Of a DNA stretch of 63,908 bases, positions 1 through 63,908 are shown piece by piece. The DNA is from a virus. Lineage: Duplodnaviria > Caudoviricetes. The translations under genes were made by a program, and so were the position numbers. The first letter of the stretch is position 1. The number at the start of each line of letters is the position of its first letter. The stretch is from positions 1 to 63,908 of the IMG/VR virus record IMGVR_UViG_3300048033_000958. The stretch is one strand, 5' to 3'. The notes beneath the pieces are model-generated. The model had not been told where the DNA came from. It saw only the letters and a program-made list of their open reading frames with translations, and searched no databases.

Positions 1-204
1 TTTATCCATAGGAAGTTTAGCAAGTTGGTGTAGTTCCATCTTGGTTTTTGAATTATCATTTCCGTGAGGTGGTTGACCTGCGAATTGTTTCCACTCAAAG
101 TCTTTCAACATTGAAGGTGTTTGTTTCATCACCTTTAGATGTTTAGGGTCAATCTCCTCTGAGTAACCCATTGTCTTTAGTTGCACGATGTCAGATAGTT
201 TCAT
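1..204 (-). CDS. Partial gene running off the left edge; possible PAP2/haloperoxidase-like protein N-terminus
   Basis: Manual translation MKLSDIVQLKTMGYSEEIDPKHLKVMKQTPSMLKDFEWKQFAGQPPHGNDNSKTKMELHQLAK; PPxxNDxxxTxxEL resembles PAP2-family N-termini. Confidence 0.4.
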   Translation of the reverse strand, partial: MKLSDIVQLKTMGYSEEIDPKHLKVMKQTPSMLKDFEWKQFAGQPPHGNDNSKTKMELHQLAKLPMDK

Positions 205-206
205 AA

Positions 207-431
207 CTATCCCTTTTTGGCGAACTTCTCAATCCCAGCAATACCAAAACAACCTAATGTGATAATCACAAACGAATTGTAGATGAACTCTTGTACTACC
301 AAGTCCTTACCAAAGTATCCAGTTACTAAATCAGCAAGTGCAAATACTACCATTACTGCGAAGGACATAAATCCAATCACATTTTTTTCGTTGTAATCGT
401 TATTGTCTTTGAAAATCTCTTTGAAAGCCAT
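207..431 (-). CDS. Small two-TM membrane protein, holin-like
   Basis: Two hydrophobic helices and basic C-terminus (EKFAKKG); AGGAG before ATG at 431, alternative start at 458. Confidence 0.5.
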   Translation of the reverse strand: MAFKEIFKDNNDYNEKNVIGFMSFAVMVVFALADLVTGYFGKDLVVQEFIYNSFVIITLGCFGIAGIEKFAKKG

Positions 432-482
432 AATCTTTCTCCTAATGTATTTTAACATAACATAACTCCTTTAGTATAAGTA

Positions 483-1016
483 TTACTTATTTTGATTAAA
501 ATATTCTAATATATCTTGTTCTAAGATATAATCCATTACAAAGTTATTACCATACATAATACTTGTAAATGTGCCTGTGTCTTCTTCGGTTATCTCTATA
601 ACATAATCAACTTCGTTATAGGTAAGTTGATAACTCTCACTTTTTCGTACTCTTTGAATACTCTTGTATTCATCACTACGTTCAACAACTTCTTTATCAC
701 TTAGGTCAGGTACATTTATAAGTTTGGTAACACAACTTGCATAATTTGTTTTTAGTGTATCTACCAAGAATACCTCATCCATTTTAGTCATTAAGTAGAG
801 TCGTTGAACTTTATTCAACCCACCTGCCTTAAAATCTCCTGTGAACTGAACGATGGGTAGTGTGAGTAATGCATCTTTTGTAGCATCTTTTAGTCGTGTG
901 AAATCAACGACTTCAGTTACTTGTCGTGGGTGTCTTATATTCTTATTGAAGGGCATCAGTAATATATCGTAAAAAGTACATACATCAAACTTCCCCTCAA
1001 CACCACTATACATCAC
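483..1016 (-). CDS. Hypothetical protein
   Basis: 177-aa ORF with AAGGAG upstream, abutting the upstream gene. Confidence 0.6.
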   Translation of the reverse strand: MMYSGVEGKFDVCTFYDILLMPFNKNIRHPRQVTEVVDFTRLKDATKDALLTLPIVQFTGDFKAGGLNKVQRLYLMTKMDEVFLVDTLKTNYASCVTKLINVPDLSDKEVVERSDEYKSIQRVRKSESYQLTYNEVDYVIEITEEDTGTFTSIMYGNNFVMDYILEQDILEYFNQNK

Positions 1017-1606
1017 TACTCCTTATCGGATGCGTACTTCACACCCATAATTGTACCCACAATTGAAAATGCGTTAGTTAATAAGATACCAAACATATTA
1101 GACCAAGTAGACCCAATAATTTGAGTGTCTTGCCCTGACATTAGTGCAATTCCATACATAATTGTAGTTACAATACCCACCCCAATTATTATCACCAAAG
1201 CAACCCTTACGATTGTACCTATAAGTTCAAATTGAGATTTTTTCTGCATTAGGTCCAAATCTTCCAATGCTTTGTCTTTAGATTTCTCGGCAGCTTCTCT
1301 AAGTTTATTTGCTTCTTCTTCAGATTGTTGGGCAGAGTCCAATGCATTTTGAAGTTCAATCATCAAATCATCAGTTTCTTCTTGCTTTTTTACCAACTCC
1401 TTGTTTTGTTTCTGAACTTGCTTGGTTACTTGAAGTCTTTTTCTCCGTGCAGTAGAGTCTTTATCTTTACATTGATTTAGATAGTTAATAACCTCAACAT
1501 CTTCATCACTTGGTTTTAATACTTTTAGAATATTACCTTCTAAGTATACTTTTTTTTCTTTGGCAAGTTTTAGTAAAGAATCTCGTGATAACTCATTTAG
1601 TTTCAT
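1016..1606 (-). CDS. Coiled-coil protein with two C-terminal TM helices
   Basis: K/E/Q-rich helical region followed by two hydrophobic segments; downstream of the response regulator in the same gene run. Confidence 0.65.
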   Translation of the reverse strand: MKLNELSRDSLLKLAKEKKVYLEGNILKVLKPSDEDVEVINYLNQCKDKDSTARRKRLQVTKQVQKQNKELVKKQEETDDLMIELQNALDSAQQSEEEANKLREAAEKSKDKALEDLDLMQKKSQFELIGTIVRVALVIIIGVGIVTTIMYGIALMSGQDTQIIGSTWSNMFGILLTNAFSIVGTIMGVKYASDKE

Positions 1607-1609
1607 AAC

Positions 1610-2107
1610 CTATTTCTCTTCTAATAACTGATTTAATTGTATATTCTTCAATCTCAAATCAAAGGTTTGCTTTTGTAACTCCTCGATTTTACTCTCCAAG
1701 TCCTCTCTATACATTTTAGAGATATCCACTTCATTAACCTCAGATTTTTTTGATTCAATTTTTTGGGTGATTCTTCTAATGTTACTTAGAGCACTAATAG
1801 CAATTACAACCCACCCCCAATTCATAGGAGTCCAATCAACATCTGTTGTGAAATGTATTACAACAAATATAATTGCCATTAAACCATATCCATACCCAAA
1901 TAACCTTCTTCGTTCTAAGCTACTATAAACAACTGAATGAAGTGTACCATAACCAATCAACATACTAATGATAGCAACATACCATAAATCTGGAAAGAAC
2001 TCAGCTTCCAATACAACTGGTGCAAAGATGAACCATATCAATCCCTGCAAAACCTCAGTTGGTTCTGAATCGTGGTACGTTAAGATATGTCCTAATTTTT
2101 TTATCAT
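1610..2107 (-). CDS. Multi-pass membrane protein with C-terminal coiled coil
   Basis: About 4 hydrophobic segments; start overlaps the response regulator stop. Confidence 0.65.
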   Translation of the reverse strand: MIKKLGHILTYHDSEPTEVLQGLIWFIFAPVVLEAEFFPDLWYVAIISMLIGYGTLHSVVYSSLERRRLFGYGYGLMAIIFVVIHFTTDVDWTPMNWGWVVIAISALSNIRRITQKIESKKSEVNEVDISKMYREDLESKIEELQKQTFDLRLKNIQLNQLLEEK

Positions 2108-2550
2108 CTATAAACTTTAAATGGATTTGTTTTATTCAAGTATCCATCGTAATCACTACGGAACTCTTCTAATCTTGGTTCAATGTCATCAGACTTAATA
2201 ATCCAAAATTGAGCACCTGCTGCTTTTGCTTTTTCAATTTCTTGGTTGTCATCTGATGATGAAATAATACCAATCACACACCCATTACCATAATCAAAGT
2301 TAATCTTTCTAATAAGTTCGATACCATCAAATGAAGAGCCAATGATATTCAAATCAACGAATACACATTCAGGTCTTTCGTGGTTGGGGTCATCTGGAAA
2401 CCATGCCTTAAATAATTTATCTGCCTCATCAGAAGAGTTAAGTGCTTCTAACGATAGAGTTATATCTAAGATACTACATGCATCTTCAAATACCAAGTGG
2501 AATAAATCCTCATCATCCACCAATAAAATAGAGTTAATCATATTGTTCAT
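2104..2550 (-). CDS. Single-domain response regulator (CheY-like receiver)
   Basis: LLVDDED acidic pocket, FVDLN phosphoacceptor Asp, IISSS, WIIKS conserved Lys; no output domain. Confidence 0.92.
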   Translation of the reverse strand: MNNMINSILLVDDEDLFHLVFEDACSILDITLSLEALNSSDEADKLFKAWFPDDPNHERPECVFVDLNIIGSSFDGIELIRKINFDYGNGCVIGIISSSDDNQEIEKAKAAGAQFWIIKSDDIEPRLEEFRSDYDGYLNKTNPFKVYR

Positions 2551-3797
2551 TTTAATTTTATCCTTAATTTAGTTCCTGGATTTACTTTTTCTGCCCTAAT
2601 TTCAAAACCATGCTCTTGTAAAATTGAAATACAAATATTCAATCCCAATCCAGAGCCACCTTCTTTTTGCCCGTCTTTCCTTACATATGGTCTGGATAAA
2701 TTTAGAAATTCTTCTTGAGTTAAACCTCTACCATTATCTTCCACACAAAGTGTAGAGTCGTTCTCCATATAAATAGTGATTACTTTAGTAGAACTATCGT
2801 TATATTTTAACCCATTTCTAATTAAATTATCAATGGCCGTGCAAAAGAGTGGTTCGTTTACTTCTATTGTTGGTAATCTATCTATTGCTACTTGTTTTAT
2901 GTAAGATGTGGATGACAAGTAGTTCTTTAATATTTCACCTAAATTGTGCTTTTGTTTTTCAAGTTGTACATCTTCTTTAACCAAGTTTGTAAACTCTTTT
3001 ACACCAGCATATACCTTTTGTGTATGTTTTAATCCTTCCTCTAACATTCTTAGTGGAGCACCTATTCTTAACTCTTTTATAGAATCTTCAGACAATCTAC
3101 GATTTAGTGATGATAACCCCCGTGGCATATAAGTGTTAATACCACTATGCATATCGTGTCTTAGAATTTTAGCAGCGTGTTCTAAGTAAGCATTTTTCTG
3201 ACTAACGATTTCTTCTGCTTCGTGTTGTGCTGTAACATCGGTGGCTACCTTTAATATTTTATCGTATTGACCTTTTGCGTTTCTGATAGGAGTGTAATTA
3301 CCAAATAACCATCTTTTTGACCCATCTTTTCCTACTCGTTCAAATTGACCAGTGATACTTTCACCACTTCGTAATTTTTCCCAAAATTCTAAGTATTCTT
3401 TACTTTTAGCATATTCGGGTGTAACCATTCTACTATGGGGTTGTTTTTTGATTTGACCCTCGGAACACCCCATAAGATTACAAAAGTTTGGATTGGCAGT
3501 TTCAATATAACCATCCATTGTCAATGTTACTACTAAATTTGATTTACTGATACCCTCTAATTGAGAATCAATCTGCTCTTCCTTTAGTTTGATATTTGAA
3601 AGGAACTCAGAAACAACCATAAAGAATGGTGGCATAAAAGCAATAACACACCCATATCCAAACTTAGCCAACTCTATACTATTTTCACATACCCCAAATA
3701 CAATACAAGATTGTACCAAGAAGAATGTAAGCATAATGGCAGCTGCGATACCTAATGCGATTTTTGATTTTCGCGACATTCCATCTAAGAGTGTCAT
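2547..3797 (-). CDS. Membrane PAS/PAC sensor histidine kinase
   Basis: Two N-terminal TMs, PAS/PAC, H-box LRHDMHS, N-box NLIRNGLKY, G1 EDNGRG, G2 GSGLGL. Confidence 0.93.
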   Translation of the reverse strand: MTLLDGMSRKSKIALGIAAAIMLTFFLVQSCIVFGVCENSIELAKFGYGCVIAFMPPFFMVVSEFLSNIKLKEEQIDSQLEGISKSNLVVTLTMDGYIETANPNFCNLMGCSEGQIKKQPHSRMVTPEYAKSKEYLEFWEKLRSGESITGQFERVGKDGSKRWLFGNYTPIRNAKGQYDKILKVATDVTAQHEAEEIVSQKNAYLEHAAKILRHDMHSGINTYMPRGLSSLNRRLSEDSIKELRIGAPLRMLEEGLKHTQKVYAGVKEFTNLVKEDVQLEKQKHNLGEILKNYLSSTSYIKQVAIDRLPTIEVNEPLFCTAIDNLIRNGLKYNDSSTKVITIYMENDSTLCVEDNGRGLTQEEFLNLSRPYVRKDGQKEGGSGLGLNICISILQEHGFEIRAEKVNPGTKLRIKLK

Positions 3798-3798
3798 C

Positions 3799-3987
3799 TT
3801 ATAACTCCGACTTCTTCAGTCCTAATTTTTCAAATAACCATTTTGAAGGGCAAAACTTAGTCCATACCCCAACATTTAACATAGCGATAACGAATACTAC
3901 TACCCACCAATTGTTTAATAATAATCCTACTAATAACACAATTGACATAAGTAAGTATACCGCTCTTACTGAAGTCCAATTTTTCAT
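3799..3987 (-). CDS. DUF2892/YgaP-like small membrane protein
   Basis: 62 aa, two TM helices followed by FCP motif. Confidence 0.65.
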   Translation of the reverse strand: MKNWTSVRAVYLLMSIVLLVGLLLNNWWVVVFVIAMLNVGVWTKFCPSKWLFEKLGLKKSEL

Positions 3988-4100
3988 TACATCATCTCCA
4001 ACATTCCAAAGACTGCGACTTTGATTCTAATCCACAATCTTTGCTTCCAAGGTAATTCTTGGAATTGTTTTGTTTTAAAAATATCTTCTAATTCTTCCAT
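3987..4100 (-). CDS. Small hypothetical protein (37 aa)
   Basis: Manual translation MEELEDIFKTKQFQELPWKQRLWIRIKVAVFGMLEMM; fills the gap, stop overlaps next start. Confidence 0.5.
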   Translation of the reverse strand: MEELEDIFKTKQFQELPWKQRLWIRIKVAVFGMLEMM

Positions 4101-4241
4101 TTAATCTCCGCAACAATATGTTTCACAACTATCTAAATAACTATTATTTGGGTTACCTTTTGTTAGATAACCTACTTCGTAATCGGGTTGACTCGAACAC
4201 GATGACATTATTACCGATATTAATATAATATACTTTATCAT
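4101..4241 (-). CDS. Small putative lipoprotein (46 aa)
   Basis: Manual translation MIKYIILISVIMSSCSSQPDYEVGYLTKGNPNNSYLDSCETYCCGD; hydrophobic leader ending SS-C; start overlaps amidase stop. Confidence 0.55.
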   Translation of the reverse strand: MIKYIILISVIMSSCSSQPDYEVGYLTKGNPNNSYLDSCETYCCGD

Positions 4242-5119
4242 AGTGAAGCAAGCATATCTAATAGTTCCTGTTGAGGGAACATATCGAATTTATCTTTACG
4301 AGTATTGGTATGTGTCCATACACCCTTAACTTTACCATAGTATGCATCTTCATTAAATTCAAATGCATCAGCACCTTTTTCTTTTACCAATTCCGGCAAT
4401 CCTTTTCTGATGTCAATACCATCTCTTTCACCAATCCAAAGAATCCACTTTCTAAGTGCTTCGATTTGGTCATCGGAATACTTATGCCAAGTTTTGAATC
4501 CTCTAAATGGTTTGTCTAACTCAACCAATTGAGATTCGTGAACTCGTGTACCGGCATATGTTTTACCATCTTTAATCCAACCAAAATTACACACTTCAAT
4601 TCCTACTGAATGAGTGTGCATATGTTGTGACCCATTCTTACCCAAATGCCATCCATAACCACCTTCGGGGAATGCTTGTACCATTACACCATCGTGGTCT
4701 TCATTGTTACCTTTTACGGATGGACCACCTAATACAAATTCAGTTGCTACTGCACCACGAGAATCCCTTCCCCATTGGTCGATGCAATTGAATGGGTTGT
4801 GCCACCCCGCGGTGTGATGTAAGAATACATATTCTTTATTTGTTGGACCAACCTTATATTCACCTTGGGGTAAATAATGTCTATTAACGATTAGACCATT
4901 TTCCGTTTCAAAAGTCTTTTCCGAGTCATCAGTAGTAGCGAGACCCATAGCATCCCAAGTGGAAGGACCCACAAGACCATCAGCATCAAGACCATTGGCC
5001 TTTTGAAACTCTTTAACTGCTTCTTCAGTTCCTTTACCGAAAATACCATCCGCTCCTATTCCTAAAAACTCTTGTAAATCTTTTACTTGTTTTCCACGAG
5101 AACCAACTTTTAGTAACAT
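4238..5119 (-). CDS. N-acetylmuramoyl-L-alanine amidase with peptidoglycan-binding domain (endolysin candidate)
   Basis: PG-binding motifs DGIFGKGTEEAVKEFQ and DGLVGPST; amidase motifs LHHTAG, SVGIEVCN, HTN..KFD. Confidence 0.88.
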   Translation of the reverse strand: MLLKVGSRGKQVKDLQEFLGIGADGIFGKGTEEAVKEFQKANGLDADGLVGPSTWDAMGLATTDDSEKTFETENGLIVNRHYLPQGEYKVGPTNKEYVFLHHTAGWHNPFNCIDQWGRDSRGAVATEFVLGGPSVKGNNEDHDGVMVQAFPEGGYGWHLGKNGSQHMHTHSVGIEVCNFGWIKDGKTYAGTRVHESQLVELDKPFRGFKTWHKYSDDQIEALRKWILWIGERDGIDIRKGLPELVKEKGADAFEFNEDAYYGKVKGVWTHTNTRKDKFDMFPQQELLDMLASL

Positions 5120-5272
5120 CTATTTTCCTTTCTTTTTGCGACCAGCACAATGTGCTCTTTGACTAAAACCTTTAGGATTGTTACAATCGATACTTTTCTT
5201 ATAAGAATCGGACCATTTCTCATCAATTTTTTTGATAAGTCTCTCAAGTGCTTCTTCGTAAGGTGTACCCAT
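5120..5272 (-). CDS. Small conserved phage peptide (50 aa)
   Basis: Manual translation MGTPYEEALERLIKKIDEKWSDSYKKSIDCNNPKGFSQRAHCAGRKKKGK; GAGGAG upstream. Confidence 0.7.
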   Translation of the reverse strand: MGTPYEEALERLIKKIDEKWSDSYKKSIDCNNPKGFSQRAHCAGRKKKGK

Positions 5273-5284
5273 AGTAATTCTCCT

Positions 5285-5479
5285 CTACATATAAGTATGT
5301 ATAAATTCTAAAGGAAGTACCCAATCGACCCCAAATGGGTCTGAAACTCTAATTTCTTGCTTTTGTTCGTTGAGAGATAAAAGTGTCACTTTTTCTCCCA
5401 TTAAAAGACTGCCCTTGTGATTCGAGAAAGTCTTCTTTACTTCTACTTTTTTTCCTATTTGATTTTGTAAACTTTTCAT
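5285..5479 (-). CDS. Hypothetical small beta-rich protein
   Basis: MKSLQNQIGKKVEVKK...; overlaps 5349..5534 in another frame. Confidence 0.4.
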   Translation of the reverse strand: MKSLQNQIGKKVEVKKTFSNHKGSLLMGEKVTLLSLNEQKQEIRVSDPFGVDWVLPLEFIHTYM

Positions 5480-5534
5480 ACATTTCGTAATCATCCTCGA
5501 ACTCATCGAGGTTGTTGATGTTAATTTTACCCAT
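5349..5534 (-). CDS. Hypothetical small charged protein
   Basis: Start overlaps upstream stop; acidic then basic low-complexity sequence. Confidence 0.4.
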   Translation of the reverse strand: MGKININNLDEFEDDYEMYEKFTKSNRKKSRSKEDFLESQGQSFNGRKSDTFISQRTKARN

Positions 5535-5772
5535 TATGGATTATCCTTAACTTTTTAATTTTCTCCAAGAATTCTTCTACGGAATAAGATTTTGATTTTT
5601 CATCTTTGATTACCACTTCTTCTAAAGTGTCGGGATACTTTTCTACCAATCTTACAAGAATACCAAATCCTTGGTCTGCCCAAAAGTTTTTGAACGAAAC
5701 CTCACCTAATATATTAGTAGAGAAGTCTACTGATTCTTCGGTGTCACCTGGTAGTAATATAAAGTATCTCAT
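5527..5772 (-). CDS. Hypothetical protein
   Basis: 81-aa ORF whose start overlaps the GT2 stop. Confidence 0.65.
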   Translation of the reverse strand: MRYFILLPGDTEESVDFSTNILGEVSFKNFWADQGFGILVRLVEKYPDTLEEVVIKDEKSKSYSVEEFLEKIKKLRIIHNG

Positions 5773-6956
5773 AGATTAATTAGGTCGTTCTCGTAATGTT
5801 TTACTCGATTCACCTTTACTTTAAATATGTCGAATTCGTACTCACCACTCTCAAATTCATTAAAATCAAAGATTTCCGATAGGTTTTGAATGAAGTTAAA
5901 TGAATTTTGTGTTAGTTTATTTGCGTCAAATCTAACAATTATATCTGAATCTACTTGTTGGTTGATTCTCTCACTCAAGTTGAACTGAGTATTTGGTTGT
6001 TCTAATTTAATGTATTCATCGATTTTTTCTTGTGGTATGTCCACATTGATGTTACTACACCAAGGTTCTAACATATTCAATATTTGCTCGTTAGCATTGA
6101 AAACTCTGAACTCTACATCGTACTTGTGAGGAACGATTGGTTTCATTAGTCTATCGTGTTTCACAAAATGACCCCACTTACGAATAAAGTTACGAGTCGA
6201 ACGAATGTTTTGTGCCAACCACTCATCAGATTCCTTACCAACCTCAGTTAGTGTTGGATTAAATCGTGACCCTCTACAAGTCATATGGTATACACACCCA
6301 TCCCAAGTCTGAATAAGTTCGTATCCATTTAGAAGGAATCGGTTGAAGATGTCAGAATCCTCTTTTGATTGAGGTGCGTATAATGGGTCATGTCCTCCGA
6401 TAGATGTAAAATCTTCTTTGAACAAAAACCAAGGTGCAAAGATACCCTCAGTAGGTTTATCATATTTGTATCTATCCTCACCACTTACGAACCACTCTAA
6501 GAACTTCTCTTCATCGAAGTCTTCAGGCTCAGTCTTCCAATCCATCAAAACCTTCTCTGGTCCATCTGGGTGAAGTGGTGGTTCAATACGAGTGAGTGAT
6601 ACCACCGTCATTGGTTTGATATGTTCTAATACCGATTCCAATGCACCAGGACACAAATACATATCTGCGTGGTAGATACCCACAATCTTTGTAGGAGCAA
6701 CCTCGTTGATTAGTCTATCATATAAGATAGTATGGCCCAATCGTGTTGGTCCTTCGTTTCGGATTGCTTTGAAGTTGGAGTCCTTCTCCATCATCTCTTG
6801 ACACCATTCCCAAGTTCCATCGTTACTAAAGTCATCAGCAACACATATGGTTGGCTCTTCACCTGCGTTCTTTCTGATACTATCGTAAGACCACTTGAGG
6901 TATTTCAAGTTGTTACGAGATGGTTGTATAAACGATATATCGCTTTTAGTCATCAT
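5769..6956 (-). CDS. GT2-family glycosyltransferase
   Basis: VADDFSNDGT, HADMY, EDSD motifs of the GT-A fold. Confidence 0.85.
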   Translation of the reverse strand: MMTKSDISFIQPSRNNLKYLKWSYDSIRKNAGEEPTICVADDFSNDGTWEWCQEMMEKDSNFKAIRNEGPTRLGHTILYDRLINEVAPTKIVGIYHADMYLCPGALESVLEHIKPMTVVSLTRIEPPLHPDGPEKVLMDWKTEPEDFDEEKFLEWFVSGEDRYKYDKPTEGIFAPWFLFKEDFTSIGGHDPLYAPQSKEDSDIFNRFLLNGYELIQTWDGCVYHMTCRGSRFNPTLTEVGKESDEWLAQNIRSTRNFIRKWGHFVKHDRLMKPIVPHKYDVEFRVFNANEQILNMLEPWCSNINVDIPQEKIDEYIKLEQPNTQFNLSERINQQVDSDIIVRFDANKLTQNSFNFIQNLSEIFDFNEFESGEYEFDIFKVKVNRVKHYENDLINL

Positions 6957-6957
6957 A

Positions 6958-7617
6958 TTATTTGTGTATTTTTAATCTTCCAGATTCTTCCAATTGGTGA
7001 ATTAGTTCTCTTTCACTATTGAAATTATGTCCCAATTGCTCTGCCTTGAATGGTACTTTTTCAAAATAATGGTAGTCGTATCCCTCTTCCCAAAATGTAA
7101 AACCATACATATCGATACTTTCGAAGTTAGATAATAGTAACATCATCATCACAAACCCAGCAGTTGGTTCTTGACCAGGTGTGTATTTTGATACCTCCAT
7201 TACAAATTGAGGATTTATGAAAAATAGATTGTGTTTGTTTACATTAGAAAATACACCTTTCATAAATTCCTCAACATTCCACGTTTTACATATAATGTCT
7301 TGTGGTGGGAGTGATGGTAGAAAGTTTGGATGGGCAGTTGGGTTTCTATCTACTTTAGTAGTACCACCGAAGCAGTGACCATTAACCAATCTTAATGTAG
7401 TCTTCGAACCTACATACTTTTCAAATCCAATTGTAGGTGCGTGGTTAAATCTGATTACCACATCGTAGTTATCAATCTCACTACCCCATTCTTTAGATTT
7501 CATCAAACCACTATTACCAACCAAACACACTTTGGAGTTTTTAGGAAGGTTAAATAGAATAGGATATGATGTAGTAAGAAATGGCGACATTTCTACATTA
7601 TTCAATGAGATTTTCAT
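6958..7617 (-). CDS. GT29 sialyltransferase-like protein
   Basis: Sialylmotif L (VGNSG..GSEIDNYDVVIRFNHAP..VGSKTT), S (PTAGF..MYGF), III (HYFE), VS (HNFNSE). Confidence 0.88.
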   Translation of the reverse strand: MKISLNNVEMSPFLTTSYPILFNLPKNSKVCLVGNSGLMKSKEWGSEIDNYDVVIRFNHAPTIGFEKYVGSKTTLRLVNGHCFGGTTKVDRNPTAHPNFLPSLPPQDIICKTWNVEEFMKGVFSNVNKHNLFFINPQFVMEVSKYTPGQEPTAGFVMMMLLLSNFESIDMYGFTFWEEGYDYHYFEKVPFKAEQLGHNFNSERELIHQLEESGRLKIHK

Positions 7618-8480
7618 TTTTTCAAGTCACCTCTTAGTTTTAATAATGCAGGCATCTCAGAGTCAAGAACTCGTTTTTCAGAACTACCCATTGCTTGATT
7701 AACTTGGTCAATATACTTTAGTATGTATTGTATTCCTTGTAATTCCAATGAACCAGGGTGGTCAGTACCTTTCATACTTCTACTCAAGGTATAATGTCTC
7801 TCAATGATACGAGACCCCATCATATATGCAGCGATGTCTGGAGCAACACCTGCGTGGTGTCCACTAAATCCAACACTATCTACGATACCATCATATCGGT
7901 TTTGATACATAGGAATTACATTCAAGTTCAATTCATTTTCTGGAGTAGGGTATGTACTCGTACATTGTAGTAGGTGTAACTCATCATTATTTTTTAAGAT
8001 TTCAACTGCGTTATCTACATCTGAAATATCGGACATACCTGTACTTAAAATGGTTGGTAGTTTTGTGTCTGCTACTGCACGAAGTAAGTCTAAATCTGCA
8101 GTACGTTGTGATGCAATCTTTAATCCAGTTGTTCCAATCTCTTGTAAGAAGTCTAAACTTGGTTTGTCGGTGAACGAACTGATAAAGTCAAAACCCGCAG
8201 CTTCTACATAGTTTTTAAGTTCAATGAAGTCATCTTTAGACAACTCCAATGCCTTTCTATGTTCGTAGTAGGTTCTACCAAAAGAATTTGGGTTATCATA
8301 AATCATTGCCTTTTGTTCTTCGGACAAACAAGTGTCTATGTCTCGTTTAGCAGTTTTGATACAAGATATAGGTAGTCCTTTTAGACTATCTACCATTTTT
8401 TTTGCAATGTTAATATCACCTTGGTGATTCTGCCCTATTTCGGCGATAAAATAAATTGGGTGTTCGTTGTTTACTTTCAT
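7614..8480 (-). CDS. neuB: Nonulosonic acid synthase (NeuB/NANS family), no C-terminal SAF domain
   Basis: IAEIGQNHQGD, LKIAS, ILSTGMS, QCTSTYP, GFSGH, IERHYT, GTDH. Confidence 0.9.
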   Translation of the reverse strand: MKVNNEHPIYFIAEIGQNHQGDINIAKKMVDSLKGLPISCIKTAKRDIDTCLSEEQKAMIYDNPNSFGRTYYEHRKALELSKDDFIELKNYVEAAGFDFISSFTDKPSLDFLQEIGTTGLKIASQRTADLDLLRAVADTKLPTILSTGMSDISDVDNAVEILKNNDELHLLQCTSTYPTPENELNLNVIPMYQNRYDGIVDSVGFSGHHAGVAPDIAAYMMGSRIIERHYTLSRSMKGTDHPGSLELQGIQYILKYIDQVNQAMGSSEKRVLDSEMPALLKLRGDLKK

Positions 8481-8494
8481 AACTCGTGTATTGA

Positions 8495-9064
8495 TTATAT
8501 ATTATATTTTTCTTTTGCTTTATTAAAAAAATCAAGTGTATCTGGCCATAACACTACGATACCAAGGTCAATTAATTTTTGAAAATCTTTAACAGTATCG
8601 GATTGTGGGTGAGATTCTCCTTCGAGTATCATACCTTCTTGATTTTCATAATGCTCTTTTACATAAAATGGGTGATTTTGATAGAATGAAAACCCAGTAA
8701 CAAATACTTTACTAAACCCAGTTAACCATAAATTTATGGCAACATATACACCCATATTTGGTTTTGTACCACTAAACTCAAATCCATCTGGTCTGATGTA
8801 TTGTGATGTCATCGTTCTGCCTTTTAAAAATACATTTTGAACACCAAATCTATACTGAACTTCTCGAATTCTATCTCGATTATTTTCTTGCCATTGCTTA
8901 TTTACAAACAAAAAATCAGTTCTATGACCATAGTCCTTGAAATTTTGGATTTCGAATGAATTATTCATTCTTGCTACATAACCCATATTGTCTATACTCT
9001 TACCCAACCCCATACCTTCTAAGTGTGGTGATGGTCCTACTAAGATTGCGGTTTGTGCAAACAT
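8495..9064 (-). CDS. Divergent GT29-like glycosyltransferase
   Basis: VGPSPHL..G..ID....RMN..DYGHRTD (L-like); NMG..TGFSFY (S-like); C-terminal His. Confidence 0.7.
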   Translation of the reverse strand: MFAQTAILVGPSPHLEGMGLGKSIDNMGYVARMNNSFEIQNFKDYGHRTDFLFVNKQWQENNRDRIREVQYRFGVQNVFLKGRTMTSQYIRPDGFEFSGTKPNMGVYVAINLWLTGFSKVFVTGFSFYQNHPFYVKEHYENQEGMILEGESHPQSDTVKDFQKLIDLGIVVLWPDTLDFFNKAKEKYNI

Positions 9065-9626
9065 AACTTTTCCTTCTTAAACTTGTTGTAATAATAAGTA
9101 GTATCCTCCAATAGAGTAATATTGTAATTTTCAATAAAATATTGTAAGTTAGATACATTTTTGAATTGGTCGTGACCTATCTTTGTCTTGAATTGTACAT
9201 TACAATCAGGGTCGGATGGGTTTTCTGATATATACTTATCTGAATATTTTGCATTTGTTTGATAAAATGAGTAACCCGTTAGTGAGATATCACTATAACC
9301 CATATCTAATAAGTTAAATACTGCTATAATTCCTAAATTGCTATTAGTATTGTATGGCACTTTGTATTTTTTACCAATCACCGATTTAAGTTGTCGGTGT
9401 TTTTTGTAAATATTTTTAGCAGGAATACCATATTCGGATTTAAGATACTTATCAGTTACATTACGAGAAGACCACCCATTTAAAAATAACATATCAACTC
9501 TACTACCATAGTCATTAGGTAATTCTTTCATTAACTTATAACCTTGGTTCATTCGAACTATGATGTCGTAACTATCTATCAAATTACCCAACCCCATACC
9601 TTCTAAGTGTGGTGATGGTCCTACTA
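9000..9626. repeat. 43-bp perfect direct repeat at 9000-9042 and 9584-9626
   Basis: ttacccaaccccataccttctaagtgtggtgatggtcctacta occurs twice, encoding VGPSPHLEGMGLG in both GT29-like paralogs. Confidence 0.95.
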
Positions 9627-9648
9627 TTAAAACACGAGACTTATTCAC
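9040..9648 (-). CDS. Divergent GT29-like glycosyltransferase (paralog)
   Basis: VGPSPHL..G..IDSYDIIVRMN..DYGSRVD; NLG..TGYSFY; C-terminal His. Confidence 0.72.
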   Translation of the reverse strand: MNKSRVLIVGPSPHLEGMGLGNLIDSYDIIVRMNQGYKLMKELPNDYGSRVDMLFLNGWSSRNVTDKYLKSEYGIPAKNIYKKHRQLKSVIGKKYKVPYNTNSNLGIIAVFNLLDMGYSDISLTGYSFYQTNAKYSDKYISENPSDPDCNVQFKTKIGHDQFKNVSNLQYFIENYNITLLEDTTYYYNKFKKEKLCLHKPQS

Positions 9649-10172
9649 TTTAAATCTTCTTTATAGTGTACCTCAGTTCCATTTGTAGTAACTGCACCCA
9701 AGTAATATGATACATCTCTATTTGATTGTATGATTGACTTATCTAAAATCATAAGTCCATTCTCAACACCATTTTGGTCAAAACCACGAACCTCTTTTAA
9801 TTTATGAGATTGAAGTGTGGTGATACCTTTATTAATATCCGATGTTTGATTTCCTGGACAATTTGCCATTAAGGAAACGACTACATCATACTCTATATCC
9901 AAATTGTAATATGCGAACCTAAGTATAGTTATCAACTTGTCTTCATCACGAGTTGCATTTTTTGGTCTCCAAATAACACCTATATTGTTTTCTAAACAAT
10001 AGGACTTAATGTAATCCGAGTCAGTTATTACATATACATCATCTACCAACTCGGAATCCAACAATGGTTGAACGGAGTTCATAAACATAGGAACTCCATT
10101 TACCTTATGAATATTTTTATTTGGAAATCTATTTGAATTTTCCTTGGCAGCTACTAATCCTAATACTTTCAT
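9645..10172 (-). CDS. Short CMP-ulosonate synthetase (cytidylyltransferase, NeuA/KdsB family)
   Basis: AKENSNRFPNKNI, VITD, WRP motifs. Confidence 0.75.
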   Translation of the reverse strand: MKVLGLVAAKENSNRFPNKNIHKVNGVPMFMNSVQPLLDSELVDDVYVITDSDYIKSYCLENNIGVIWRPKNATRDEDKLITILRFAYYNLDIEYDVVVSLMANCPGNQTSDINKGITTLQSHKLKEVRGFDQNGVENGLMILDKSIIQSNRDVSYYLGAVTTNGTEVHYKEDLK

Positions 10173-10174
10173 AC

Positions 10175-10855
10175 TTATCTCTTTAACATAAATTCTGCTA
10201 AATCAAACTCAAATTGGGTATCAATATCTATTGAACGATTTCGTGGCATAAAGTATCCTTTGGTTTGACCAATGTAATAATTTTTGTTTTCTTTTAACTT
10301 CGAAGTCCACGAGCCATATAAAGCACCATTTGGTCTATAAACCATTGGGTGGTCTTGACTCCTACTATTACCATTTTGCCAAGGTTGAGTTTGGTCGTAA
10401 TCTTCTACGATGTTGTTATTTTTCACAACTAACCCAAGTGTGGGTGGGAACTCCATTTCGGTATATGATAATACTGAATCATCATTTTTACTCAACAACT
10501 CAGATGCTTTTATAAAGTCATCTGAAATCTTCATAGGTGATGTTGGTAGTGTTAACCAAGTTTGCTCGTATTCTTCATCTAAAAAATGTAATACCGTATC
10601 TATTACCTTTGAAGTATCGGTTGCCAACTCAAGTGGTCGTTTAACAACATCTAAGATTGTCGATGAGTAGTTTTTAGACACCAATGATAAAATCTCATCA
10701 TCATCTGAGGTGAATATTACTTTATCAAATACACCCGAATTTATTACCGAATCAATAGTATAGAACACCAATGGTTTACCATTTAGAGGTTTGATGTTTT
10801 TTCGTGGTAATCTTTTACTCCCCCCACGAGCAGGAATTACACATAATCTTTTCAT
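10175..10855 (-). CDS. neuA: Acylneuraminate cytidylyltransferase (CMP-sialic acid synthetase family)
   Basis: IPARGGSKRLPRKN, PTSP, NGALY, SIDIDT. Confidence 0.9.
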   Translation of the reverse strand: MKRLCVIPARGGSKRLPRKNIKPLNGKPLVFYTIDSVINSGVFDKVIFTSDDDEILSLVSKNYSSTILDVVKRPLELATDTSKVIDTVLHFLDEEYEQTWLTLPTSPMKISDDFIKASELLSKNDDSVLSYTEMEFPPTLGLVVKNNNIVEDYDQTQPWQNGNSRSQDHPMVYRPNGALYGSWTSKLKENKNYYIGQTKGYFMPRNRSIDIDTQFEFDLAEFMLKR

Positions 10856-11484
10856 GCTTTCTTAAATATATAATACCCCATCGGTTGTCCTGTTACAGTT
10901 TTTTCATAACCTTTATACATTTGGGTATATTGATTAGATTTAAACTTAGAAACCAAATCCATCTCATTTATAATAAGGCCTCTAAGGTAGTTGTTTTTAT
11001 AATCACTTTGTGACTTTGTAATATCACCCAATTTCACTTGAATTGCGATGTATTTTGGTGATATCACATTAGTCCAAATATCCAATACCTTATCAAGATA
11101 ACTTTCAGTCGGGAAATGTTGAATGACTTCGTTACATAGTATCACATCAGGAGCAGGTCCTTCATATTTAACTAAATCAATGTCATTATCTATTAATTGG
11201 GAGTATTTAATCCTTGGACAATATTGTAGTGCTGATTTTAAACTATGCTCAACGAGGTCAACACTATATACTTCGTAATCCAAATCTACTAATTTTTTAG
11301 AAATAAGACCACCACCACATCCCCAATCTAAAATAGAATTTATATCCTGTGAATTGGATATGGGGGATATCAAGTGTGTTGTAACCCGATTTAGTATACG
11401 AGTGGTTTTTTCTTCACCCATCTCAGATACTATATGGCGCATACCTTTATTTACATTTGTCCAAAATTGCTTAATGTTTTTCAT
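10852..11484 (-). CDS. Class I SAM-dependent methyltransferase
   Basis: ILDWGCGGG motif I, VDL, EVIQHF. Confidence 0.85.
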   Translation of the reverse strand: MKNIKQFWTNVNKGMRHIVSEMGEEKTTRILNRVTTHLISPISNSQDINSILDWGCGGGLISKKLVDLDYEVYSVDLVEHSLKSALQYCPRIKYSQLIDNDIDLVKYEGPAPDVILCNEVIQHFPTESYLDKVLDIWTNVISPKYIAIQVKLGDITKSQSDYKNNYLRGLIINEMDLVSKFKSNQYTQMYKGYEKTVTGQPMGYYIFKKA

Positions 11485-12239
11485 CTTAAATCATCTTTCA
11501 ATAAATCTACCATTTCTTCAAGAGGAAGTACTGAATCTGCATCCGAGTATGATAATGGTGGGTTTGGGTGTGCTTCTGCGAATACACCATCATAATTGAA
11601 AATATCAGTTGCTTTGAAATATCGTGCTGCCAAAGTTGGGTTACCGCCCATTCTACCATTTGGTTTTGGTAATTGTGCTGCGTGGGTGGTATCAAAGATA
11701 ACCTTATCAAAGTGTTCTTTCATAAAGTCAACACTTGAAAAGTCAACAACAAACTGAGAATATCCAAATGCAGAACCCCTTTCAGTCACCCAAACACTAC
11801 AATCAGGATTGGTGTTTTTCAACTTATCAATACCCTTTACCATATTTTGTGGATTCATCCATTGCCCCTTCTTGATATTAACCTCATTAGAACATCTTGC
11901 AGATTCAACCAACAAGTCAGTTTGTCTACACAAGAATGCTGGGATTTGAATCAAGTCAACGACATCTGAAATCTTTTCTACTTGATGTGTTTCGTGTACA
12001 TCAGTAGTAACCTTGAGACCAGGAAAGTCTTTCTTCAATTGTTTGAAGATTTCCATACCTTCTTCTAAACCAGGTCCTCTTTTACCTGTAATGGAACTAC
12101 GATTTGCTTTATCATATGAACCCTTGAAGTAAAAGTTTGAATCCTTTACATATGGGTAAACTGCCGATAGAACTTCGTGTGATAATTCATAAGTCTCTAA
12201 ACTACAAGGACCTATGATGTATGTTTTATCTTTACTCAT
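11481..12239 (-). CDS. kdsA: KDO-8-phosphate synthase
   Basis: GPC, YDKANRSS, TDVHE, QIPAFLCRQTDL, KKGQ, ERG, DTTH, EAHP, SDAD. Confidence 0.93.
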   Translation of the reverse strand: MSKDKTYIIGPCSLETYELSHEVLSAVYPYVKDSNFYFKGSYDKANRSSITGKRGPGLEEGMEIFKQLKKDFPGLKVTTDVHETHQVEKISDVVDLIQIPAFLCRQTDLLVESARCSNEVNIKKGQWMNPQNMVKGIDKLKNTNPDCSVWVTERGSAFGYSQFVVDFSSVDFMKEHFDKVIFDTTHAAQLPKPNGRMGGNPTLAARYFKATDIFNYDGVFAEAHPNPPLSYSDADSVLPLEEMVDLLKDDLR

Positions 12240-13120
12240 AATACTTTATTAAGTGCGTTTATAATTTGCTCAGTTTCGTTTTGTGTTGGTTGATTAAAAG
12301 GTCTTCTATCATTTTGTATGAAACCCATTTCTTTTAAAGCAGTTCTCATTGACATATGCCATCCTATTTTCATAAAGGTTTCAAACATAGGACTTTCAAT
12401 TTGATAGATGATTTCCTTTGACCCATATAAATCATTCTCAAAATACTTTTTATAAAACACCTCTTCCCACTTTGGATTAAATGACCCAACACCTACTAAA
12501 TAAGTAGTTGCCCCGTGTGGTTGTAATGCCCAAAATCGCTTCATACTTCCACCTGCCACAATAACCTCTAATGTATTGGGTATGTTTGTAGTGGAATGCA
12601 TTAAGTTTCCTGCCTCTTCTTTCATACCCACAAACCCACTAATCTTACTCAATCTTTCAAGTAAAGGTTTGCTGTATTCGTAAGACCCACCCATTCCACG
12701 TTTGAGTACATTTCCGTGTACAAGAATTGGGTAGTCAGATACCTCACAAATATGCTCAAAGAATTCTACAACTTGGTCATCATTATAATATCTTTCGGGG
12801 AATAGTATCAATAAGGATGTTTGAGAGATATCAAATCTACCATTTAACAACTCAATCTCTTCAATCAAGTGTCTTGTAGATAATTGAGGTAGTCCCAAAA
12901 TAGCATCACCATCAAACCCTACTACAACTTCGTTGAGCTCGCGTACCTCTTCTCTACTCATTAGATTGAATTGAGAAGTACCTGCCGTTGTCATTACAAT
13001 CTTAGCACCTCCATTTTTTAGATGTGTAAGATACTTTTTTGTAGATTCCAACTCCAAGTTCTCATTTTCATCAAATGAAGGTGAAATTGGGTAGATTGGT
13101 CCATTGAATCGTTTTATCAT
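12236..13120 (-). CDS. DapA/NanA-family class I aldolase
   Basis: PSFDENENL N-terminal pattern, AGTSQF in place of GTTGE, Schiff-base Lys in GMKEE. Confidence 0.75.
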   Translation of the reverse strand: MIKRFNGPIYPISPSFDENENLELESTKKYLTHLKNGGAKIVMTTAGTSQFNLMSREEVRELNEVVVGFDGDAILGLPQLSTRHLIEEIELLNGRFDISQTSLLILFPERYYNDDQVVEFFEHICEVSDYPILVHGNVLKRGMGGSYEYSKPLLERLSKISGFVGMKEEAGNLMHSTTNIPNTLEVIVAGGSMKRFWALQPHGATTYLVGVGSFNPKWEEVFYKKYFENDLYGSKEIIYQIESPMFETFMKIGWHMSMRTALKEMGFIQNDRRPFNQPTQNETEQIINALNKVL

Positions 13121-13410
13121 ATCTCTTCTATTCTTTTAGTCTTATCACAAATCAATAAGTCGTATGGTGGTTTTTCCCCTACACTTAGGTGATGGTATTT
13201 ACACCCCCACTCATCCAATTGTCGTTTAGTCACATCGTACCAATCAATGCCCGTGACACTTCCGCGGGCAGTCCAATAGGTTATGGTATGACCTTCATCA
13301 TACAATATACAAATTTTTTTTATATTATCAAAGTTTGGAACTGCCTTTTCGTAACTTCGTTCGCCTTCGTAAAAGCAAATAGTCTCATCAATGTCTACAT
13401 ATATATTCAT
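13117..13410 (-). CDS. Small HAD-family phosphatase
   Basis: DIDETIC (DxDxT), WTARG, KP..D..I.DK. Confidence 0.8.
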   Translation of the reverse strand: MNIYVDIDETICFYEGERSYEKAVPNFDNIKKICILYDEGHTITYWTARGSVTGIDWYDVTKRQLDEWGCKYHHLSVGEKPPYDLLICDKTKRIEEI

Positions 13411-13424
13411 AGTTCTATTACATT

Positions 13425-14261
13425 TTAAGATATTGCTCTACCTTCCATACTTTCCCAATCTCTATCAGTTCTTACACTCTGATTCGTTTGTTGTGTGGCA
13501 CGTAGTACATTATTAGTCGTGTTCAGCATTTGAGTTAATTTCAATAAGGCAGATAAGTCTTTAGGAAAGCAATGTCCCCCAAATCCTAAATCACCATCTG
13601 GACCTGGAACTGCCCAGTGTGATTTACCCAACCTCTCATCATAAGTTGCATACTCAATTACTTTGTCGTAATCCAATCCTAACTTATTACACAATTCATA
13701 AATCTCATTTGCAAATGACACCTTCGTTGCAAGGAATGTGTTGGTTAGATACTTGACCATCTCTGCGTGTGTAGAACTCGTTTTAATAATAGGAGTTGTA
13801 GGAAACACCAAACTATAAATTTGTTTGAGTAGAGTAGTTCCTTTGCGAGGACCACCCAAGATAATCTTTGATTGATTCTCAAAGTCTTGTACTGCGTTTG
13901 CTTCGGTCAAGAATTCGGGATTAAATACAATCGTGAGGTTCTTGAAATTTTTGTTGAACATCTCGGTTGTGGTAGGTGGGATAGTGGACTTGATAACTGC
14001 CACGATTGACTTCCCTACCTCGTTGAGTTCGTTGAGCACGGACTCTACAATAGAGATATCACACGACCCATCTATCCTCTTCATAGGTGTGGGTACACAT
14101 ACAAATACAACATCGGAAAGGTTCACCACCTCTTCTAAGGTATCCGTAGTTCGTTTAGTTTCATCCAAGTCGAATGTTTTTACATCAAAGTAATTCTTAA
14201 ACTTTTGATAAATAGCATTGCCTACAAAGCCCTGTCCGATTATGCCTATATTTGCTTTCAT
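13425..14261 (-). CDS. ugd: UDP-glucose/GDP-mannose 6-dehydrogenase family protein
   Basis: GQGFVG, CVPTP, IKSTI, NPEFL, GFGGHCFPKD; start reassigned to MKANIG. Confidence 0.88.
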   Translation of the reverse strand: MKANIGIIGQGFVGNAIYQKFKNYFDVKTFDLDETKRTTDTLEEVVNLSDVVFVCVPTPMKRIDGSCDISIVESVLNELNEVGKSIVAVIKSTIPPTTTEMFNKNFKNLTIVFNPEFLTEANAVQDFENQSKIILGGPRKGTTLLKQIYSLVFPTTPIIKTSSTHAEMVKYLTNTFLATKVSFANEIYELCNKLGLDYDKVIEYATYDERLGKSHWAVPGPDGDLGFGGHCFPKDLSALLKLTQMLNTTNNVLRATQQTNQSVRTDRDWESMEGRAIS

Positions 14262-14311
14262 AGATAATTGTAAAATTTTCTTGTGACACACGATTCGTTC
14301 CCAAAATGGAA

Positions 14312-14938
14312 TTACACGAGGGTGTCGTAATATTCGTTTTGCTTCTCTTGTCGTTCGATTTCTTTTGGGTGGTATAGTGATAACTCTTCCATCCAAGGTA
14401 GGTTTGATATAGTTTCGTATCCAACGAGTTTCTCGTGTACCTTATTTTCCCAACGAATGGTTTCTGAATTACGATAGATTCTCCATTGAGGGTCTGGGAA
14501 GTTTACCCAACCCTGCTCATTGACATTCCATCCCCACTTCTGAATATGGTCTTGGGTCAGCCCATCCACCGTGTTTACTCGTGGTACGAGAATTACATCA
14601 ACATCGTTTGCTTCCAAGATTGCGTGAATGTTATCCATAAGAGTTTCGTGAGGATACTCATCTGCATCAATCTGAAAGATGTAATCACCACTACAATGTT
14701 TGGTAAGTTCATTCTTTAAATTTGCGAAGTGTCCATCGAACTCGTATGGATACCATAGGAATCGTGATGTTTCTACATTCATCTTACGAAGATAACTCTC
14801 AACACCAATGCTACCATTTTTTGAATCGTATAAAACCACGATTTCATCTTGAGGTTGTTTGAGTGTTAATAGTGTTTGGAGTAGTCTTTGGATTTCAAGG
14901 AACTCATCCTTGACTGTTATTGCGTAACTTAATTTCAT
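14312..14938 (-). CDS. GT2-family glycosyltransferase
   Basis: QIDADE DxD motif, W.NKVHE. Confidence 0.85.
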   Translation of the reverse strand: MKLSYAITVKDEFLEIQRLLQTLLTLKQPQDEIVVLYDSKNGSIGVESYLRKMNVETSRFLWYPYEFDGHFANLKNELTKHCSGDYIFQIDADEYPHETLMDNIHAILEANDVDVILVPRVNTVDGLTQDHIQKWGWNVNEQGWVNFPDPQWRIYRNSETIRWENKVHEKLVGYETISNLPWMEELSLYHPKEIERQEKQNEYYDTLV

Positions 14939-15047
14939 CTAATAATTCTTTTACTTCAAGTGTTTCTTCACAAAACACCAATTTAATAGTTCTTACACCA
15001 CGATTATGTAGGTGTTCTAAATTCTTAGTTAGTTTATCTAATTCCAT
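14904..15047 (-). CDS. Small hypothetical protein (47 aa)
   Basis: Manual translation MELDKLTKNLEHLHNRGVRTIKLVFCEETLEVKELLDEIKLRNNSQG; fills the gap directly after the upstream stop. Confidence 0.35.
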   Translation of the reverse strand: MELDKLTKNLEHLHNRGVRTIKLVFCEETLEVKELLDEIKLRNNSQG

Positions 15048-15560
15048 TTAGATATCCTTTAGAAAATCAGGTGTGTCATCTTCCCTATCTGCTGCCTCAT
15101 CTTGTCTTCGTTCTGCGGCGGAATCCACTCTATCAAATATACCGTAGTCATAGTTATACACTGTGATTGTCGATACATTCTTTGCTAAGAGTGTTCTATA
15201 CCCATCCTTTAACTTTAATCTGCTATTTCGTTTGATTTCATTCAGATAGAAGTTCTTTGCATTTACATCAAGATTTAGTTTGGTCAAGTCCAACTTCTTT
15301 ACATTGGGAGTCGTGCTTATTATCTCATTAAAGTTATCTGCAAGTCTAAAAAATGATGAGGGGTGAATATGTTTCAAATCTAAACAATGGAAGTATTGTC
15401 TGAAGTTAGGGTTTAACACAAACACAAAATAGTCACGACCTTCCCCACTTACTTTTTTGTAACGGATTTTAGCAACCTGCCCCATCTCCAATTTACCTTT
15501 GGTAACTCGAATTGGGTCGGTCATTCGATTCCTATGTTGTGTTGTGTAATCCCTTGCCAT
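15048..15560 (-). CDS. Hypothetical protein, weak resemblance to T4 gp2 DNA end protector
   Basis: GQVAKIRY..FVFVL..FHCLDLKHI pattern. Confidence 0.4.
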   Translation of the reverse strand: MARDYTTQHRNRMTDPIRVTKGKLEMGQVAKIRYKKVSGEGRDYFVFVLNPNFRQYFHCLDLKHIHPSSFFRLADNFNEIISTTPNVKKLDLTKLNLDVNAKNFYLNEIKRNSRLKLKDGYRTLLAKNVSTITVYNYDYGIFDRVDSAAERRQDEAADREDDTPDFLKDI

Positions 15561-16837
15561 TATTTACTTACCTTCTTCAACTTCGGTAGTTTAAGTCCAA
15601 CTTGTGTAGGACCTTCACCTGCCTTATAAGTGTCAAGTAATTCGGACAATTTACTTGACATTTGGTCAATTGTAAAGTTGTCTTTTACATACTTACGATT
15701 CTTACGAGACCTCTCAGTTGCTTTCTTATAATTATCGTAAATCCACTTCATAACACCACCTGCTTCACCAAAGTTTATACCAAACCACTTTGACTCTTTC
15801 AAAATCCACTTATTTGCAGCTGAGGCATCTACTTCTTGGAGTTCACCACCTACCAAAAAGTTGAAATCAGATTTTAAGAAATCTAAGTGACCACTCCAAT
15901 TAGATGCAATGATTGGTTTACCACTTACACATGCTTCGAGTAATGGTCTACCAAATCCCTCACCACGAGTGAATGAAACGTGTGCTTTTACCTTTGGGTG
16001 ATTGTATAGTGAATTCATCTCTTCATCTGAAAGGTCTCCATCGAGAATATATACATTGGGTAGATTGTTTGAATCAATCATATTCTTAATCATCTCAACT
16101 CTCTTTCTCAACTCGTGGACATTTGTAATACCAGGTGCGGTAATAGATGTCTTGAGGATGAGTGCAGGTTTGTTCTTCTTGTTCTTGAAGGTATTGAAGA
16201 ATGTATGAATCAAACCACCCACATTTTTTCTATCGTGTCCAATGTTACCTTGTAACCAATGACCCACGAATAGGTATGCAAATGATTCTTTTACATCACC
16301 CATCACTTCTTTTACTGACTGATGAACCTCTACCTTATTATCATACACCATTGGGTCAAAACCTTCAAACAATACCTCAACGGGTTTTGTAAGTTTTACC
16401 TCACCTACTTTTTGTTTGGTCTTCTCATCAATCTTGTCATAAGTTGCTTGAAGAGTGGTCTTCGAATGTTCCGATGATACAAGTGTCAAATCCATACGAT
16501 TACACCCTTCGATAAAGTCTGGTGATGCGTTTGTGGTTTCAATCACTGCCGATACACCAATGTTAAAGTGTCCAACTGGTTGGAACTCACTTGGGATTGT
16601 AATCTGCATCCATACATCTGGTTTCTGATTCATCTGACCTGTAATAAGTCGAGATGTTAGGTCTTCATCTTCACTTGTCAATGCATTCTGAGGTGTATTA
16701 CCCCATCTTTGTGGTAGGATTTTAATGTCCCACTCTTCACCTTTAGTTTCAATTAGTGAACGAACTAAGTCTCTCGAACGAGACCCATATCCACTTCGTG
16801 TTGCGATAGGGCAACTAACTACACATAACTTTTTCAT
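15560..16837 (-). CDS. GT4-family glycosyltransferase
   Basis: SGYG, RKN, RGEGFGRPLLEA, SGHLDF. Confidence 0.88.
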   Translation of the reverse strand: MKKLCVVSCPIATRSGYGSRSRDLVRSLIETKGEEWDIKILPQRWGNTPQNALTSEDEDLTSRLITGQMNQKPDVWMQITIPSEFQPVGHFNIGVSAVIETTNASPDFIEGCNRMDLTLVSSEHSKTTLQATYDKIDEKTKQKVGEVKLTKPVEVLFEGFDPMVYDNKVEVHQSVKEVMGDVKESFAYLFVGHWLQGNIGHDRKNVGGLIHTFFNTFKNKKNKPALILKTSITAPGITNVHELRKRVEMIKNMIDSNNLPNVYILDGDLSDEEMNSLYNHPKVKAHVSFTRGEGFGRPLLEACVSGKPIIASNWSGHLDFLKSDFNFLVGGELQEVDASAANKWILKESKWFGINFGEAGGVMKWIYDNYKKATERSRKNRKYVKDNFTIDQMSSKLSELLDTYKAGEGPTQVGLKLPKLKKVSK

Positions 16838-18243
16838 GCTTCGTATATTTCAAATCGTTTACGAGGTGTCCAATTTTCAAAACACCCATCAATTGCTTCA
16901 ATAAATGATACACCCATTTCTTCGGATGACATCTTACTTTCGTTAATCACCCACTCGTGACCTTCTTGACCTACTTTTTCCAAGTGGTCTTTACCTGCTC
17001 TAAATGCATATCCCAACTTCTCTGCGACATCCATAAAGTCACATCTATCATCGAAGATAAACGGAGTTTGTGGTGAACCTTGGAGTGACCTATTAGATGG
17101 CCATACCGCATATGCCCAATTTCCCCAGGCAAGTAGTTCGTTGTTAGCCCACTTTCTTCTATCGTGTAGTGACCCAATCTCTACATAATCTTCTGCAGTT
17201 AATGATTCACCTTCCAAATCAAATCCACATTGGTCTTGTAATCCACCAGTCACATTCACCACGATTGGTGTACCTGCTCTCAACGCCTCACAAGATGCGA
17301 GACCGAATCCTTCGTTAGATGCGATGTTTAAGATGATGTCGCCCGAATTGTAATATAGGTTCAACTCTTCAGTCGAGAACTTAGTATCGGTAAACTTGTA
17401 ATCGCCATAGTGACCATTGTGTTTGATTACTTCATTCAAATCAGTACCATTGTCATCACTTCGCTGAGTATGTAAGAATAGACATACTTTCTTATCCTCG
17501 TGTTGTTTTGCAAACTCGTTGAATGCAAGAATTACATCACCTGGTACTTTTCTACGAATGTTTCTATTGTTCCATAAGACTACAAAATCATATTCGTTAA
17601 GTCCGTGCTTTTCTTTGAATTCTATCAATTTCTCATCATCCGATGCGAGTGGTCTAAAATGCTTTGATACTCCGTGTGGAATATATTTGTATGCCCAATT
17701 TTCCTTTGCCATACCATACTTCTCAAGAGTTCTCTTGTTGATACCATATGTTTGTTTTGAGATTGACACCAACAAATCACACGATGCGTAAAATGGTGCG
17801 TTCCACATTGGGTCTGGTAATGAGTCCCAAATGTTGTAATACATAATCGGACAAAACTCTCTTACCTCATGCTCCATATCATACAACCACTTCCAAAAAC
17901 GAGGGTCGGTAAAGTGTAGGATAGCATCTGGTTTTTCGATGTTAATTAATTGTCTCAATACATCTGGGTTACCATATCCAGTATTTGCATATATTTTAAG
18001 AGATGCATCATCAACACCAGTTTCTTTACGAACATCATCAGATACATCGAAAACTTTCCCTGCATCTGGATGTTTGAGTGCTGCTCCTAATTGAACCCAA
18101 TCATATTTATGGATTGTCGATAAGACAATCTCTTTTGATTGAGTTGCGATACCACTATGTAATCTAAGGTCATCCGATAGAAGTAGAATCTTTTTCTTCT
18201 TCGGTCTATTTGGGTCTACTTTGCGTAGTTTTGGTAATTCCAT
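16834..18243 (-). CDS. GT4-family glycosyltransferase
   Basis: IPHGV, NRNIRRK, NEGFGLASCEA, TGGLQDQ. Confidence 0.88.
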   Translation of the reverse strand: MELPKLRKVDPNRPKKKKILLLSDDLRLHSGIATQSKEIVLSTIHKYDWVQLGAALKHPDAGKVFDVSDDVRKETGVDDASLKIYANTGYGNPDVLRQLINIEKPDAILHFTDPRFWKWLYDMEHEVREFCPIMYYNIWDSLPDPMWNAPFYASCDLLVSISKQTYGINKRTLEKYGMAKENWAYKYIPHGVSKHFRPLASDDEKLIEFKEKHGLNEYDFVVLWNNRNIRRKVPGDVILAFNEFAKQHEDKKVCLFLHTQRSDDNGTDLNEVIKHNGHYGDYKFTDTKFSTEELNLYYNSGDIILNIASNEGFGLASCEALRAGTPIVVNVTGGLQDQCGFDLEGESLTAEDYVEIGSLHDRRKWANNELLAWGNWAYAVWPSNRSLQGSPQTPFIFDDRCDFMDVAEKLGYAFRAGKDHLEKVGQEGHEWVINESKMSSEEMGVSFIEAIDGCFENWTPRKRFEIYEA

Positions 18244-18298
18244 TCGTAACTTTTTCCTTTTTATATTCTATAAATATACAAAAAAACTTTGTTAATTC

Positions 18299-20137
18299 CT
18301 AATTCTTGAAATACATTGTGTCATTAATTACCAACACATCTACATCAGACTCATCAAATAATTTCATTGCATCTTCTGGACTCTCTACGATTGGTTCTCC
18401 TTTCACATTCAAAGATGTATTCAATACAACTGGGACTCCCGTTCTATCGTTGAATTTAGAAATCAAATCATAGAAGATAGGATTGTGGTCTCTTGTTAGG
18501 GTTTGAACCCTAGCAGTGTTGTCAATATGCACACCCGATGGAATCTCTTGTGGTTTTTTACAAGGAACGGTATGTAACATAAATGGTGATTCAAAATCCA
18601 TATTAAACCATTCACTTTTGTGTTCTTCAAGAACTACTGGTGCAAATGGTCTAAACCATTCTCTGAATTTTACTCTTGAGTTAAGGATGTCCTTCATCTC
18701 CTTCTTACGAGGGTCAGTTATGAAAGAACGATTTCCTAAAGCACGAGGACCAAACTCAGACCTACCTTGATACCAACATACAATTTTACCATCTGCAAGA
18801 GAATCTGCAAGTCGGTCTAAATCAAGACTAAGTGGAGTATAGTTAGATTCTGGTTGATGAACGTAATTGATACCTAAGTAAGCGAGGTCTTGTGTTTTGT
18901 ATTCTATTTTTGGGTCACCATTAAATGTATGTGTGTAATATAAAGCAGAACCTGCCGATATACCATCATCACCACAAGCAGGGAAGAAATGAACTCTCTC
19001 AAATCCAGTCTCTTGTAAGATTCGATAGTTTGCATTACAATTCAATGCAACCCCACCTGCCAAACACAAATTACCATTGTTAAATTCCTTGGTTTCTTCA
19101 AACAAGATTTGTGCATACTTTACCATAGCATGTTCGAGTAAGTATTGAATGTTGGCGGCAGCATCCATTACCTCTTGTTTATTATAATCACCCTTTTTCC
19201 AAACACTTTGCCATCTTTTGGTATAAAAATGTGCATCTTTATCACCATTTTGAATCTCTTCTTTGAGACCATTAACGTGTGGGAATTTACCAGTGATTTG
19301 AGAAAATAACCAATCGATGTATTGGTGGTCTTGTACAGGTGAATCTCGTTTCCAAATAGGTTCAACCCACTTATCTGCATTTTCTTTTACTTTACCACTA
19401 ACATTACCAAAGGCAGCAAGACCCATCAATACACCTGCTTTAGTCGTACCAGGACCTAATCCTAATAGTTCAGTTGCAGCATCATAGAATGTACCAATCA
19501 TTAAACCTGGTTCTCTGAACATAGACAATATTGGACCATCACCAATGTAATACCCACTACAATTTTCGGGGTCGTGCATTGAGGCATCCACAGTCATAAT
19601 AGCACACTTTTCGAATGGAGAAGTATAATATGCTGCTGCTGCGTGAGTAGTATGGTGGTCCACAAATACACCTCTGATGATTCTATCATACCCTTCAATC
19701 TTACAATTAAAGTTCAATGTATAATGTGAAGTGATAGCACCCGAACTATATGGTGGTTGAATTCTATCAATATACCAAGGTAGTGTATATCCATATTCAG
19801 TATCCCTTACCTTATTATCGTAAGAATCCAAGTGATTCAAGAGGATACTTTCTTTGTTATATGTACCCAATTGAGAAAATGGGTATTGCATATCTTTTGG
19901 TGCATATATATTCATCCAAGGACACGTGCCTTGATTCCAATATCCCATACTGATAATATCAACATCATCTAATGTTATAAAATTATCTGATAAGAATCTA
20001 TCTAATGCAGCTCTTGATAAAAATGTATCTTTCTTGTTTCTTGAATATCGTTCTACTGCGATAGAACATATTAACTTACCATCTCTAACTAATGAAAGGG
20101 ACGCATCGTGTCCCGAATGAATTCCTAGAATTGTCAT
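18299..20137 (-). CDS. O-carbamoyltransferase (NodU/CmcH family)
   Basis: HDAS, ERYSRNK, HHTTHA, GGVALNC, DDGISAG, EFGPRALGNRS, REWFRPFAP, LNTSLN. Confidence 0.93.
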   Translation of the reverse strand: MTILGIHSGHDASLSLVRDGKLICSIAVERYSRNKKDTFLSRAALDRFLSDNFITLDDVDIISMGYWNQGTCPWMNIYAPKDMQYPFSQLGTYNKESILLNHLDSYDNKVRDTEYGYTLPWYIDRIQPPYSSGAITSHYTLNFNCKIEGYDRIIRGVFVDHHTTHAAAAYYTSPFEKCAIMTVDASMHDPENCSGYYIGDGPILSMFREPGLMIGTFYDAATELLGLGPGTTKAGVLMGLAAFGNVSGKVKENADKWVEPIWKRDSPVQDHQYIDWLFSQITGKFPHVNGLKEEIQNGDKDAHFYTKRWQSVWKKGDYNKQEVMDAAANIQYLLEHAMVKYAQILFEETKEFNNGNLCLAGGVALNCNANYRILQETGFERVHFFPACGDDGISAGSALYYTHTFNGDPKIEYKTQDLAYLGINYVHQPESNYTPLSLDLDRLADSLADGKIVCWYQGRSEFGPRALGNRSFITDPRKKEMKDILNSRVKFREWFRPFAPVVLEEHKSEWFNMDFESPFMLHTVPCKKPQEIPSGVHIDNTARVQTLTRDHNPIFYDLISKFNDRTGVPVVLNTSLNVKGEPIVESPEDAMKLFDESDVDVLVINDTMYFKN

Positions 20138-20529
20138 TGTATAAAACTTGCCTTTTTATTTGATTTTATTAATACTCTTTTGAAGTGATTGTATTCTTTT
20201 TGTTTGATTTCACCAAAGTAATAGATTTTGTCTGAACCCCGTACCACACAATCATATTGGTGTAAAGGTTGTGTTGGGTGATATGGTTTTCCATAATAGT
20301 CTTTTTCCATACCACTATAAAGTGACATTGTTGATGATGCTGGATTATATTCAATATACTTCACACCCATCTCCAATGCAAACTTACGAACCCATTTTTC
20401 TATTCCATCTTTATTTCCTCTTGTGATGAGAATAAGTTCCTCTCCAAACTTTTGTTTTAGTTTCCAAACCAGTTCTTTGATTTCACCTCTATTCTCATAC
20501 TTCGGACTCCCTATCAGTGCTATTCTCAT
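20134..20529 (-). CDS. SLOG-superfamily (YspA/DUF2493-like) protein
   Basis: IALIGSPKY..LITRGNKDGIEKWVRKFA Rossmannoid pattern; start reassigned to MRIALIG. Confidence 0.55.
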   Translation of the reverse strand: MRIALIGSPKYENRGEIKELVWKLKQKFGEELILITRGNKDGIEKWVRKFALEMGVKYIEYNPASSTMSLYSGMEKDYYGKPYHPTQPLHQYDCVVRGSDKIYYFGEIKQKEYNHFKRVLIKSNKKASFIQ

Positions 20530-21025
20530 TGTACTTGAGTCTTTTTTGAACCTTTCTCCAATACTTTTGGGTTTGTTTCTTTTGTAGTCCCTTCGGACCA
20601 CCATTCCAACAACGGGCGATTTTCTCATATGAACTTGTTTCGTGATAATAGTTTGCAATAACATTGAACATCTCAATAGATTTGTCCTCTGACCATCGGT
20701 CTTCTAATGTATATATGTGACTCGAACCTTGTAAACCTAAAACTCGGTTAACTTCTTTTACCATAATTGGTCGAATCTGAAGAACTCCAACCGCATCCTC
20801 TCGTTTACAATAAGCAGATGTGTCACATCTACTTTCTACCCACATTAATGCATTAACCAATGGGGTAAGGTCTCGTTTGATAGTTACTAGGTTTAACTCC
20901 GGCTTTGGAGTTTCGATTTCAAGTGTAACTTCTTTACTTGGAACTTCTATCAAATCTTGCTTTGGTAGTTTGATGTAGGTAGATGAAGTAAGTGCTACCA
21001 TAGATAATAAAATCAACTTTCTCAT
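20495..21025 (-). CDS. Secreted lysozyme-like protein (destabilase/i-type or SLT-like)
   Basis: Signal peptide, MWVES catalytic Glu, GVLQI, ARCWNGGPKG. Confidence 0.75.
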   Translation of the reverse strand: MRKLILLSMVALTSSTYIKLPKQDLIEVPSKEVTLEIETPKPELNLVTIKRDLTPLVNALMWVESRCDTSAYCKREDAVGVLQIRPIMVKEVNRVLGLQGSSHIYTLEDRWSEDKSIEMFNVIANYYHETSSYEKIARCWNGGPKGLQKKQTQKYWRKVQKRLKYNENSTDRESEV

Positions 21026-21028
21026 ATA

Positions 21029-21964
21029 TTATTCTTTGATTCTTTCTTTCTTGTTACACAACTCACTCTTCTTGAATGGACAATACTTACAATTCTTAGA
21101 GTTTTTACCTGCAAGGGCAGGAAACTCACCTTCAGTATTGTATGACCCATCATCGTTGAATGACTTGGAAATAAACTCATCAAAACTTGTAGTGATGTTT
21201 CTCATCGTTCTACTTCCGTGGGCAGGTACAAACTCCTGTACTCTCTTTTGAGCAAACATTGCCTCTTCCCACAACTTACGTTTTACGATGAAGTATCTAA
21301 CTTGAATCTTGTCGATTGGCCAACCATATTGTTCTGAGAAGAACTTCTTATATAGAACCAATTGAGCAGTTTTGGTTTTGTCTTTCTTCTGATACTCATT
21401 CCACCCTCTTGTAGATGTTTTGATATCCCAAATCTCGATGATGCCATCTTGGTCTTCGAACACCAAATCGATGAACCCTTTCATCATAATGTTCTCATTA
21501 GAGGTTGGGTAGTAGATTGGTAACTCGACACCTACCAACTTGAGTCGTTTGGTTGAGAAGTAGTCAGTTCTATTCTTTTTGATAAAGTCAATAATTTGTA
21601 AACCATCATCGTAGAACTCATTCATCTCATCCTTCGTGGTGAACTTACCATAACGGGCAACCATCACTTTATATTCTTGTGCCATTGAGTCCAACAATAG
21701 TTTACTCAAGTCAAGTTTCTCTGCTTCACTTGGACCATCCTTGTATAGAACCTGTAACCACTCTTGTAGAGTCTCGTGCATTGCAGTACCAAAGACAAGG
21801 TGAATCGATGGGTCGAAGTCTTTGTGACCATCCATATAAGTCAACTTCCATTGTTTAGGACAATTAGCATACATTGTATATTGAGAATAGGAAATCTTAG
21901 AGTCTCCTTGCTTCTCTTCGTGTACTGGAAAATTGAATATGTTTGATACTACTGACTTTTTCAT
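21029..21964 (-). CDS. PD-(D/E)XK (RecB/Cas4-like) exonuclease
   Basis: ISYSQ..CP, FGTAMHE, GFIDL, DIKTS, QLVLY, CKYCPF. Confidence 0.85.
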   Translation of the reverse strand: MKKSVVSNIFNFPVHEEKQGDSKISYSQYTMYANCPKQWKLTYMDGHKDFDPSIHLVFGTAMHETLQEWLQVLYKDGPSEAEKLDLSKLLLDSMAQEYKVMVARYGKFTTKDEMNEFYDDGLQIIDFIKKNRTDYFSTKRLKLVGVELPIYYPTSNENIMMKGFIDLVFEDQDGIIEIWDIKTSTRGWNEYQKKDKTKTAQLVLYKKFFSEQYGWPIDKIQVRYFIVKRKLWEEAMFAQKRVQEFVPAHGSRTMRNITTSFDEFISKSFNDDGSYNTEGEFPALAGKNSKNCKYCPFKKSELCNKKERIKE

Positions 21965-21983
21965 CTATCTCTTATTTCTATTA

Positions 21984-22037
21984 CTAATATACAAAATTAT
22001 AGTGAAACCACCAAATTTCAATGTTAATAAATTGTTA
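21984..22037 (-). promoter_or_regulatory. Bacteroidota-type promoter (TTTG-N20-TATATTAG) with upstream TAACA-N6-TAACA repeat
   Basis: -7 element 21984-21991, -33 element 22012-22015, repeat 22022-22037. Confidence 0.75.
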
Positions 22038-22187
22038 TTGTTTTGACTCTTCACCTGCTTGGAATGCAAGTCTGAGTCCATATCCAATGAGGACTCCACC
22101 AAAGAACGACAATAGGATTGAGTTGTAGGCAACGGCGAACCATATACCAAACATACTCATCCATATTGCGTGACCATATTTGGTCAT
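22035..22187 (-). CDS. Small membrane protein (50 aa)
   Basis: Manual translation MTKYGHAIWMSMFGIWFAVAYNSILLSFFGGVLIGYGLRLAFQAGEESKQ. Confidence 0.55.
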   Translation of the reverse strand: MTKYGHAIWMSMFGIWFAVAYNSILLSFFGGVLIGYGLRLAFQAGEESKQ

Positions 22188-22189
22188 TC

Positions 22190-22600
22190 TTACTTTGCCC
22201 ATTTTCCGTTTTGGACTAATTGAGCAATGATACCATATACTGATAAATCTGCATAGGTATCTTGTAGTGATTCACCAACCTCATCGGGTTGACCTAATAC
22301 TACGAGTTGTTTTAGTCTCTGAACCTTATCGTTCATTCTGAACCACAATCCAGTTAGTGATAGTTTTACATCATCGTTTGTCTCCAATGGAGTTCCAACT
22401 GAGATGTTACCTGGTCCATAGTTTCGTTGCTTCTTACAAAAGGTTTCGTATTGTTCCCACATAATCCTTTTGTATTCTTCCATCATTTCGGGGTATTGTT
22501 GTTCACAATACTCGATTGCAGTGCGTTCACCATAGATTGGTCTTTCCTCTTCACGAACCCACTCTACTTTGTTTTTTGCTTCTTTAATTACTTCAGCCAT
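22190..22600 (-). CDS. DUF1599/Nmad1 nucleotide-modification-associated domain protein
   Basis: KKQRNYG, RMNDKVQRL, ESLQDTYADLSVYGII. Confidence 0.78.
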   Translation of the reverse strand: MAEVIKEAKNKVEWVREEERPIYGERTAIEYCEQQYPEMMEEYKRIMWEQYETFCKKQRNYGPGNISVGTPLETNDDVKLSLTGLWFRMNDKVQRLKQLVVLGQPDEVGESLQDTYADLSVYGIIAQLVQNGKWAK

Positions 22601-23028
22601 TTCTTGATTTCTTTTTTGTCTACTCCAAACTTACTGATAATTTCTATTACCTCATCTTTTGATAACATATCTAGGTAATCTTTCACTTCTCTCTTTGATA
22701 CTTCAAAGTATCTCGATAGATACTCCAATGTATTATCATTGTATTTACTCTTACCCTTTGCTTTTACATATTTGTCGAATGTTTTCTTTTTGGGTAATAC
22801 ATCCAAATACAATTTATAAACATCACGAGGTGATAATTGACCAATGGTGTATTTTTGCAATTCATTGATTAACTCAATGTGATGTAGATTCATAGACAAC
22901 CATCGGTTGATGATAAAGGGTGAAAAGGACTTCTTGTCCATATCAGACAAAGAGTCCCAATCTACCTTCTTTTCCTTGATTCCAGAAAGATGTTCGAAGA
23001 TGGTTTTAGCCTTCTTGGTTTGCGACAT
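22588..23028 (-). CDS. Clamp loader small subunit (T4 gp62-like)
   Basis: FSPFIINRWLS..INE pattern; near clamp loader ATPase; start reassigned to MSQTKK. Confidence 0.75.
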   Translation of the reverse strand: MSQTKKAKTIFEHLSGIKEKKVDWDSLSDMDKKSFSPFIINRWLSMNLHHIELINELQKYTIGQLSPRDVYKLYLDVLPKKKTFDKYVKAKGKSKYNDNTLEYLSRYFEVSKREVKDYLDMLSKDEVIEIISKFGVDKKEIKKWLK

Positions 23029-23287
23029 CTTCAAAGAGTTCTTTTGGAGTAAACTTAGGATGAACCGTACCACAATTGTTACAAACCACTACTGGGATTG
23101 GTAACATTGATGGTTGGCCATTTGGAGATTGCATTGCTGATACCTCTTTGAACATTTGTAGTTCATCGAAGAAGATACCATCACATTGTGGGCAAGTTAC
23201 ATTCTTCAACTTTGTAACATCCAAATTCATTTGTGGAGATTGTGCGGGTTGACCCATCTCTACGATTTTACTTTTTTTCTTTGCCAT
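23006..23287 (-). CDS. Zinc-ribbon protein
   Basis: CPQC...CNNC. Confidence 0.7.
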   Translation of the reverse strand: MAKKKSKIVEMGQPAQSPQMNLDVTKLKNVTCPQCDGIFFDELQMFKEVSAMQSPNGQPSMLPIPVVVCNNCGTVHPKFTPKELFEDVANQEG

Positions 23288-23290
23288 AAT

Positions 23291-23461
23291 TTACTTACTT
23301 TCTTCTACCGATGCTTTACGATAGTCAGTTACCAATTTCTTCAACTCATTGATTACTTTACGAGCACGAGTCTTAGATGCTTTGGTTGTACCATTGTGTT
23401 CGGTTTCAAATTGAGCAAACAACTCCTGCATCTGCTCAAATAATTCTTGTGATTTTGCCAT
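23291..23461 (-). CDS. Hc1/histone H1-like small nucleoid protein
   Basis: Manual translation MAKSQELFEQMQELFAQFETEHNGTTKASKTRARKVINELKKLVTDYRKASVEESK; KAxxTRARK..YRKAS signature. Confidence 0.72.
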   Translation of the reverse strand: MAKSQELFEQMQELFAQFETEHNGTTKASKTRARKVINELKKLVTDYRKASVEESK

Positions 23462-23464
23462 AAT

Positions 23465-24391
23465 TTATTTATTTAGTGTCATTAATATGTTTAACATCAT
23501 CGCCATTACGTTGATTTCCTTATCAACTACCATAGAGTCTTTATATTGACCATCTGCGATGTTTAAGATAGTCTGACCCACTTTACCACTTGCATATGTA
23601 TCAATCTCATCATAAAGACCTCTATACAATGGAGTAAAATCCTTCACCTTAGAGTCAGCAATGATTTGTCTGATTTCGGTGAATTGTTGTTTGATGTCAC
23701 CACCTTTTTGTAGTATCTTAACAACATTGTCAATGTAATTTGCTTGGACTGTTGATGTTGTATCAATCTTCAATTCACCATTCACCACCTGTCGTTGAGC
23801 CGCATTGAGAACTCTACGAATGTCGGGATATCCACTATTGACTAAGACTGCAAGTTCTTCGTTTTGGAAAGACACACCCTCTTCAGTTAAGATTTGGTGT
23901 AGTCTCTTTGCAACCTCTTTCTTAGATGGTGGTGTGATTGCGAATGTCTGGCAACGAGATTGAATTGGGTCAATGACCTTCTCAACATAATTACAAGTCA
24001 AGATAAACCGAGTTGATTTACTGAAAGTCTCCATTAGATTACGAAGTGCTGCTTGAGCATTTGGTGTCAAATAATCAGACTCATCCAAGATTACAACTTT
24101 CCACTTACGGAATCCCATTGAAGATGCAAACCCACGAATCTTATCACGAACTGCATCAACGGAGTTTTCATCCGAAGCATTGATATACATCACATCACAA
24201 TCGATTTGGTTAGTGATGATTTTTGCGAGGGTAGTCTTACCCGTACCTGCTACTCCGTAAAGTAGTAGGTGTGGTACATCCTCATTCTCAATGTAAATCT
24301 TTACTTTCTCAAGGATATGTTCGTTTCCAACATAACCTTCTAACGTATCGGGTCTATATTTTTCTACCCAAAGTGAATTACTCATTTTCAT
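23465..24391 (-). CDS. Clamp loader AAA+ ATPase (gp44/RFC small subunit-like)
   Basis: WVEKYRP, GVAGTGKT, NASD, LDESD, SRC. Confidence 0.95.
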   Translation of the reverse strand: MKMSNSLWVEKYRPDTLEGYVGNEHILEKVKIYIENEDVPHLLLYGVAGTGKTTLAKIITNQIDCDVMYINASDENSVDAVRDKIRGFASSMGFRKWKVVILDESDYLTPNAQAALRNLMETFSKSTRFILTCNYVEKVIDPIQSRCQTFAITPPSKKEVAKRLHQILTEEGVSFQNEELAVLVNSGYPDIRRVLNAAQRQVVNGELKIDTTSTVQANYIDNVVKILQKGGDIKQQFTEIRQIIADSKVKDFTPLYRGLYDEIDTYASGKVGQTILNIADGQYKDSMVVDKEINVMAMMLNILMTLNK

Positions 24392-25631
24392 TTATTTTTT
24401 CAAACTTCATATTGTACTCATTGACCTTTGGTTCTAACTGAACCCCCTCTTTCATCACTAATTCTTGCTGAAACAACTTAGTGTATTGAATGATATGGTG
24501 TGGTCTACCATCTGCGTGTTTGGCAGTAGTGTATTGAACGATGTCTCCCCAATTTTCTTTGAGTTCATCGAACTTCTTCTGCAAACCAGTAAACTTTACA
24601 TTCTCTTCTTTATCATCACCAAACTCGTAAATGGTGTTCGTATTACCACCCTTGACTGTACCCGTGGTCTTCTTACCCGATAATAGGTTATTGAAGTTTA
24701 CGGTACATAAGTCACCAGTCGATAAGACTCTCAATGCTAAATCAGTATCCTCGTTATATCGACCTCTCCATCGTTCTTCCAACCGTTGGTCTAAGAGTTC
24801 TGAGTTGATTAAGATACAACTATACACTCGTGTATTGATGATGAATTGTGTTCTTCGTGGTTCATTGGCAGGAACAAATGATGCATATTGACAACCTACT
24901 AATCCTAGGTTTTCGTATCTATCACTAAAGTCTTCCATTATCCTAAAGAATACACCATCTTTGACTTTCTTTTGGACATTATCATTCCATCTAAAGAAAC
25001 CCTCGATATTATCATCAATAATCCAATGCTTCTTATGACCTGCTTGGACCGCGTGTTCCCAAACGAAGTTACGAACTGGAATACCACCCATTCCCCTCTC
25101 ACTAAAGTTTTCGGGTAGTTTGATGAGTTTATCTACATCAATCTTTGGATTGGCAGCATACTTGTCATATTCCTTTGGTTCTACACAAATGTTAAAATCA
25201 ATACCCATTTCCTCTAATGTATCAATGGTGTATGTCTTTTCCCATCTACCCAATGAAATTACATACAATGGGTATTTAGGTGCGATTTTAGTATCAAATG
25301 TGTATTCACACTCAGTAGCAGGGTTGGGGTCAAGTTTGTAGTGAATATAATTCAATCCACCTGCCTTTTGGCCAAACTTCTCAAAGACTGCATTTCTTAC
25401 CTCTTCAGTAGGTGTATCTACTTTGATATAAGTTCTACTTTGAATGTTTGGTGACCATCTAAACTCTGGTAAGTTTGTGTAATGGTCGTTTGTTAAGTCA
25501 AACCCATCATAAAAATCCTCAATGACTTTGTAGTGGACACCATAATTCCAAAATGTTCCTTCGAGTTCAATCTCTCGGAGCATTCTTTCAGTTTCCTCTC
25601 TTTGATGTGTATGTATCTTAACGAGACTCAT
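24378..25631 (-). CDS. TET-associated (TAGT)/GREB1-like glycosyltransferase, putative DNA-base glycosyltransferase
   Basis: YPLYVISLGR, VEPKEY..Y, VRNFVWEH, HWIIDDNI, YSCILI, WRGRYNEDTDL, KGGNT. Confidence 0.72.
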   Translation of the reverse strand: MSLVKIHTHQREETERMLREIELEGTFWNYGVHYKVIEDFYDGFDLTNDHYTNLPEFRWSPNIQSRTYIKVDTPTEEVRNAVFEKFGQKAGGLNYIHYKLDPNPATECEYTFDTKIAPKYPLYVISLGRWEKTYTIDTLEEMGIDFNICVEPKEYDKYAANPKIDVDKLIKLPENFSERGMGGIPVRNFVWEHAVQAGHKKHWIIDDNIEGFFRWNDNVQKKVKDGVFFRIMEDFSDRYENLGLVGCQYASFVPANEPRRTQFIINTRVYSCILINSELLDQRLEERWRGRYNEDTDLALRVLSTGDLCTVNFNNLLSGKKTTGTVKGGNTNTIYEFGDDKEENVKFTGLQKKFDELKENWGDIVQYTTAKHADGRPHHIIQYTKLFQQELVMKEGVQLEPKVNEYNMKFEKINENE

Positions 25632-26329
25632 TACTTAATCTCCACCAAGAAATAGTTAGATTTGAAACCTTCGTGTTCAAATGATACTGATGCAAGACCT
25701 TGAGGTGAAATCTTCAATGAAGATGCTTTAGCGGCACGATTTGCATTTAGGATTTCTTTCAAGTATTTTGCTGAGAATGAGATTGGTTCAACATCACCAT
25801 CACAAGTACAATCTACATTGATAGAGATGCGAGTTGAGTTCATACTCTTTTCGTAACCCAAGATTACTTCACCCTTCCCATCTTTACAAGTAAATGTAAA
25901 TCTATCCGAATCACTCAACGCACCTTTAGACTTAACGAACTTTGCAACAAAGTCATCATCTAAAGTGATTGTTGAACTAAATGGTGGAAGTTGTTTTAGG
26001 TCTGGTACGATTGGTACTACTGATAGGTCTGCCAACATATAATTGATAGTTGTACCCGAATCACTAAATGCCAAACTTGCCTCACCTTCGTTTACATCTA
26101 CATCACTACCCAATACACCCAATAGGTTTTTTAGTTGTGATGTAGTGTAGATACCAAACTCACCATTTGGAAACTGAGTTTCCTCACTTGTAACATCACC
26201 CAATAGGGTTTTGTCATCTGAGATAAATCTAACTGACATTCCTTCATCAGTTGATTCAATCTTAACTGATTCAATCTCACCACCAAGGTTGTAACGAGAG
26301 ATGAACCCTTCAATAGAACTTTTTTTCAT
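25631..26329 (-). CDS. DNA polymerase sliding clamp (gp45-like)
   Basis: FGIY..QL, FSAKYLKEIL; lies between PolB and the clamp loader. Confidence 0.8.
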   Translation of the reverse strand: MKKSSIEGFISRYNLGGEIESVKIESTDEGMSVRFISDDKTLLGDVTSEETQFPNGEFGIYTTSQLKNLLGVLGSDVDVNEGEASLAFSDSGTTINYMLADLSVVPIVPDLKQLPPFSSTITLDDDFVAKFVKSKGALSDSDRFTFTCKDGKGEVILGYEKSMNSTRISINVDCTCDGDVEPISFSAKYLKEILNANRAAKASSLKISPQGLASVSFEHEGFKSNYFLVEIK

Positions 26330-26361
26330 ACTATTTCCTTTTATTTTTTATTTTAACTTTA

Positions 26362-26393
26362 CTAATATACAAAATATTTCTTACACCACCAAA
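26362..26393 (-). promoter_or_regulatory. Bacteroidota-type promoter
   Basis: TTTG-N20-TATATTAG upstream of the clamp gene. Confidence 0.75.
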
Positions 26394-28907
26394 TTAAAAT
26401 GAAAAGAATTGTGAGGCAGCGGCAAGGTTAGGATTTGGTTTCTCCCAATCCATTGCTTTGTAGAAGTCATCCAACTTATTGTTCAACTCCTTCTCCCAAA
26501 TCAAATCGTAGTCGATATACTTCTCAATGAATGCATTGATTTCGGGTGGGTCTGAGTGACCTGTAAATGCAGTGGTCTCCAACCCAAGTGGGTTCTTCTT
26601 TAGATATACCCACTTGATTTTGTCACCATCTTTCATAGGTTCGTATTTGTAAGGAGCATTAAACTTCTTCAACAACTGATTGTAAGTAATTGCTGCCTTA
26701 ACGTGAGCAGGTGTTCCTTTAGCAAATTCACCCAATGCTTGGTTCTTAAACAAATACTTAGACATATCCTTTACTGCTGAGTTCTTGGCAATGTCTACGA
26801 ATCGTTGTTTAGTCATCCCATCTTTGTAATCCAAAATCTTTTGGTCTAACTCATCTTTATCAGCAGCCTTTAGAATGTCCATCAAGACCGTAGACATCAC
26901 TTCCTTAAAGTATGTTGGGAATGAACTGCGTTTTACATCAAGTCCCTTCACATCCAACTTATCACAAGGTACGGTATTGTCATTGATAATCCATTGTGCG
27001 TATCTCTTCTTCGATACCCAAAAACCACCCTTTGCAATAGTCTCTTGCTTGATGTCAAATCTATGTGAATCTACATTAAACATTTTGTATGCCATCATAT
27101 CATAGACCTTGTTGATATGTTCTTCTACCTCTTTTGCAACGGATAGAATGGCAGGAATCATTTCCTCATCTGAGTTTTCATTGATGTTTGGATTTCTTGC
27201 TTTTACAAGAGGTGCAGCTTGATAGAATACCGAATCAGTATCAGTATACACATTGTAATCTGCCTCTTTACCAATGTTCTTTGTGTAGTATTGGTTAGCA
27301 ATCATCTCAGTAGTCTTAATCACCGACTGACCCGTGATGGTAGTTGCCTCTGCATTATCCACATCATAAAATCTAAATGATGGTAAACCCAATACCCCAT
27401 ACAAAGAATTCAACATAATCTTCTGAACCAATTGTCGTTGAGAGTAGAACTTGTATAGTTCATCATTACCTTCCTTACCATACTTCTTCATAAGGTCTTT
27501 GTATTCCACACGTTTGTCAAACCAAACATTAAGAATTTCGGGAATCACTCCTACCTTATCTCTACGATATAGAACCCCATTGGCAGCGATTGAATAATCT
27601 GCATTTTGGACAAACTCCATAAACTTGTCCTTTGGAAGTGGTGGAAACTCATTACCATCATCATCTACGATGGAGTAAGTTTCAATCTTACCCTTCATAT
27701 GGTCTTCGGCAGAGTAGTTCTTCAACTTACCAATTTTGGTCTCTGGTGAAGTATTTAGGGTCATAATGATGGATGGGTATAGTGATGTCAAATCCAAATC
27801 ATATACCCATTTGTATAGACCTGGTTTTGGTTCTTTTACATAAGCACCAGTAAACTTACCACCACTCTCCTCACCTTCCACTCGTGGAGCACGTTTTGGT
27901 TTGTTAGGGGCAACCCTACCACTTCTTCGTAGGAATGTTAGGATTGCACCCTCTAACCACTTTGATGAGAATAGGAAATCTTCATAGAAAACGTGGCCTG
28001 CGTGACAAATTGCTTGAGCAAGTTCAATGAACTGAAGTTTCCTATCCATATCAACAACCAACTCAACATCCACTAAGTTATACTCAATGAACTTTTCCAA
28101 GTCATCTCTAAATAATTGGTCGAGGTTTCCCTCATACTCAATCTTACCACGACCCAACTCTTTTTGAGCAACCGTGTCCAATCGGTAATTTGGAAGTTCG
28201 GTATAAGTAAAGTTCTTATACAATGCAAGGTAGTCCAAACACGACACTCCTGCGATAATGTATCTACTACGATATTTGTTCCAACTAACTTTATTAATTG
28301 GTGACAACTCGTTTGCAGTTCTTTCACCAAATAGAACCTTAATACGATTATATAGGTAAGTAACATCAAAGTAGTCAATGTTCCAACCAGTCACGATAGT
28401 AGGATTGATTTCTTTCCATTTGTTTAGAAATGCCATCACCATATCCTCTTCAGTATCAAATGAGATTACTCTAGCACCTTTAATGGTCTTATCAATCTTC
28501 TCACCTGGGTTTACTACATATACAAAGTAATCACCACTTACCGAATCGTGACCTGCGACTGAGGTCATAGCATTACCTGCTTCGTTGATATCTGGAAGAC
28601 CAGAATTCATCTCTACCTCAATATCGAATGTGAATAGAGTGTGACCCTTAGATACTTCATCGGAGTCACCATAATTATCGATGAGGAATCGAGTCACCTC
28701 ATTTACATCACTTTCATAGAGTTCTAAACCTTCATCCTGCTTCCAAAAGTTAATTTTCTTTAACCTCTCTCCGTGAATAGAAGTATGAGCACCATTGCCA
28801 TCTCTAACATATGCATATCTACGATACTTAGATGTAAAATAACCTTTCTCATCATCCCAACAATGGATGAGTGATTTTTCTTTTTCGAAGAATACATTTT
28901 GATACAT
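26394..28907 (-). CDS. Family B DNA polymerase (gp43-like)
   Basis: FDIE exonuclease motif, GWNIDYFD, DLTSLYPSI, KIMLNSLYG, YTDTDS, KKRY. Confidence 0.97.
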   Translation of the reverse strand: MYQNVFFEKEKSLIHCWDDEKGYFTSKYRRYAYVRDGNGAHTSIHGERLKKINFWKQDEGLELYESDVNEVTRFLIDNYGDSDEVSKGHTLFTFDIEVEMNSGLPDINEAGNAMTSVAGHDSVSGDYFVYVVNPGEKIDKTIKGARVISFDTEEDMVMAFLNKWKEINPTIVTGWNIDYFDVTYLYNRIKVLFGERTANELSPINKVSWNKYRSRYIIAGVSCLDYLALYKNFTYTELPNYRLDTVAQKELGRGKIEYEGNLDQLFRDDLEKFIEYNLVDVELVVDMDRKLQFIELAQAICHAGHVFYEDFLFSSKWLEGAILTFLRRSGRVAPNKPKRAPRVEGEESGGKFTGAYVKEPKPGLYKWVYDLDLTSLYPSIIMTLNTSPETKIGKLKNYSAEDHMKGKIETYSIVDDDGNEFPPLPKDKFMEFVQNADYSIAANGVLYRRDKVGVIPEILNVWFDKRVEYKDLMKKYGKEGNDELYKFYSQRQLVQKIMLNSLYGVLGLPSFRFYDVDNAEATTITGQSVIKTTEMIANQYYTKNIGKEADYNVYTDTDSVFYQAAPLVKARNPNINENSDEEMIPAILSVAKEVEEHINKVYDMMAYKMFNVDSHRFDIKQETIAKGGFWVSKKRYAQWIINDNTVPCDKLDVKGLDVKRSSFPTYFKEVMSTVLMDILKAADKDELDQKILDYKDGMTKQRFVDIAKNSAVKDMSKYLFKNQALGEFAKGTPAHVKAAITYNQLLKKFNAPYKYEPMKDGDKIKWVYLKKNPLGLETTAFTGHSDPPEINAFIEKYIDYDLIWEKELNNKLDDFYKAMDWEKPNPNLAAASQFFSF

Positions 28908-28923
28908 TAAGTCTTATTTTATA

Positions 28924-28955
28924 CTAATATACAAAAAATTATCCAATATCCCAAA
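28924..28955 (-). promoter_or_regulatory. Bacteroidota-type promoter
   Basis: TTTG-N20-TATATTAG upstream of PolB. Confidence 0.75.
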
Positions 28956-30120
28956 ACTTTTGGACTAAATCTAAATCTACATTTTTCATCATCCTCGCTT
29001 TCTCCATTGGGTCGAATAATTCATCATACCCATCAATACTCGGACCTACATACTGATGACAATACGATGGTCGTTGTTTGAGGGTCTTGTATACGATTGA
29101 TTCATAATTTTCATCATTTCTCTGCCTACCATTGTGTCCAGTTGGACTCCAAAGGTCATCTCGTTTGTTTCTATACTCACCTAATGCAGGATTTACTGTT
29201 TTAGTGTAGTATTTAGCACCCAAGTTTCTTGCAATGGCACCTTGAAAGTTGGATATATGTGACCCAATCCCCAAACCTTGATAATCGGGTAAGACTACCG
29301 TTCTACTACCCCTAAATGCAAAGGACTGACCCTTTCCGATTTGCCTACCAACGACACCCATTGCAACTGGTTTATCATTCCACTCATACAAAAGGAAGAT
29401 AAATGCCTTGTTTGCTTCTTCACTTAGATAGTGATGTCTTTTGAAGATGTCCCAAGCTTCAGGTTCGGTTCTACTAATGCGTAGATTGATTTGTGGTCTG
29501 CCTTGCCGAAGCCAGTCGCCTCTCACGAGTGCGCCTCCATCTTTTTCGGGTGATACAGTCCAATCGGGCATCAACCATTCCATAATGTCATAGTGACACG
29601 ATGCAAGGATGATTCTCTTACCTTCTCTACGAATATACTTTTGAAGAGCAAACGACATTGCTTTAGCAACATCTCTATCTACTACTGAAGTATACTCATC
29701 GATGAGAATGATGTCACCATCTTTTGCAGATGATATCAAATAAGCAAGTTCTGCTCTATATTGTTCACCATTACTCAATAGTCGGTAAGGTCTCAACCAA
29801 GTTGGAATGGATGATAAACCGATGGATGTAAGGACTCTACCTGCTTCTTCGGGGGTCAACCAATCAAAGTTTGATATTAGTGATTTCTCTTCATCGAACT
29901 TGATAGTTCTAACACCACCCAACTGATTTAGAATTGTAGATTTACCACTACCACTTCCACCATAAATCACACCAATGTTCCACTCAAATTTATCTAAGTC
30001 ACCAATTTTCATTGGTATAGTTACACTTGTTTGTTCTCGGTCTTGAATATCAAAAGTATTGTATACATATTCAGTATACTCATCGTTTTTGATTTTATGT
30101 GATAGTTTGATGTCTGCCAT
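28939..30120 (-). CDS. ABC-type ATPase fused to GNAT acetyltransferase
   Basis: GGSGSGKS, LSNGE, IDEYTS, SCH; C-terminal FKRHHYL and RTVVLPDYQGLGIG acetyl-CoA motif. Confidence 0.85.
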   Translation of the reverse strand: MADIKLSHKIKNDEYTEYVYNTFDIQDREQTSVTIPMKIGDLDKFEWNIGVIYGGSGSGKSTILNQLGGVRTIKFDEEKSLISNFDWLTPEEAGRVLTSIGLSSIPTWLRPYRLLSNGEQYRAELAYLISSAKDGDIILIDEYTSVVDRDVAKAMSFALQKYIRREGKRIILASCHYDIMEWLMPDWTVSPEKDGGALVRGDWLRQGRPQINLRISRTEPEAWDIFKRHHYLSEEANKAFIFLLYEWNDKPVAMGVVGRQIGKGQSFAFRGSRTVVLPDYQGLGIGSHISNFQGAIARNLGAKYYTKTVNPALGEYRNKRDDLWSPTGHNGRQRNDENYESIVYKTLKQRPSYCHQYVGPSIDGYDELFDPMEKARMMKNVDLDLVQKFWDIG

Positions 30121-30341
30121 TACTGATAATCATTAAATTCTCCAAATAAAATATGAGTCCAAGTTTCACCTTTTACAATCCTACGGATGTTGGCAGGTGA
30201 TACACCATTATTTCGGGCCAATACTCTGATGTTTCGGTGACCCACAGCCCACAACTTACGAATAGACCTTACTTGGTCTTCCGTGAGTTTGTGTTGTGGG
30301 TGTGATTCTCCTCTTAAAGCCATCCTAAACTTCCTCATCAA
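30120..30341 (-). CDS. Small HTH DNA-binding protein (HNH-associated C-terminal domain type)
   Basis: GESHPQHKLTEDQVRSIR..LARNNGVS..I..G.TW.H. Confidence 0.65.
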   Translation of the reverse strand: MMRKFRMALRGESHPQHKLTEDQVRSIRKLWAVGHRNIRVLARNNGVSPANIRRIVKGETWTHILFGEFNDYQ

Positions 30342-30747
30342 AAGGAATTTCCAATTGACCCTGACTGGCAGTCAAGAATTGCTCAATGTTAGGTGGTGAG
30401 AAGTTTGGCCCTTTCAACACCTTACCATCTTCACGATAGATAGGTTTCCCATCCTCACCTAACTTTGACATATTAGAACGATGTACCTCATCAAAGACAT
30501 CTTCAATGATATCACCCATTCCGTGAGCAACCATTGTACCCAAAAGGATATATAATTGGTCTGCTAATGCATCCGTGATTTCTACAAGGTCATCGTTATT
30601 ACATGCTTCTAAATATTCAACCAATTCCTCTTTACCCAACCTATATCTAAGATAGAACTCATTTGGTTCTAAGAGTGTTGGTTTACTACTACGAGGTTGG
30701 TTGTATCCACTTTGGAAATCCCAAAGTTGTTGTAACTGTTTCTTCAT
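30325..30747 (-). CDS. MazG-like NTP pyrophosphohydrolase
   Basis: EELVEY, DALADQLY, EVHRSNMSK, REDGKVLKG. Confidence 0.88.
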   Translation of the reverse strand: MKKQLQQLWDFQSGYNQPRSSKPTLLEPNEFYLRYRLGKEELVEYLEACNNDDLVEITDALADQLYILLGTMVAHGMGDIIEDVFDEVHRSNMSKLGEDGKPIYREDGKVLKGPNFSPPNIEQFLTASQGQLEIPFDEEV

Positions 30748-30753
30748 AATATA

Positions 30754-30785
30754 CTAATATACAAAAATTATTTCATTATTCCAAA
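30754..30785 (-). promoter_or_regulatory. Bacteroidota-type promoter
   Basis: TTTG-N20-TATATTAG. Confidence 0.75.
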
Positions 30786-31345
30786 ATTAATTCACCACTA
30801 TCTAGACCAGAATGTCTACTTTGCCATAAATTAATTGCAATTGCGTATCTTGTACCACGAGTAACCTTGGTAACACGATGTGGGTATTGTCCTGCTGGAA
30901 ATATGACTAATCGATTTGGTACTGCTGCAATTCTTTCTGGTGGTTGGTCTTCACCATTGCTAAACACTTCTAAATAACCACCATCGATATCATGCTCCCA
31001 CGGATAATAAACTGTACCTATAATCGGGGTTCTTAATTCACCTGTTTTATTATACCACTGCTCATCCTTATCAAAGTGCATATTTAGAGTATTTGGGTTA
31101 TCATCGTTACTATCTTCTGCGGAGTAAGTTCCCGTCCAATATTCGAACCCATACAACTCATATTGGTGGTCTGATGGGTAATTATATCTCCAAATATATT
31201 CAATGAGTCTTCGTTTGGTACTATTAGCAGGACTATCCCACCAACCATTCCACCAATGGTATCCTTTAGTGTCAAAAAATGTAGAATCGTTTCTGATTTC
31301 GTTTAGTAACTCTTCATCCTTTACAAAGTTGTCAAATACAATCAT
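30776..31345 (-). CDS. 2OG-Fe(II) oxygenase
   Basis: HFD...GGYL..NRLVIF..HRV..R. Confidence 0.85.
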   Translation of the reverse strand: MIVFDNFVKDEELLNEIRNDSTFFDTKGYHWWNGWWDSPANSTKRRLIEYIWRYNYPSDHQYELYGFEYWTGTYSAEDSNDDNPNTLNMHFDKDEQWYNKTGELRTPIIGTVYYPWEHDIDGGYLEVFSNGEDQPPERIAAVPNRLVIFPAGQYPHRVTKVTRGTRYAIAINLWQSRHSGLDSGELILE

Positions 31346-31578
31346 ATGTTTAGATATTCTGCTTCGGACTTTGCACCCACAATTCGTTTCACTTCTTGAC
31401 CATTCTCCAATAGGACAACCGTTGGAATGCTTCTCACATTGTATTGTTGTGCCAATGCTGATTGTTCCTCAATGTTTACCTTTTGTACTGGAATGGTATT
31501 GTTTACTCGTTCCATAACTGGACCTAGCATTCTACAAGGTCCACACCAAGGTGCACTAAAATAAAGATATTGTTTCAT
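31342..31578 (-). CDS. trxA: Thioredoxin
   Basis: WCGPC active site, IPT. Confidence 0.95.
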   Translation of the reverse strand: MKQYLYFSAPWCGPCRMLGPVMERVNNTIPVQKVNIEEQSALAQQYNVRSIPTVVLLENGQEVKRIVGAKSEAEYLNI

Positions 31579-31608
31579 ATTATTCCTTTTATTTATTTTA
31601 TTTTTTAA

Positions 31609-31690
31609 AGTGAGGGGGGTAGCGAACTCCCCCCACTAATCCGTTAACGAATAACGGCCCTAAGATGAGGTCTTCAAACCCCAACCTCTT
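31609..31690 (-). other. Three consecutive GC-rich hairpins between nrdA and thioredoxin (structured RNA or terminator)
   Basis: Minus strand: GAGGT..ACCTC; CCGTTA-TTCGT-TAACGG; GTGGGGGGAG-TTCG-CTACCCCCCTCAC. Confidence 0.5.
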
Positions 31691-33475
31691 CTAACCATCA
31701 CACGATACACAATCGGGGTCAGTTGCTCTCATAGCAATATCACCACGAAGTACCGATTCGGTTCTCATATAATAGAGTGTCTTAATTCCCTGTTTCCATG
31801 CTTCCAAGTGAACTTGGTTAATCCACTTTGGAGATGCTTGTGATGGGAATGCCAAGTTTAGTGATACTGCTTGGTCGATGTATTGTTGTCTAACACCTGC
31901 TTGTTTTACCAACTCCAACTGATTTATTTCTTTGAATGTCTTAAATACATCCTTCACCCAATCAACTTGATTGTTCTCAATCGATAATGGGTCAATCTTA
32001 TCTTTATGTAAGAGTTTACCATCAACATATCCCCAATTATCTAATTCATCCAAACCTTGAACCGAACCACCATCTTCGAGTATTTGATTCCAAATATCTT
32101 TGTTGTTCATACTTATTTTACGAAGTGCTTTTTCCAACTCAACATTCTTACGAATGAATGTTCCCTTTGCAGTTTGTTCAGTAAAGACATTTGCTGCCCA
32201 AGGTTCAATACCTGGTGATACATTACCACTCAACTTAGAGTTTGATACCGTTGGTGCGATTGCTCTCAAGTGAGTATTTCTCATACCTGTACCAACACAC
32301 CATAGTGGTTCACCATATTCGTTAGCAAGGTCACGAGATGCTCTATCAGACTCAATCTTGATTTGAGAGAAGATTTTACGAGTCTCAAATTGTGCTGGGA
32401 GACCTTCAAATGCCATACCATTTTGTTGTAAGTATGTGTGCCATCCCAATACACCCAATCCAAGTGCTCTACCCTTCTCTGCTGAACGAACTGAGTTCTC
32501 AAACCCTCTCATATTCTTTGCTCTCTGAATAAACTCTTCGAGTACACCATCCAAGAACCAAGTTGCAGTGTAGATAAGGTCAGTATCCTTCCACTCATCG
32601 TACTTTGCCAAGTTCACCGATGATAGACAACATACAAACGAGTGAGACTCATCGGTATGGAGTACAATCTCAGAACAAATGTTAGTCATAAAGACTTTGA
32701 GTGAGTTTTGTTTGTATGCTTCGGGGTTTGCTTTGTTTACATTACCCTTATACATAATGTAAGGTTCACCAGTCGCTTTTCTCTTTTGGAGTACCTTACC
32801 CCATCTTCTACGTGCTTCTGCATCACCCTCTTCAAGTCTTCTCATAAACTTATCACCAACGATTACTGCTTGGTGTAAGTTCAAACATTGTCGATTCACA
32901 TCACCCTTTGGTTCACGAATCTCAATCCACTCATCAAAGTCTTCGTGGTCGATGTTTAGGTTTACCGATGCTGCACCTCTACGAACTGCTCCTTGATTGG
33001 TAGCAAGGATTGTAGAGTCATAAATCTTAGCAAATGGTACTACACCATCACTCGTTCCATTATCAGTAATAGATGCACCTGCGGGTCTGATTTGGTTGAT
33101 ACCAATACCAACACCACCACCATGCTTTGCCAATAACATTAACTCTAAGTTCTTTGTACCGATGTCTTGAATAGAATCTGCCACATCAATACCGAAACAC
33201 GAGATAGGTAACCCTCTATCAGTACCCATATTTGAAAGTACTGGTGATGCAAGGTTCAACCACCCTCTCCAAATGTAATCAAAGAACTTTGATGCCATTT
33301 GTGGTTTCTTTAATCTTCGTGCTGCTGCAGTAGCAACTCTCCAATATGCGTCTTTTGGGACTTCTCCTGCGAGTAAGTAACCCTTTGAGATTGTCTTTAC
33401 ATAAATCTCAGTATTTGCCCAAGTTGGGAAGTCAACTCCTAACTCCCAACCTAACTCTTCTCCGTAATTCTTCAT
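31691..33475 (-). CDS. nrdA: Ribonucleotide reductase class I alpha subunit (no ATP cone)
   Basis: PISC, GGGVG, TNICSEI, APT, KTLYY, C-terminal CVSCDG. Confidence 0.95.
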   Translation of the reverse strand: MKNYGEELGWELGVDFPTWANTEIYVKTISKGYLLAGEVPKDAYWRVATAAARRLKKPQMASKFFDYIWRGWLNLASPVLSNMGTDRGLPISCFGIDVADSIQDIGTKNLELMLLAKHGGGVGIGINQIRPAGASITDNGTSDGVVPFAKIYDSTILATNQGAVRRGAASVNLNIDHEDFDEWIEIREPKGDVNRQCLNLHQAVIVGDKFMRRLEEGDAEARRRWGKVLQKRKATGEPYIMYKGNVNKANPEAYKQNSLKVFMTNICSEIVLHTDESHSFVCCLSSVNLAKYDEWKDTDLIYTATWFLDGVLEEFIQRAKNMRGFENSVRSAEKGRALGLGVLGWHTYLQQNGMAFEGLPAQFETRKIFSQIKIESDRASRDLANEYGEPLWCVGTGMRNTHLRAIAPTVSNSKLSGNVSPGIEPWAANVFTEQTAKGTFIRKNVELEKALRKISMNNKDIWNQILEDGGSVQGLDELDNWGYVDGKLLHKDKIDPLSIENNQVDWVKDVFKTFKEINQLELVKQAGVRQQYIDQAVSLNLAFPSQASPKWINQVHLEAWKQGIKTLYYMRTESVLRGDIAMRATDPDCVSCDG

Positions 33476-33481
33476 AACTAA

Positions 33482-34477
33482 TTAAAATATATCATCCCAA
33501 TCTTCACCTTCGTTTGCCTTGGAGTAATCCGTTGGTCTTACTGCGAAGAAATCAGTATGGGTAGTTCCACCAGTCAAGTGTGCGAACCAATCCAACTCAT
33601 TTGCTGAGTCTTCATCGTATTCAAACAATTGACCTTCATAACCTAATTCTTGGTATTTACTATTTACTCTACTTTTGATGAAGTTGATGAGGTCTTCCTT
33701 CTTGAGGTTTTCCAAGTCACCCATCTCGAACATCTTGTCGATGTATTTCAATTCCAAATCCAACATAATGTCTGCAGCTTCTTCAACTGCATCTTTTGCT
33801 TCCATCTTCAACTCTGGATACTCCTCACACATATGTCTGAAAAGGTGACATCCCATTTTTGAGTGAAGTGACTCATCACGAACCGACCATTTCATTTGTT
33901 GACCAATTCCTTTCAACATATTTCTCATTTGGAATGAGAACAATACTGCGAATGATGAGTATAATGCAACACCTTCAGTAAATGCGGAGAAGATTGCGAG
34001 TGACCTTGCCACTTCCTTTCTTGCTTCTGCGTTATCCTTGAGGTCTTCCCAAGTATACCTATTGGTGATGTTTGCGAGGTTTTCAAATCTATCAGCAGTT
34101 GCTGGTTCGTGTAGGAATGCCTCAAAATCTTCCAATCCCAAAGACTCATTCAAGTATGAGTATGCAGTTGCGTGGATGGTTTCTTGTGAACCGAACATCA
34201 TTGCCATTTGTTTGATTTCGTGTTTAGGAAACCACTCAGTTACCCAACCTGTCCAATAATCGGACACCGCACATTCCGTTTGAGCAAACCCAAGTAGAAT
34301 ATTACCTACCAAGTTTTTCTCTTCGACTGACAAATTTTCATTCCAATCTTTAATATCACCTTGCATTGGTATTTCGGTATGCAACCAAAATGCTTGAGCT
34401 TGTTTCAACCAACCTTCGGTGTAGTATTCTGGATATTCAAACGGCTTAAAAGGTATACGATTATCAAATAGACCCAT
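33482..34477 (-). CDS. nrdB: Ribonucleotide reductase class I beta subunit
   Basis: ETIHATAY, EG..L..SF, RDESLH, DFF..RPTDY. Confidence 0.95.
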   Translation of the reverse strand: MGLFDNRIPFKPFEYPEYYTEGWLKQAQAFWLHTEIPMQGDIKDWNENLSVEEKNLVGNILLGFAQTECAVSDYWTGWVTEWFPKHEIKQMAMMFGSQETIHATAYSYLNESLGLEDFEAFLHEPATADRFENLANITNRYTWEDLKDNAEARKEVARSLAIFSAFTEGVALYSSFAVLFSFQMRNMLKGIGQQMKWSVRDESLHSKMGCHLFRHMCEEYPELKMEAKDAVEEAADIMLDLELKYIDKMFEMGDLENLKKEDLINFIKSRVNSKYQELGYEGQLFEYDEDSANELDWFAHLTGGTTHTDFFAVRPTDYSKANEGEDWDDIF

Positions 34478-34536
34478 GTGTTCTCCTTCTTAATTTTTTA
34501 TACATAATGTTTTTGGGGGGTGGTAATATATAGTGT

Positions 34537-35895
34537 TTAAAATCCAATATCACCACTCATTTCCTTATATTTTTGTGCTAATTCTTTTCTTACTAAACTC
34601 TCCCCTTGTTTCATCTGATTTGTAGTCTTCCTACCATCAATGGAATCATCGTTATAAATGTGAATTTGACCCGTTGAGAAGTTTGCTTTAGATGGGAATG
34701 TCATTCCATCGGGGCCGAAACGATTCTTAATAACGTGCCATCTACCAGTTCCTGCCAATTTGTCCTCAATCTTACGAGATAGAGATACTACGAAATCAGC
34801 AGTCATCATCTTAGAGAATGACCCAGCAATCTTGGTGCCGGTAATAATGTCATCTTCTGCACCACTTCTATTGATTTGAGATGCAGTAAAGACTGGAACT
34901 TCATACTCACCTGCCATACCTCTAAGGTCTTCAATGATTTCTTCCAACTCCTCGTGTCTCTTTTCCTTTGCAGGGCCCCTCAAAAGGTCAGCATAATCGA
35001 CAATTACCACATCTGGCTTCTTACCTTGTAGAGTCATCTTGTCCATATGTGCTTTTAGTGAGGTAACACTTGCAGTTTTGGTAGGATAATGTTTTACAAC
35101 AAGGTCACCTGGAACATTCTCCACTGCCTTCTTGACATCTTCCATATTGTATTTTAAATTACCAACCGCAACACCACTTAGAACTGCATCGTATCTTTGA
35201 CCAGTGTAACCTTCGTTCAATTCCAAAGTGTAGTGTGCTACGACCTTACCCTTCTTCATTGCATTTACACCAATATTGACTAAAGACCACGATTTACCAA
35301 TTCCAGGTGGGGCAGCAAAAAGGATAAGTTCACCTTTACCAAATCCACCTTGAGTAATCTCATCAATCACATCCCAACCAGTAGATACCACATTACGAAC
35401 TTGGTCTTCGTATCTTTCAGTAATCATTGTCTTATATTCGTGACCAATATCAGAATCTTGACCTGCTTTCATTGCAGTATCAATCTTCTTTTTGATAGTA
35501 TCATACTTACCATCTTCTAAAAGGGTCACCGAATCCAAGATTGCGTTCTTTATAGACTGATTCTTACAAAAGTCGAGGACTTGTTCCTTTACATAGGTTA
35601 AATCTTCACTATCCAAGTGATTCCAAGCAAATTTGAGTGTATCTACAACTGAAACCTTTAACACATCCCTCTCAATAGAGTTTATCTTGACTTTGAGAAC
35701 ATCCAAAGTTGGCATTGTCTCATATTCATCAAAATATTTCAAAATAGTCTTCACCAACCACTCAGATGCTTCCGAGTCGAAATAATCGGGTCTGATAATA
35801 TCATATATTTGTCGAGTAAACGACCTATCTGATATTATTGCAGAAATTACTTTATTCTGAAACGATGTGCTAAACTTACTTCCTAACTTCTCCAT
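34537..35895 (-). CDS. Replicative DnaB-like helicase (gp41-like)
   Basis: APPGIGKS, TLEL, VDYADL, TASQINR, KNRFG. Confidence 0.93.
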   Translation of the reverse strand: MEKLGSKFSTSFQNKVISAIISDRSFTRQIYDIIRPDYFDSEASEWLVKTILKYFDEYETMPTLDVLKVKINSIERDVLKVSVVDTLKFAWNHLDSEDLTYVKEQVLDFCKNQSIKNAILDSVTLLEDGKYDTIKKKIDTAMKAGQDSDIGHEYKTMITERYEDQVRNVVSTGWDVIDEITQGGFGKGELILFAAPPGIGKSWSLVNIGVNAMKKGKVVAHYTLELNEGYTGQRYDAVLSGVAVGNLKYNMEDVKKAVENVPGDLVVKHYPTKTASVTSLKAHMDKMTLQGKKPDVVIVDYADLLRGPAKEKRHEELEEIIEDLRGMAGEYEVPVFTASQINRSGAEDDIITGTKIAGSFSKMMTADFVVSLSRKIEDKLAGTGRWHVIKNRFGPDGMTFPSKANFSTGQIHIYNDDSIDGRKTTNQMKQGESLVRKELAQKYKEMSGDIGF

Positions 35896-35910
35896 ATAGA
35901 ATCATATTGT

Positions 35911-35942
35911 ACAATATACAACATTTTTTCTTATTAACCAAA
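35911..35942 (-). promoter_or_regulatory. Bacteroidota-type promoter (variant)
   Basis: TTTG-N20-TATATTGT upstream of helicase. Confidence 0.65.
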
Positions 35943-35943
35943 T

Positions 35944-36486
35944 TTAATTTACTTTCAAAGGTTGCTTATACACATACCCTTGGTTTTTTCGTTCGACATG
36001 CTTTGGAAATGGATATGACATTATCTTTCGATACAACCCATCAACATATTCGTAATGTGATAAATCCCACTTTTCACCATCTCTTACGAAATAATTTGAT
36101 AATTCAAAACATTCGTGTTCAATAGGACCTGTATTGTATTTACCCCAAACATCGGGTCTCCAAAGTGTCTCTTGAAAGTGTGAATCACAATATAGATGTA
36201 AGTCAAATGCAATTCGTGTAATCCCATCTAATACATTATATATTCTTTGGGGTTGATATTCACCAATTACTGCAAAATCAACATCCCAAGAAACCCAATC
36301 CTCTAAGATACCACCTACTACATATAAATCAAAATACTTTGCATCCTCTACTTCAGAGTTAATGCGTGATATAAGTGTTTTGAATAGTGGATGTGAAATA
36401 CCACCTATACCAAACCAATTTTTAGCAGTATAGGTATGATATTCAAGTACTCCATTAAATAATTGAGTTTCATAATGATTAACCAT
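35944..36486 (-). CDS. Pol-beta-superfamily nucleotidyltransferase-like protein
   Basis: LYVVGG-x8-DVDF plus a later Asp (LYCD). Confidence 0.55.
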   Translation of the reverse strand: MVNHYETQLFNGVLEYHTYTAKNWFGIGGISHPLFKTLISRINSEVEDAKYFDLYVVGGILEDWVSWDVDFAVIGEYQPQRIYNVLDGITRIAFDLHLYCDSHFQETLWRPDVWGKYNTGPIEHECFELSNYFVRDGEKWDLSHYEYVDGLYRKIMSYPFPKHVERKNQGYVYKQPLKVN

Positions 36487-37525
36487 TTCTACTTTTCTTT
36501 AAAAACGAGTCTAAAGAAAGAAATGAGTTTCTCAACCAAGAGTCTACATTTGAAAAGGCAGTATATAGTTTATCATACATAAACATTTTCTTAAACTCTA
36601 CCATATCCAATTGTGCTTCTTGATTATCCATAATCTCACGAACATTTGACTTGATGGATGATGCGATTTCGGGGTCTTTGAGTTGCATCAACTGATAGTT
36701 CATCTCAATCGTTGTCACATTTTCAGTCAATTTTTGTGACAACTTATCATCACATTCGGTCTTGACTTTATCCATAAAACTATCCAAAGTCAATGTGTCT
36801 TCATTTAAGAATTGCATCTTTTTTAAGATTGTCTTAGGACCAACACCACGAACACCTTCGATATTATCAGATTTATCACCCTCTAAACAGCGATAGAATA
36901 CAAGATTTTGAGGTTTAACACCAAAGTCTTCCATCACAAGTGCTTCATCATACATCTTCTTCTTTGTAGGTGCATACACCTTGATTCGGTGATTTACCAA
37001 TTGTAAGAAATCCTTGTCTGATGAGATAATCGTAACTTCTTTCTTAAAGTAGTGGTTTGCGAGATATGCCATAATATCATCTGCTTCCACATAATCAATG
37101 TAGGTGAGGGAAATGGGTAGGACTTGTAAATACTCAATCAATCGTGAGAATTGATTTCTCATTGACTCCTGTTGGTCTTCCAAGTCCTCGTATCCTGCCA
37201 ATCTATTGATTTTAGTCAGACCAGTACGACCTTCCTTATAACCTTTATACATCTGCTTTCTACGATTTGACCCACCCTTACCATCAAACACGATAACAAC
37301 TCGTGTAGGTTTCAATCTTCGGATGGTTGCAGCAGTGGACAAGAGGAATCCTGTCACACCACCACAATGTTCTCCATCATCGTTCAACGCAGGCACTGCC
37401 CCAAATACTCTGATAAACTGATTTAGTCCATCAATAATTAAAACTCGGTCATTTAGACTCTCATCTTTCACTTCGTTGTGTTCTTGACTCACTTCTTTGA
37501 GGAGTTCTGCGTATCTATTATTCAT
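36479..37525 (-). CDS. 5'-3' exonuclease / T4 RNase H-like flap nuclease
   Basis: IIDGLN, FDG, YK..R, EADD, SSDKDFLQ, GDKSDNI.GV.GVG. Confidence 0.92.
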   Translation of the reverse strand: MNNRYAELLKEVSQEHNEVKDESLNDRVLIIDGLNQFIRVFGAVPALNDDGEHCGGVTGFLLSTAATIRRLKPTRVVIVFDGKGGSNRRKQMYKGYKEGRTGLTKINRLAGYEDLEDQQESMRNQFSRLIEYLQVLPISLTYIDYVEADDIMAYLANHYFKKEVTIISSDKDFLQLVNHRIKVYAPTKKKMYDEALVMEDFGVKPQNLVFYRCLEGDKSDNIEGVRGVGPKTILKKMQFLNEDTLTLDSFMDKVKTECDDKLSQKLTENVTTIEMNYQLMQLKDPEIASSIKSNVREIMDNQEAQLDMVEFKKMFMYDKLYTAFSNVDSWLRNSFLSLDSFLKKSRNG

Positions 37526-38651
37526 CGAAATCTGCTACTTCTACGTTATCTATGTTTGATTCTGCACTTGATTGTTTGTAAGACATAATATATGCATCAC
37601 AAATTTGTTGATAGATTGACTCTTTAATTTCGGGTCTATCCATTAGGATATCCTCAAAATTCTTGGCTTGGAATTTGATTTCCTCACCAGTCTCTTTATC
37701 TACATAAGTGTACCAAGCACCACTTTGATTTACCAACTTGTAACTCTTCATCATTTGTAACCAAGAACCATAGTTGTCGATACCACTATCAAAGTAGATA
37801 TCATAATCCACCGAGCGAAGTGGTGGCCCCATACGATTCTTGATGACTTGAGCACGGGTCTTAATACCCACAACTTGGTCAACACCACCAACCTTTGACT
37901 TCAACTGACCCATTTGTTTCAATCTCAATCTACAAGATGAGTGGAATGCAATTGCCTTACCACCACTCGTAGTCCAAGGGTCACCAAATGATACACCCAA
38001 TCGGGTTCTCAACTGATTTGTAAAGATTAGTGAAATTCGCTCTCTTCCAATAAGGTTAGTTACCTTTCTCATTGCCTTCGAGATGATGATGGCTTTCTGA
38101 GTTGCGTAACCTGCTTGGTCATAATCTGCTGAAATCTCAACTTTAGTAGATGCACCTGCAACGGAGTCTACCACGATTGTAACCAACTTCTTTTTGTCAG
38201 AAGAACGGACTGATTCAATGATTGAATCAATTGCTTCGAAGATGTCTTCCACAGTCTCCAATGGAACATACAACATCTTGTTTACATCTACACCAATTGC
38301 TTCTAAGAACTCTTGATTCATTGCGTTCTCGGTGTCAATGTAGACCCCAAGACCACCCTTCTTTTGAGTATCAGCGATTGAGTGAGCTGCGAGTAATGAT
38401 TTACCACTTCCTTCCAACCCTGTAATCTCAGTAATACGACCCACTGGTAATCCACCATTTGGTCTATTTGAGATTGCCAAGTCTAACATAGGAGACCCCG
38501 TTGATACCCACTCATCCAAGTCGGTTGGGGTTGTCTCCTCCCCATCCAAGAAGTAAGCCACCTTGTGGGCAGACTTAAACTTCTTGTTTAGGTTGTCAGC
38601 GAGGATAGAAGACAGTTCATCACGAGAACTTTCCTTCTTCTTCTTAGCCAT
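37518..38651 (-). CDS. recA: RecA/UvsX recombinase
   Basis: GGLPVGRITEI.GLEGSGKS, IDTE, VVDSVA, FTNQLR, GG.A..F, KNR. Confidence 0.95.
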   Translation of the reverse strand: MAKKKKESSRDELSSILADNLNKKFKSAHKVAYFLDGEETTPTDLDEWVSTGSPMLDLAISNRPNGGLPVGRITEITGLEGSGKSLLAAHSIADTQKKGGLGVYIDTENAMNQEFLEAIGVDVNKMLYVPLETVEDIFEAIDSIIESVRSSDKKKLVTIVVDSVAGASTKVEISADYDQAGYATQKAIIISKAMRKVTNLIGRERISLIFTNQLRTRLGVSFGDPWTTSGGKAIAFHSSCRLRLKQMGQLKSKVGGVDQVVGIKTRAQVIKNRMGPPLRSVDYDIYFDSGIDNYGSWLQMMKSYKLVNQSGAWYTYVDKETGEEIKFQAKNFEDILMDRPEIKESIYQQICDAYIMSYKQSSAESNIDNVEVADFDE

Positions 38652-38656
38652 ACTAA

Positions 38657-39418
38657 TTAGTCGTTAAATAAATCATCGAATGCATCTTTTACGTTAGATG
38701 CAGGAGAAGTTGCTTGAGTTGGTTGAGATGTTTCTGCAACTGGTTGTTCTTTAGTATCAGTTACTTCACCAGTTTCCAACCATTCTTTCAACATTGTTTC
38801 CATTTCTTCATAAGAAACTCTCTTAAACATATTTGGAAGTTCGATTTGGTCTTTTGCCATTTCCAATACATTTGAGTCCTCTGAGATAGGAGTTGTGTTA
38901 GGTTTTACACGAATGTAAGTCTCTGGGTATGATTTACCCAACTCTGCAGCAGTTTTGAATTCTACTGTTACATCACGACCATTTACAGGGTCAGTCAAGT
39001 CACCATAGTCTGGGTCTGCAAAGAATCCCAACAGTTCTTGGTAAACATTTTTACCGAATCCCCAAAACTTAACACCTTCAGATTCTTCACCACGAACCAA
39101 TACTGGAACGTAAGTTCTCATCTTAGGGGTTAGTTTACGAGACAATTGGTAATCTTCACGATTTCCAGTTGCTTTCAACTTTTCTGCGAATTCTAATAGT
39201 GGGTCTGCTTCACCGAAAGAAGATGGTGAAATGATGTTCTTACCACCAAATCCAAAGTGGAAGTAAAGTTCGATAAATGGATTTGAAGTGTTGTGTACAT
39301 AAGGCAAAATACGAATTTGTTGTTTGCCAGGTTGAGGTTTCCAAAGATTATCAGTCTTTGTTACTTTTGTTTGAAGTGTGTTCAAACGATTGCGGATTGC
39401 GTTTAAATCAATTGCCAT
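38657..39418 (-). CDS. Single-stranded DNA-binding protein (gp32-like)
   Basis: WKP..IRILP, FWGFGK, DPVNGRD, acidic tail AFDDLFND. Confidence 0.88.
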   Translation of the reverse strand: MAIDLNAIRNRLNTLQTKVTKTDNLWKPQPGKQQIRILPYVHNTSNPFIELYFHFGFGGKNIISPSSFGEADPLLEFAEKLKATGNREDYQLSRKLTPKMRTYVPVLVRGEESEGVKFWGFGKNVYQELLGFFADPDYGDLTDPVNGRDVTVEFKTAAELGKSYPETYIRVKPNTTPISEDSNVLEMAKDQIELPNMFKRVSYEEMETMLKEWLETGEVTDTKEQPVAETSQPTQATSPASNVKDAFDDLFND

Positions 39419-39457
39419 AATTGTTCCTTTTTAATTGTTATTTGTTAAACTTAGTCA

Positions 39458-39489
39458 CTAATATACAACATTTGGGTGACAAATCCAAA
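39458..39489 (-). promoter_or_regulatory. Bacteroidota-type promoter
   Basis: TTTG-N20-TATATTAG upstream of gp32. Confidence 0.75.
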
Positions 39490-39558
39490 TGTATTTCAAA
39501 ATTATTTTTTCAATGTTCAATTTGTAGTGATACTACTGGTATAAATATGGTTCTGAAG

Positions 39559-39945
39559 TTAATTAACATCAATAATTCGGAACAAACTTGTCGTCATTAT
39601 CTTGTATCCATCACCATCGGTTAGTATAACTGAATTTCTATATTTCTGCCAATCTACTTGGTATGATTTATCTAAAACACCACCATTCTCAGTACTAATC
39701 ACTCGATTTAATGCATTGATGGTGTACATCGTGTTAGATTCTTTCTTTCTATGTACCATAATCGTTGATGGTAGGAATTTTACTGAATTTGGAATGATAT
39801 TGTAACTAATCACCAATTCCCTGGAAGGGTCTAACTTCAATACGAAAATCTTGCGACTGAATAACTCGAAATCTCTTAGTATTCTATCAACAAGACCTTC
39901 AAACTCACTTTCATTAGTGAATGTGCATAATAGTTGTGTTCTCAC
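39559..39945 (-). CDS. Phage hypothetical protein
   Basis: 128-aa ORF (QLLCTF..HRKKESNTMYTINALN) with AGGAG upstream. Confidence 0.7.
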   Translation of the reverse strand: MRTQLLCTFTNESEFEGLVDRILRDFELFSRKIFVLKLDPSRELVISYNIIPNSVKFLPSTIMVHRKKESNTMYTINALNRVISTENGGVLDKSYQVDWQKYRNSVILTDGDGYKIMTTSLFRIIDVN

Positions 39946-39955
39946 TCATTATCTC

Positions 39956-41650
39956 CTATACCAATGGGAATGAACCACCCGATGAAATCTTCACCGAAGA
40001 TACTTCCATACCCAAAAAGTGCATAATACCATTGAACATACCTTTACCAAGTCGTTTAATAGCATCAAATGCCTGCTTTATTCTCTTTAATATTGCATCC
40101 AAGATTTTCTTTGCTTGTGACTTTATCTTAGATGATACGTTTTTCAGACCTTTAGATAATTTGTTAAATATTTGGAACTCATTGAGTTGTTGCTCATTTG
40201 CTTCATTCAACATACTCATACCATATTCTGATTTTGAGAACTCCTCAACTACGATATCTCTAAATGTCTCTACTTCCTCACCCAACATTTGCTTTTTACT
40301 CATTTTCTTTGTTCTCAAAGCAAGGTATGGTTTAGAACCACCACCACCCGTCTTAAATGATACATAGAATGAGTTAGATTGTGCAAGTGGTTTTGCATCT
40401 TCAATCTTTTTCATAGGTAAGTGTGCTGTAATCCTTCCATTACCTGGGTTGAACTCAATCAACTCGTTTGCAATTGCATTTTTATCTGCAAACTTATTAG
40501 TTCCAGTTGCGGCCTCAAAGCAAAAGCATGACTTAAAGTATATATCCTTAAATACCGAAGACATATCTTTATTTATTTCTTGAGCATTAAGTTGAAGTTG
40601 TTCCATCTCGGCAATGGTCTTCTCTTGGTCTGGGGTTAGTTTCTGACCACTATCCCTCAACTTCTCAAGTGCTGAAATTGTGCCTTTTTGACTCATTCTA
40701 CCCATTTTGTCTTCTAATGTGTTTAAGAATGAATCCAATATTTTAGGTTTATTTTCACCGACCATCTTCATAGCAGCCGAGAAGGTTGCTAATGCCTCTT
40801 CTTGACCACCACTCATCAATTGTGACCCACCTGCTTTCTTTAGTGAGATTCTTTCATCACTACTACCTAAAATATCAGTTTTTGGTGTTTTATTAGAACC
40901 ACCCCAATCTGAGTTTAGTGCTGCAGTTGATGCACCTAATTGTGAAAGTGATTTAGATTTAATTTCTTTTCTGAATGAGGCTGCTATTGCTTTTGCATCA
41001 TCACCATAATCTGCCCAAAACTTCTCGGCACGTTCCCACTCGTAACCTTCAAATGTATTATTGTATGCAACGATGATTAGAGATTCCCAATCTTCACCAC
41101 TTGGCATTGCCTTACCCGATTTTAAATGGGTAAAATATGAAGAAGCATAACCCGTGCTCTTTGATGCAACCTTAAACTCAGTTCCATCGGGAAATTGTAG
41201 TGTTTTTTGGTATTCACCATCACCATAATCGGGGTCACCTGCTTTATCGGTTACGATAGTAAGAACATCACCCTTTTTTAGTTTCTTGGCAAATGGCGGT
41301 GGTGTAGATACAATGATTTGGTGACCTGGTTTGTATTTTGGGTCTAAGAAACTTGCTTCATTCAAAGCATCTCTCTCTGCTTGAGTCATCATTGCTTTTT
41401 GGTCATCGGAGTCAAAGTCATCTTGTGGTTCAGTATCTACTGAATCTTCAGAATCATCCTTCTTTTCCTCTTCTTCCGCTTCCAATAAGTTTTTGATGAG
41501 TTGTTCTGCGAAGTCTTCACCTACGATTTCAGAAACTACCTTATATGTAGCTTTCAACGACTCCTCTTCAGTAATACCCTCTTTTAAGGATACACCTACT
41601 TCATTCCACACTTGCTTTGCTATGTAATTGATAAGTTTCTTCATAAACAT
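39956..41650 (-). CDS. Large hypothetical protein, possible PD-(D/E)XK-like domain and head-protease cleavage motifs
   Basis: TPKTDI..ISLKK; repeated LLE/LNE motifs and an acidic linker. Confidence 0.5.
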   Translation of the reverse strand: MFMKKLINYIAKQVWNEVGVSLKEGITEEESLKATYKVVSEIVGEDFAEQLIKNLLEAEEEEKKDDSEDSVDTEPQDDFDSDDQKAMMTQAERDALNEASFLDPKYKPGHQIIVSTPPPFAKKLKKGDVLTIVTDKAGDPDYGDGEYQKTLQFPDGTEFKVASKSTGYASSYFTHLKSGKAMPSGEDWESLIIVAYNNTFEGYEWERAEKFWADYGDDAKAIAASFRKEIKSKSLSQLGASTAALNSDWGGSNKTPKTDILGSSDERISLKKAGGSQLMSGGQEEALATFSAAMKMVGENKPKILDSFLNTLEDKMGRMSQKGTISALEKLRDSGQKLTPDQEKTIAEMEQLQLNAQEINKDMSSVFKDIYFKSCFCFEAATGTNKFADKNAIANELIEFNPGNGRITAHLPMKKIEDAKPLAQSNSFYVSFKTGGGGSKPYLALRTKKMSKKQMLGEEVETFRDIVVEEFSKSEYGMSMLNEANEQQLNEFQIFNKLSKGLKNVSSKIKSQAKKILDAILKRIKQAFDAIKRLGKGMFNGIMHFLGMEVSSVKISSGGSFPLV

Positions 41651-41656
41651 AAATAT

Positions 41657-42880
41657 CTAAAGATTGACCTTAACCATATCTTTGTAATTATCTCCTATTT
41701 CAATATCAGTTGGAAACCCATCGGACTCCATAACATTCTTTATTTCCAAAATATACTCTAACCCATCACTTGGGTCAACATCGAACAAAATCGAGTCATA
41801 AGTATAAAGAATTGGTAAAGATTTTTGAGATTGTCTCATATTCGACAATTTCTCTAATATAAGTATGTTTCTTTCAGTCTCAACCGCTTGTAAAATATAG
41901 TTAAATAACTTATTTTTATTCAAATCTGAGTTATATACCAACTTTCTTTTAAGTATAGGGGTATATGTCTCCTTCTTCACCAAAAACTCACTCCAAAGTG
42001 ACTCTACATACTCCGAGGTCTTACTAAAGAATGGAATGTGTTTGTATTCATCCTGCACCCCACCATATAATTGTCTAAATGTGATTGCTTTTGCATCTTT
42101 GAGGTCTGCACCATATTGGTCTGCCAACCACTTGTGTGCTTTAATGTCTAATGGTATATCCACACCTATCAATTTAGCAATCAAACGAATGTGATACCCA
42201 TCGAAATCTAACTGATACAACTTACCACCCTCAAATCGTGATATAAACCTCTTACGAGTGTCACCATCTTTTGGTAATGCCGCATAATTGACTCCACCAA
42301 ATGCATTAGATGGTCGTGAGGTCGTTGTAAGTGGGTTATATTGGGTGTATTCCAATCGAGTATCGGTATGAAGACCACCCAATTCAATCCAATTCAAACA
42401 CTTTGGGTATAATTGACTGAACTTACTTGGAGTCACATCTACCCACTTCTTCTTCCACTCTTGGAATTGTTCGTAATGTTTCCAAATTGGAATGAGGTCA
42501 TTTGCTTTGGGTGCTTTCCTTCTTCTGAATATGGTGTAAATGGGTTTCTCCTCTACATCAAAATCCCTTGCTTCGTGGAATAGACTCATTTCGAGGTCAT
42601 ACATATTAGGTAAGAAATCGTAGTGGTGTAAGAAATCTTTCATTCCAACTATCATTACCTCTTCGAATGGACTAAAGTCTATCGTATGACTTACACAACT
42701 CGCATCTATGTTGTTATAATTCACAAATAGGTCAGTTACCCCATCGGATACCAAAATAGCAGATATACGAGTTTGGTGAGGGTGTCTCCCCAAACTTGTT
42801 AGAATGGGAAACACCAACACCTTACTTGACAGGGCAGAGATGCGTTTATGTAATCTTTCGTTTGTATCTACTATCTTCAC
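41657..42880 (-). CDS. Divergent, compact family A DNA polymerase
   Basis: TTSRPS, motif A DFDGYHIRL, motif B KAITFRQLYG, NYILQ, motif C YTYDSILFD; GTG start. Confidence 0.82.
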   Translation of the reverse strand: MKIVDTNERLHKRISALSSKVLVFPILTSLGRHPHQTRISAILVSDGVTDLFVNYNNIDASCVSHTIDFSPFEEVMIVGMKDFLHHYDFLPNMYDLEMSLFHEARDFDVEEKPIYTIFRRRKAPKANDLIPIWKHYEQFQEWKKKWVDVTPSKFSQLYPKCLNWIELGGLHTDTRLEYTQYNPLTTTSRPSNAFGGVNYAALPKDGDTRKRFISRFEGGKLYQLDFDGYHIRLIAKLIGVDIPLDIKAHKWLADQYGADLKDAKAITFRQLYGGVQDEYKHIPFFSKTSEYVESLWSEFLVKKETYTPILKRKLVYNSDLNKNKLFNYILQAVETERNILILEKLSNMRQSQKSLPILYTYDSILFDVDPSDGLEYILEIKNVMESDGFPTDIEIGDNYKDMVKVNL

Positions 42881-42885
42881 GAAGG

Positions 42886-42917
42886 GTAATATACGAAATT
42901 ATGTTCTATAAACCAAC
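42886..42917 (-). promoter_or_regulatory. Bacteroidota-type promoter (variant)
   Basis: GTTG-N20-TATATTAC upstream of PolA-like gene. Confidence 0.55.
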
Positions 42918-43087
42918 TTTTTCGAGCAGTTTCTTGAACCCAAGTCCCAATGGTCTGGATTCTCACCTCGACTGGTGAGGTGTTTTTTACGGAGTTCAAC
43001 CATAACTTCCCACTCGTGTGAGGTTAGTCCCTTCCATTGGAGCTTGTTGGACATTTGAAGCCATTGGGTTTTTTCTGATTGTGTCAT
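42899..43087 (-). CDS. Small hypothetical protein
   Basis: 62-aa ORF in small-gene cluster. Confidence 0.5.
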   Translation of the reverse strand: MTQSEKTQWLQMSNKLQWKGLTSHEWEVMVELRKKHLTSRGENPDHWDLGSRNCSKKLVYRT

Positions 43088-43090
43088 ATC

Positions 43091-43306
43091 TTATCGGTAA
43101 AGGGTTACTATCGAACCAAAGTTCTTATCAAACACTTGAAGAAGGTTTTCGTAATCACCACTCTTCATTTCTTCCATAATTTGGTTACCATCCAACCCCA
43201 ATTGGGAAGCCAGTTTTTTGGCAGTTCCAAGAAGGAAGAATGCGTTACCTTGAGGACCAGTAAGGTCAATCTCAATTCCGTTAGTTTTAGGTTTCTGAAC
43301 AATCAT
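43091..43306 (-). CDS. Small phage hypothetical protein
   Basis: IDLTGPQGNAFFLLG..SGDYENLL. Confidence 0.75.
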   Translation of the reverse strand: MIVQKPKTNGIEIDLTGPQGNAFFLLGTAKKLASQLGLDGNQIMEEMKSGDYENLLQVFDKNFGSIVTLYR

Positions 43307-43309
43307 ATC

Positions 43310-43606
43310 TTATTTGTTTAGTATAATCATACTTAGTGGGACATTGTAAGAACCAACACGACCATAAGAAGGTCCGTTTAGAACTTCAACAACTGCTTTG
43401 GTTCGGTTGATTTTCGTAACTCGACATTGTTTACCCTTCATCTTAGGGTGGTCAACACTCACATTAGCACCGACATAAAGTTGTTCTTTGATGCCCATCG
43501 CAGATTCACTACGTTTCATCTTAATCACTTCAACTACTTTCTTGTTCAACACTCGTAGTTCTTCAACACTCAACTGATTTAATTCTTGGTAAGTCATATT
43601 TTTCAT
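43310..43606 (-). CDS. Small protein with SH3/KOW-like C-terminus
   Basis: VGANVSV..VTKINRTKAVV..YNVPLSMI. Confidence 0.7.
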   Translation of the reverse strand: MKNMTYQELNQLSVEELRVLNKKVVEVIKMKRSESAMGIKEQLYVGANVSVDHPKMKGKQCRVTKINRTKAVVEVLNGPSYGRVGSYNVPLSMIILNK

Positions 43607-43637
43607 TGTTTAATTATTAACTCTCAATCTTACACTA

Positions 43638-43694
43638 CTAATATAGTGATTATTTGGGAAACCACCAAATCCGTAATGTTAAGAAATTGTTAAA
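43638..43694 (-). promoter_or_regulatory. Bacteroidota-type promoter with TTAACA-N5-TTAACA box
   Basis: -7 element 43638-43645, -33 element 43666-43669, repeat 43677-43693. Confidence 0.78.
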
Positions 43695-43696
43695 CT

Positions 43697-44047
43697 TTAG
43701 TAACCAATAAACTCAAGTTCAACTGAAGGAATGATACCTTTATTCACTCCGTAAGGGTATTCTTCGTTCAACCAATAGTTTTGAACCATATCTAAGTTCT
43801 TCAAAGCATCATTGTAGATGTCTTCTATATCGAACCCAATACCATACCCACAAGGGTCAATCACCGAAGCAACCTCTCTTAGGAGTTCTTCGTTTTCTTG
43901 TTTAAAAGACTTTTTCAAAGCAAGTCTCAATTCGGCTTTCATCAAATCAGCAACCTTGTCATTGTGGTCATACATTTCCTTGTTCCAAGGTCTCGTGATT
44001 TCGATTCCGTATTTAGTACCTAATACCTTCATATTATAGTGTATCAA
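43697..44047 (-). CDS. Hypothetical protein
   Basis: 116-aa ORF; true start may be the second Met. Confidence 0.65.
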   Translation of the reverse strand: MIHYNMKVLGTKYGIEITRPWNKEMYDHNDKVADLMKAELRLALKKSFKQENEELLREVASVIDPCGYGIGFDIEDIYNDALKNLDMVQNYWLNEEYPYGVNKGIIPSVELEFIGY

Positions 44048-44366
44048 TTAGTTTAACAAGTTCTTGAGCGTATTGTTTCGTGTTCCAAGAGTAGTAAGTG
44101 TCAGTTGAGTCAATGTTCATATTGATTTTAGGAACTCTCAACCAAAATCCAGTATAAGTTCTACTACCACCAGAAGTGTAGTATCTATATCCAGCAGGAG
44201 AACTCCACTTTTCACAACTTGATTCGAGACACGAGTTTTGGATACCCAACTCAGTTAGTAATTGACTAACCTTGTTAAGGTTTGGCATTCTTGAACTTTC
44301 ACAAATACCCAATCCGGCTTTCTTACGAAGGGCATTTAATGTCTTTTGGTTTTTCATCTCTCTCAT
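44034..44366 (-). CDS. Hypothetical protein
   Basis: 110-aa ORF directly after a promoter. Confidence 0.65.
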   Translation of the reverse strand: MREMKNQKTLNALRKKAGLGICESSRMPNLNKVSQLLTELGIQNSCLESSCEKWSSPAGYRYYTSGGSRTYTGFWLRVPKINMNIDSTDTYYSWNTKQYAQELVKLIDTL

Positions 44367-44376
44367 TATTACATAG

Positions 44377-44433
44377 TAAATATAGTGAAAGGTGGTGACT
44401 TTACCAAATGTTTAATGTTAAGAAATTGTTAAA
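44377..44433 (-). promoter_or_regulatory. Bacteroidota-type promoter with TTAACA-N5-TTAACA box
   Basis: -7 variant 44377-44384, -33 element 44405-44408; 21 bp (44413-44433) identical to 43674-43694. Confidence 0.75.
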
Positions 44434-44968
44434 GTTTTACGAACTCTGAATAGTTTGTGATGTAGTTTGAGATACCTTTGATGTCTTTTTCGGCAGTTCT
44501 AACCTGTCTTTGGTTTACTATAACTGCATCATCTCTTAGTTTCCAAGCAAGTTCTAAGGTTTTATAGTGTTCTGGTTGAAGTTCATTAAAGGTGTCTTCA
44601 CTTACTTCTACTATTATACCATTGAAGTGTCTTTTTGCAAAGAAACGATAATAAAATCCATTATCATAATCCTCTTGAGTAGGTACATTTTTTTGATACC
44701 TTGCAAATACAAATGAGTCTATGGTATCTTCTAGTAGGGAGTCGTATTTAAAATTAGTTTTGTTTGAAGATTGTGATAGGTCTATGTAAGGTACTAATTT
44801 TTTAGATATATTTTTTACATAAGATGATTTAGTAAATACCTCACCTGTAATATAGGTATGATAATCACCAACGTATTCAGTACCATCTTCCAACATCCAC
44901 TCTTTACCTTGTGTATAGAGTCCTTTTTGGATTTGACCTTCGGGGTAATATATCTTCTTTCTACTCAT
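44429..44968 (-). CDS. Hypothetical protein of the baseplate region
   Basis: LYT.GKEW..YVGDYH, PTQEDY..G...RFF; start probably MSRKK at 44968. Confidence 0.65.
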   Translation of the reverse strand: MSRKKIYYPEGQIQKGLYTQGKEWMLEDGTEYVGDYHTYITGEVFTKSSYVKNISKKLVPYIDLSQSSNKTNFKYDSLLEDTIDSFVFARYQKNVPTQEDYDNGFYYRFFAKRHFNGIIVEVSEDTFNELQPEHYKTLELAWKLRDDAVIVNQRQVRTAEKDIKGISNYITNYSEFVKL

Positions 44969-46692
44969 TATGCATTCACCATCATATATCCAACAATAGT
45001 AGTATCCCAAGTTTCACCATCACATTTGTGCTCAATTTCACCGACTGCAAAATATACACTACCGTGACTCACTGCGTTTGGTAGTGGATTAACTGTAAAC
45101 TTTTGCATAAATTTAGGACCATTCCACCCATCTAAAGTAACACTTAAATCAATACCATATCTCATTGATATTCCCTTGAGGTCTTTGTTAACATATTGTT
45201 TTAGTATTCCTTTACAATCTTGAGCAAGTTCTGCGGAATAATTCTGACCTATCTCTTTTATTTTTTCATCTAAAAGTGTACCAGGGTCTTTGGGTTCATC
45301 TTGTGTTGTTTCTTCCTTTGGTTTACATCCTGCAAAAACACTCTCTACGATAGATTTAGGATATGGACCACTACTACCTGCAAATGCAATTGCTGCCATA
45401 TCTGGGTCCATATTAGATGACATACTAAGTGATTTTATTGGTGAACTAGGACTTAGTAAATTAATTGTAGTAGCACCACTTTTTTTAATATCATTCTTTC
45501 TATTTAGTATGTAGAACGTACCCTTATCTTCTGATATAAAGCAATCAACTGCCGTTCCCGTACAAGTACTTAGTTCGGCAAATATTTTATTTAATAATTG
45601 GTTGGTTGTATATTCTTTATTATCTTCTTTTTGTGATTGCATTACGGAGTCTTCCATATCAATCAATTTAGGAATAGAAACCCATATATCACCAACAGAC
45701 CCATCAGCCCCCGTCAATTTTGAAAAGTCATTCTTTTCACCATATTTTCCCCTTTTGCCTGGTAGGCAAAATGCCATTGGGTCTGCTGATTTTAGTTTGG
45801 CTAGTGTCTTATATTTTGCATCAAGTTTATATCGATTACCAACTAGCTCATTTAAAAATCCCACAACTCTACTTATTTTTACAACAGGTACTAGGATGTT
45901 ATCGGCAGACCCAAGTGATACTATCATATCGAACGTAGATGCATCTTTTTGTCCCTTAATCAACCCATAATCTCCCTTTGAAACTGCAGTTCCATCACGA
46001 GAAGGTACATTTGTATTTTTTAGATTACCTTTTTCATCTCTTGCTAAACCTAATGCCTTATCACATTCATTTTGAAGTTTTTTGATGATAGAATAACCTT
46101 TATTTTTTTTATCACCAGCATCTACCGACTCAACACCATTTTTAGATGGTTTTACCTTCAATGCACCTGCGATAGTTGCATCGGAGTTTTCACCCATACA
46201 CTTACAAGTACACGAATACGAACCATCATCTGAATTGTATGAAAAACTAAAATCATAAACGGATGCTTTTGATATTGTTAATTTATCACCTGGTGAATAC
46301 CCAATAGTGACATCAACCAACATACCTGGAATCATAAATGCATTTGCCATTTTGTTTAGTTGGTCAGTTCCATAACAAATGTATTGAAACTCAATTTCCC
46401 AAAGTGCAGTATCTTCGATACCACCACTACCTTGATTTTTAGTAGTGATTGATGTTAGGTATGGATTAGGTACATACCGACCACCACTTCTGGGTTGTAA
46501 TGCACCACCTTGTGCAAATTTTGTACTAGAATCACCCCCAAATGTTAAAGATGCACCACCACCAGAACAAGTAAATTGTTTATTACCAACTACTTTAACA
46601 CTACCATATGCTCTTCGTTTATAAGCACGTTGTTTACTATCAAATGGATTTGGTGGTAAATTTAATCCACCTTGATTGAATATATTTGACAT
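44968..46692 (-). CDS. Putative baseplate hub protein
   Basis: Follows LysM gene; C-terminal LSVTLDG..IEHK..WDTTI hub-like pattern. Confidence 0.55.
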   Translation of the reverse strand: MSNIFNQGGLNLPPNPFDSKQRAYKRRAYGSVKVVGNKQFTCSGGGASLTFGGDSSTKFAQGGALQPRSGGRYVPNPYLTSITTKNQGSGGIEDTALWEIEFQYICYGTDQLNKMANAFMIPGMLVDVTIGYSPGDKLTISKASVYDFSFSYNSDDGSYSCTCKCMGENSDATIAGALKVKPSKNGVESVDAGDKKNKGYSIIKKLQNECDKALGLARDEKGNLKNTNVPSRDGTAVSKGDYGLIKGQKDASTFDMIVSLGSADNILVPVVKISRVVGFLNELVGNRYKLDAKYKTLAKLKSADPMAFCLPGKRGKYGEKNDFSKLTGADGSVGDIWVSIPKLIDMEDSVMQSQKEDNKEYTTNQLLNKIFAELSTCTGTAVDCFISEDKGTFYILNRKNDIKKSGATTINLLSPSSPIKSLSMSSNMDPDMAAIAFAGSSGPYPKSIVESVFAGCKPKEETTQDEPKDPGTLLDEKIKEIGQNYSAELAQDCKGILKQYVNKDLKGISMRYGIDLSVTLDGWNGPKFMQKFTVNPLPNAVSHGSVYFAVGEIEHKCDGETWDTTIVGYMMVNA

Positions 46693-46695
46693 AAC

Positions 46696-46998
46696 TTACT
46701 CAATATCATTTAGTTCTTTGTACTTATCTATGATTTCAAATTGATTTTGTGGAATCCTTACTTGAGCACCTACCTCTATAGTTAAGTCGCCTTTACCAAT
46801 ATTATTTGCGCGTGCAATAATCCACCAAAGTGATGAATCTTGATAGTATTTAAAAGCAAGATTATCTAACCTATCACCAACCTGACCAATAATGTATATG
46901 TCATCAACGTGGGGTTCTATTATAGGGAATAGTGTAGTCTTTTTAAATCTACGACCATTCATACCTCTCAATACTTCTATACCATCATATCTATTCAT
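46696..46998 (-). CDS. LysM-containing baseplate wedge protein (gp53-like)
   Basis: GDRLDNLAFKYYQDSSLWWIIARAN..G.QVRIP. Confidence 0.85.
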   Translation of the reverse strand: MNRYDGIEVLRGMNGRRFKKTTLFPIIEPHVDDIYIIGQVGDRLDNLAFKYYQDSSLWWIIARANNIGKGDLTIEVGAQVRIPQNQFEIIDKYKELNDIE

Positions 46999-49694
46999 TA
47001 TTGAAATCCTTTAGTTTCATAGAAAGAATAGTGATTCTTGCTACTCTTATAAATAGTATCTGGAAGAATAGTTAATCCAACATTTACATCAACTCCCATT
47101 GGAAGTTCTGATAGGTTACCATCGTGATTTATATCCCAAGGTAAGTCATCTGGTATCGTGTATGTTAGTGATGTAATTAATGATGGAACACCACTTGTAC
47201 CATTACCCCATAATTGACCTAATCTAAAGTAACAAATATGACCTGAGTATGCTGACCCATATGTTGGCATTGTTAACTTTGATAATTCGGAAAGTTTCTT
47301 CCATATGTTTTTCATCTCATCTCTTGAGGTTGCATATGCTTTGAAACTAAATGAAAGGGTTCTTTCAAACTCAGAATACATATATGCTTTATCAGCACGA
47401 CCTGGATATTTGATACCATTCCAACTTGGTGAAAATGTTTCAGTTACACCATTAATTGTAGAACGGAATTGGATGATTTTAGCACTATCTTGAGTTCCTG
47501 CAGTTGTATCATATGCAAAAAATAGGTGAACTAAGTCATTTTGAAGTTTTGCATTAAATACCGAATCGTACACATTGTCTATTCTACGAGATGAATTACC
47601 TGTTGCTATTCGTTCACTATTTGTTTTAAATGTAGCAGGTGTTCCATATGTCTTTTCTAAATTATACTCTTCGTAGTTAGTGCCCGCTTCCACATCAGGC
47701 AATCTATTGTACTTTAATGTTTTTAGATTTCTAAAATCACCTTTGTAATTTGATAGTTTTTCTCCATTTGCTAATTTTTGGATAGTACCATATGATATTG
47801 CCTCGTAGTCAATAATACTAGTACCAAATCCACTTTTTTTGCTATCATCAGATTTATATAAACCACGAGGTTCAAACTCTTTATCTATATTAAATGTTGA
47901 TTTTGGATTTACTTGGTTACCTATGGTAGTACCAATCAAGTTATTATCGTTTAGAGTTCTAACTAATTGGGTTTGGTAATATTTAGTTTCTAATTTAGGT
48001 CCAAATGGGTCAATAGGTCCAATAAAAAACTTATCATAAGTAGTTAAATATGCTCTAACTTTAGCAAAGTCCTTACCTACGTTTTTGAAAGTATTCGTGT
48101 ATCGAGTTGTTCTAGTTACACCAATTCCATAAACTGAGTCGAACCCACCTCTTAGGTCTGGTGCTCCTATAGGGAATATATCACTATTCAACCCTTTTCT
48201 AGATAGTGAGAATACACTATATATATTCCTCAAAGGACTTATGTTGATAGAAGCACCTACATTATATTTCCAACCCTGTTTACCTAATGGGATTAAGTCA
48301 GGTCTATCAAATTTTAAACCTAAATGTTGCCCTGCCAAACTTGCTAAAAGATTTACTGGTGTCCAAGTCTTACCATATTTCTGACTACGTTGTAATCCTA
48401 CTTGTCTTACACCCCATAACAATCCCTTTGCTGATAAAAAGAATGACCCAATGCGGGCAACATCTACCAATGCTCGTGTAGTAGATGCTACAATACCACC
48501 TCTAATTAATCCATCATCAACACCTAACCCAAAGTCCCAAAATTGAGGTTCACCCTTAGTGATTTTTTTTCTTTGTATACCTCGTAATATGTAAGGTGCC
48601 TTTATTATGTTTAGTGAGTTGGGTGAATCATCTTTTAGATTAAATTTATGATACATCTCATCTAAGAATGATGGTGAATTACGTTTCTCCATCATACTAC
48701 CAATGCTTGTGTATGAATCTATATATCTACTACCATCGGGAGAATATCGCTGTGTATCACCAATAGGGTCACCGACCTTATATTTACCATACCCTGCTTG
48801 AAAAGATATTCCACTATTTGCACTACCAAATTGACTTAATAGTGAATTTGTATTATCAAATGAAGTTTGTGATGGGTCTACCCCAACAAATGTAGAATCA
48901 TTCTTTGGTTGTTGGTATGGTGAAAATCCTTTAGCATTATCATCAGTAATAAAATCAACAAATTTAGGGTCTTTTGCTTGCCTTTCTAAGTTAGGATTAA
49001 ATTTAATTTCATCTGGAGTGGTTACACCTAAAAAATTAGATGAGTTGTCAAATTCAGTTGGTGTTGTTTCACCTAAGAACTTAGACTCACCATCAAACTC
49101 AGTAGGAGTAGTCTCACCTAAAAAATTAGATGAGTTGTTAAATTCAGTTGGTGTTGTTTCACCTAAGAACTTTTGGGTAAACGATAACTCACTTGGAGTA
49201 GTCTCGCCTAAGAATTGTTGTACAAATCTGAACTCAGATGGTGTGGTTTCCCCTTTGAACTTTTCCTCATTGGAGTAGTCTTGAGGAGTCGTCTGACCCT
49301 TAAATCTATCTCCTTGAGTAATATTTGTTGTTTCGGTTTCACCTTTAAATTTATCCCCTTGTTGTACTTCTTGTGCTTCAGTCTGACCTAAGAATCTTTC
49401 TTCTAAAGACATCTTAGTAGGTGTGGTCTCACCCAAATAGTTCGATGAGTTATCAAACTTACTTGGATTAGTCTCACCCAAATAGTTCGATGAGTTATCA
49501 AACTTACTTGGAGTCACACCTTGTTTTGGTGTAGTCGTGTTTGACTTAGGGGCAGATGGGGTCTTATCCACGAATTGGGATAGAGGGGTCTGATTAGTAG
49601 ACTTAGGTACTTCCACTCGTTTCTTATCACTAAGTGGTTTCTCTATGGGTCTTCTAAATTTAGATAAGTCTGATTTTAAATCTTTTAATGCCAT
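46998..49694 (-). CDS. Baseplate/tail-tube initiator-like protein with N-terminal repeats
   Basis: C-terminal QFRS..ETFSPSWN...Y.GR..Y.Y..FERTLSFSF tube-like domain; lies between tape measure and LysM genes. Confidence 0.6.
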   Translation of the reverse strand: MALKDLKSDLSKFRRPIEKPLSDKKRVEVPKSTNQTPLSQFVDKTPSAPKSNTTTPKQGVTPSKFDNSSNYLGETNPSKFDNSSNYLGETTPTKMSLEERFLGQTEAQEVQQGDKFKGETETTNITQGDRFKGQTTPQDYSNEEKFKGETTPSEFRFVQQFLGETTPSELSFTQKFLGETTPTEFNNSSNFLGETTPTEFDGESKFLGETTPTEFDNSSNFLGVTTPDEIKFNPNLERQAKDPKFVDFITDDNAKGFSPYQQPKNDSTFVGVDPSQTSFDNTNSLLSQFGSANSGISFQAGYGKYKVGDPIGDTQRYSPDGSRYIDSYTSIGSMMEKRNSPSFLDEMYHKFNLKDDSPNSLNIIKAPYILRGIQRKKITKGEPQFWDFGLGVDDGLIRGGIVASTTRALVDVARIGSFFLSAKGLLWGVRQVGLQRSQKYGKTWTPVNLLASLAGQHLGLKFDRPDLIPLGKQGWKYNVGASINISPLRNIYSVFSLSRKGLNSDIFPIGAPDLRGGFDSVYGIGVTRTTRYTNTFKNVGKDFAKVRAYLTTYDKFFIGPIDPFGPKLETKYYQTQLVRTLNDNNLIGTTIGNQVNPKSTFNIDKEFEPRGLYKSDDSKKSGFGTSIIDYEAISYGTIQKLANGEKLSNYKGDFRNLKTLKYNRLPDVEAGTNYEEYNLEKTYGTPATFKTNSERIATGNSSRRIDNVYDSVFNAKLQNDLVHLFFAYDTTAGTQDSAKIIQFRSTINGVTETFSPSWNGIKYPGRADKAYMYSEFERTLSFSFKAYATSRDEMKNIWKKLSELSKLTMPTYGSAYSGHICYFRLGQLWGNGTSGVPSLITSLTYTIPDDLPWDINHDGNLSELPMGVDVNVGLTILPDTIYKSSKNHYSFYETKGFQ
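49020..49514 (-). repeat. 11 tandem 45-bp (15-aa) coding repeats
   Basis: Consensus TPxxFxxxxxFLGET; 49426-49467 identical to 49471-49512. Confidence 0.9.
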
Positions 49695-49705
49695 CTACCT
49701 ATCCC

Positions 49706-51961
49706 TTACTTTAATTGGTCTCTATAAGACTGCATTCTTACATTCTTCTTGTTCATCTGACTTACTACTTTATCATCAATAACAATCTGAACTGGTTGTG
49801 ATTGTATGTCTCTTCTAAGACCTTTAATTTCATCTAATAATGGGTCACTCTGCTGACCACCTGCTCCACCACCCGATTCTGAGTCTCCTCCCAATCCAAG
49901 TGCGTTTGCAATCATTGGTAGGAATACTCCCAAAATCATTAGAGTTGGTAGTAGTGGTGTAATCAATGCCAATCCCAATGCTAATGGAATCATAGATGCC
50001 CCTAATATAGCAAAGACACCTGCTAAAGCAATCAATCCTGGAGCAATCATCACTAATGCTACTAATTGTGTTGTTAATTCACCAAACATACCAAACCCTT
50101 TGGCAATTTCTTGGATAGCAATACCAAGAACTAATAAGGCAGCTGCGATTACCAACATTGCTGCTGCTCCTGCGAGGATTGCAACTGCACCCACCCCACT
50201 CATCATTATTGCTCCGACCAATGCTAAAGCACCTACGAGTGCTAACATAGATACAACTGCCATACCAACCGCATCCCAAGAAACTTTCATAAATTCTTGG
50301 ACTGCTTTAGCAAATACAAAAACCGATGCTGCTACCAATACAAGTGCAGCCCCACCAGCAAGTAGTTTCTTGCCATCTATTTTTTCGATACCCTTAGTGA
50401 ATCCAGTCATACCCTTACTACCACCTTTTGGTATTTCGGCCGTAGCTCCCTTTTTTGCTAATAGTTCTTTTCCTTTAGAAAAACTACCACCTGCAAATTG
50501 TGATTTCTTACCACCACCAAAGACACCTTTAATTTTACCACCAAGACCTTTTAAAGTCTTACCAATACCACTAAATGATAAATTCATATTTTTAGATAAT
50601 ACGGATGCTTGTGCTAATGCAGGTATTATTGCCGTAAATAATGTAGAACCCATACTTCCCATTGTTGCCAAAGTAGCCTGTGTTGCTTCTTGAGATTCTA
50701 TTTTTTTTGTAAGGGCTTCTTCATCGAGTCCTGGGTATTCAGCACGTAGTTTAGACATCTCTTCTTCTTTGACCAACATTTCGGTCATTTGGTCTACTGA
50801 CATACCATACGCATCTGCGTATGCTTTTTGTGCCATTGGACCGAGTTTACCAAATTCTTTAGAAGAACCAACTTGTTCTGACAATGCTTTACTTAATTGT
50901 GATGCATCACCAGTCATTTGATATTGTAATGCAGCTTCTCTAACTTTTTGAGCATTAATGTCTTTACCCAATAACATTCTTGCCTTCATCTCTGCTTTTA
51001 AAGAACCTTCAATGTTTAACATATTATCTGATACTGAATTTAACAATTCCATTGATTGTCCGTGTTTTTTCAACTCAGCAGTTTTACGGGCTAATACTCT
51101 GATTTCTTCCTCTGATTTACCAACAAGTAAATTTTGATTATTTGCCATTTCTTGAAGAACTGCTGAAGCAGCTACTCCTTCTTGCATTGCAATTGCTTTG
51201 ATTGAATCGGTCATATCTCCAGCATCACCTGCTGCTTGACCAAATATAGCACTTAGTTGTGCGGGTCCTTGAACCCCTAATGCGGATAGTTCTGCGATAT
51301 TCTTCTGACTATCCATAGTTAGATTTGATATTGTCCCAAAGTATTGTGCGGATTCTTTAGCAGCATCTGCTAATGCTTGAGAACCATATAACATACCTTC
51401 TATACTAAATGATGCGGCAAGTGTTTGTGCCCCGATTTCTGCGGCTTCTCCTGCGGACACACCTAAATTGATATATAAGTCTTTTGCTAAACCCACTGTA
51501 TTTCCTACAAACTCAGATATTTTCTTAACACCTGCTGTGATTGCCATCACACCAAGGGCGGCTGCCCCACCTACCTTAAATGCTTCAACATACTTGCTAT
51601 TCATCCCTAAGGCATCTTTGAGATTGCCTTTTAGGTCCTTCATCAGGTCACCACGTTGTTTTTCTTGTTTTACAAGTTTTTCTGCAGTTTCAAGCTGTTC
51701 CAACATCTGTTTGGCCAAATCTTCATTTTTATCATATATCTCAGAAATGATTTTTTCCTTGGCTTCAGCAATCTTTGTTAACTTAGATTCTAAGTCTTTT
51801 GCTTCTAAAATGGCAGCAGTATTTTCTTTTAGAATCTTACCCTCGCGAGTTCTACCATCTAAGTTTTTTTGCAATATGTCAGACAGATTCTTCTGAATCT
51901 GTTCTTCAGCTCTCATTGCATCAACACGTGCTTGGGTATCTTTTCTTTCGTTTGTAGCCAT
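49706..51961 (-). CDS. Tape measure protein
   Basis: Ala/Gly-rich helical protein with hydrophobic C-terminal stretch, downstream of the tail chaperone. Confidence 0.85.
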   Translation of the reverse strand: MATNERKDTQARVDAMRAEEQIQKNLSDILQKNLDGRTREGKILKENTAAILEAKDLESKLTKIAEAKEKIISEIYDKNEDLAKQMLEQLETAEKLVKQEKQRGDLMKDLKGNLKDALGMNSKYVEAFKVGGAAALGVMAITAGVKKISEFVGNTVGLAKDLYINLGVSAGEAAEIGAQTLAASFSIEGMLYGSQALADAAKESAQYFGTISNLTMDSQKNIAELSALGVQGPAQLSAIFGQAAGDAGDMTDSIKAIAMQEGVAASAVLQEMANNQNLLVGKSEEEIRVLARKTAELKKHGQSMELLNSVSDNMLNIEGSLKAEMKARMLLGKDINAQKVREAALQYQMTGDASQLSKALSEQVGSSKEFGKLGPMAQKAYADAYGMSVDQMTEMLVKEEEMSKLRAEYPGLDEEALTKKIESQEATQATLATMGSMGSTLFTAIIPALAQASVLSKNMNLSFSGIGKTLKGLGGKIKGVFGGGKKSQFAGGSFSKGKELLAKKGATAEIPKGGSKGMTGFTKGIEKIDGKKLLAGGAALVLVAASVFVFAKAVQEFMKVSWDAVGMAVVSMLALVGALALVGAIMMSGVGAVAILAGAAAMLVIAAALLVLGIAIQEIAKGFGMFGELTTQLVALVMIAPGLIALAGVFAILGASMIPLALGLALITPLLPTLMILGVFLPMIANALGLGGDSESGGGAGGQQSDPLLDEIKGLRRDIQSQPVQIVIDDKVVSQMNKKNVRMQSYRDQLK

Positions 51962-51977
51962 TTATTATTACACCATT

Positions 51978-52199
51978 TTATTTGAAGAATGGGTCATCTT
52001 TAGTGGAATTCCAATCTATTGGTTTAATGTTGTACTTTTTTAGAATCTTTTGGTAATCTGGGTCGTTTGTTAGTTTATCAAGTTTCTTTTTCTTGATTGC
52101 CACTCTTATAGAATTCAAAAAATCAGATACAGCACTTTCGTTCATACCTCTTTTTTTGAGTGACTCAACAATCCCTTCAAGTTTTTTATTTGAATCCAT
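51978..52199 (-). CDS. Small hypothetical protein
   Basis: 73 aa; TATTTATA motif and AGAGG upstream. Confidence 0.65.
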   Translation of the reverse strand: MDSNKKLEGIVESLKKRGMNESAVSDFLNSIRVAIKKKKLDKLTNDPDYQKILKKYNIKPIDWNSTKDDPFFK

Positions 52200-52229
52200 A
52201 GTAATCCTCTTTATATACTATAAATATGG

Positions 52230-52255
52230 AAAAACCCAACTTTAAGTTGGGTCTT
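52230..52255 (-). terminator. Intrinsic terminator
   Basis: ACCCAAC-TTAAA-GTTGGGT stem followed by a T-run on the minus strand. Confidence 0.75.
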
Positions 52256-52257
52256 CC

Positions 52258-52474
52258 TTACTTTCTTGTCTTTGCTCTTATTTTCGCTGCTTCTTTATCG
52301 TGTGCTTTCTTCTCTTCTTCCTTAAACTCAACAATTTTATTGATATAAAACTTACGAGTCCAAATTGGCATATTGTAAACATCCGAGAAGGTAAATCCAC
52401 CATTTCCGTGGTAGATTAGGTCAAAAATATGAGCGTGTAGATACTGCCTATAATTAATTGGAAGGCCAAAAAAA
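52258..52474 (-). CDS. Frameshift-accessed C-terminal extension of the tail assembly chaperone
   Basis: Start-less +1 frame after the T7 run: FFGLPINYRQYLHAHIFDLIYHGNGGFTFSDVYNMPIWTRKFYINKIVEFKEEEKKAHDKEAAKIRAKTRK. Confidence 0.75.
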
Positions 52475-53323
52475 GGTCACATCCATTGGCAGTAGCATCT
52501 CTCTCCCTTCCCCGGTCTCCTCAGATACAAATTCCCAAGTTAGGTCAATGTCAGGTACTACTTCGTTAATATACGCTCTGAGGGCCTTAGAATCTACTGC
52601 GAATAGTTCATTATCAACGAAATGATTAATTGTTTTTTGCTCACTATCTCCATCTACTGATAAAATCATAGTTTTCATACGAGTGGTGAGTTCTCTTGAG
52701 GTTGAATCTTTTAGTTTACGATTCGCCTTTGCCAATTCCTCAGTTGTGTGTTTTACCTTTCTCTCTTTACTCTCAGTCATTGCCATAAAGGTAATTTTTC
52801 TTTGAGAACGAGGTAGTGTAAATTCAAACTCATTTTTATGAGGTTCTAATTGTTGTGAACCATCATACTCTTTGTTTTCAAACTGAGTGAGGTCGATGGT
52901 TTCTTTTTGTTTATTACCACTATAAGGGTCTTCCACTTCAACTTCGTAATCTTTACCATATCCCAAGATTCTTGCAGCAATCATAATGGCATTTTTGTCA
53001 CCAGTCACCAAGTCTACATACTTGATAGGCATACCTTCACCATTTGATACGATAAGAGATTGGAATAGTCGGTCAAGAACCGAACCATCTTTGATGTATG
53101 ACTGAGTTGTGAGGATATCCTCTTCCTTTGCAGTCATATACTTCATTTCGACTTTACCACTTGATAGTGGATTGTCGTTTGCATAAATCAAACCCTTTGA
53201 TGGGAGTTCGATAATTTCAGTTGGAAACTTGTAATCACTTACTTGTTTCACTTCGTGTTGTTGTCTAATCTGAGCAGCTAAATCAGCATCAGACATTTTG
53301 TAGTCATCTTGTAAATCTGCCAT
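52454..53323 (-). CDS. Tail/baseplate hub assembly chaperone (gp26-like)
   Basis: IELPSKG..Y, MTAKEEDIL, ARILGYG, ends FFWP; start reassigned to MADLQ (AAAGGAAG upstream). Confidence 0.82.
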   Translation of the reverse strand: MADLQDDYKMSDADLAAQIRQQHEVKQVSDYKFPTEIIELPSKGLIYANDNPLSSGKVEMKYMTAKEEDILTTQSYIKDGSVLDRLFQSLIVSNGEGMPIKYVDLVTGDKNAIMIAARILGYGKDYEVEVEDPYSGNKQKETIDLTQFENKEYDGSQQLEPHKNEFEFTLPRSQRKITFMAMTESKERKVKHTTEELAKANRKLKDSTSRELTTRMKTMILSVDGDSEQKTINHFVDNELFAVDSKALRAYINEVVPDIDLTWEFVSEETGEGREMLLPMDVTFFWPSN

Positions 53324-53385
53324 AACTTCCTTTGTTATAATTTGGTTAACCACATATAAATATGGAACTCAAACATTTATAATAC

Positions 53386-53413
53386 AAAAACCCCCACCAA
53401 AAGGTGAGGGTTT
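53386..53413 (-). terminator. Intrinsic terminator
   Basis: AAACCCTCACC-TTTT-GGTGGGGGTTTTT on the minus strand. Confidence 0.75.
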
Positions 53414-53434
53414 GTTTTTCATAGTACAATTTTA

Positions 53435-53686
53435 TTAAACTTGTTCCCAAGTATATGAACCACTATCTCCGAGTAGTTTCCATTCACCACCACCAGTATA
53501 TGCTTCTGGCATATCGATGTCGGTTCTTACACACTCATACCCATTGGTCCAAGTGTATGGGAAGTTTTCATCGATGTCGAATGAACAACTAACTGCAGTA
53601 GTGTCATCTTCAGTAATAGTAATTGTTCCTGCAAAGGTAACTGCATCAACTACATAATCTTGTCTTCTTCTAATAATATTTTTCAT
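53435..53686 (-). CDS. Hypothetical protein
   Basis: 83 aa, between tail tube gene and terminator. Confidence 0.6.
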   Translation of the reverse strand: MKNIIRRRQDYVVDAVTFAGTITITEDDTTAVSCSFDIDENFPYTWTNGYECVRTDIDMPEAYTGGGEWKLLGDSGSYTWEQV

Positions 53687-53705
53687 AATATATCTTAGTT
53701 AAAAA

Positions 53706-54194
53706 TTAGTATTGTAGGATTGCGTAATCGTAAGTAAGTGTCAATTCAACTGTTGCCAAATCTTCACCACTATAATCCATATCAGAGAAATTAGCAGATT
53801 GAATGTAAGCACCTTTCAATGTCCACTCTTCTACTTTATCACCAACAGGACCCAAACTATTGAATGTGATATCTTTCTTGTAGAAGTCAGAGTATCCATC
53901 ACGACCAGTTACTGATTCGTGGTGTAGTCTTACCCACTCCATAGTTGCTTGTGCAGCTGATGGAACTACTGGGTCGTACAATGTTACTGACAAGTCACTC
54001 CATTCAGAACGACCTTTCACATATCTACGAGTGTTGATATGGTCGATAGTCACTTTACCATTAGTAATCTCAGGTCTTGCAGAAGTCTTAATCAAGTATG
54101 CAGGAATACCTTCGATGTACATAATGAACCTATTTGACATTTTAGGTTCAAAGTTGGTGAACATAATTTCATTTGGGTCTAATAGCTGTGCCAT
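53706..54194 (-). CDS. Tail tube protein (gp19-like)
   Basis: FEPK..NRF, LYDP, W.R, YKKD, VEEWTLKGA, YDYA; follows sheath. Confidence 0.92.
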   Translation of the reverse strand: MAQLLDPNEIMFTNFEPKMSNRFIMYIEGIPAYLIKTSARPEITNGKVTIDHINTRRYVKGRSEWSDLSVTLYDPVVPSAAQATMEWVRLHHESVTGRDGYSDFYKKDITFNSLGPVGDKVEEWTLKGAYIQSANFSDMDYSGEDLATVELTLTYDYAILQY

Positions 54195-54242
54195 TTATAA
54201 TCTCCTATTGTCTCTTTCTAATAAATAGTCTAATTCTTACAT

Positions 54243-56576
54243 TTATGCTTCAGGGAAAGCCGCACCAGTTGGAAGAATGTTGAAGTCAAGTACGATGAAC
54301 TCAGCAGTCTTCGTTGGTTGTAAGTAAATCTCCCCTACCATAATGTTTCTATCAATTACATCTGGAGTGTTGTTAGTATCATCCATCACAACTCTAAATG
54401 CGTACAAACCATTTCTTTGTTGGATTGATTCCAAGTAAGGATTCACAATTGATAGGAATCTATTTCTTGTTGCAGCAGTATTGTTTTCGAATACCAAGTA
54501 TCTTGTTGAAGATGCGATGTATTTCTTAACTGCGATTAACAATCTTCTTACATTGATTCTATCCAATGCAGATGGTTTTGCTTGTAGTGTCTTTTGACCG
54601 AATACCGTAGCACCTTGTCCTGGGAAAGTTGCGATTGGGTTGATTCGACCTTCGTATAATGTGTCTCTCTCATCGTGAGTCAAACGAGTCTTAACTTCGA
54701 TTACATTTGGAAGACCACCACGATTCAAACCTGCTGGTGCGTACCATTCGGCACTTACAGCATCGTTGAATGCAATTACACCAGGAAGTACAACACTTGG
54801 CGGTACCCATACTGGTTTGTTTTTATCAGTATCCAAAATCTTAACCCAAGGGTGGTAAGTAGCCACATAGTTTGAGTCAAATGAAGTTAGTGAATTTTTC
54901 ACAGTTGCAATAGAGTCAGAGTAACCACCTGCATCCATTACATAGAAACAATCTAATCTATCTTCACACATATCTTTTGCGTAAGTAGTTACTGCAGAGT
55001 GTAGTCTATTGATTACACCTGGAAGTGCAATCATATTGATATCGAACTCATCAGGGTTTGAGATTGCATCAATTGCTTTTCTATATGCAATTGTACCTGC
55101 TGCTGTAGCAGATGAAAGGTTGAACCCTTGTGCGTTACCTGCAACGATTGAAGAACCCACGTTTACTACTCTATTTGGTTCATATCCATCGAAACCACCT
55201 TGGAATGGTACTAAGAATTTCTTAGCACTCAAGTCAGATGTCAATGAGATAGCAGCACCATTTGATTCACAAGTTGCCAAATCAAAGTCAGAACCAACAG
55301 TTTCAGTATTTGAATCTGGAAGTGGTTGTAGGAAGTTCAAGTTATCAGTCGTAGTAAAATCGAATGAGTAACCCAAGAATGCTCTCTTGTTGTACTCACT
55401 TGAGATAGACTGAGATACATTGTAAGTTGGAGTAGGTAAGTTGTAAGATGAATGTAGAGGTGAAGTTACAGCACCGAATCCGAATGGAACGAGTGTTGAA
55501 TCAATAGCACCACTATCAACATCATCAGCTACTTCTACTCTAATGTGAGCAGATGCGTTAGGGTAATCACCATTTGAGTTTAATTTACCATTTGCATCAA
55601 CTGTGATATACTTGTCACCAATTACTCTCTTAATGTAGTTTGGTGAGTTAGGGTCAAGATTTACACCTTGGAACTCTTCTACGATGTTTGGTCTAAGGTC
55701 AGAATCTTGAACACTTTGTCCAAAAATTGAATTAGGAATCTTTCCAGTATCTACTCTTCTTACGATTACACTAAATGTACCATACTCAGAACCTGGCACC
55801 TCTGAAGCTGGTCTAATGTCACGAATACCTACTTTGAATTCGTAGTTCGTAGAGTTACCGTGAGATAGTGTATGGAATTTAATCAAGTTAATAGCTTCAC
55901 CACCAACTTTTTGTGATTTAATCCAAGGAGTTACTGCCTCTTGATATGTCTTCGTGTAATCAACATCAACTTGCTGAACTGAAACCTTAACATCTTCACC
56001 AGTTGCGAATGATGCAGATTGGAATGTTCCAAAGTTCAATTGAGTGTAAGCATCTTTAGAAGACTTAGGAGCATATCCATATGTCTTAGTAATGTAGTTT
56101 TCATTTGATGGGTTCAATGATGCGGAAGTATTTGCTTCAGCAACTGAACTACCAGTCAATGTTAAAATGAAAGAAGATGCACTTGCAACTGCATCTACCG
56201 ATGAGTCATCGAAGTCACCACCATTTGAAGTAGTAGTTGGGTGAAGTAAAGCACCTACTAACTCACCTTCAGATGATGATACTACCAATGCTAATGGTTT
56301 AGCAGTGTATCCATCTTGACCTAATACTCTTACGATAGTAGCAGTACCTGCTTCCTCTAAATAAGATTGGGCAGTATACGGAAGATATGAATCTTCAGTA
56401 AGACCACCGAACTTTTGTTGGAATTCTTGAAAAGACTCTACTTGTGTTGGAACAAAAGCAGGTCCTTTGATTGATTGCCCGATAAGAGCAGCACCTATCT
56501 CACCAATACCTTGTGGTAAAAATGAAAGGTCTTTTTCTCGTGTAAATACGCCAGGACTTACAATTCTTTCAGCCAT
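54243..56576 (-). CDS. Contractile tail sheath protein (gp18-like)
   Basis: SPGVFTREKD, WYAPAGLNRG, INPI, GQKTLQ, DRINVRRL, FENN, PTKTAEFI. Confidence 0.96.
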   Translation of the reverse strand: MAERIVSPGVFTREKDLSFLPQGIGEIGAALIGQSIKGPAFVPTQVESFQEFQQKFGGLTEDSYLPYTAQSYLEEAGTATIVRVLGQDGYTAKPLALVVSSSEGELVGALLHPTTTSNGGDFDDSSVDAVASASSFILTLTGSSVAEANTSASLNPSNENYITKTYGYAPKSSKDAYTQLNFGTFQSASFATGEDVKVSVQQVDVDYTKTYQEAVTPWIKSQKVGGEAINLIKFHTLSHGNSTNYEFKVGIRDIRPASEVPGSEYGTFSVIVRRVDTGKIPNSIFGQSVQDSDLRPNIVEEFQGVNLDPNSPNYIKRVIGDKYITVDANGKLNSNGDYPNASAHIRVEVADDVDSGAIDSTLVPFGFGAVTSPLHSSYNLPTPTYNVSQSISSEYNKRAFLGYSFDFTTTDNLNFLQPLPDSNTETVGSDFDLATCESNGAAISLTSDLSAKKFLVPFQGGFDGYEPNRVVNVGSSIVAGNAQGFNLSSATAAGTIAYRKAIDAISNPDEFDINMIALPGVINRLHSAVTTYAKDMCEDRLDCFYVMDAGGYSDSIATVKNSLTSFDSNYVATYHPWVKILDTDKNKPVWVPPSVVLPGVIAFNDAVSAEWYAPAGLNRGGLPNVIEVKTRLTHDERDTLYEGRINPIATFPGQGATVFGQKTLQAKPSALDRINVRRLLIAVKKYIASSTRYLVFENNTAATRNRFLSIVNPYLESIQQRNGLYAFRVVMDDTNNTPDVIDRNIMVGEIYLQPTKTAEFIVLDFNILPTGAAFPEA

Positions 56577-56646
56577 TATTTTCTCCTAAATTCTAAAATT
56601 TGGTTTTCCTTATAATAAATACACCAAAAAATAGGGAAACGACTAC

Positions 56647-56928
56647 TTATTTGGTAGGTGTGAATTGATTTGTATTAATATCGTAAGTACCCTCACCATA
56701 TTTCTCTTTTAATTCAGCACTTAATTCCACTTCTTGTTGTCTTAGAGTAGTGTAACCATCAATCAAAGATTGTTTCTCGCTCTTTAATGCTTGGAACTCT
56801 TGTTCTAATCCGTGGATTTGTAGTTCGATTTCACCAATTCTAGTATTGGTGGTAATTACTTTTTGTTGAAACTCTTGAATCTTGTTCACTTCTTCTTGAG
56901 TGAATTGGACTACTGTTTTTTCTTCCAT
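56647..56928 (-). CDS. Coiled-coil hypothetical protein
   Basis: Helical body ending LKEKYGEGTYD; TATTTATA motif upstream. Confidence 0.7.
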   Translation of the reverse strand: MEEKTVVQFTQEEVNKIQEFQQKVITTNTRIGEIELQIHGLEQEFQALKSEKQSLIDGYTTLRQQEVELSAELKEKYGEGTYDINTNQFTPTK

Positions 56929-56970
56929 AACTTTGTATTATTATTGTTCTACTATATAAATATGTAAAAA

Positions 56971-57810
56971 TTATTCATTACCTATCTTTGTTGAGGAATC
57001 ATTTCCACCTAATTTAGGACTCTCACCCCAAGATACCTTACCAACTGAGATTCTTCTCTTAGTATTGTTGGTTACTGCTGCATATTCTGGAACGATATAT
57101 GCCTTTGCAGTCAGATTGATACTTGCCTTGGTAATTCTATCTTGACCCATCTCTGAAATGGTTTCAAACCCATAGGAATCACCTTTGATTACGAATTTGT
57201 ATCTATCACCAAAAGAACGACCTTGGAAAAACACGATTTGTTCAACAATCTTGTTTACTTGCTCCATATAATCACACCAAACGACCACTTCGTACTCTAA
57301 ATTTACATAATCGGGTCTTTCAACCGACATATACTCTTTTTTAGGTGATTGACCAGTCAAAATAGAAAATTGGTCGTATCTATTGGTTCTATTGTACTTT
57401 CTCTCGAACATTTGGTGTGCATCTTCGTTTTGTGCCACCTTCAACTTTGCTAAATCAGTATTAATTGAAAGATTGTTTCGTTTGAATGAGATAACTGGTG
57501 TTAGAATCATACCATTATCATCTTTCATAAACCCATCTCGTTGAGCAGATGCCCATTTTTCAGGAGATGCGTACATTACTGGTACTGGATAGAATCTACC
57601 ATCATCTTCGATAGTAGGTTTTACATCTTTTTCCAAAAAAGTCTTAAAAGCAGAATCTACATCGTAGATACCAACTGAGACATTCTTTACATTGTCTTGG
57701 TCTCTGCGAATCTGCTTTGCCTTATTCAGTTTTACATCTTCACTTGTAGAAGATTGAGTCTGAGTAATGTTTGGTTTGGATGTATCTTGATTTCTATACT
57801 TTTGTGCCAT
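56971..57810 (-). CDS. Tail completion/terminator protein (gp15-like)
   Basis: VPVMYASPEKW, P.ISF.R, PDYV..YE; lies between neck and sheath genes. Confidence 0.72.
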   Translation of the reverse strand: MAQKYRNQDTSKPNITQTQSSTSEDVKLNKAKQIRRDQDNVKNVSVGIYDVDSAFKTFLEKDVKPTIEDDGRFYPVPVMYASPEKWASAQRDGFMKDDNGMILTPVISFKRNNLSINTDLAKLKVAQNEDAHQMFERKYNRTNRYDQFSILTGQSPKKEYMSVERPDYVNLEYEVVVWCDYMEQVNKIVEQIVFFQGRSFGDRYKFVIKGDSYGFETISEMGQDRITKASINLTAKAYIVPEYAAVTNNTKRRISVGKVSWGESPKLGGNDSSTKIGNE

Positions 57811-57811
57811 C

Positions 57812-58339
57812 TTATAATCCTAGTGGTACTTCGTTATCGTTTTGTCTTGAGTTACCTTTATAAGTATCTACTAATTTGATAGATGTTTGTCGAGTAACGT
57901 GTGCATCGCATATAATAGATACATTAAGACCTTGTGAATCACCACCATCCCAAGTATCTGGGTTTTTACCTGCGACATATTGATAAGAGTATTGTGCATC
58001 AATCAAGTGATACTCACCATTCCATTGAATAATATCACCAACTTCGGGTACAAGGTTCTTTTCAACTAATGTATCACGAAGAAATCTGAATTGTACTTCA
58101 CGAGAGTATGATTGACCAAAGTCATCTGAGATTTGTGTGGACTGACCTCTCTCTATCAAACAAGGAATTTTGATTGGTTGGTTAAATACCTTATCCTTAC
58201 CCTCACCATATAGGTTTGCTTTAGTTTCAGTCAAAGCAACTTGATAATAGTAGATTTCCGTATCAATAATGTCATTGATAAGTTCCTTATTCACTTTATT
58301 GAATAATGACATATCTCTTTGTCCACCGAATAGTGCCAT
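57812..58339 (-). CDS. Head closure/neck protein (gp14-like)
   Basis: NLYGE, PEVGDII; follows gp13. Confidence 0.75.
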   Translation of the reverse strand: MALFGGQRDMSLFNKVNKELINDIIDTEIYYYQVALTETKANLYGEGKDKVFNQPIKIPCLIERGQSTQISDDFGQSYSREVQFRFLRDTLVEKNLVPEVGDIIQWNGEYHLIDAQYSYQYVAGKNPDTWDGGDSQGLNVSIICDAHVTRQTSIKLVDTYKGNSRQNDNEVPLGL

Positions 58340-58344
58340 CTACA

Positions 58345-59508
58345 TTATCCTATAAAAATTGGTCTTGGTACTCTATTGAGTGTTTCTTCCAAATATTCAG
58401 ATTCTTCTTTTCTTGCTTCCATCAATGCTCTACGAGAAGTTGATTCCAACATCTCAGTCAATTGAGTAAGTAATGATTCTTTCTCAGCAGATGCTTCGTT
58501 ACGAAGGTCTGACCCATCAAGTGTAATATCTGCTCCTGGGATTGGAATAGCAGAGAACTTTGCTCTAACTGCACCCAACATCTCTTTTGCTAATGCAAGT
58601 GTGTATCTTGCAATCCATTGTTTACCTGCTGAGTTGATATTCTGATAAGTCAATCTACTAAATGGTGCATTTGACAAATCACTTACCACATTTGAGGCAG
58701 CTATTGGTGAGTTAGTCTCACTATCTAATGTATAATCAAAGTAAACCTTTGCACCAGTATCACCACTTGTTGGGATTGGGTATAATCTAATTCTTTGCCC
58801 ATCAATATGGAATCCATACGATGATTTACGAATCTTATCATTAAACTCAATTGCTTGTAATCTAAGAAGGTCATCAAACATTGGTTGCATCATAAATGAT
58901 ACACCTGGTGAGTAGTTACCCCAACCAAAGGTGTTCATCATTTGTTGAGAACCCATACCAGTACCCACAAATGGGTCGAAGTATCTGATGATTGCTGGTG
59001 GTTGAGTATGATATACTCTTCTCATTGTAATACCATTTAGTGTAGAACCACTTTCTAAGGTTACTACACTATCATCACCAAAGTCGTAGATTTGTTGACC
59101 ACCTACCATCTCGAAAGAACCAGTGTAAACAGTAACTTTACCACCACTCAATGCTTCAGTACCATAGTCTTTTGCGATATTGACTAAGTTCTGCATATTT
59201 GCATTCATATTGGTATCTGATAAATCCAAATCCAATGATGAACCTTGTAGTGACAATAAGTTTTCTTTTGCTCTATATTGATTTACTTGAGATGAGTATT
59301 CATTTACTGCTTCTTCTAAACAAGCAAAGAAGTTGATGTCTTGTAATTCAACATCAACAATTGGATACCCCAATCTCTTAGCACACCACTCTGCAACTTT
59401 CGGTGCATCTGATTGAAACTGAGTGTCAGAATCAAAGAACCCGAAAGGAGTTGATGAACCACTTGCAAACGAACCCGAACCTGGCCATATTGGAATTTCT
59501 ACTGCCAT
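58345..59508 (-). CDS. Neck protein (gp13-like)
   Basis: RLGYPIVDVEL, WI..Y.LALAKEMLG..R.KF..IPIPG..LDG. Confidence 0.85.
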   Translation of the reverse strand: MAVEIPIWPGSGSFASGSSTPFGFFDSDTQFQSDAPKVAEWCAKRLGYPIVDVELQDINFFACLEEAVNEYSSQVNQYRAKENLLSLQGSSLDLDLSDTNMNANMQNLVNIAKDYGTEALSGGKVTVYTGSFEMVGGQQIYDFGDDSVVTLESGSTLNGITMRRVYHTQPPAIIRYFDPFVGTGMGSQQMMNTFGWGNYSPGVSFMMQPMFDDLLRLQAIEFNDKIRKSSYGFHIDGQRIRLYPIPTSGDTGAKVYFDYTLDSETNSPIAASNVVSDLSNAPFSRLTYQNINSAGKQWIARYTLALAKEMLGAVRAKFSAIPIPGADITLDGSDLRNEASAEKESLLTQLTEMLESTSRRALMEARKEESEYLEETLNRVPRPIFIG

Positions 59509-59535
59509 TTATACTCCTAAATACTATTAGTCCTA

Positions 59536-59543
59536 TATAAATA
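59536..59543 (-). promoter_or_regulatory. Putative late-promoter motif TATTTATA (one of about 10 copies)
   Basis: Exact copies also at 18269, 39540, 47048, 52219, 53355, 56955, 63174; variants at 54220, 56614, 41648; upstream of minus-strand genes. Confidence 0.6.
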
Positions 59544-59552
59544 GTACTGGTA

Positions 59553-61256
59553 TTACCTTTTCGTATTTTTCATAAAGGATACTATTATATATCTTTTACC
59601 ATCACTTACGGCACGAGCACCGTGTTTATGTGTAATATTCCCAGGATGAATAGTTACATATCCAATACCATTTTTTACCAATTCTTTTTGTCTTCTAAAC
59701 CAAGTCCCACCACCTTCATACTCATCTAAGTCTGAAAGTTGGACTAAACAAGTAACATCAGATGCATCGTGATGGATTGATAAGTGTCCTTGGGTATCGG
59801 GTGTATATCTTGCTAAGAAGTTTTCAGAATCTAAAACATCCCAACCTTCACCCTCTAATGCCCACATATAAATTGAGAGTGGCATTACATATTCACGAAG
59901 AACTTCCATATAAATCTCATGCATTCCAATGGTTTGTAATACCATATCGGTAGTTGGATAGTGTTCGTGTCTATTATAGGTCCAAGAGTTAGAGTGTTCT
60001 GCTTCTTCACGAATCATTTTACAAAACTCTGGTGTAAATAATGGAAATGTAAATGTATTCATAAATGGCTCATCGGTAATCAAGTCCCATTCTTTAGTTC
60101 TTGCCGAATAAGTGATGAATCTACGTTTCCACTCAGTTGGGTTTTCATAATAAGTGTATAACTCAGGATGTAATTTATCTTCTTGATGTAAAACTCGCTT
60201 TGGTTTATCATCTTCTTCTATCTTACTCAACCAAATATCACCAACCATCTCCCAAGATTGTTTATTAGCAAACCCACTTGCTACTCGTAAAAACGATTCC
60301 ATAGAGTTTGGATTGTTTTGGTCGGTTTGTAGTATATCAAGAATACTTAATTTCATCTTATCAAAGTCTTGGTCAGATGATACAAGTTTACCCTTACCTT
60401 GAAGTAGTGATTTTAAATTGGCAGTATCGGATGATATTATTTTAACACCACCTTTCATCATTTCAAGAGCAGTAATACAATATGTCTCATCATAATAAGA
60501 TGGATATACCCAATATTCCGATTTACTTATTTCGTTATACAATCTACTTGGTGGTAATGCTCCTACAAATTCAACACCATCCAAATCTTTTTTATAGCCA
60601 TCATACCATTCTTCGGCATATGGTGGAGTTGCAACTAATAATGTAGCATTTGGTTTTATTTGTTTTATTTCACCCCACATACTCAGTAGATTTTCTAATC
60701 CTCTATCTGCGGCTGAAGAGTATATGAATCTATCTTTAATTTTTATTTGTGGTGACGGCCAATCACTTGAATCAATTGCATTTGGAATAACATCTATCTT
60801 GGATTCCATTTCTGGATAATTGTTTAATAGTTGATTCTTTGAATAGTCCGAAACTGCAATAACTCTATTCATACGAGAGTTGTGTAAGTTAGGTCTACCA
60901 TCTTGGTCCAAACTACTACCATTCCACCACGGATAAAACTCATTATTATGTATCCAAAAGTAAGACTTATCAAATGTAATTCCTTTTGAATCTAATTCTT
61001 GTAGGTAATGGATATAATTTGTTGCAATAACAACATCATAGTGGTCATTTATACCCAAGTCTTCATATGTAAAATACTTTACACCATTATAAGTGCCTGT
61101 GATAACTTCACCACTAACCATAACCTCGTGTCCTAATTCAGAAAATCGTTCTGCTAATTTCATAACTGAATATTCTGAACCACCTGACCCAGTTTCTTTC
61201 CAAGATTGGGGACTAAATGCGGTCTTTTGATAACCTATACAAAATAATACTTTCAT
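59553..61256 (-). CDS. GT4 glycosyltransferase fused to a PLOD-like (procollagen lysyl hydroxylase-type) 2OG-Fe(II) dioxygenase
   Basis: N-terminal GGSE, IPNAID, YSS..DRGL, ETYCITALE; C-terminal FPLFTPEFC, YPTTD, FLARYTPD..HHDAS, YEGGG, HPGNITHKHG..G.RYIIVSF. Confidence 0.85.
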   Translation of the reverse strand: MKVLFCIGYQKTAFSPQSWKETGSGGSEYSVMKLAERFSELGHEVMVSGEVITGTYNGVKYFTYEDLGINDHYDVVIATNYIHYLQELDSKGITFDKSYFWIHNNEFYPWWNGSSLDQDGRPNLHNSRMNRVIAVSDYSKNQLLNNYPEMESKIDVIPNAIDSSDWPSPQIKIKDRFIYSSAADRGLENLLSMWGEIKQIKPNATLLVATPPYAEEWYDGYKKDLDGVEFVGALPPSRLYNEISKSEYWVYPSYYDETYCITALEMMKGGVKIISSDTANLKSLLQGKGKLVSSDQDFDKMKLSILDILQTDQNNPNSMESFLRVASGFANKQSWEMVGDIWLSKIEEDDKPKRVLHQEDKLHPELYTYYENPTEWKRRFITYSARTKEWDLITDEPFMNTFTFPLFTPEFCKMIREEAEHSNSWTYNRHEHYPTTDMVLQTIGMHEIYMEVLREYVMPLSIYMWALEGEGWDVLDSENFLARYTPDTQGHLSIHHDASDVTCLVQLSDLDEYEGGGTWFRRQKELVKNGIGYVTIHPGNITHKHGARAVSDGKRYIIVSFMKNTKR

Positions 61257-61258
61257 AA

Positions 61259-62551
61259 TTACTGCTCTGTGTAAATGTAATTTAATACTTGTTCTCTTTC
61301 AAAATATCTAGTTCTATCCATCCACCAACTCGAATTACACGATTGTGTTTCCTCGTTCCAATCCCAATCAAATTTGCCTAATTCTTGGATTCGATTATGA
61401 ATATCTTTGTCGTAATAATTTCGAATCAACCTTGCTCTCCGATTGATGTCAATCAAATTTAAATCGACTGTACTTGAAAAATTATTCCATTGCATATACA
61501 ATACTTTGTCGATTTTTAGCATCTTTGTTTCTAAGAATGTTTTTACTATCAACTCAAAGTCATCTGCTACTGAAATTGTTCTATTATGACCTCTCACTTT
61601 ATGATACACATCTCGGTGCCATATCCTAGCATGGTTAGGCATTCCCATATTATATCTAATAGTTTTAGGATTGATATTTGCTGAATATCCACCTACATAT
61701 TTCTTATCATCAATCTCTACCCACTCGTGGTGTGCATATCCGAACACATACCCATTATGGTCTCTACCATATGCTTGTGGGTCAATTGGTCCATAGTATT
61801 TGTGACTGCCATCCTCATATATCTCAGCAACACCAGTAAAAACAAACCCAGCATCGGGATATTTCTTAATACCACGCACACAAACCTCAAAACAATCCGA
61901 AGCAAGAGTATCATCGTGGTCTAATTCTACCAACCAATCACCATTTGCTAAGACAGCAGCTCTATGCTTGACTTCACCAACATTCCCACCCGAATTTGGA
62001 GTAATTCTATGTATTTTTACTCGTGGGTCTGATTCTGCGATGGTTTTTAACTTATTCCAAGTATCAAAGTCATCTTCTGGTGAATCATCAACTACCACCC
62101 ACTCCCAATTTCGATATGTTTGGTTTTTTAGTCCATCGTATGCTCTAAATATACGATTACCAGTCTTATATGTTCCAGTAAATACTGAAAATAATGGGTT
62201 TTCTTTTGAACCATATAATTTAGTAGATTTACAACTCCAAATTGTTGATAATCTTGCTACTTCATTTGCTAAATCAACATCGGATAATGGATTATCAAAA
62301 TGAGTCCACTTTGAACTAATAATTTCTGATGTTTCTTGTGATATTACAAACGAGTTAGCATCACCAAATGTTAAAATGACGTCTGGTTCGTGTTTTACCA
62401 TCAGATTGTAAAGGTCTTGGTCACTTTCGTAAGACCATAATTGTATATTTTCAACCAAACCTTCATTTTCGCATAGATTTGATGATAATTCAAACTCACC
62501 AAACCTATCCCAACCAAAAACTAATGCAGATGGTAGTTTAGTTTTTATCAT
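61259..62551 (-). CDS. GT2-family glycosyltransferase with extra N-terminal domain
   Basis: QTYRNWEWVVVDDS, ELDHDD, ADDFEL. Confidence 0.87.
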   Translation of the reverse strand: MIKTKLPSALVFGWDRFGEFELSSNLCENEGLVENIQLWSYESDQDLYNLMVKHEPDVILTFGDANSFVISQETSEIISSKWTHFDNPLSDVDLANEVARLSTIWSCKSTKLYGSKENPLFSVFTGTYKTGNRIFRAYDGLKNQTYRNWEWVVVDDSPEDDFDTWNKLKTIAESDPRVKIHRITPNSGGNVGEVKHRAAVLANGDWLVELDHDDTLASDCFEVCVRGIKKYPDAGFVFTGVAEIYEDGSHKYYGPIDPQAYGRDHNGYVFGYAHHEWVEIDDKKYVGGYSANINPKTIRYNMGMPNHARIWHRDVYHKVRGHNRTISVADDFELIVKTFLETKMLKIDKVLYMQWNNFSSTVDLNLIDINRRARLIRNYYDKDIHNRIQELGKFDWDWNEETQSCNSSWWMDRTRYFEREQVLNYIYTEQ

Positions 62552-62554
62552 AAT

Positions 62555-63154
62555 CTACTTGTATGGTTCGCCACCTACCCAAAGTACGAACGATTTGCGA
62601 GTTCCACTTTTTACTGGGGTTACTCTATGTAACATAAACGATGGAAATATAACTGCTGCTCCTTGAACTCTAGGTGCTACTTTGTGACTTCCCATATTGA
62701 ACTCTAAATCTCCACCTTCATATTCATCAGGTGCTGATAATTGAACTGTTACTGATACTTTCCTTTGGTTTTGAATACCAATTCCACAATCCATATGCCA
62801 ATCGTAATGACCACCACCACCATAGTACTCAGTATACTGAATTGCTTCGTTCATTGTTGATAAATCGAACTTCCACATAACATCATTTGCTTCCATAATC
62901 ATATTATGTAGTTTTTCGTATACCCAATCCCATTCTTGATTTTGGTAACACCACTTTACTTTGGATTTTCTATAATCACTAATTTTTGAAGAATCATCTT
63001 GACCAGTGGCAGCTTCCTCAAACTTTAAGGCTTGTGTCATCTTCTCGATTTGCTCTAACTCTGATTTACTAAATCCAGTTTCGAACCAATAATAGTTGGT
63101 AAAGTCTACATCAGACCGATGTTGGTTTCTATCAAAACTAAAATTTCTATTCAT
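62555..63154 (-). CDS. 2OG-Fe(II) oxygenase (prolyl-hydroxylase-like)
   Basis: YDWHMD, RKVS, YEGGDL, FPSF..HRVTPV..G.RKS. Confidence 0.9.
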   Translation of the reverse strand: MNRNFSFDRNQHRSDVDFTNYYWFETGFSKSELEQIEKMTQALKFEEAATGQDDSSKISDYRKSKVKWCYQNQEWDWVYEKLHNMIMEANDVMWKFDLSTMNEAIQYTEYYGGGGHYDWHMDCGIGIQNQRKVSVTVQLSAPDEYEGGDLEFNMGSHKVAPRVQGAAVIFPSFMLHRVTPVKSGTRKSFVLWVGGEPYK

Positions 63155-63192
63155 ATATAACTTTTTTGTTTTATATAAATATGTAAAATAAA

Positions 63193-63906
63193 TTAGTAAT
63201 CACCACTTCCACTTAAATACATTTCTAAAACGTAAACTGGGTCACCTGATGACCACCCTAGAGGTTTAAATTGTAATTGGTCTTGATATCCTAAGTTACA
63301 CCATATCTTTATAGTTTCAAAGTATCCACCACTCATTTGGTTACCTTTAGCACCTTTTTGACCAACAAATCCACTCATACCTTGAGGACCACCATCACCT
63401 ACAAATTCTAAATCAGAATCTTTATCCGCACCTTGGGCACCTTTAGGTCCTTGAAGACCAGTATCCCCCTGCGGACCTGCGTCAATGGTAGGACCTTGAG
63501 GACCTTGCGGGCCAGTATCTCCTTGTGGACCTAATACACCTTTGACACCACCATCACCACTTGGACCATTTGGACCTATTGGACCTTGTGGGCCATCAAC
63601 CCCAGTATCACCCACATCACCAGTTGGACCAGTCTCACCTTGAACACCTTGAGGTCCTTGTAAACCTTTAAATTCTAAGTCAGATGATTTGTCTATACCT
63701 TGCGGACCTTGTAAACCTTGAGAACCTTGGAAACCTTGGTCACCACCTGGGCCTGTTACGTTTGCTGGACCTACTGAACCAATTGTACCTTTTTGACCTG
63801 CTTCACCTTTTTGACCTTGAAGACCTTGGTCACCTACATCACCCGTTGGACCTATCTGACCACTTGGACCTTGTGGGCCATCAACCCCAGTAACACCTAC
63901 ATTTCC
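63193..63906 (-). CDS. Collagen-like (Gly-X-Y) fibre protein, 5'-truncated by the window edge
   Basis: Frame is open from 63906 to the stop at 63193 with Gly-X-Y triplets, short interruptions and a ~45-aa non-collagen C-terminal domain. Confidence 0.9.
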
Positions 63907-63908
63907 TT

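Follow-up and report, generated by a model that had tools for sequence, protein, structure and literature searches.

We describe here a cassette, carried by the 63,908-nt stretch of viral DNA that was analysed (the window), in which the genes for a membrane-anchored sensor histidine kinase and a stand-alone receiver are followed by that for cc196, a coiled-coil protein with a transmembrane (TM) hairpin. The trio is kept in related phages, and we propose that it constitutes a phage-owned phosphorelay which ends in the membrane and gives signal-gated control of lysis timing. The proposal is a tentative one, plausible in our estimation if somewhat short of probable.

Table 1. Genes of the cassette and its surroundings in the window, from the head of the array downstream
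Feature	Coordinates	Strand	Description and basis
Endolysin	4238..5119	-	PG_binding_1 and Amidase_2 (Pfam E 7.9e-15 and 4.4e-10); PHROG endolysin families
37-aa ORF	3987..4100	-	Previously unlisted; between a lipoprotein-like ORF and tm62
tm62 (62 aa)	3799..3987	-	2-TM protein, 5′ of kinase
Sensor histidine kinase (416 aa)	2547..3797	-	Pfam, PDB matches, alignment A3, hydropathy
Stand-alone receiver (148 aa)	2104..2550	-	Pfam Response_reg, alignment A1
tm165 (165 aa)	1610..2107	-	4 TM and coiled coil; AlphaFold2, hydropathy
cc196 (196 aa)	1016..1606	-	Coiled coil and TM hairpin; alignment A2, AlphaFold2, hydropathy
p177	483..1016	-	Soluble protein, directly 3′ of cc196
tm83	207..458	-	2-TM protein with basic tail; hydropathy, gene context

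The cassette genes are packed tightly, with a 1-nt gap between tm62 and the kinase, 4-nt overlaps between kinase and receiver and between receiver and tm165, a 3-nt gap between tm165 and cc196, and a 1-nt overlap of the cc196 and p177 ORFs. They belong to a gap-free minus-strand array which has the endolysin gene at its head and extends to tm83. The earlier note had recognised an intact two-component cassette with abutting or overlapping ends in a lytic-type phage, and the ORFs, the Pfam matches and the invariant catalytic motifs described below agree with this. The window is a fragment of a T4-type myovirus, as indicated by genes for sheath, PolB, DnaB and RNR, and no integrase was found within the 64 kb. 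The closest cultured kin of these uncultured T4-type phages infect Microcystis and Flavobacterium.

Of the flanking genes, the 37-aa ORF resembles (as read by eye, unscored) a small-protein cluster, c34, found 5′ of tm62 elsewhere, and p177 lies 3′ of cc196 in 36 of 91 non-redundant loci. p177 has no family in Pfam or NCBIfam, and its best score in the protein atlas, 0.83, is a lead only. Promoters could not be assigned: the T4 late-promoter word occurred nine times (6.6 expected), on the non-coding strand in every case, and sigma-70-like sites numbered 12 against 23.7 in shuffled sequences. Contigs of relatives in two seawater metatranscriptome runs include parts of tm83, cc196, the receiver, the kinase, tm62 and the endolysin; RNA libraries may hold DNA, and these contigs are at most a weak hint that the cassette is expressed.

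The kinase gave Pfam matches to PAS_3 (E 1.4e-12) and HATPase_c (E 6.7e-14). It begins with a TM hairpin (residues ∼10–67; hydropathy segments 10–39 and 48–67) whose outer loop is very short, followed by a cytoplasmic PAS domain (∼86–196), a DHp domain with H214 and a CA domain (∼306–416). All 43 sequences of alignment A3 retain H214 of the H-box, and the N, G1 and G2 boxes, without change, and the protein thus possesses both the H-box histidine and the ATP-binding boxes of a class I histidine kinase. The Pfam HisKA model does not match its DHp domain; the H-box assignment rests on the alignment and on PDB kinases spanning the DHp, 8f71 and 9epn aligning over residues 199–413. Other PDB matches were to the PAS domains of MmoS and Aer and to the CA domains of CpxA and EnvZ. 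A flavin or redox reading of the PAS domain, from its likeness to those of MmoS and Aer, was dropped, no cofactor motif being assignable. Most members of the family carry the cytoplasmic PAS domain, and there are PAS-less variants in which the TM hairpin is the only possible sensor.

In the receiver, Response_reg (PF00072; E 2e-7, 31.6 bits against a cut-off of 30.2) is the sole Pfam domain in the 148 residues, and the protein stands alone in this way both in the window and in its relatives. D12, D13, D66, S97/S98 and K119 are invariant in 50/50 sequences of alignment A1, the mean column identity being 88%, and D66 is the predicted phospho-acceptor. PF00072 was carried by 120/120 receiver relatives among the matches listed, and a search for longer relatives yielded five at E ≤ 1e-10 among 312 candidates: three kinase fusions, one protein with a nuclease-type Pfam match and name, and one partial relative in which an unrelated N-terminal part is joined to the last 61% of the receiver. 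The existence of three natural kinase–receiver fusion proteins argues that kinase and receiver function together. Along with the 4-nt overlap of the two genes, these fusions lend indirect support to phosphotransfer between their products. The receiver is devoid of a DNA-binding domain, as had been noted earlier, and since it has no output domain it would act by protein contact. In three genomes that are 99, 100 and 90% complete (G405, G406 and G408), no Response_reg match beyond the cassette's own was found, an argument against any further output. Because a PF00072 query misses the window's divergent receiver, alignment A1 was the query in the genome searches for the receiver described below.

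The receiver is also the most conserved gene of the neighbourhood, with a mean pairwise identity of 84%; at the same loci the endolysin averages 76%, the RNR large subunit 71%, the holin 66%, and the kinase and cc196 63% each. Purifying selection on the cassette is strong. The conservation of the receiver greatly exceeds that of the phage proteins proposed as its partners, and it could have an additional, conserved target in the host.

cc196 consists of a small N-terminal domain with a conserved basic helix (residues ∼1–75), a long helix (37–157) which runs into TM1, and a TM hairpin (∼124–158 and 162–194) whose second segment is polar and nearly invariant in alignment A2. The AlphaFold2 model has a pLDDT of 84. 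No family was found for it in Pfam, PHROGs or NCBIfam, nor any match to a holin, antiholin or spanin, and in a protein atlas search its matches were confined to viral clusters lacking a Pfam family, probably with its own among them. Comparison of the model with PDB folds gave 27 matches at E ≤ 10, of which not one reached E ≤ 0.001; a likeness of the two TM segments to the HtrII transducer (E 6.7) was not significant and was dropped. Complex predictions for the receiver with cc196 residues 1–125 scored 0.34, 0.30 and 0.25 (mark 0.32); run without controls, they count neither for nor against binding.

Small membrane proteins accompany the trio. tm165 is modelled (pLDDT 82) with helices at 16–35, 39–61, 64–87 and 94–164, the last being long and cytoplasmic, and a fold search against the PDB gave no match at E ≤ 0.001. 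Hydropathy and AlphaFold2 thus concur on the membrane and long-helix character ascribed earlier to the 165- and 196-aa products. Of the 91 non-redundant loci, 22 have tm165, in each case placed between receiver and cc196, and it is an accessory member of the cassette. tm62, which has an invariant Cys-Pro motif, lies 5′ of the kinase in 47 of the 91, with other small membrane proteins replacing it elsewhere. Its former description as DUF2892-like was not upheld, the YgaP-like_TM match reaching 16.7 bits against a cut-off of 25.3; at E < 0.01, 3/25 members of its family match YgaP-like_TM and 5/25 match DUF4395, for which the match of tm62 itself is sub-threshold. Four loci have a Bac_rhodopsin gene inside the cassette, as found with an alignment as query (a single-protein query recovered close copies only).

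The kinase–receiver–cc196 trio was present in all 78 evaluable non-redundant viral loci, the other 13 of the 91 all being cut by contig ends, and the same order recurred in 9/9 further loci found through the cc196 N-domain and in six MAG-binned loci. In every locus examined, the N-domain protein is encoded directly 3′ of the receiver gene. Because the loci are related by descent, these counts are not independent events. T4-type genomes keep their gene order for reasons other than function too. Kinase relatives are encoded by 565 of 600 pattern-matched viral stretches, with 57–82% identity in the 80 kept, and clustering at 90% identity leaves at least 3844 receiver and at least 7923 cc196 clusters, many of them from marine surveys. 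Among cultured phages, the 5.2-kb region had no megablast match and the receiver and cc196 no tblastn match, while the kinase matched eight records, none covering 80% of it and all below 60% identity. We found no description of this cassette in the published literature, where supplements may list such genes.

Cellular genomes present a different picture, with only 10 loci found in 185,579 species genomes, at least one of which adjoins a T4-type topoisomerase gene. The best cellular relatives (kinase 51% and receiver 61% identical) come from a Bacteroidetes MAG, where the kinase–receiver pair lies without cc196 among ordinary cellular genes, as might be expected if the phage pair were a recently captured host two-component system carried as a passenger with no phage-specific role. 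However, with alignment A1 as query, the receiver is found in only one of 401 genomes of that MAG's phylum. Against such a capture stand this rarity in cells, the abundance of the viral kinase relatives and receiver clusters, and the strong purifying selection, and we regard it as very improbable. Thus, the possibility raised in the earlier note that the neighbourhood might be unconserved and match a host locus was not borne out: hundreds of viral contigs keep the cassette, which is conserved in phages and nearly absent from cellular genomes.

Domain swaps related to cc196 provide an indication of how the parts might work together (248 matches in 1.84 billion representatives). In some, the stalk and hairpin of cc196 are joined to a GAF domain (P0278) or to one or two PAS_3 domains (P0300, P0294). 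In others, the N-domain is joined to HisKA and HATPase_c (P0371, P0384, P0389, P0391), where it replaces the kinase sensor. Therefore, the N-domain is interchangeable with sensor domains, and the hairpin lies at the output end. The N-terminal position of PAS and GAF in the swapped forms further suggests that the cc196 hairpin has both its ends in the cytoplasm. An IMG/VR scan with P0389, an N-domain–kinase fusion, returned only ordinary trios. Taken with the constant placement of the N-domain after the receiver gene, the swaps point to a likely signal path from the PAS kinase to the receiver, on to the cc196 N-domain and thence to the membrane hairpin.

A sister phage lineage has a fused form of this arrangement, a PAS–PAS–hairpin protein encoded by 253 viral stretches, with PAS domains 33–41% identical to that of the kinase (40 loci listed of the 80 kept). 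Profile HMMs, which detected the receiver in 146/146 and the kinase core in 143/146 of a control set, found neither in the 80 loci with the fused form, and the A1 query found no receiver in its two complete genomes. Since the sister phages retain sensor domain and hairpin without kinase and receiver, the cross-talk with host regulators suggested in the earlier note is disfavoured. Its other suggestion, signalling to the adjacent membrane proteins, finds support for the 1016..1606 product, cc196, in the invariant linkage and the domain swaps; it does not extend to the accessory 1610..2107 product, tm165.

The same data bear on the direction of signalling. It could be that cc196 is an input, serving as an accessory sensor of the kinase, and that the free receiver acts on the host, as a CheY-like switch or a phosphate sink. 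The receiver's higher conservation than kinase and cc196 is what would be expected for a conserved host partner, the short-loop TM hairpin of the kinase is of the sort seen in kinases dependent on membrane partners, the hairpin alone can sense in the PAS-less kinases, and one cellular kinase–receiver pair lacks cc196. However, the sister phages have PAS and hairpin without the receiver, so that the constant element is the hairpin protein and not the receiver. In addition, the swapped hairpin is C-terminal to PAS or GAF, where an output is commonly located, the N-domain takes the place of kinase sensor domains and is always encoded directly 3′ of the receiver gene, and the kinase–receiver fusions tether the receiver at the membrane. 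We therefore consider a role of cc196 as input unlikely.

The association with lysis genes is an addition to the earlier account of the locus. A holin or endolysin supported by Pfam or PHROGs was found in 52 of the 91 split loci (those with separate genes), at a median of 198 nt from the block, and near the fused form in 42 of 61 non-redundant loci, at a median of 339 nt. The split-form lysis loci fall into 12 arrangement classes, with the lysis genes upstream or downstream and with three unrelated endolysin types. Within the locus DNA retrieved, no recognised lysis gene was seen in 39/91 split and 19/61 fused loci, and for split loci with full flanks 21/44 had none within about five genes. 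Other contexts recur as well, namely RNR genes upstream and a block of unknown or structural-looking genes downstream. tm83 homologues lie directly 5′ of the endolysin in other loci, which makes tm83 a candidate holin or antiholin; it has no holin family match in Pfam or PHROGs.

As split and fused forms both lie among holin and endolysin genes, the cc196 hairpin would most likely either serve as a holin or antiholin itself or act on one. The same wiring might alternatively serve another membrane process, such as superinfection exclusion, host transport or energy coupling, or the anchoring of replication or assembly, the proximity to lysis genes then being inherited order. The split loci without a recognised lysis gene nearby, the recurrent non-lysis contexts and the want of a holin family match for cc196 are in its favour, and the four cassettes with Bac_rhodopsin would fit membrane energetics. 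In contrast, inherited order alone can hardly explain the many arrangements and three unrelated endolysins, nor the presence of holin or endolysin genes no more than a few hundred bases from two independent architectures. We view a purpose other than lysis as rather unlikely.

For control of lysis timing, the following sequence of events is envisaged. The kinase, anchored in the membrane by its TM hairpin, would use its PAS domain to detect a cytoplasmic signal, and its small partner proteins would probably convey membrane cues as well. It would autophosphorylate on H214 and pass the phosphate to D66 of the receiver, which, once phosphorylated, would dock on the N-terminal domain of cc196. The resulting change would travel along the long helix to the TM hairpin, the putative effector, and lysis would thereby be timed to suit the condition of the infected cell. 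In its most specific version, the proposal is of a phosphorelay-gated lysis clock in a marine phage lineage that ranks among the most abundant: the kinase would read the energy, redox or (with rhodopsin) light state, the receiver would switch a stalk-mounted hairpin that opens or restrains the holin, and the sister lineage would hard-wire sensor to hairpin. This fuller version we think doubtful as a whole. If true, it would provide the first example of a two-component system deciding phage lysis and would introduce a new class of receiver-docking domain.

Lysis timing determines burst size and phage fitness; it is known to be controlled by holin clocks and, in T4, by antiholins through which superinfection is sensed. 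A cassette of the kind proposed would mean that lytic phages gauge the physiology of the host and respond to it post-translationally. Because the family is very large, with many members from marine surveys, any effect on lysis would bear on marine carbon release. To our knowledge, targets have been identified for only a minority of single-domain receivers, and the cc196 N-domain may represent a new kind of partner module for such proteins. The natural split and fused forms offer a ready-made experimental comparison.

Single-domain receivers of the CheY, DivK and Spo0F type operate in orthodox two-component systems. The cassette resembles these in having a class I kinase (H, N, G1, G2) followed by a receiver with a full active site and no output domain, and differs in its origin in lytic-type phages and in its conserved third gene, which encodes a novel membrane-hairpin protein without a family. 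It does not belong with CheY chemotaxis: the partner kinase is not CheA-like, the H-box being in a DHp beside the CA domain, and no Hpt, CheW or MCP was found in the cassette with Pfam. In the LytSR systems of Firmicutes, with LrgAB/CidAB, a two-component system controls holin-like and antiholin-like proteins, LytR acting on transcription via a LytTR DNA-binding domain. The cassette likewise links a membrane-embedded kinase and a receiver to small membrane proteins proposed to govern lysis, whereas its receiver lacks such a domain and would exert its control post-translationally. The resemblance is one of logic only and not of membership, no match to the LytS sensor, LytTR or LrgA/CidA families being found in Pfam or NCBIfam.

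T4 lysis inhibition works by direct binding of small antiholins, with no phosphorelay. There too, a T4-type phage fits lysis time to a signal via holin-acting proteins, whereas the cassette is a proposed phosphorelay and no sequence relation was found. One published account names the holin T with the antiholins RI and RIII as the components (PMC8385771). With regard to the sensor, the cassette may be compared to a further group of systems. Intramembrane-sensing kinases of the BceS and LiaS type work with accessory membrane proteins; they share with the phage kinases a very short outer loop, small membrane proteins alongside and, in some variants, the lack of any other sensor, whereas most of the phage kinases add a cytoplasmic PAS domain and have no ABC transporter or LiaF-like partner. 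Finally, arbitrium, the agr genes of phiCDHM1 and VqmA of VP882 belong to temperate phages, where they act through transcription factors to control lysogeny or induction. Like them, the cassette would be a sensory apparatus owned by the phage for an infection decision; unlike them, it comprises a complete kinase–receiver pair, in a T4-type phage, with a proposed output at the membrane.

The open reading frames (ORFs) of the cassette agree with the description in the earlier note, both in length and in the way their ends abut or overlap; they are listed below with the other features discussed here. One 37-aa ORF had been overlooked in that listing, and once it is counted the array runs from the endolysin to tm83, a protein with two transmembrane (TM) segments, without intergenic space. 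The kinase contains Pfam PAS_3 (E 1.4e-12) and HATPase_c (E 6.7e-14) domains, and solved kinases align to it over the phospho-accepting (DHp) and ATP-binding (CA) domains. By hydropathy, its N-terminus carries two hydrophobic segments (residues 10-39 and 48-67) with few residues between them. The kinase H-box (H214), N, G1 and G2 boxes are unchanged in 43 of 43 aligned relatives, and receiver residues D12, D13, D66, S97/S98 and K119 in 50 of 50, which bears out the claim of intact catalytic motifs. The receiver was described as standing alone, and a receiver domain is indeed the sole Pfam domain of the protein, passing narrowly (31.6 bits against a cut-off of 30.2). A profile search with Pfam PF00072 missed it, though hmmscan scores it above the cut-off; this receiver family easily escapes fast filters. 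The likeness of the 62-aa protein, designated DUF2892-like, to DUF2892/YgaP or DUF4395 is weak. AlphaFold2 models tm165 (pLDDT 82) as four TM helices with a long C-terminal helix, and cc196 (pLDDT 84) as a pair of short helices at the N-terminus, followed by one helix spanning residues 37-157 that runs into the membrane and, at 162-194, by another TM helix.

Locations of the features discussed, in the window and in the loci compared with it
Feature	Location	Strand	Remark
tm83	207..458	-	end of the array
cc196	1016..1606	-	196 aa
tm165	1610..2107	-	165 aa
Receiver	2104..2550	-	148 aa
Kinase	2547..3797	-	416 aa
tm62	3799..3987	-	62 aa
37-aa ORF	4100..3987
46-aa ORF	4101-4241	-	overlaps endolysin stop
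Endolysin	5119..4238		Amidase_2
ORF run resembling sugar-modifying genes	5769-13120	-	by eye
Product with start like sialic-acid synthases	7614-8480	-	judged by eye alone
Bac_rhodopsin genes	L020:8200-8778; L032:8195-8773; L002:7547-8122		also in L161-L164
Kinase gene as two overlapping ORFs	L145:4271-5535
541-aa protein between kinase and receiver genes	L063:7248-8873
Fused-form lineage (L168-L247), example	L191:3-1163
Cellular locus L150	G001:C1, about 505.9-519.7 kb

The window is a 63.9-kb fragment, about 32% complete by CheckV, with its large ORFs on the minus strand throughout; neither an integrase nor a tRNA was found in it. Of ten large ORFs scanned, six matched PHROG families (tail sheath, family-B DNA polymerase, DnaB-like helicase, ribonucleotide reductase (RNR), a carbamoyltransferase and a 2OG-Fe(II) oxygenase/glycosyltransferase protein) and the remaining four had no PHROG match. 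The nearest cultured relative is Microcystis phage Mel-JY01 for both the polymerase (48%, followed by T4-like cyanophages at about 31-34%) and the sheath (58%). The sheath also matches Flavobacterium phages 'immuto' (53.5% identity, over 47% of the protein); a more distant match is Rhodothermus phage RM378 (29%). The virus belongs to the T4-superfamily myoviruses, and plausibly to the uncultured 'Far-T4-like' viruses, for which PMC7198788 proposes Bacteroidetes as reasonable hosts. Kinship to Flavobacterium phages and these published host predictions make marine Flavobacteriia candidate hosts. The run of ORFs which, by eye, resembles sugar-modifying genes is located upstream of the lysis region.

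The cassette is widespread among uncultured viruses. At least 565 of the 600 pattern-matched IMG/VR stretches listed encode a relative of the kinase (57-82% identity in the 80 kept), and 143 of 164 encode one of the receiver (80-95% in the 80 kept). By tblastn over 146 loci, all have the receiver, 144 the kinase and 143 cc196. Removal of duplicates left 91 loci, 78 of which have the order kinase-receiver-cc196, and in the remaining 13 the absent gene always lies beyond the contig end; the conservation that the earlier note had named as a test is thus present. A large protein collection, clustered at 90% identity, contains 3844 clusters of the receiver and at least 7923 of cc196, some from Tara samples. 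The sequencing runs in which the region occurs carry seawater, marine or estuary labels; only the first six contain over one fifth of the sampled words. Compared over one set of locus pairs, the receiver had the highest mean pairwise identity of the neighbourhood (84%), followed by the endolysin (76%), the RNR large subunit (71%), the holin (66%), and the kinase and cc196 (63% each).

Recent capture of a host locus, the alternative raised at the outset, is contradicted: relatives are common in viral contigs, and only 10 loci match in 185,579 prokaryote genomes (one per species). All ten are contigs of metagenome-assembled genomes (MAGs) under six phylum labels, with a G+C content of 39 to 67% in the five measured; eight carry both kinase and receiver, and one of these adjoins a T4-type topoisomerase gene. 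The sole clear cellular copy found is L150, which a Bacteroidetes MAG carries on a 967-kb contig, among ordinary cellular neighbours (TauE/sulfur transport, SoxA-type cytochrome c, TetR and ABC1 kinase). Its kinase and receiver are 51% and 61% identical to those of the window, a 515-aa multi-PAS protein lies alongside, and cc196 is absent. Among 401 sampled genomes of that phylum, such a receiver occurs in one, namely its own. Sequence searches did not find the cassette in cultured phages, and no account of it came from literature searches or from the matched passages of papers on jumbo phages, pelagiphages, pelagimyophages, Far-T4 phages and Bacteroidetes viruses. With its intact motifs and conserved gene order, the two-component signalling cassette reported in this lytic-type phage is real; it constitutes a three-part module that is old, under strong selection and specific to phages.

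How the parts are connected is indicated by natural domain swaps. A cc196 profile matched 248 proteins at E<=0.001 among 1.84 billion representatives; ten of the longer matches were scanned with Pfam and six read, giving two informative classes. In the first, the C-terminal stalk and membrane hairpin of cc196, with a near-invariant TM2, are kept and a sensor domain replaces the N-domain: GAF in P0278, one PAS_3 in P0300 and two in P0294. In the second (P0371, P0384, P0389 and P0391), HisKA and HATPase_c come after the N-domain and its conserved basic helix, so that the N-domain occupies the usual sensor position of kinases. Together, these classes indicate that the N-domain behaves as an input module and that the hairpin lies at the output end. 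Two other matches, P0317 (N-part with a FecCD permease) and P0286 (N-part with an RNA polymerase domain), were set aside as possible assembly chimeras.

The PAS-PAS-hairpin fusion is encoded in 253 viral stretches, with PAS domains that share 33-41% identity with that of the window kinase (40 of 80 kept loci). These phages share with the window lineage tm83 (49-61%), the holin (62-68%) and RNR (57-62%, full-length matches). Profile HMMs found neither receiver nor kinase core in any of 80 fused-form loci, where the split-form control gave 146/146 and 143/146, respectively. Two complete fused-form genomes (terminal repeats; 123 and 120 kb) likewise had no receiver by a query that matched the cellular copy at E 4e-61. 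The fused-form lineage has about 32% G+C, and its fusion gene, which stands in place of kinase, receiver and cc196, often directly adjoins tm83, holin and endolysin.

Within the split form, the N-domain gene directly follows the receiver gene in all 78 evaluable loci, in 9/9 loci reached via the N-domain and in 6/6 MAG-binned loci, and three natural kinase-receiver fusion proteins exist. A Response_reg scan of three genomes 90-100% complete showed no second receiver: two had that of the cassette alone, and the third had no match to the Pfam model. In the simplest reading, the signal would pass from the PAS kinase to the receiver, the cc196 N-domain, the stalk and finally the hairpin; the sister lineage would have joined the first element, PAS, straight to the last. 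We infer both the phosphotransfer and the docking of the receiver. The proposal that the phage senses a state and signals to an adjacent membrane protein is supported, by comparison of sequences, for cc196.

Several features bear on the inputs. The TM hairpin of the kinase has nearly no outer loop, and four loci (L120, L125, L139 and L144) encode PAS-less kinases of 293-301 aa with this hairpin joined directly to DHp. The small membrane proteins encoded 5' of the kinase differ by lineage. A Bac_rhodopsin-family protein (192-193 aa; Pfam E 1.2e-13, 51.5 bits) is encoded between tm165 and cc196, and in all four viral contigs found to carry such a gene it lies in the cassette, two versions 45% identical sharing this position. 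Taken together, these features suggest that the module gathers membrane and cytoplasmic cues. In L145 the kinase gene is divided between two overlapping ORFs and has a PAS sequence unlike that of the other kinases. In the 541-aa protein of L063, from one 163-kb genome, a short Gly-Pro-Ala-containing unit is repeated many times in tandem.

Neighbouring genes were clustered and the cluster representatives scanned for families, which gave a Phage_holin_4_1 protein (E 1.2e-8), endolysins of the window's own type (Amidase_2) and of Peptidase_M15_3 type, and a third endolysin-like family (PHROG). Of the 91 split-form loci, 52 have a recognised lysis gene; its median distance from the kinase-to-cc196 block is 198 nt, and in 33 loci it is at most 300 nt. 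In the fused form, 42 of 61 non-redundant loci have one, with a median distance of 339 nt; none was recognised in the DNA examined of the other 39 and 19. As the loci compared share ancestry, these counts are non-independent. The split-form lysis neighbours fall into 12 arrangement classes, some with the lysis gene upstream and some with it downstream. 

The 46-aa ORF is found in the window alone among the 91 loci, at a position held in others by the Phage_holin_4_1 gene, which the window lacks. By eye, it has a signal-peptide-like start, then a Cys and a Cys-rich tail, and its product may be a lipoprotein, perhaps a spanin-like one.

In other loci tm83 lies directly before an endolysin, which places the window's relay, with the endolysin on one side and tm83 on the other, within a lysis cassette. 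Proximity to lysis genes is the best clue to function: a link to lysis is the most likely one, and the hairpin may itself be a holin or antiholin, or may act on one. Against this reading stand the loci that lack a recognised lysis gene, the shared ancestry of the loci counted, and the finding that no described holin family in Pfam, PHROG or NCBIfam matches cc196.

Follow-up and report, generated by a model that had tools for sequence, protein, structure and literature searches.

A T4-like phage carries a candidate module for lysine hydroxylation and glycosylation of its own collagen-like fibre

We analysed a stretch of DNA of 63,908 nucleotides (the window) and found in it, next to the neck and tail genes of a T4-like bacteriophage, a four-gene module that is likely to represent a phage-encoded collagen-lysine modification system. 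A lysyl hydroxylase (LH) domain would hydroxylate lysines in the Y position of the G-X-Y triplets of the fibre, and a GT4 and/or a GT2 glycosyltransferase would glycosylate them. As far as can be judged from sequence, the phage probably decorates its own fibre in the way animals decorate collagen. The basis for this proposal is homology, catalytic residues, fold, gene fusion, synteny and a bias of Lys towards Y; from these we infer activity, substrate, acceptor, order of the steps and location in the virion.

All four genes lie on the minus strand in the order collagen-like gene, 2OG oxygenase, GT2 and GT4-dioxygenase fusion, directly upstream of gp13-, gp14-, gp15- and gp18-like neck and tail genes:

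63193..>63906, minus strand, collagen-like fibre gene (PF01391, E 1e-20; PHROG tail-fibre families)
62555..63154, minus strand, 199-aa prolyl-hydroxylase/PKHD-type 2OG-Fe(II) oxygenase (PF13640, E 8.6e-16)
61259..62551, minus strand, 430-aa GT2 glycosyltransferase of a GT-A fold family (PF00535, E 7.4e-15, residues 122-249)
59553..61256, minus strand, 567-aa GT4-LH fusion gene (GT4/GT1 Pfam matches at 126-311; PF25238 at 360-465)
60201..61256, minus strand, GT4 (GT-B) domain of the fusion, residues 1-352 (PF13439, PF13692, PF00534)
59556..60179, minus strand, predicted lysyl hydroxylase domain of PLOD type at residues 360-567 of the fusion (LH3/L230 homology)
58345..59508, minus strand, gp13-like neck gene, head-tail adaptor (phrog_211, E 2.2e-14)

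The neck/tail block begins with the gp13-like gene, which is syntenic across related loci and is followed by a 175-aa ORF, gp15 (PF16724), the sheath gene (54243..56576) and the tube gene. The initial annotation had described a collagen gene, a 2OG oxygenase, a GT2 and a GT4-dioxygenase fusion upstream of neck/tail genes, and the Pfam and PHROG matches bear this out; the computational checks that it had proposed, on the grouping of the LH domain and on its co-occurrence with collagen genes, were all favourable.

The C-terminal domain of the fusion is, by homology, a PLOD-type lysyl hydroxylase. If the last 251 aa are compared by phmmer to all PDB chains, LH3 (E 1.7e-30) and L230 (1.7e-21) are retrieved, and no further row at E<=1 except an antibody chain (0.61). 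A profile of the LH domain searched against 177,635 distinct PDB sequences gave human LH3 (E 1.5e-37) and mimivirus L230 (3.6e-31) as the sole significant matches, the next true 2OG oxygenase being PiuC at 0.84. The resemblance to the PLOD catalytic domain that the initial annotation had noted is thus confirmed by both searches, and sequence, profile and fold all place the domain with PLOD/L230 specifically, apart from other 2OG oxygenases. The motifs quoted at that time are all present (FLARY at 480, HHDAS at 495, YEGGG at 513, THKHG at 542, GKRYI at 553). Aligned with the residues of LH3, the Fe ligands are H495, D497 and H545 and the 2OG ligands Y484 and R555, with a spacing as in L230 (H825, D827, H877, Y814 and R887, positions as given in passages of PMC5802723). 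In the AF2 model of the fusion (pLDDT 89.6) the LH domain superimposes on the L230 crystal structure with a TMt of 0.88 and an rmsd of 1.7 A over 207 columns at 29% identity, and the predicted LH-type fold matches this structure including the insertions around the DSBH core. I541, conserved to at least 90%, is located four residues before the distal His and may be compared to L873, the Leu that in L230 sits in an aromatic pocket and locks the tail-to-tail homodimer.

One could suppose that the LH domain is catalytically dead and serves as a binding or chaperone module holding unfolded collagen for the glycosyltransferase. The LH-typical homodimer, neither supported nor excluded by modelling, leaves some room for this, but all five Fe/2OG ligands are invariant in the 17- and the 39-homologue alignments down to 29% identity, which is the pattern of a working oxygenase, and we regard a dead domain as very improbable.

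A predicted lysyl hydroxylase fused to a glycosyltransferase invites comparison with known systems. Human LH3/PLOD3 (6fxk, 6teu, 8zgc) shares with the phage protein the C-terminal LH domain including its N-terminal extension from LHP(D/E)L (the match starts at residue 43 of the 251-aa query and runs from chain residue 500 onwards), the H-x-D...H triad with the common Tyr and Arg, and the presence of hydroxylase and glycosyltransferase in one chain. It differs in having a GT-A domain (PF25342) and an accessory domain, whereas the phage protein has a GT-B type GT4 and no accessory domain. LH3 works in the lumen of the animal ER, while the phage fusion would act in the bacterial cytoplasm. Mimivirus L230 (6ax6, 6ax7, 9nev) is, like the phage fusion, a viral bifunctional LH and glycosyltransferase enzyme, and it reportedly modifies the virus's own collagen; its source, however, is a giant virus that infects amoebae, and its N-terminal domain is of the GT-A type, in contrast to the GT4 of the tailed phage. 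In a tree of LH domains from which L230 was left out, the clade of the window protein stands apart from a 39-row clade with animal and choanoflagellate sequences.

That the glycosyltransferase half is of the GT-B/GT4 type and not the GT-A of LH3, as first proposed, is corroborated by Pfam and by fold. PF13439, PF13692 and PF00534 all score above their cut-offs, and the Foldseek neighbours are PimA (2gej, TMt 0.71), MshA, BshA, WaaG and glycogen synthases, with TMt 0.64-0.71 for the first four. Two Rossmann-like domains and an E-x7-E motif are the hallmark of the retaining GT4 family; here the motif is E257-x7-E265, with E265 invariant and E257 conserved to at least 90% in 39 homologues. The homologues carry the JGI label 'glycosyltransferase involved in cell wall biosynthesis'. 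In the fusion no Pfam domain besides GT4 and LH was found, PF25342 (PLOD GT) included, and with its GT4/GT-B N-terminal half it is therefore by architecture an LH-domain protein and not an LH3-type multifunctional enzyme.

The GT4-LH fusion is kept in all 39 aligned homologues. A search with the LH profile gave 3114 clusters at E<=1e-3, with 121 of them reaching E<=1e-30, and the top matches show the domain in at least six different architectures. Two sister phage proteins, L034 (818 aa) and P0062 (788 aa), possess between GT4 and LH a GT25 domain that matches human COLGALT1 (procollagen galactosyltransferase 1, E 1.3e-12). Its insertion point is exactly the linker of the window protein, which is collinear with the sisters minus the GT25 module. 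An independently assembled fusion, as the initial annotation had suggested, is supported by the number of architectures and by this collinearity. The sisters have GT25 in common with COLGALT1/GLT25D1 (9evj, 8zgc_U), while the window has a separate GT2 gene instead or in addition. The GT25 family (PF01755), the clearest link to hydroxylysine (Hyl) galactosylation, was not found in any ORF of the window.

A further phage LH protein is known from the cultured cyanophage S-CAM9 (S820908_031, AOV60406.1, a 'hypothetical protein'), matching L230 at E 1.4e-8. It follows a G-X-K-rich collagen-like tail fibre and two PF13640 oxygenases and combines GT25, a PLOD-GT of the GT-A type (PF25342) and LH, which is the domain content of animal COLGALT1 plus LH3, without the GT4 of the window fusion. 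Its LH domain is approximately 31% identical to that of the window, and its branch in the LH tree is long.

The substrate side of the proposal comes from the collagen-like gene. The window holds the 3' part of this ORF, which is open at its 5' end with the N-terminus past the end of the contig; the part present encodes 56 G-X-Y triplets and a non-collagen C-terminus of about 50 aa, and full-length relatives measure 1000-1950 aa, with PA14/GLEYA or Peptidase_S74 domains. Lys occurs six times in Y, as the initial annotation had noted (GQK at 31, 37 and 182, GVK at 120, GPK at 153, GAK at 185), and never in X. X-Lys-Gly is described as the LH target in parts of PMC9546862. To take the family into account we counted residues in 109 distinct frames of collagens linked to an LH (21,365 triplets), and compared them with 60 viral collagen loci without a detected LH, which cover part of each contig, so that an LH gene could sit outside them. 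Linked collagens have 4738 Lys in Y against 89 in X, the controls 264 against 60; Arg is distributed in the opposite way in linked collagens (38 in Y, 395 in X) compared to controls (90 in Y, 46 in X). Fisher tests of linked versus control collagens give p 9e-35 for Lys and 1e-39 for Arg, both inflated by relatedness. Expressed per triplet, Lys occupies Y in 22.2% of the linked and 5.8% of the control triplets, an approximately four-fold enrichment. The bias is a matter of degree, since the control collagens favour Y too, and it is not absolute, as Lys does occur in X in 36 of the 109 linked frames. In one locus (L105) the collagens are Lys-poor, with 8 Lys in 587 triplets, despite an adjacent LH fusion.

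Synteny was examined in 130 fetched loci, at least 11 of them re-fetches of the same contigs, and counted in 93 loci with an oxygenase and at least 400 bp of upstream sequence, among which there are 35 different oxygenase frames and 48 different fusion frames. In every one of the 93 a collagen ORF ends less than 400 bp upstream of the oxygenase. The adjacency of collagen and LH recurs in other gene orders and contexts, namely in L105 and L110 (both found blind among 80 viral collagen loci), in S-CAM9 and in the group D phages, in which fusion and sheath gene are direct neighbours. The predicted co-occurrence with Lys-in-Y collagen genes thus holds in related phages and in unrelated ones.

These counts bear on the idea that the enzymes act elsewhere, on another virion protein, the host envelope or a small molecule, and that the adjacency reflects that all are late genes. 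The JGI label points in this direction, and shared late expression could produce the gene order. However, the collagen neighbour is constant in the counted loci and reappears in the other contexts, every relative of the LH domain with a solved structure is a collagen-lysine hydroxylase, and Lys in Y lies well above the controls, so that we give a substrate other than the fibre only a slim chance.

For a modification of the fibre the following sequence of steps can be envisaged. The collagen-like gene would give rise to a long trimeric virion fibre. Before chain folding, the LH domain with Fe(II), 2-oxoglutarate and O2 would hydroxylate the Y-Lys of G-X-K, and the fused GT4, the GT2 encoded next to it, or both would then O-glycosylate the resulting hydroxylysines. 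If Glc-alpha1,2-Gal-beta-O-Hyl is taken as the model, the first sugar may be added by an inverting GT-A enzyme (GT2 here, GT25 in the sisters) and the second by the GT4 of a retaining-type family. The 199-aa oxygenase could carry out a second hydroxylation on the same fibre.

Hydroxylation and glycosylation might also be uncoupled, the LH domain modifying Y-Lys while GT4 and GT2 glycosylate Thr/Ser of G-X-T/S or another acceptor. The fibre would then resemble BclA of Bacillus anthracis, an O-glycosylated collagen-like protein, and in the linked collagens Thr makes up 24% and Ser 8% of the Y positions. The matches of GT4 and GT2 are generic, at the level of the family, and carry no acceptor information, and the window protein has neither a GT25 nor a PLOD-GT domain. 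Against this stand the fusion retained in all aligned homologues, the COLGALT1-like GT25 placed between GT4 and LH in the sisters, and the LH of S-CAM9 fused to two glycosyltransferase domains, the structurally solved relatives of which modify Hyl and Gal-Hyl. Together these three observations argue for one pathway on one residue, and we consider uncoupled activities unlikely.

The 199-aa oxygenase matches 3dkq (3.5e-8), PiuC (8e-7) and P4H (1e-3) among PDB sequences, and the structures closest to its model (pLDDT 85) are those of Pseudomonas PPHD and PHD2 (TM 0.65-0.74). H120, D122, H176 and R186 do not vary among 14 homologues, and fold and Fe/2OG residues fit the PHD/PKHD-type prolyl hydroxylases. 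A role as classical Y-position collagen P4H was considered and is disfavoured by the window collagen, which has 19 Pro in X and none in Y; since the linked collagens have 152 Pro in Y among all their triplets, the classical substrate is almost absent. The GT2 carries D211-H-D213 and matches the GT2 domains of chondroitin and heparosan synthases (about 1e-7 to 1e-8); against NCBIfam every match is below its cut-off. Of the 93 counted loci, 73 have it and 20 lack it, so that it is dispensable.

The gaps between the genes contain a recurrent 10-mer:

63172..63181, TATATAAATA on the plus strand (TATTTATATA in gene direction), within the 38-nt gap that precedes the oxygenase gene
59534..59543, second copy, within the 44 nt that separate the fusion gene from the gp13-like neck gene

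On the plus strand TATATAAATA occurs in three exact copies in the window (56953, 59534, 63172) compared to 0.44 expected, and none of 100 shuffles reaches three. As every copy is positioned in an intergenic gap, with a minus-strand gene starting shortly after it, the 10-mer is a shared promoter-like element, which may or may not be a T4-type late promoter. The late-type motif assigned earlier to 63174 can be upheld only in part, as the strand is the wrong one for it: TATAAATA at 63174-63181 is on the plus strand, antisense to the genes, and in gene direction the sequence is TATTTATA.

Hydroxylysine and its Glc-Gal glycan are commonly taken to be characteristic of animal collagen, mimivirus being the single exception known to us among viruses. 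Our literature searches retrieved no description of a phage lysyl hydroxylase, and in passages of PMC8968730 prokaryotic and phage collagens are described as being, for the most part, neither hydroxylated nor glycosylated. A large conserved phage LH-GT family beside collagen fibres would place hydroxylysine chemistry in viruses of bacteria, and it is relevant to the question of how the metazoan enzymes of collagen modification arose. Tentatively, and with more doubt than confidence, one may read the data such that tailed phages carry the whole 'animal' Hyl-glycosylation toolkit in shuffled form (LH, a COLGALT-like GT25, and PLOD-GT or GT4 as second transferase, beside giant Lys-in-Y fibres), and that PLOD and COLGALT enzymes first diversified in this phage (or bacterial) radiation and not in animals, with the metazoan and giant-virus enzymes as one offshoot.

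Cultured carriers, including the Synechococcus phages S-CAM9 and S-PRM1, make the proposal testable. Being compact, and probably soluble when made in bacteria, the enzymes could aid the production of hydroxylated and glycosylated recombinant collagen there, named an unmet need in parts of PMC9546862. For the phage itself, the module likely represents a new kind of post-translational decoration of adhesion fibres, with possible consequences for the recognition of the host or the stability of the fibre.

The initial annotation had described a collagen-like gene followed by a 2OG oxygenase, a GT2 and a GT4-dioxygenase fusion ahead of the neck and tail genes. This order was confirmed in the window:

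Genes of the module in the window
63193..>63906, minus strand: collagen-like ORF, 237 aa present, N-terminus missing at the contig end
62555..63154, minus strand: PF13640 oxygenase, 199 aa
61259..62551, minus strand: GT2, 430 aa
59553..61256, minus strand: fusion protein, 567 aa

A gap of 38 nt lies between the collagen-like ORF and the oxygenase gene, the oxygenase, GT2 and fusion genes are spaced by only 2-3 nt, and a gap of 44 nt follows the fusion gene before the neck and tail block. No second collagen, LH (PLOD-type lysyl hydroxylase domain) or GT25 gene was found in the window. All peptide motifs quoted for the fusion are present in the window protein, as are all six G-X-K triplets with Lys in the Y position (G-X-Y) of the collagen. 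The observation of the genes is confirmed.

The C-terminal domain of the fusion, for which a likeness to animal PLOD enzymes had been noted, is by its sequence a PLOD-type lysyl hydroxylase. If the last 251 aa are compared to all PDB sequences (phmmer), human LH3 (PLOD3) is matched with E 1.7e-30 over chain residues 500-713 and the mimivirus LH-GT enzyme L230 with E 1.7e-21. Apart from these two, a single antibody chain reaches E<=1. With a profile built from 17 phage LH domains, LH3 (1.5e-37) and L230 (3.6e-31) lie far ahead of the next real 2OG oxygenase in the PDB, PiuC (E 0.84); a literature search on PiuC function returned nothing. H495 and D497 align with the H-x-D of LH3, H545 with the distal His and R555 with the 2OG Arg, and the spacing of 11 residues between Y484 and H495 equals that between Y814 and H825 in L230. 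These residues, Y484 included, are invariant in 39 full-length homologues with identities down to 29%. In the AlphaFold2 model of the fusion (pLDDT 89.6), residues 353-359 form a disordered linker between two domains. The best PDB match by Foldseek is LH3 (E 2e-20), and the modelled C-terminal domain is placed on L230 with a TMt of 0.88 and an rmsd of 1.7 A over 207 columns. An LH homodimer prediction from two copies of the LH-domain alignment, run without controls, scored 0.00 in both runs, which speaks neither for nor against a dimer.

The proposed GT-B (GT4) nature of the N-terminal half is borne out by its best Foldseek matches, which are the GT4 GT-B enzymes PimA (TMt 0.71), MshA, BshA, WaaG and glycogen synthases; E257-x7-E265 is present in this half. 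At the sequence level, the fusion is a GT4 joined to a PLOD-type domain with intact catalytic residues. It is collinear with its closest relative, a protein of 788 aa (P0062): the GT4 halves are 50% identical (window 1-354, P0062 1-347), the LH halves 77% (window 356-567, P0062 577-788), and the GT25 domain of P0062, approximately 229 extra residues, falls exactly at the linker of the window protein. The GT25 domain of a further related locus (L034) matches human procollagen galactosyltransferase 1 with E 1.3e-12. One fusion frame from the phages whose fusion gene abuts the sheath gene (L029:1537-3780) breaks off within the LH-domain H-H-D motif, at 747 aa compared to 818 aa in its relatives, which could be due to a frameshift or an assembly error.

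The order collagen, oxygenase, GT2 (facultative), fusion and then neck/tail genes was found in 55 loci. With 75 loci added, at least 11 of which repeat contigs already in the set, the total is 130. An oxygenase with at least 400 bp of upstream sequence is present in 93 of these, and a collagen ORF ends less than 400 bp upstream of it in 93 out of 93. Distinct frames among the 93 number 35 for the oxygenase and 48 for the fusion. The check for co-occurrence with collagen genes in related phages was thus positive in every locus of this set. No other gene accompanies the collagen gene as constantly as the 199-aa type of oxygenase.

Forms of the module in the 93 loci
GT2 and GT4-LH, the form of the window: 61/93
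GT4-LH without GT2: 10/93
GT2 and GT4-GT25-LH: 12/93
GT4-GT25-LH without GT2, adjoining the sheath gene: 9/93
Other variant: 1/93

The association of collagen and LH recurs in independent contexts, namely in two viral loci ordered as three collagen ORFs, GT4-GT25-LH and oxygenase (L105) and as collagen, oxygenase and GT25-PLOD_GT-LH (L110), and in the cultured cyanophage S-CAM9:

L057 (KU686205.1, Synechococcus phage S-CAM9), 3684-5525: 614-aa 'hypothetical protein', neighbours at 1-2161 and 2522-3684

There, the annotated collagen-like tail fibre S820908_027, which has long G-X-K runs, comes first, then a small ORF, two PF13640 oxygenases and the 614-aa protein. The GT25 domain of this protein matches COLGALT1 (E 3.8e-20), its PF25342 domain the GT domain of LH3 (E 5.7e-33) and mimivirus R699 (E 4.2e-32), and its LH domain L230 (E 1.4e-8). 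Partial matches like those of S-CAM9 were seen for S-PRM1 and S-8S53/55/56. Among 80 viral loci picked solely by a G-P-x repeat pattern 3 scored as LH, and 2 of them, L105 and L110, are true LH fusions. The third, L130, was rejected as an LH locus, since the 199-aa type of oxygenase is all that it contains.

Full-length relatives of the collagen comprise 1000-1950 aa and carry either an embedded carbohydrate-binding domain (PA14/GLEYA) or, at the C-terminus, an intramolecular chaperone domain of the Peptidase_S74 type (L017:232-6069, L009:1094-6034, L037:3411-7325), as in phage fibres and spikes. The collagen fragment of the window matches PHROG tail-fibre families. The gene before gene 13 in T4 is wac (fibritin), and therefore a neck-whisker role is possible for the window collagen, judged from position alone.

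To describe the composition we compared linked collagens, i.e. collagen ORFs of related LH-module loci, to viral collagen loci in which no LH was detected within the available stretch of each locus.

Residues by triplet position, linked collagens (109 distinct frames, 21,365 triplets) and controls (60 loci, 4,562 triplets)
Lys in Y: linked 4738 (22.2%), controls 264 (5.8%)
Lys in X: linked 89, controls 60
Arg in Y: linked 38, controls 90
Arg in X: linked 395, controls 46
Pro in X: linked 2518, controls 1751
Pro in Y: linked 152, controls 295

The share of Lys located in X is 1.8% in the linked collagens vs 18.5% in the controls. Fisher tests of linked against control collagens gave p = 9e-35 for Lys and p = 1e-39 for Arg, values which overstate the evidence because the loci are related. 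Lys in X was counted 0/764 times in the first 34 frames; the exclusion is not absolute, as 36 of the 109 linked frames have some Lys in X. Arg is scarce in Y of the linked collagens, so that nearly all positively charged residues in Y are Lys. Side by side, Arg is almost absent from Y and Lys almost absent from X in the linked collagens of loci L002-L056 and L175-L249, and the preference of Arg is reversed in the control viral collagens (90 in Y vs 46 in X).

H120, D122, H176 and R186 are invariant in homologues of the 199-aa oxygenase. Its sequence is closest to PKHD-type hydroxylases (3dkq 3.5e-8, PiuC), and its model (pLDDT 85) to the Pseudomonas EF-Tu prolyl hydroxylase and PHD2 (TM 0.65-0.74, 17-20% identity). 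A classical collagen P4H was set aside as unlikely because Pro is nearly absent from Y; Pro in X or another residue is a possible substrate. The GT2 possesses a D-x-D at 211-213, with matches at family level only.

The late-type motif reported at 63174 is only partly upheld: TATAAATA is present on the plus strand, but this strand is opposite to the genes. The window contains 9 copies, all on the plus strand, compared to a shuffle mean of 6.6, and 24 out of 100 shuffles reach 9. A T4 late promoter TATAAATA was rejected as antisense to the genes and at chance level. The counts of TATATAAA and of the 10-mer with one mismatch are at chance level, and sigma-70 and terminator scans gave shuffle level. 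The enrichment is limited to the exact 10-mer TATATAAATA on the plus strand (TATTTATATA in gene orientation), with 3 copies vs 0.44 expected, all in gaps just upstream of minus-strand late genes:

63172-63181, plus strand: before the oxygenase gene
59534-59543, plus strand: before the gp13-like gene
56953-56962, plus strand: before a 93-aa gene at 56647..56928

This pattern would fit if all three enzyme genes were transcribed together with the structural genes, a late promoter not being proven by it.

The phage LH-GT family is large and unannotated. A word-indexed search yielded more than 185 homologues, named 'hypothetical protein' or, by JGI, 'glycosyltransferase involved in cell wall biosynthesis', with no other functional name. 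In the exhaustive LH profile search the number of clusters was 3114 at E<=1e-3, falling to 1005 at E<=1e-10 and to 121 at E<=1e-30. Domain probes assigned the architectures GT4-LH, GT4-GT25-LH, GT25-LH, GT25-PLOD_GT-LH, PLOD_GT-LH (including Lingula anatina PLOD1, P0260) and LH alone among the best 150 matches. A quick maximum likelihood tree was built from 127 LH domains under LG+G4 with SH-aLRT support; its midpoint root serves the drawing alone. LH3 and L230 are not included, and the top 150 matches offered no outgroup, so that the tree gives no direction of transfer. The window domain falls in a 20-row clade (95*) of mostly GT4-GT25-LH proteins; a 39-row clade (98*) holds the Lingula animal sequence, the choanoflagellate Choanoeca (P0237) and long forms of about 900 aa. 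The GT4-LH form requires at least 3-4 changes on this tree. The peptides ITHKHGAR and RYIIVSFM were found at one locus in 185,579 bacterial and archaeal species genomes, an exact-match scan that says little on more distant cellular homologues. This locus, L250 (PACV01000028.1, a Flavobacteriaceae MAG contig of 9755 bp), is a split form of the module:

L250 6176-7564: GT25-LH protein, 463 aa
L250 8136-9284: separate GT4 gene, 383 aa, approximately 570 bp downstream of the GT25-LH gene

The contig may be phage DNA binned into the MAG.

The window phage is a distant T4-like myovirus. The IMG/VR record (63,908 bp, completeness estimate 32%, GC approximately 36%) carries all long ORFs on the minus strand and encodes sheath, tube, baseplate hub, gp15, a gp43-type DNA polymerase and ribonucleotide reductase. 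By sheath protein, Microcystis phage Mel-JY01 is the closest cultured phage (57.7% identity). No DNA relative of the region was matched among 50,697 phage records (megablast), and tblastn of the full fusion against cultured phages gave partial matches only (16 records, 0 with at least 80% query coverage). The stretch from the baseplate-hub gene to the replication genes contains four large ORFs with no PHROG match at E<=1e-5, and two further ORFs were observed:

49706-51961, minus strand: 751-aa ORF
46998-49694, minus strand: 898-aa ORF
44968-46692, minus strand: 574-aa ORF
39956-41650, minus strand: 564-aa ORF
18299-20137: Nol-like carbamoyltransferase, 612 aa, auxiliary gene (phrog_1601, E 3e-121)
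41657-42880: 407-aa ORF, matching part of the DNA polymerase family phrog_17 (E 8e-14, profile positions 926-1236), additional to the gp43-type polymerase at 26394-28907

As far as computation reaches, the reading of the module as a collagen hydroxylation and glycosylation system is supported. On sequence grounds, the linkage to Lys-in-Y collagen fibres is conserved, and sister enzymes possess COLGALT1-like and PLOD-GT-like domains. Inside the infected cell, the LH domain would hydroxylate Lys at the Y position while the fibre chains are still unfolded. The first sugar could then be placed onto Hyl by an inverting enzyme of the GT-A type, for which GT2 is the candidate here and GT25 in relatives, and a further sugar would be added by the GT4, a member of a retaining family. 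In 10 loci both GT2 and GT25 are missing, which suggests that GT4 alone is able to use Hyl. Such use of Hyl would parallel the direct glucosylation by L230 that Luther and colleagues reportedly described in 2011.

No description of a phage lysyl hydroxylase was found in the full-text literature open without subscription. PMC8968730 describes phage collagens as short and prokaryotic collagens as mostly unmodified, and PMC12220804 cites the mimivirus paper. Collagen-modifying LH-GT enzymes are already known from animals and mimivirus; new are their occurrence in tailed phages and the GT-B partner.
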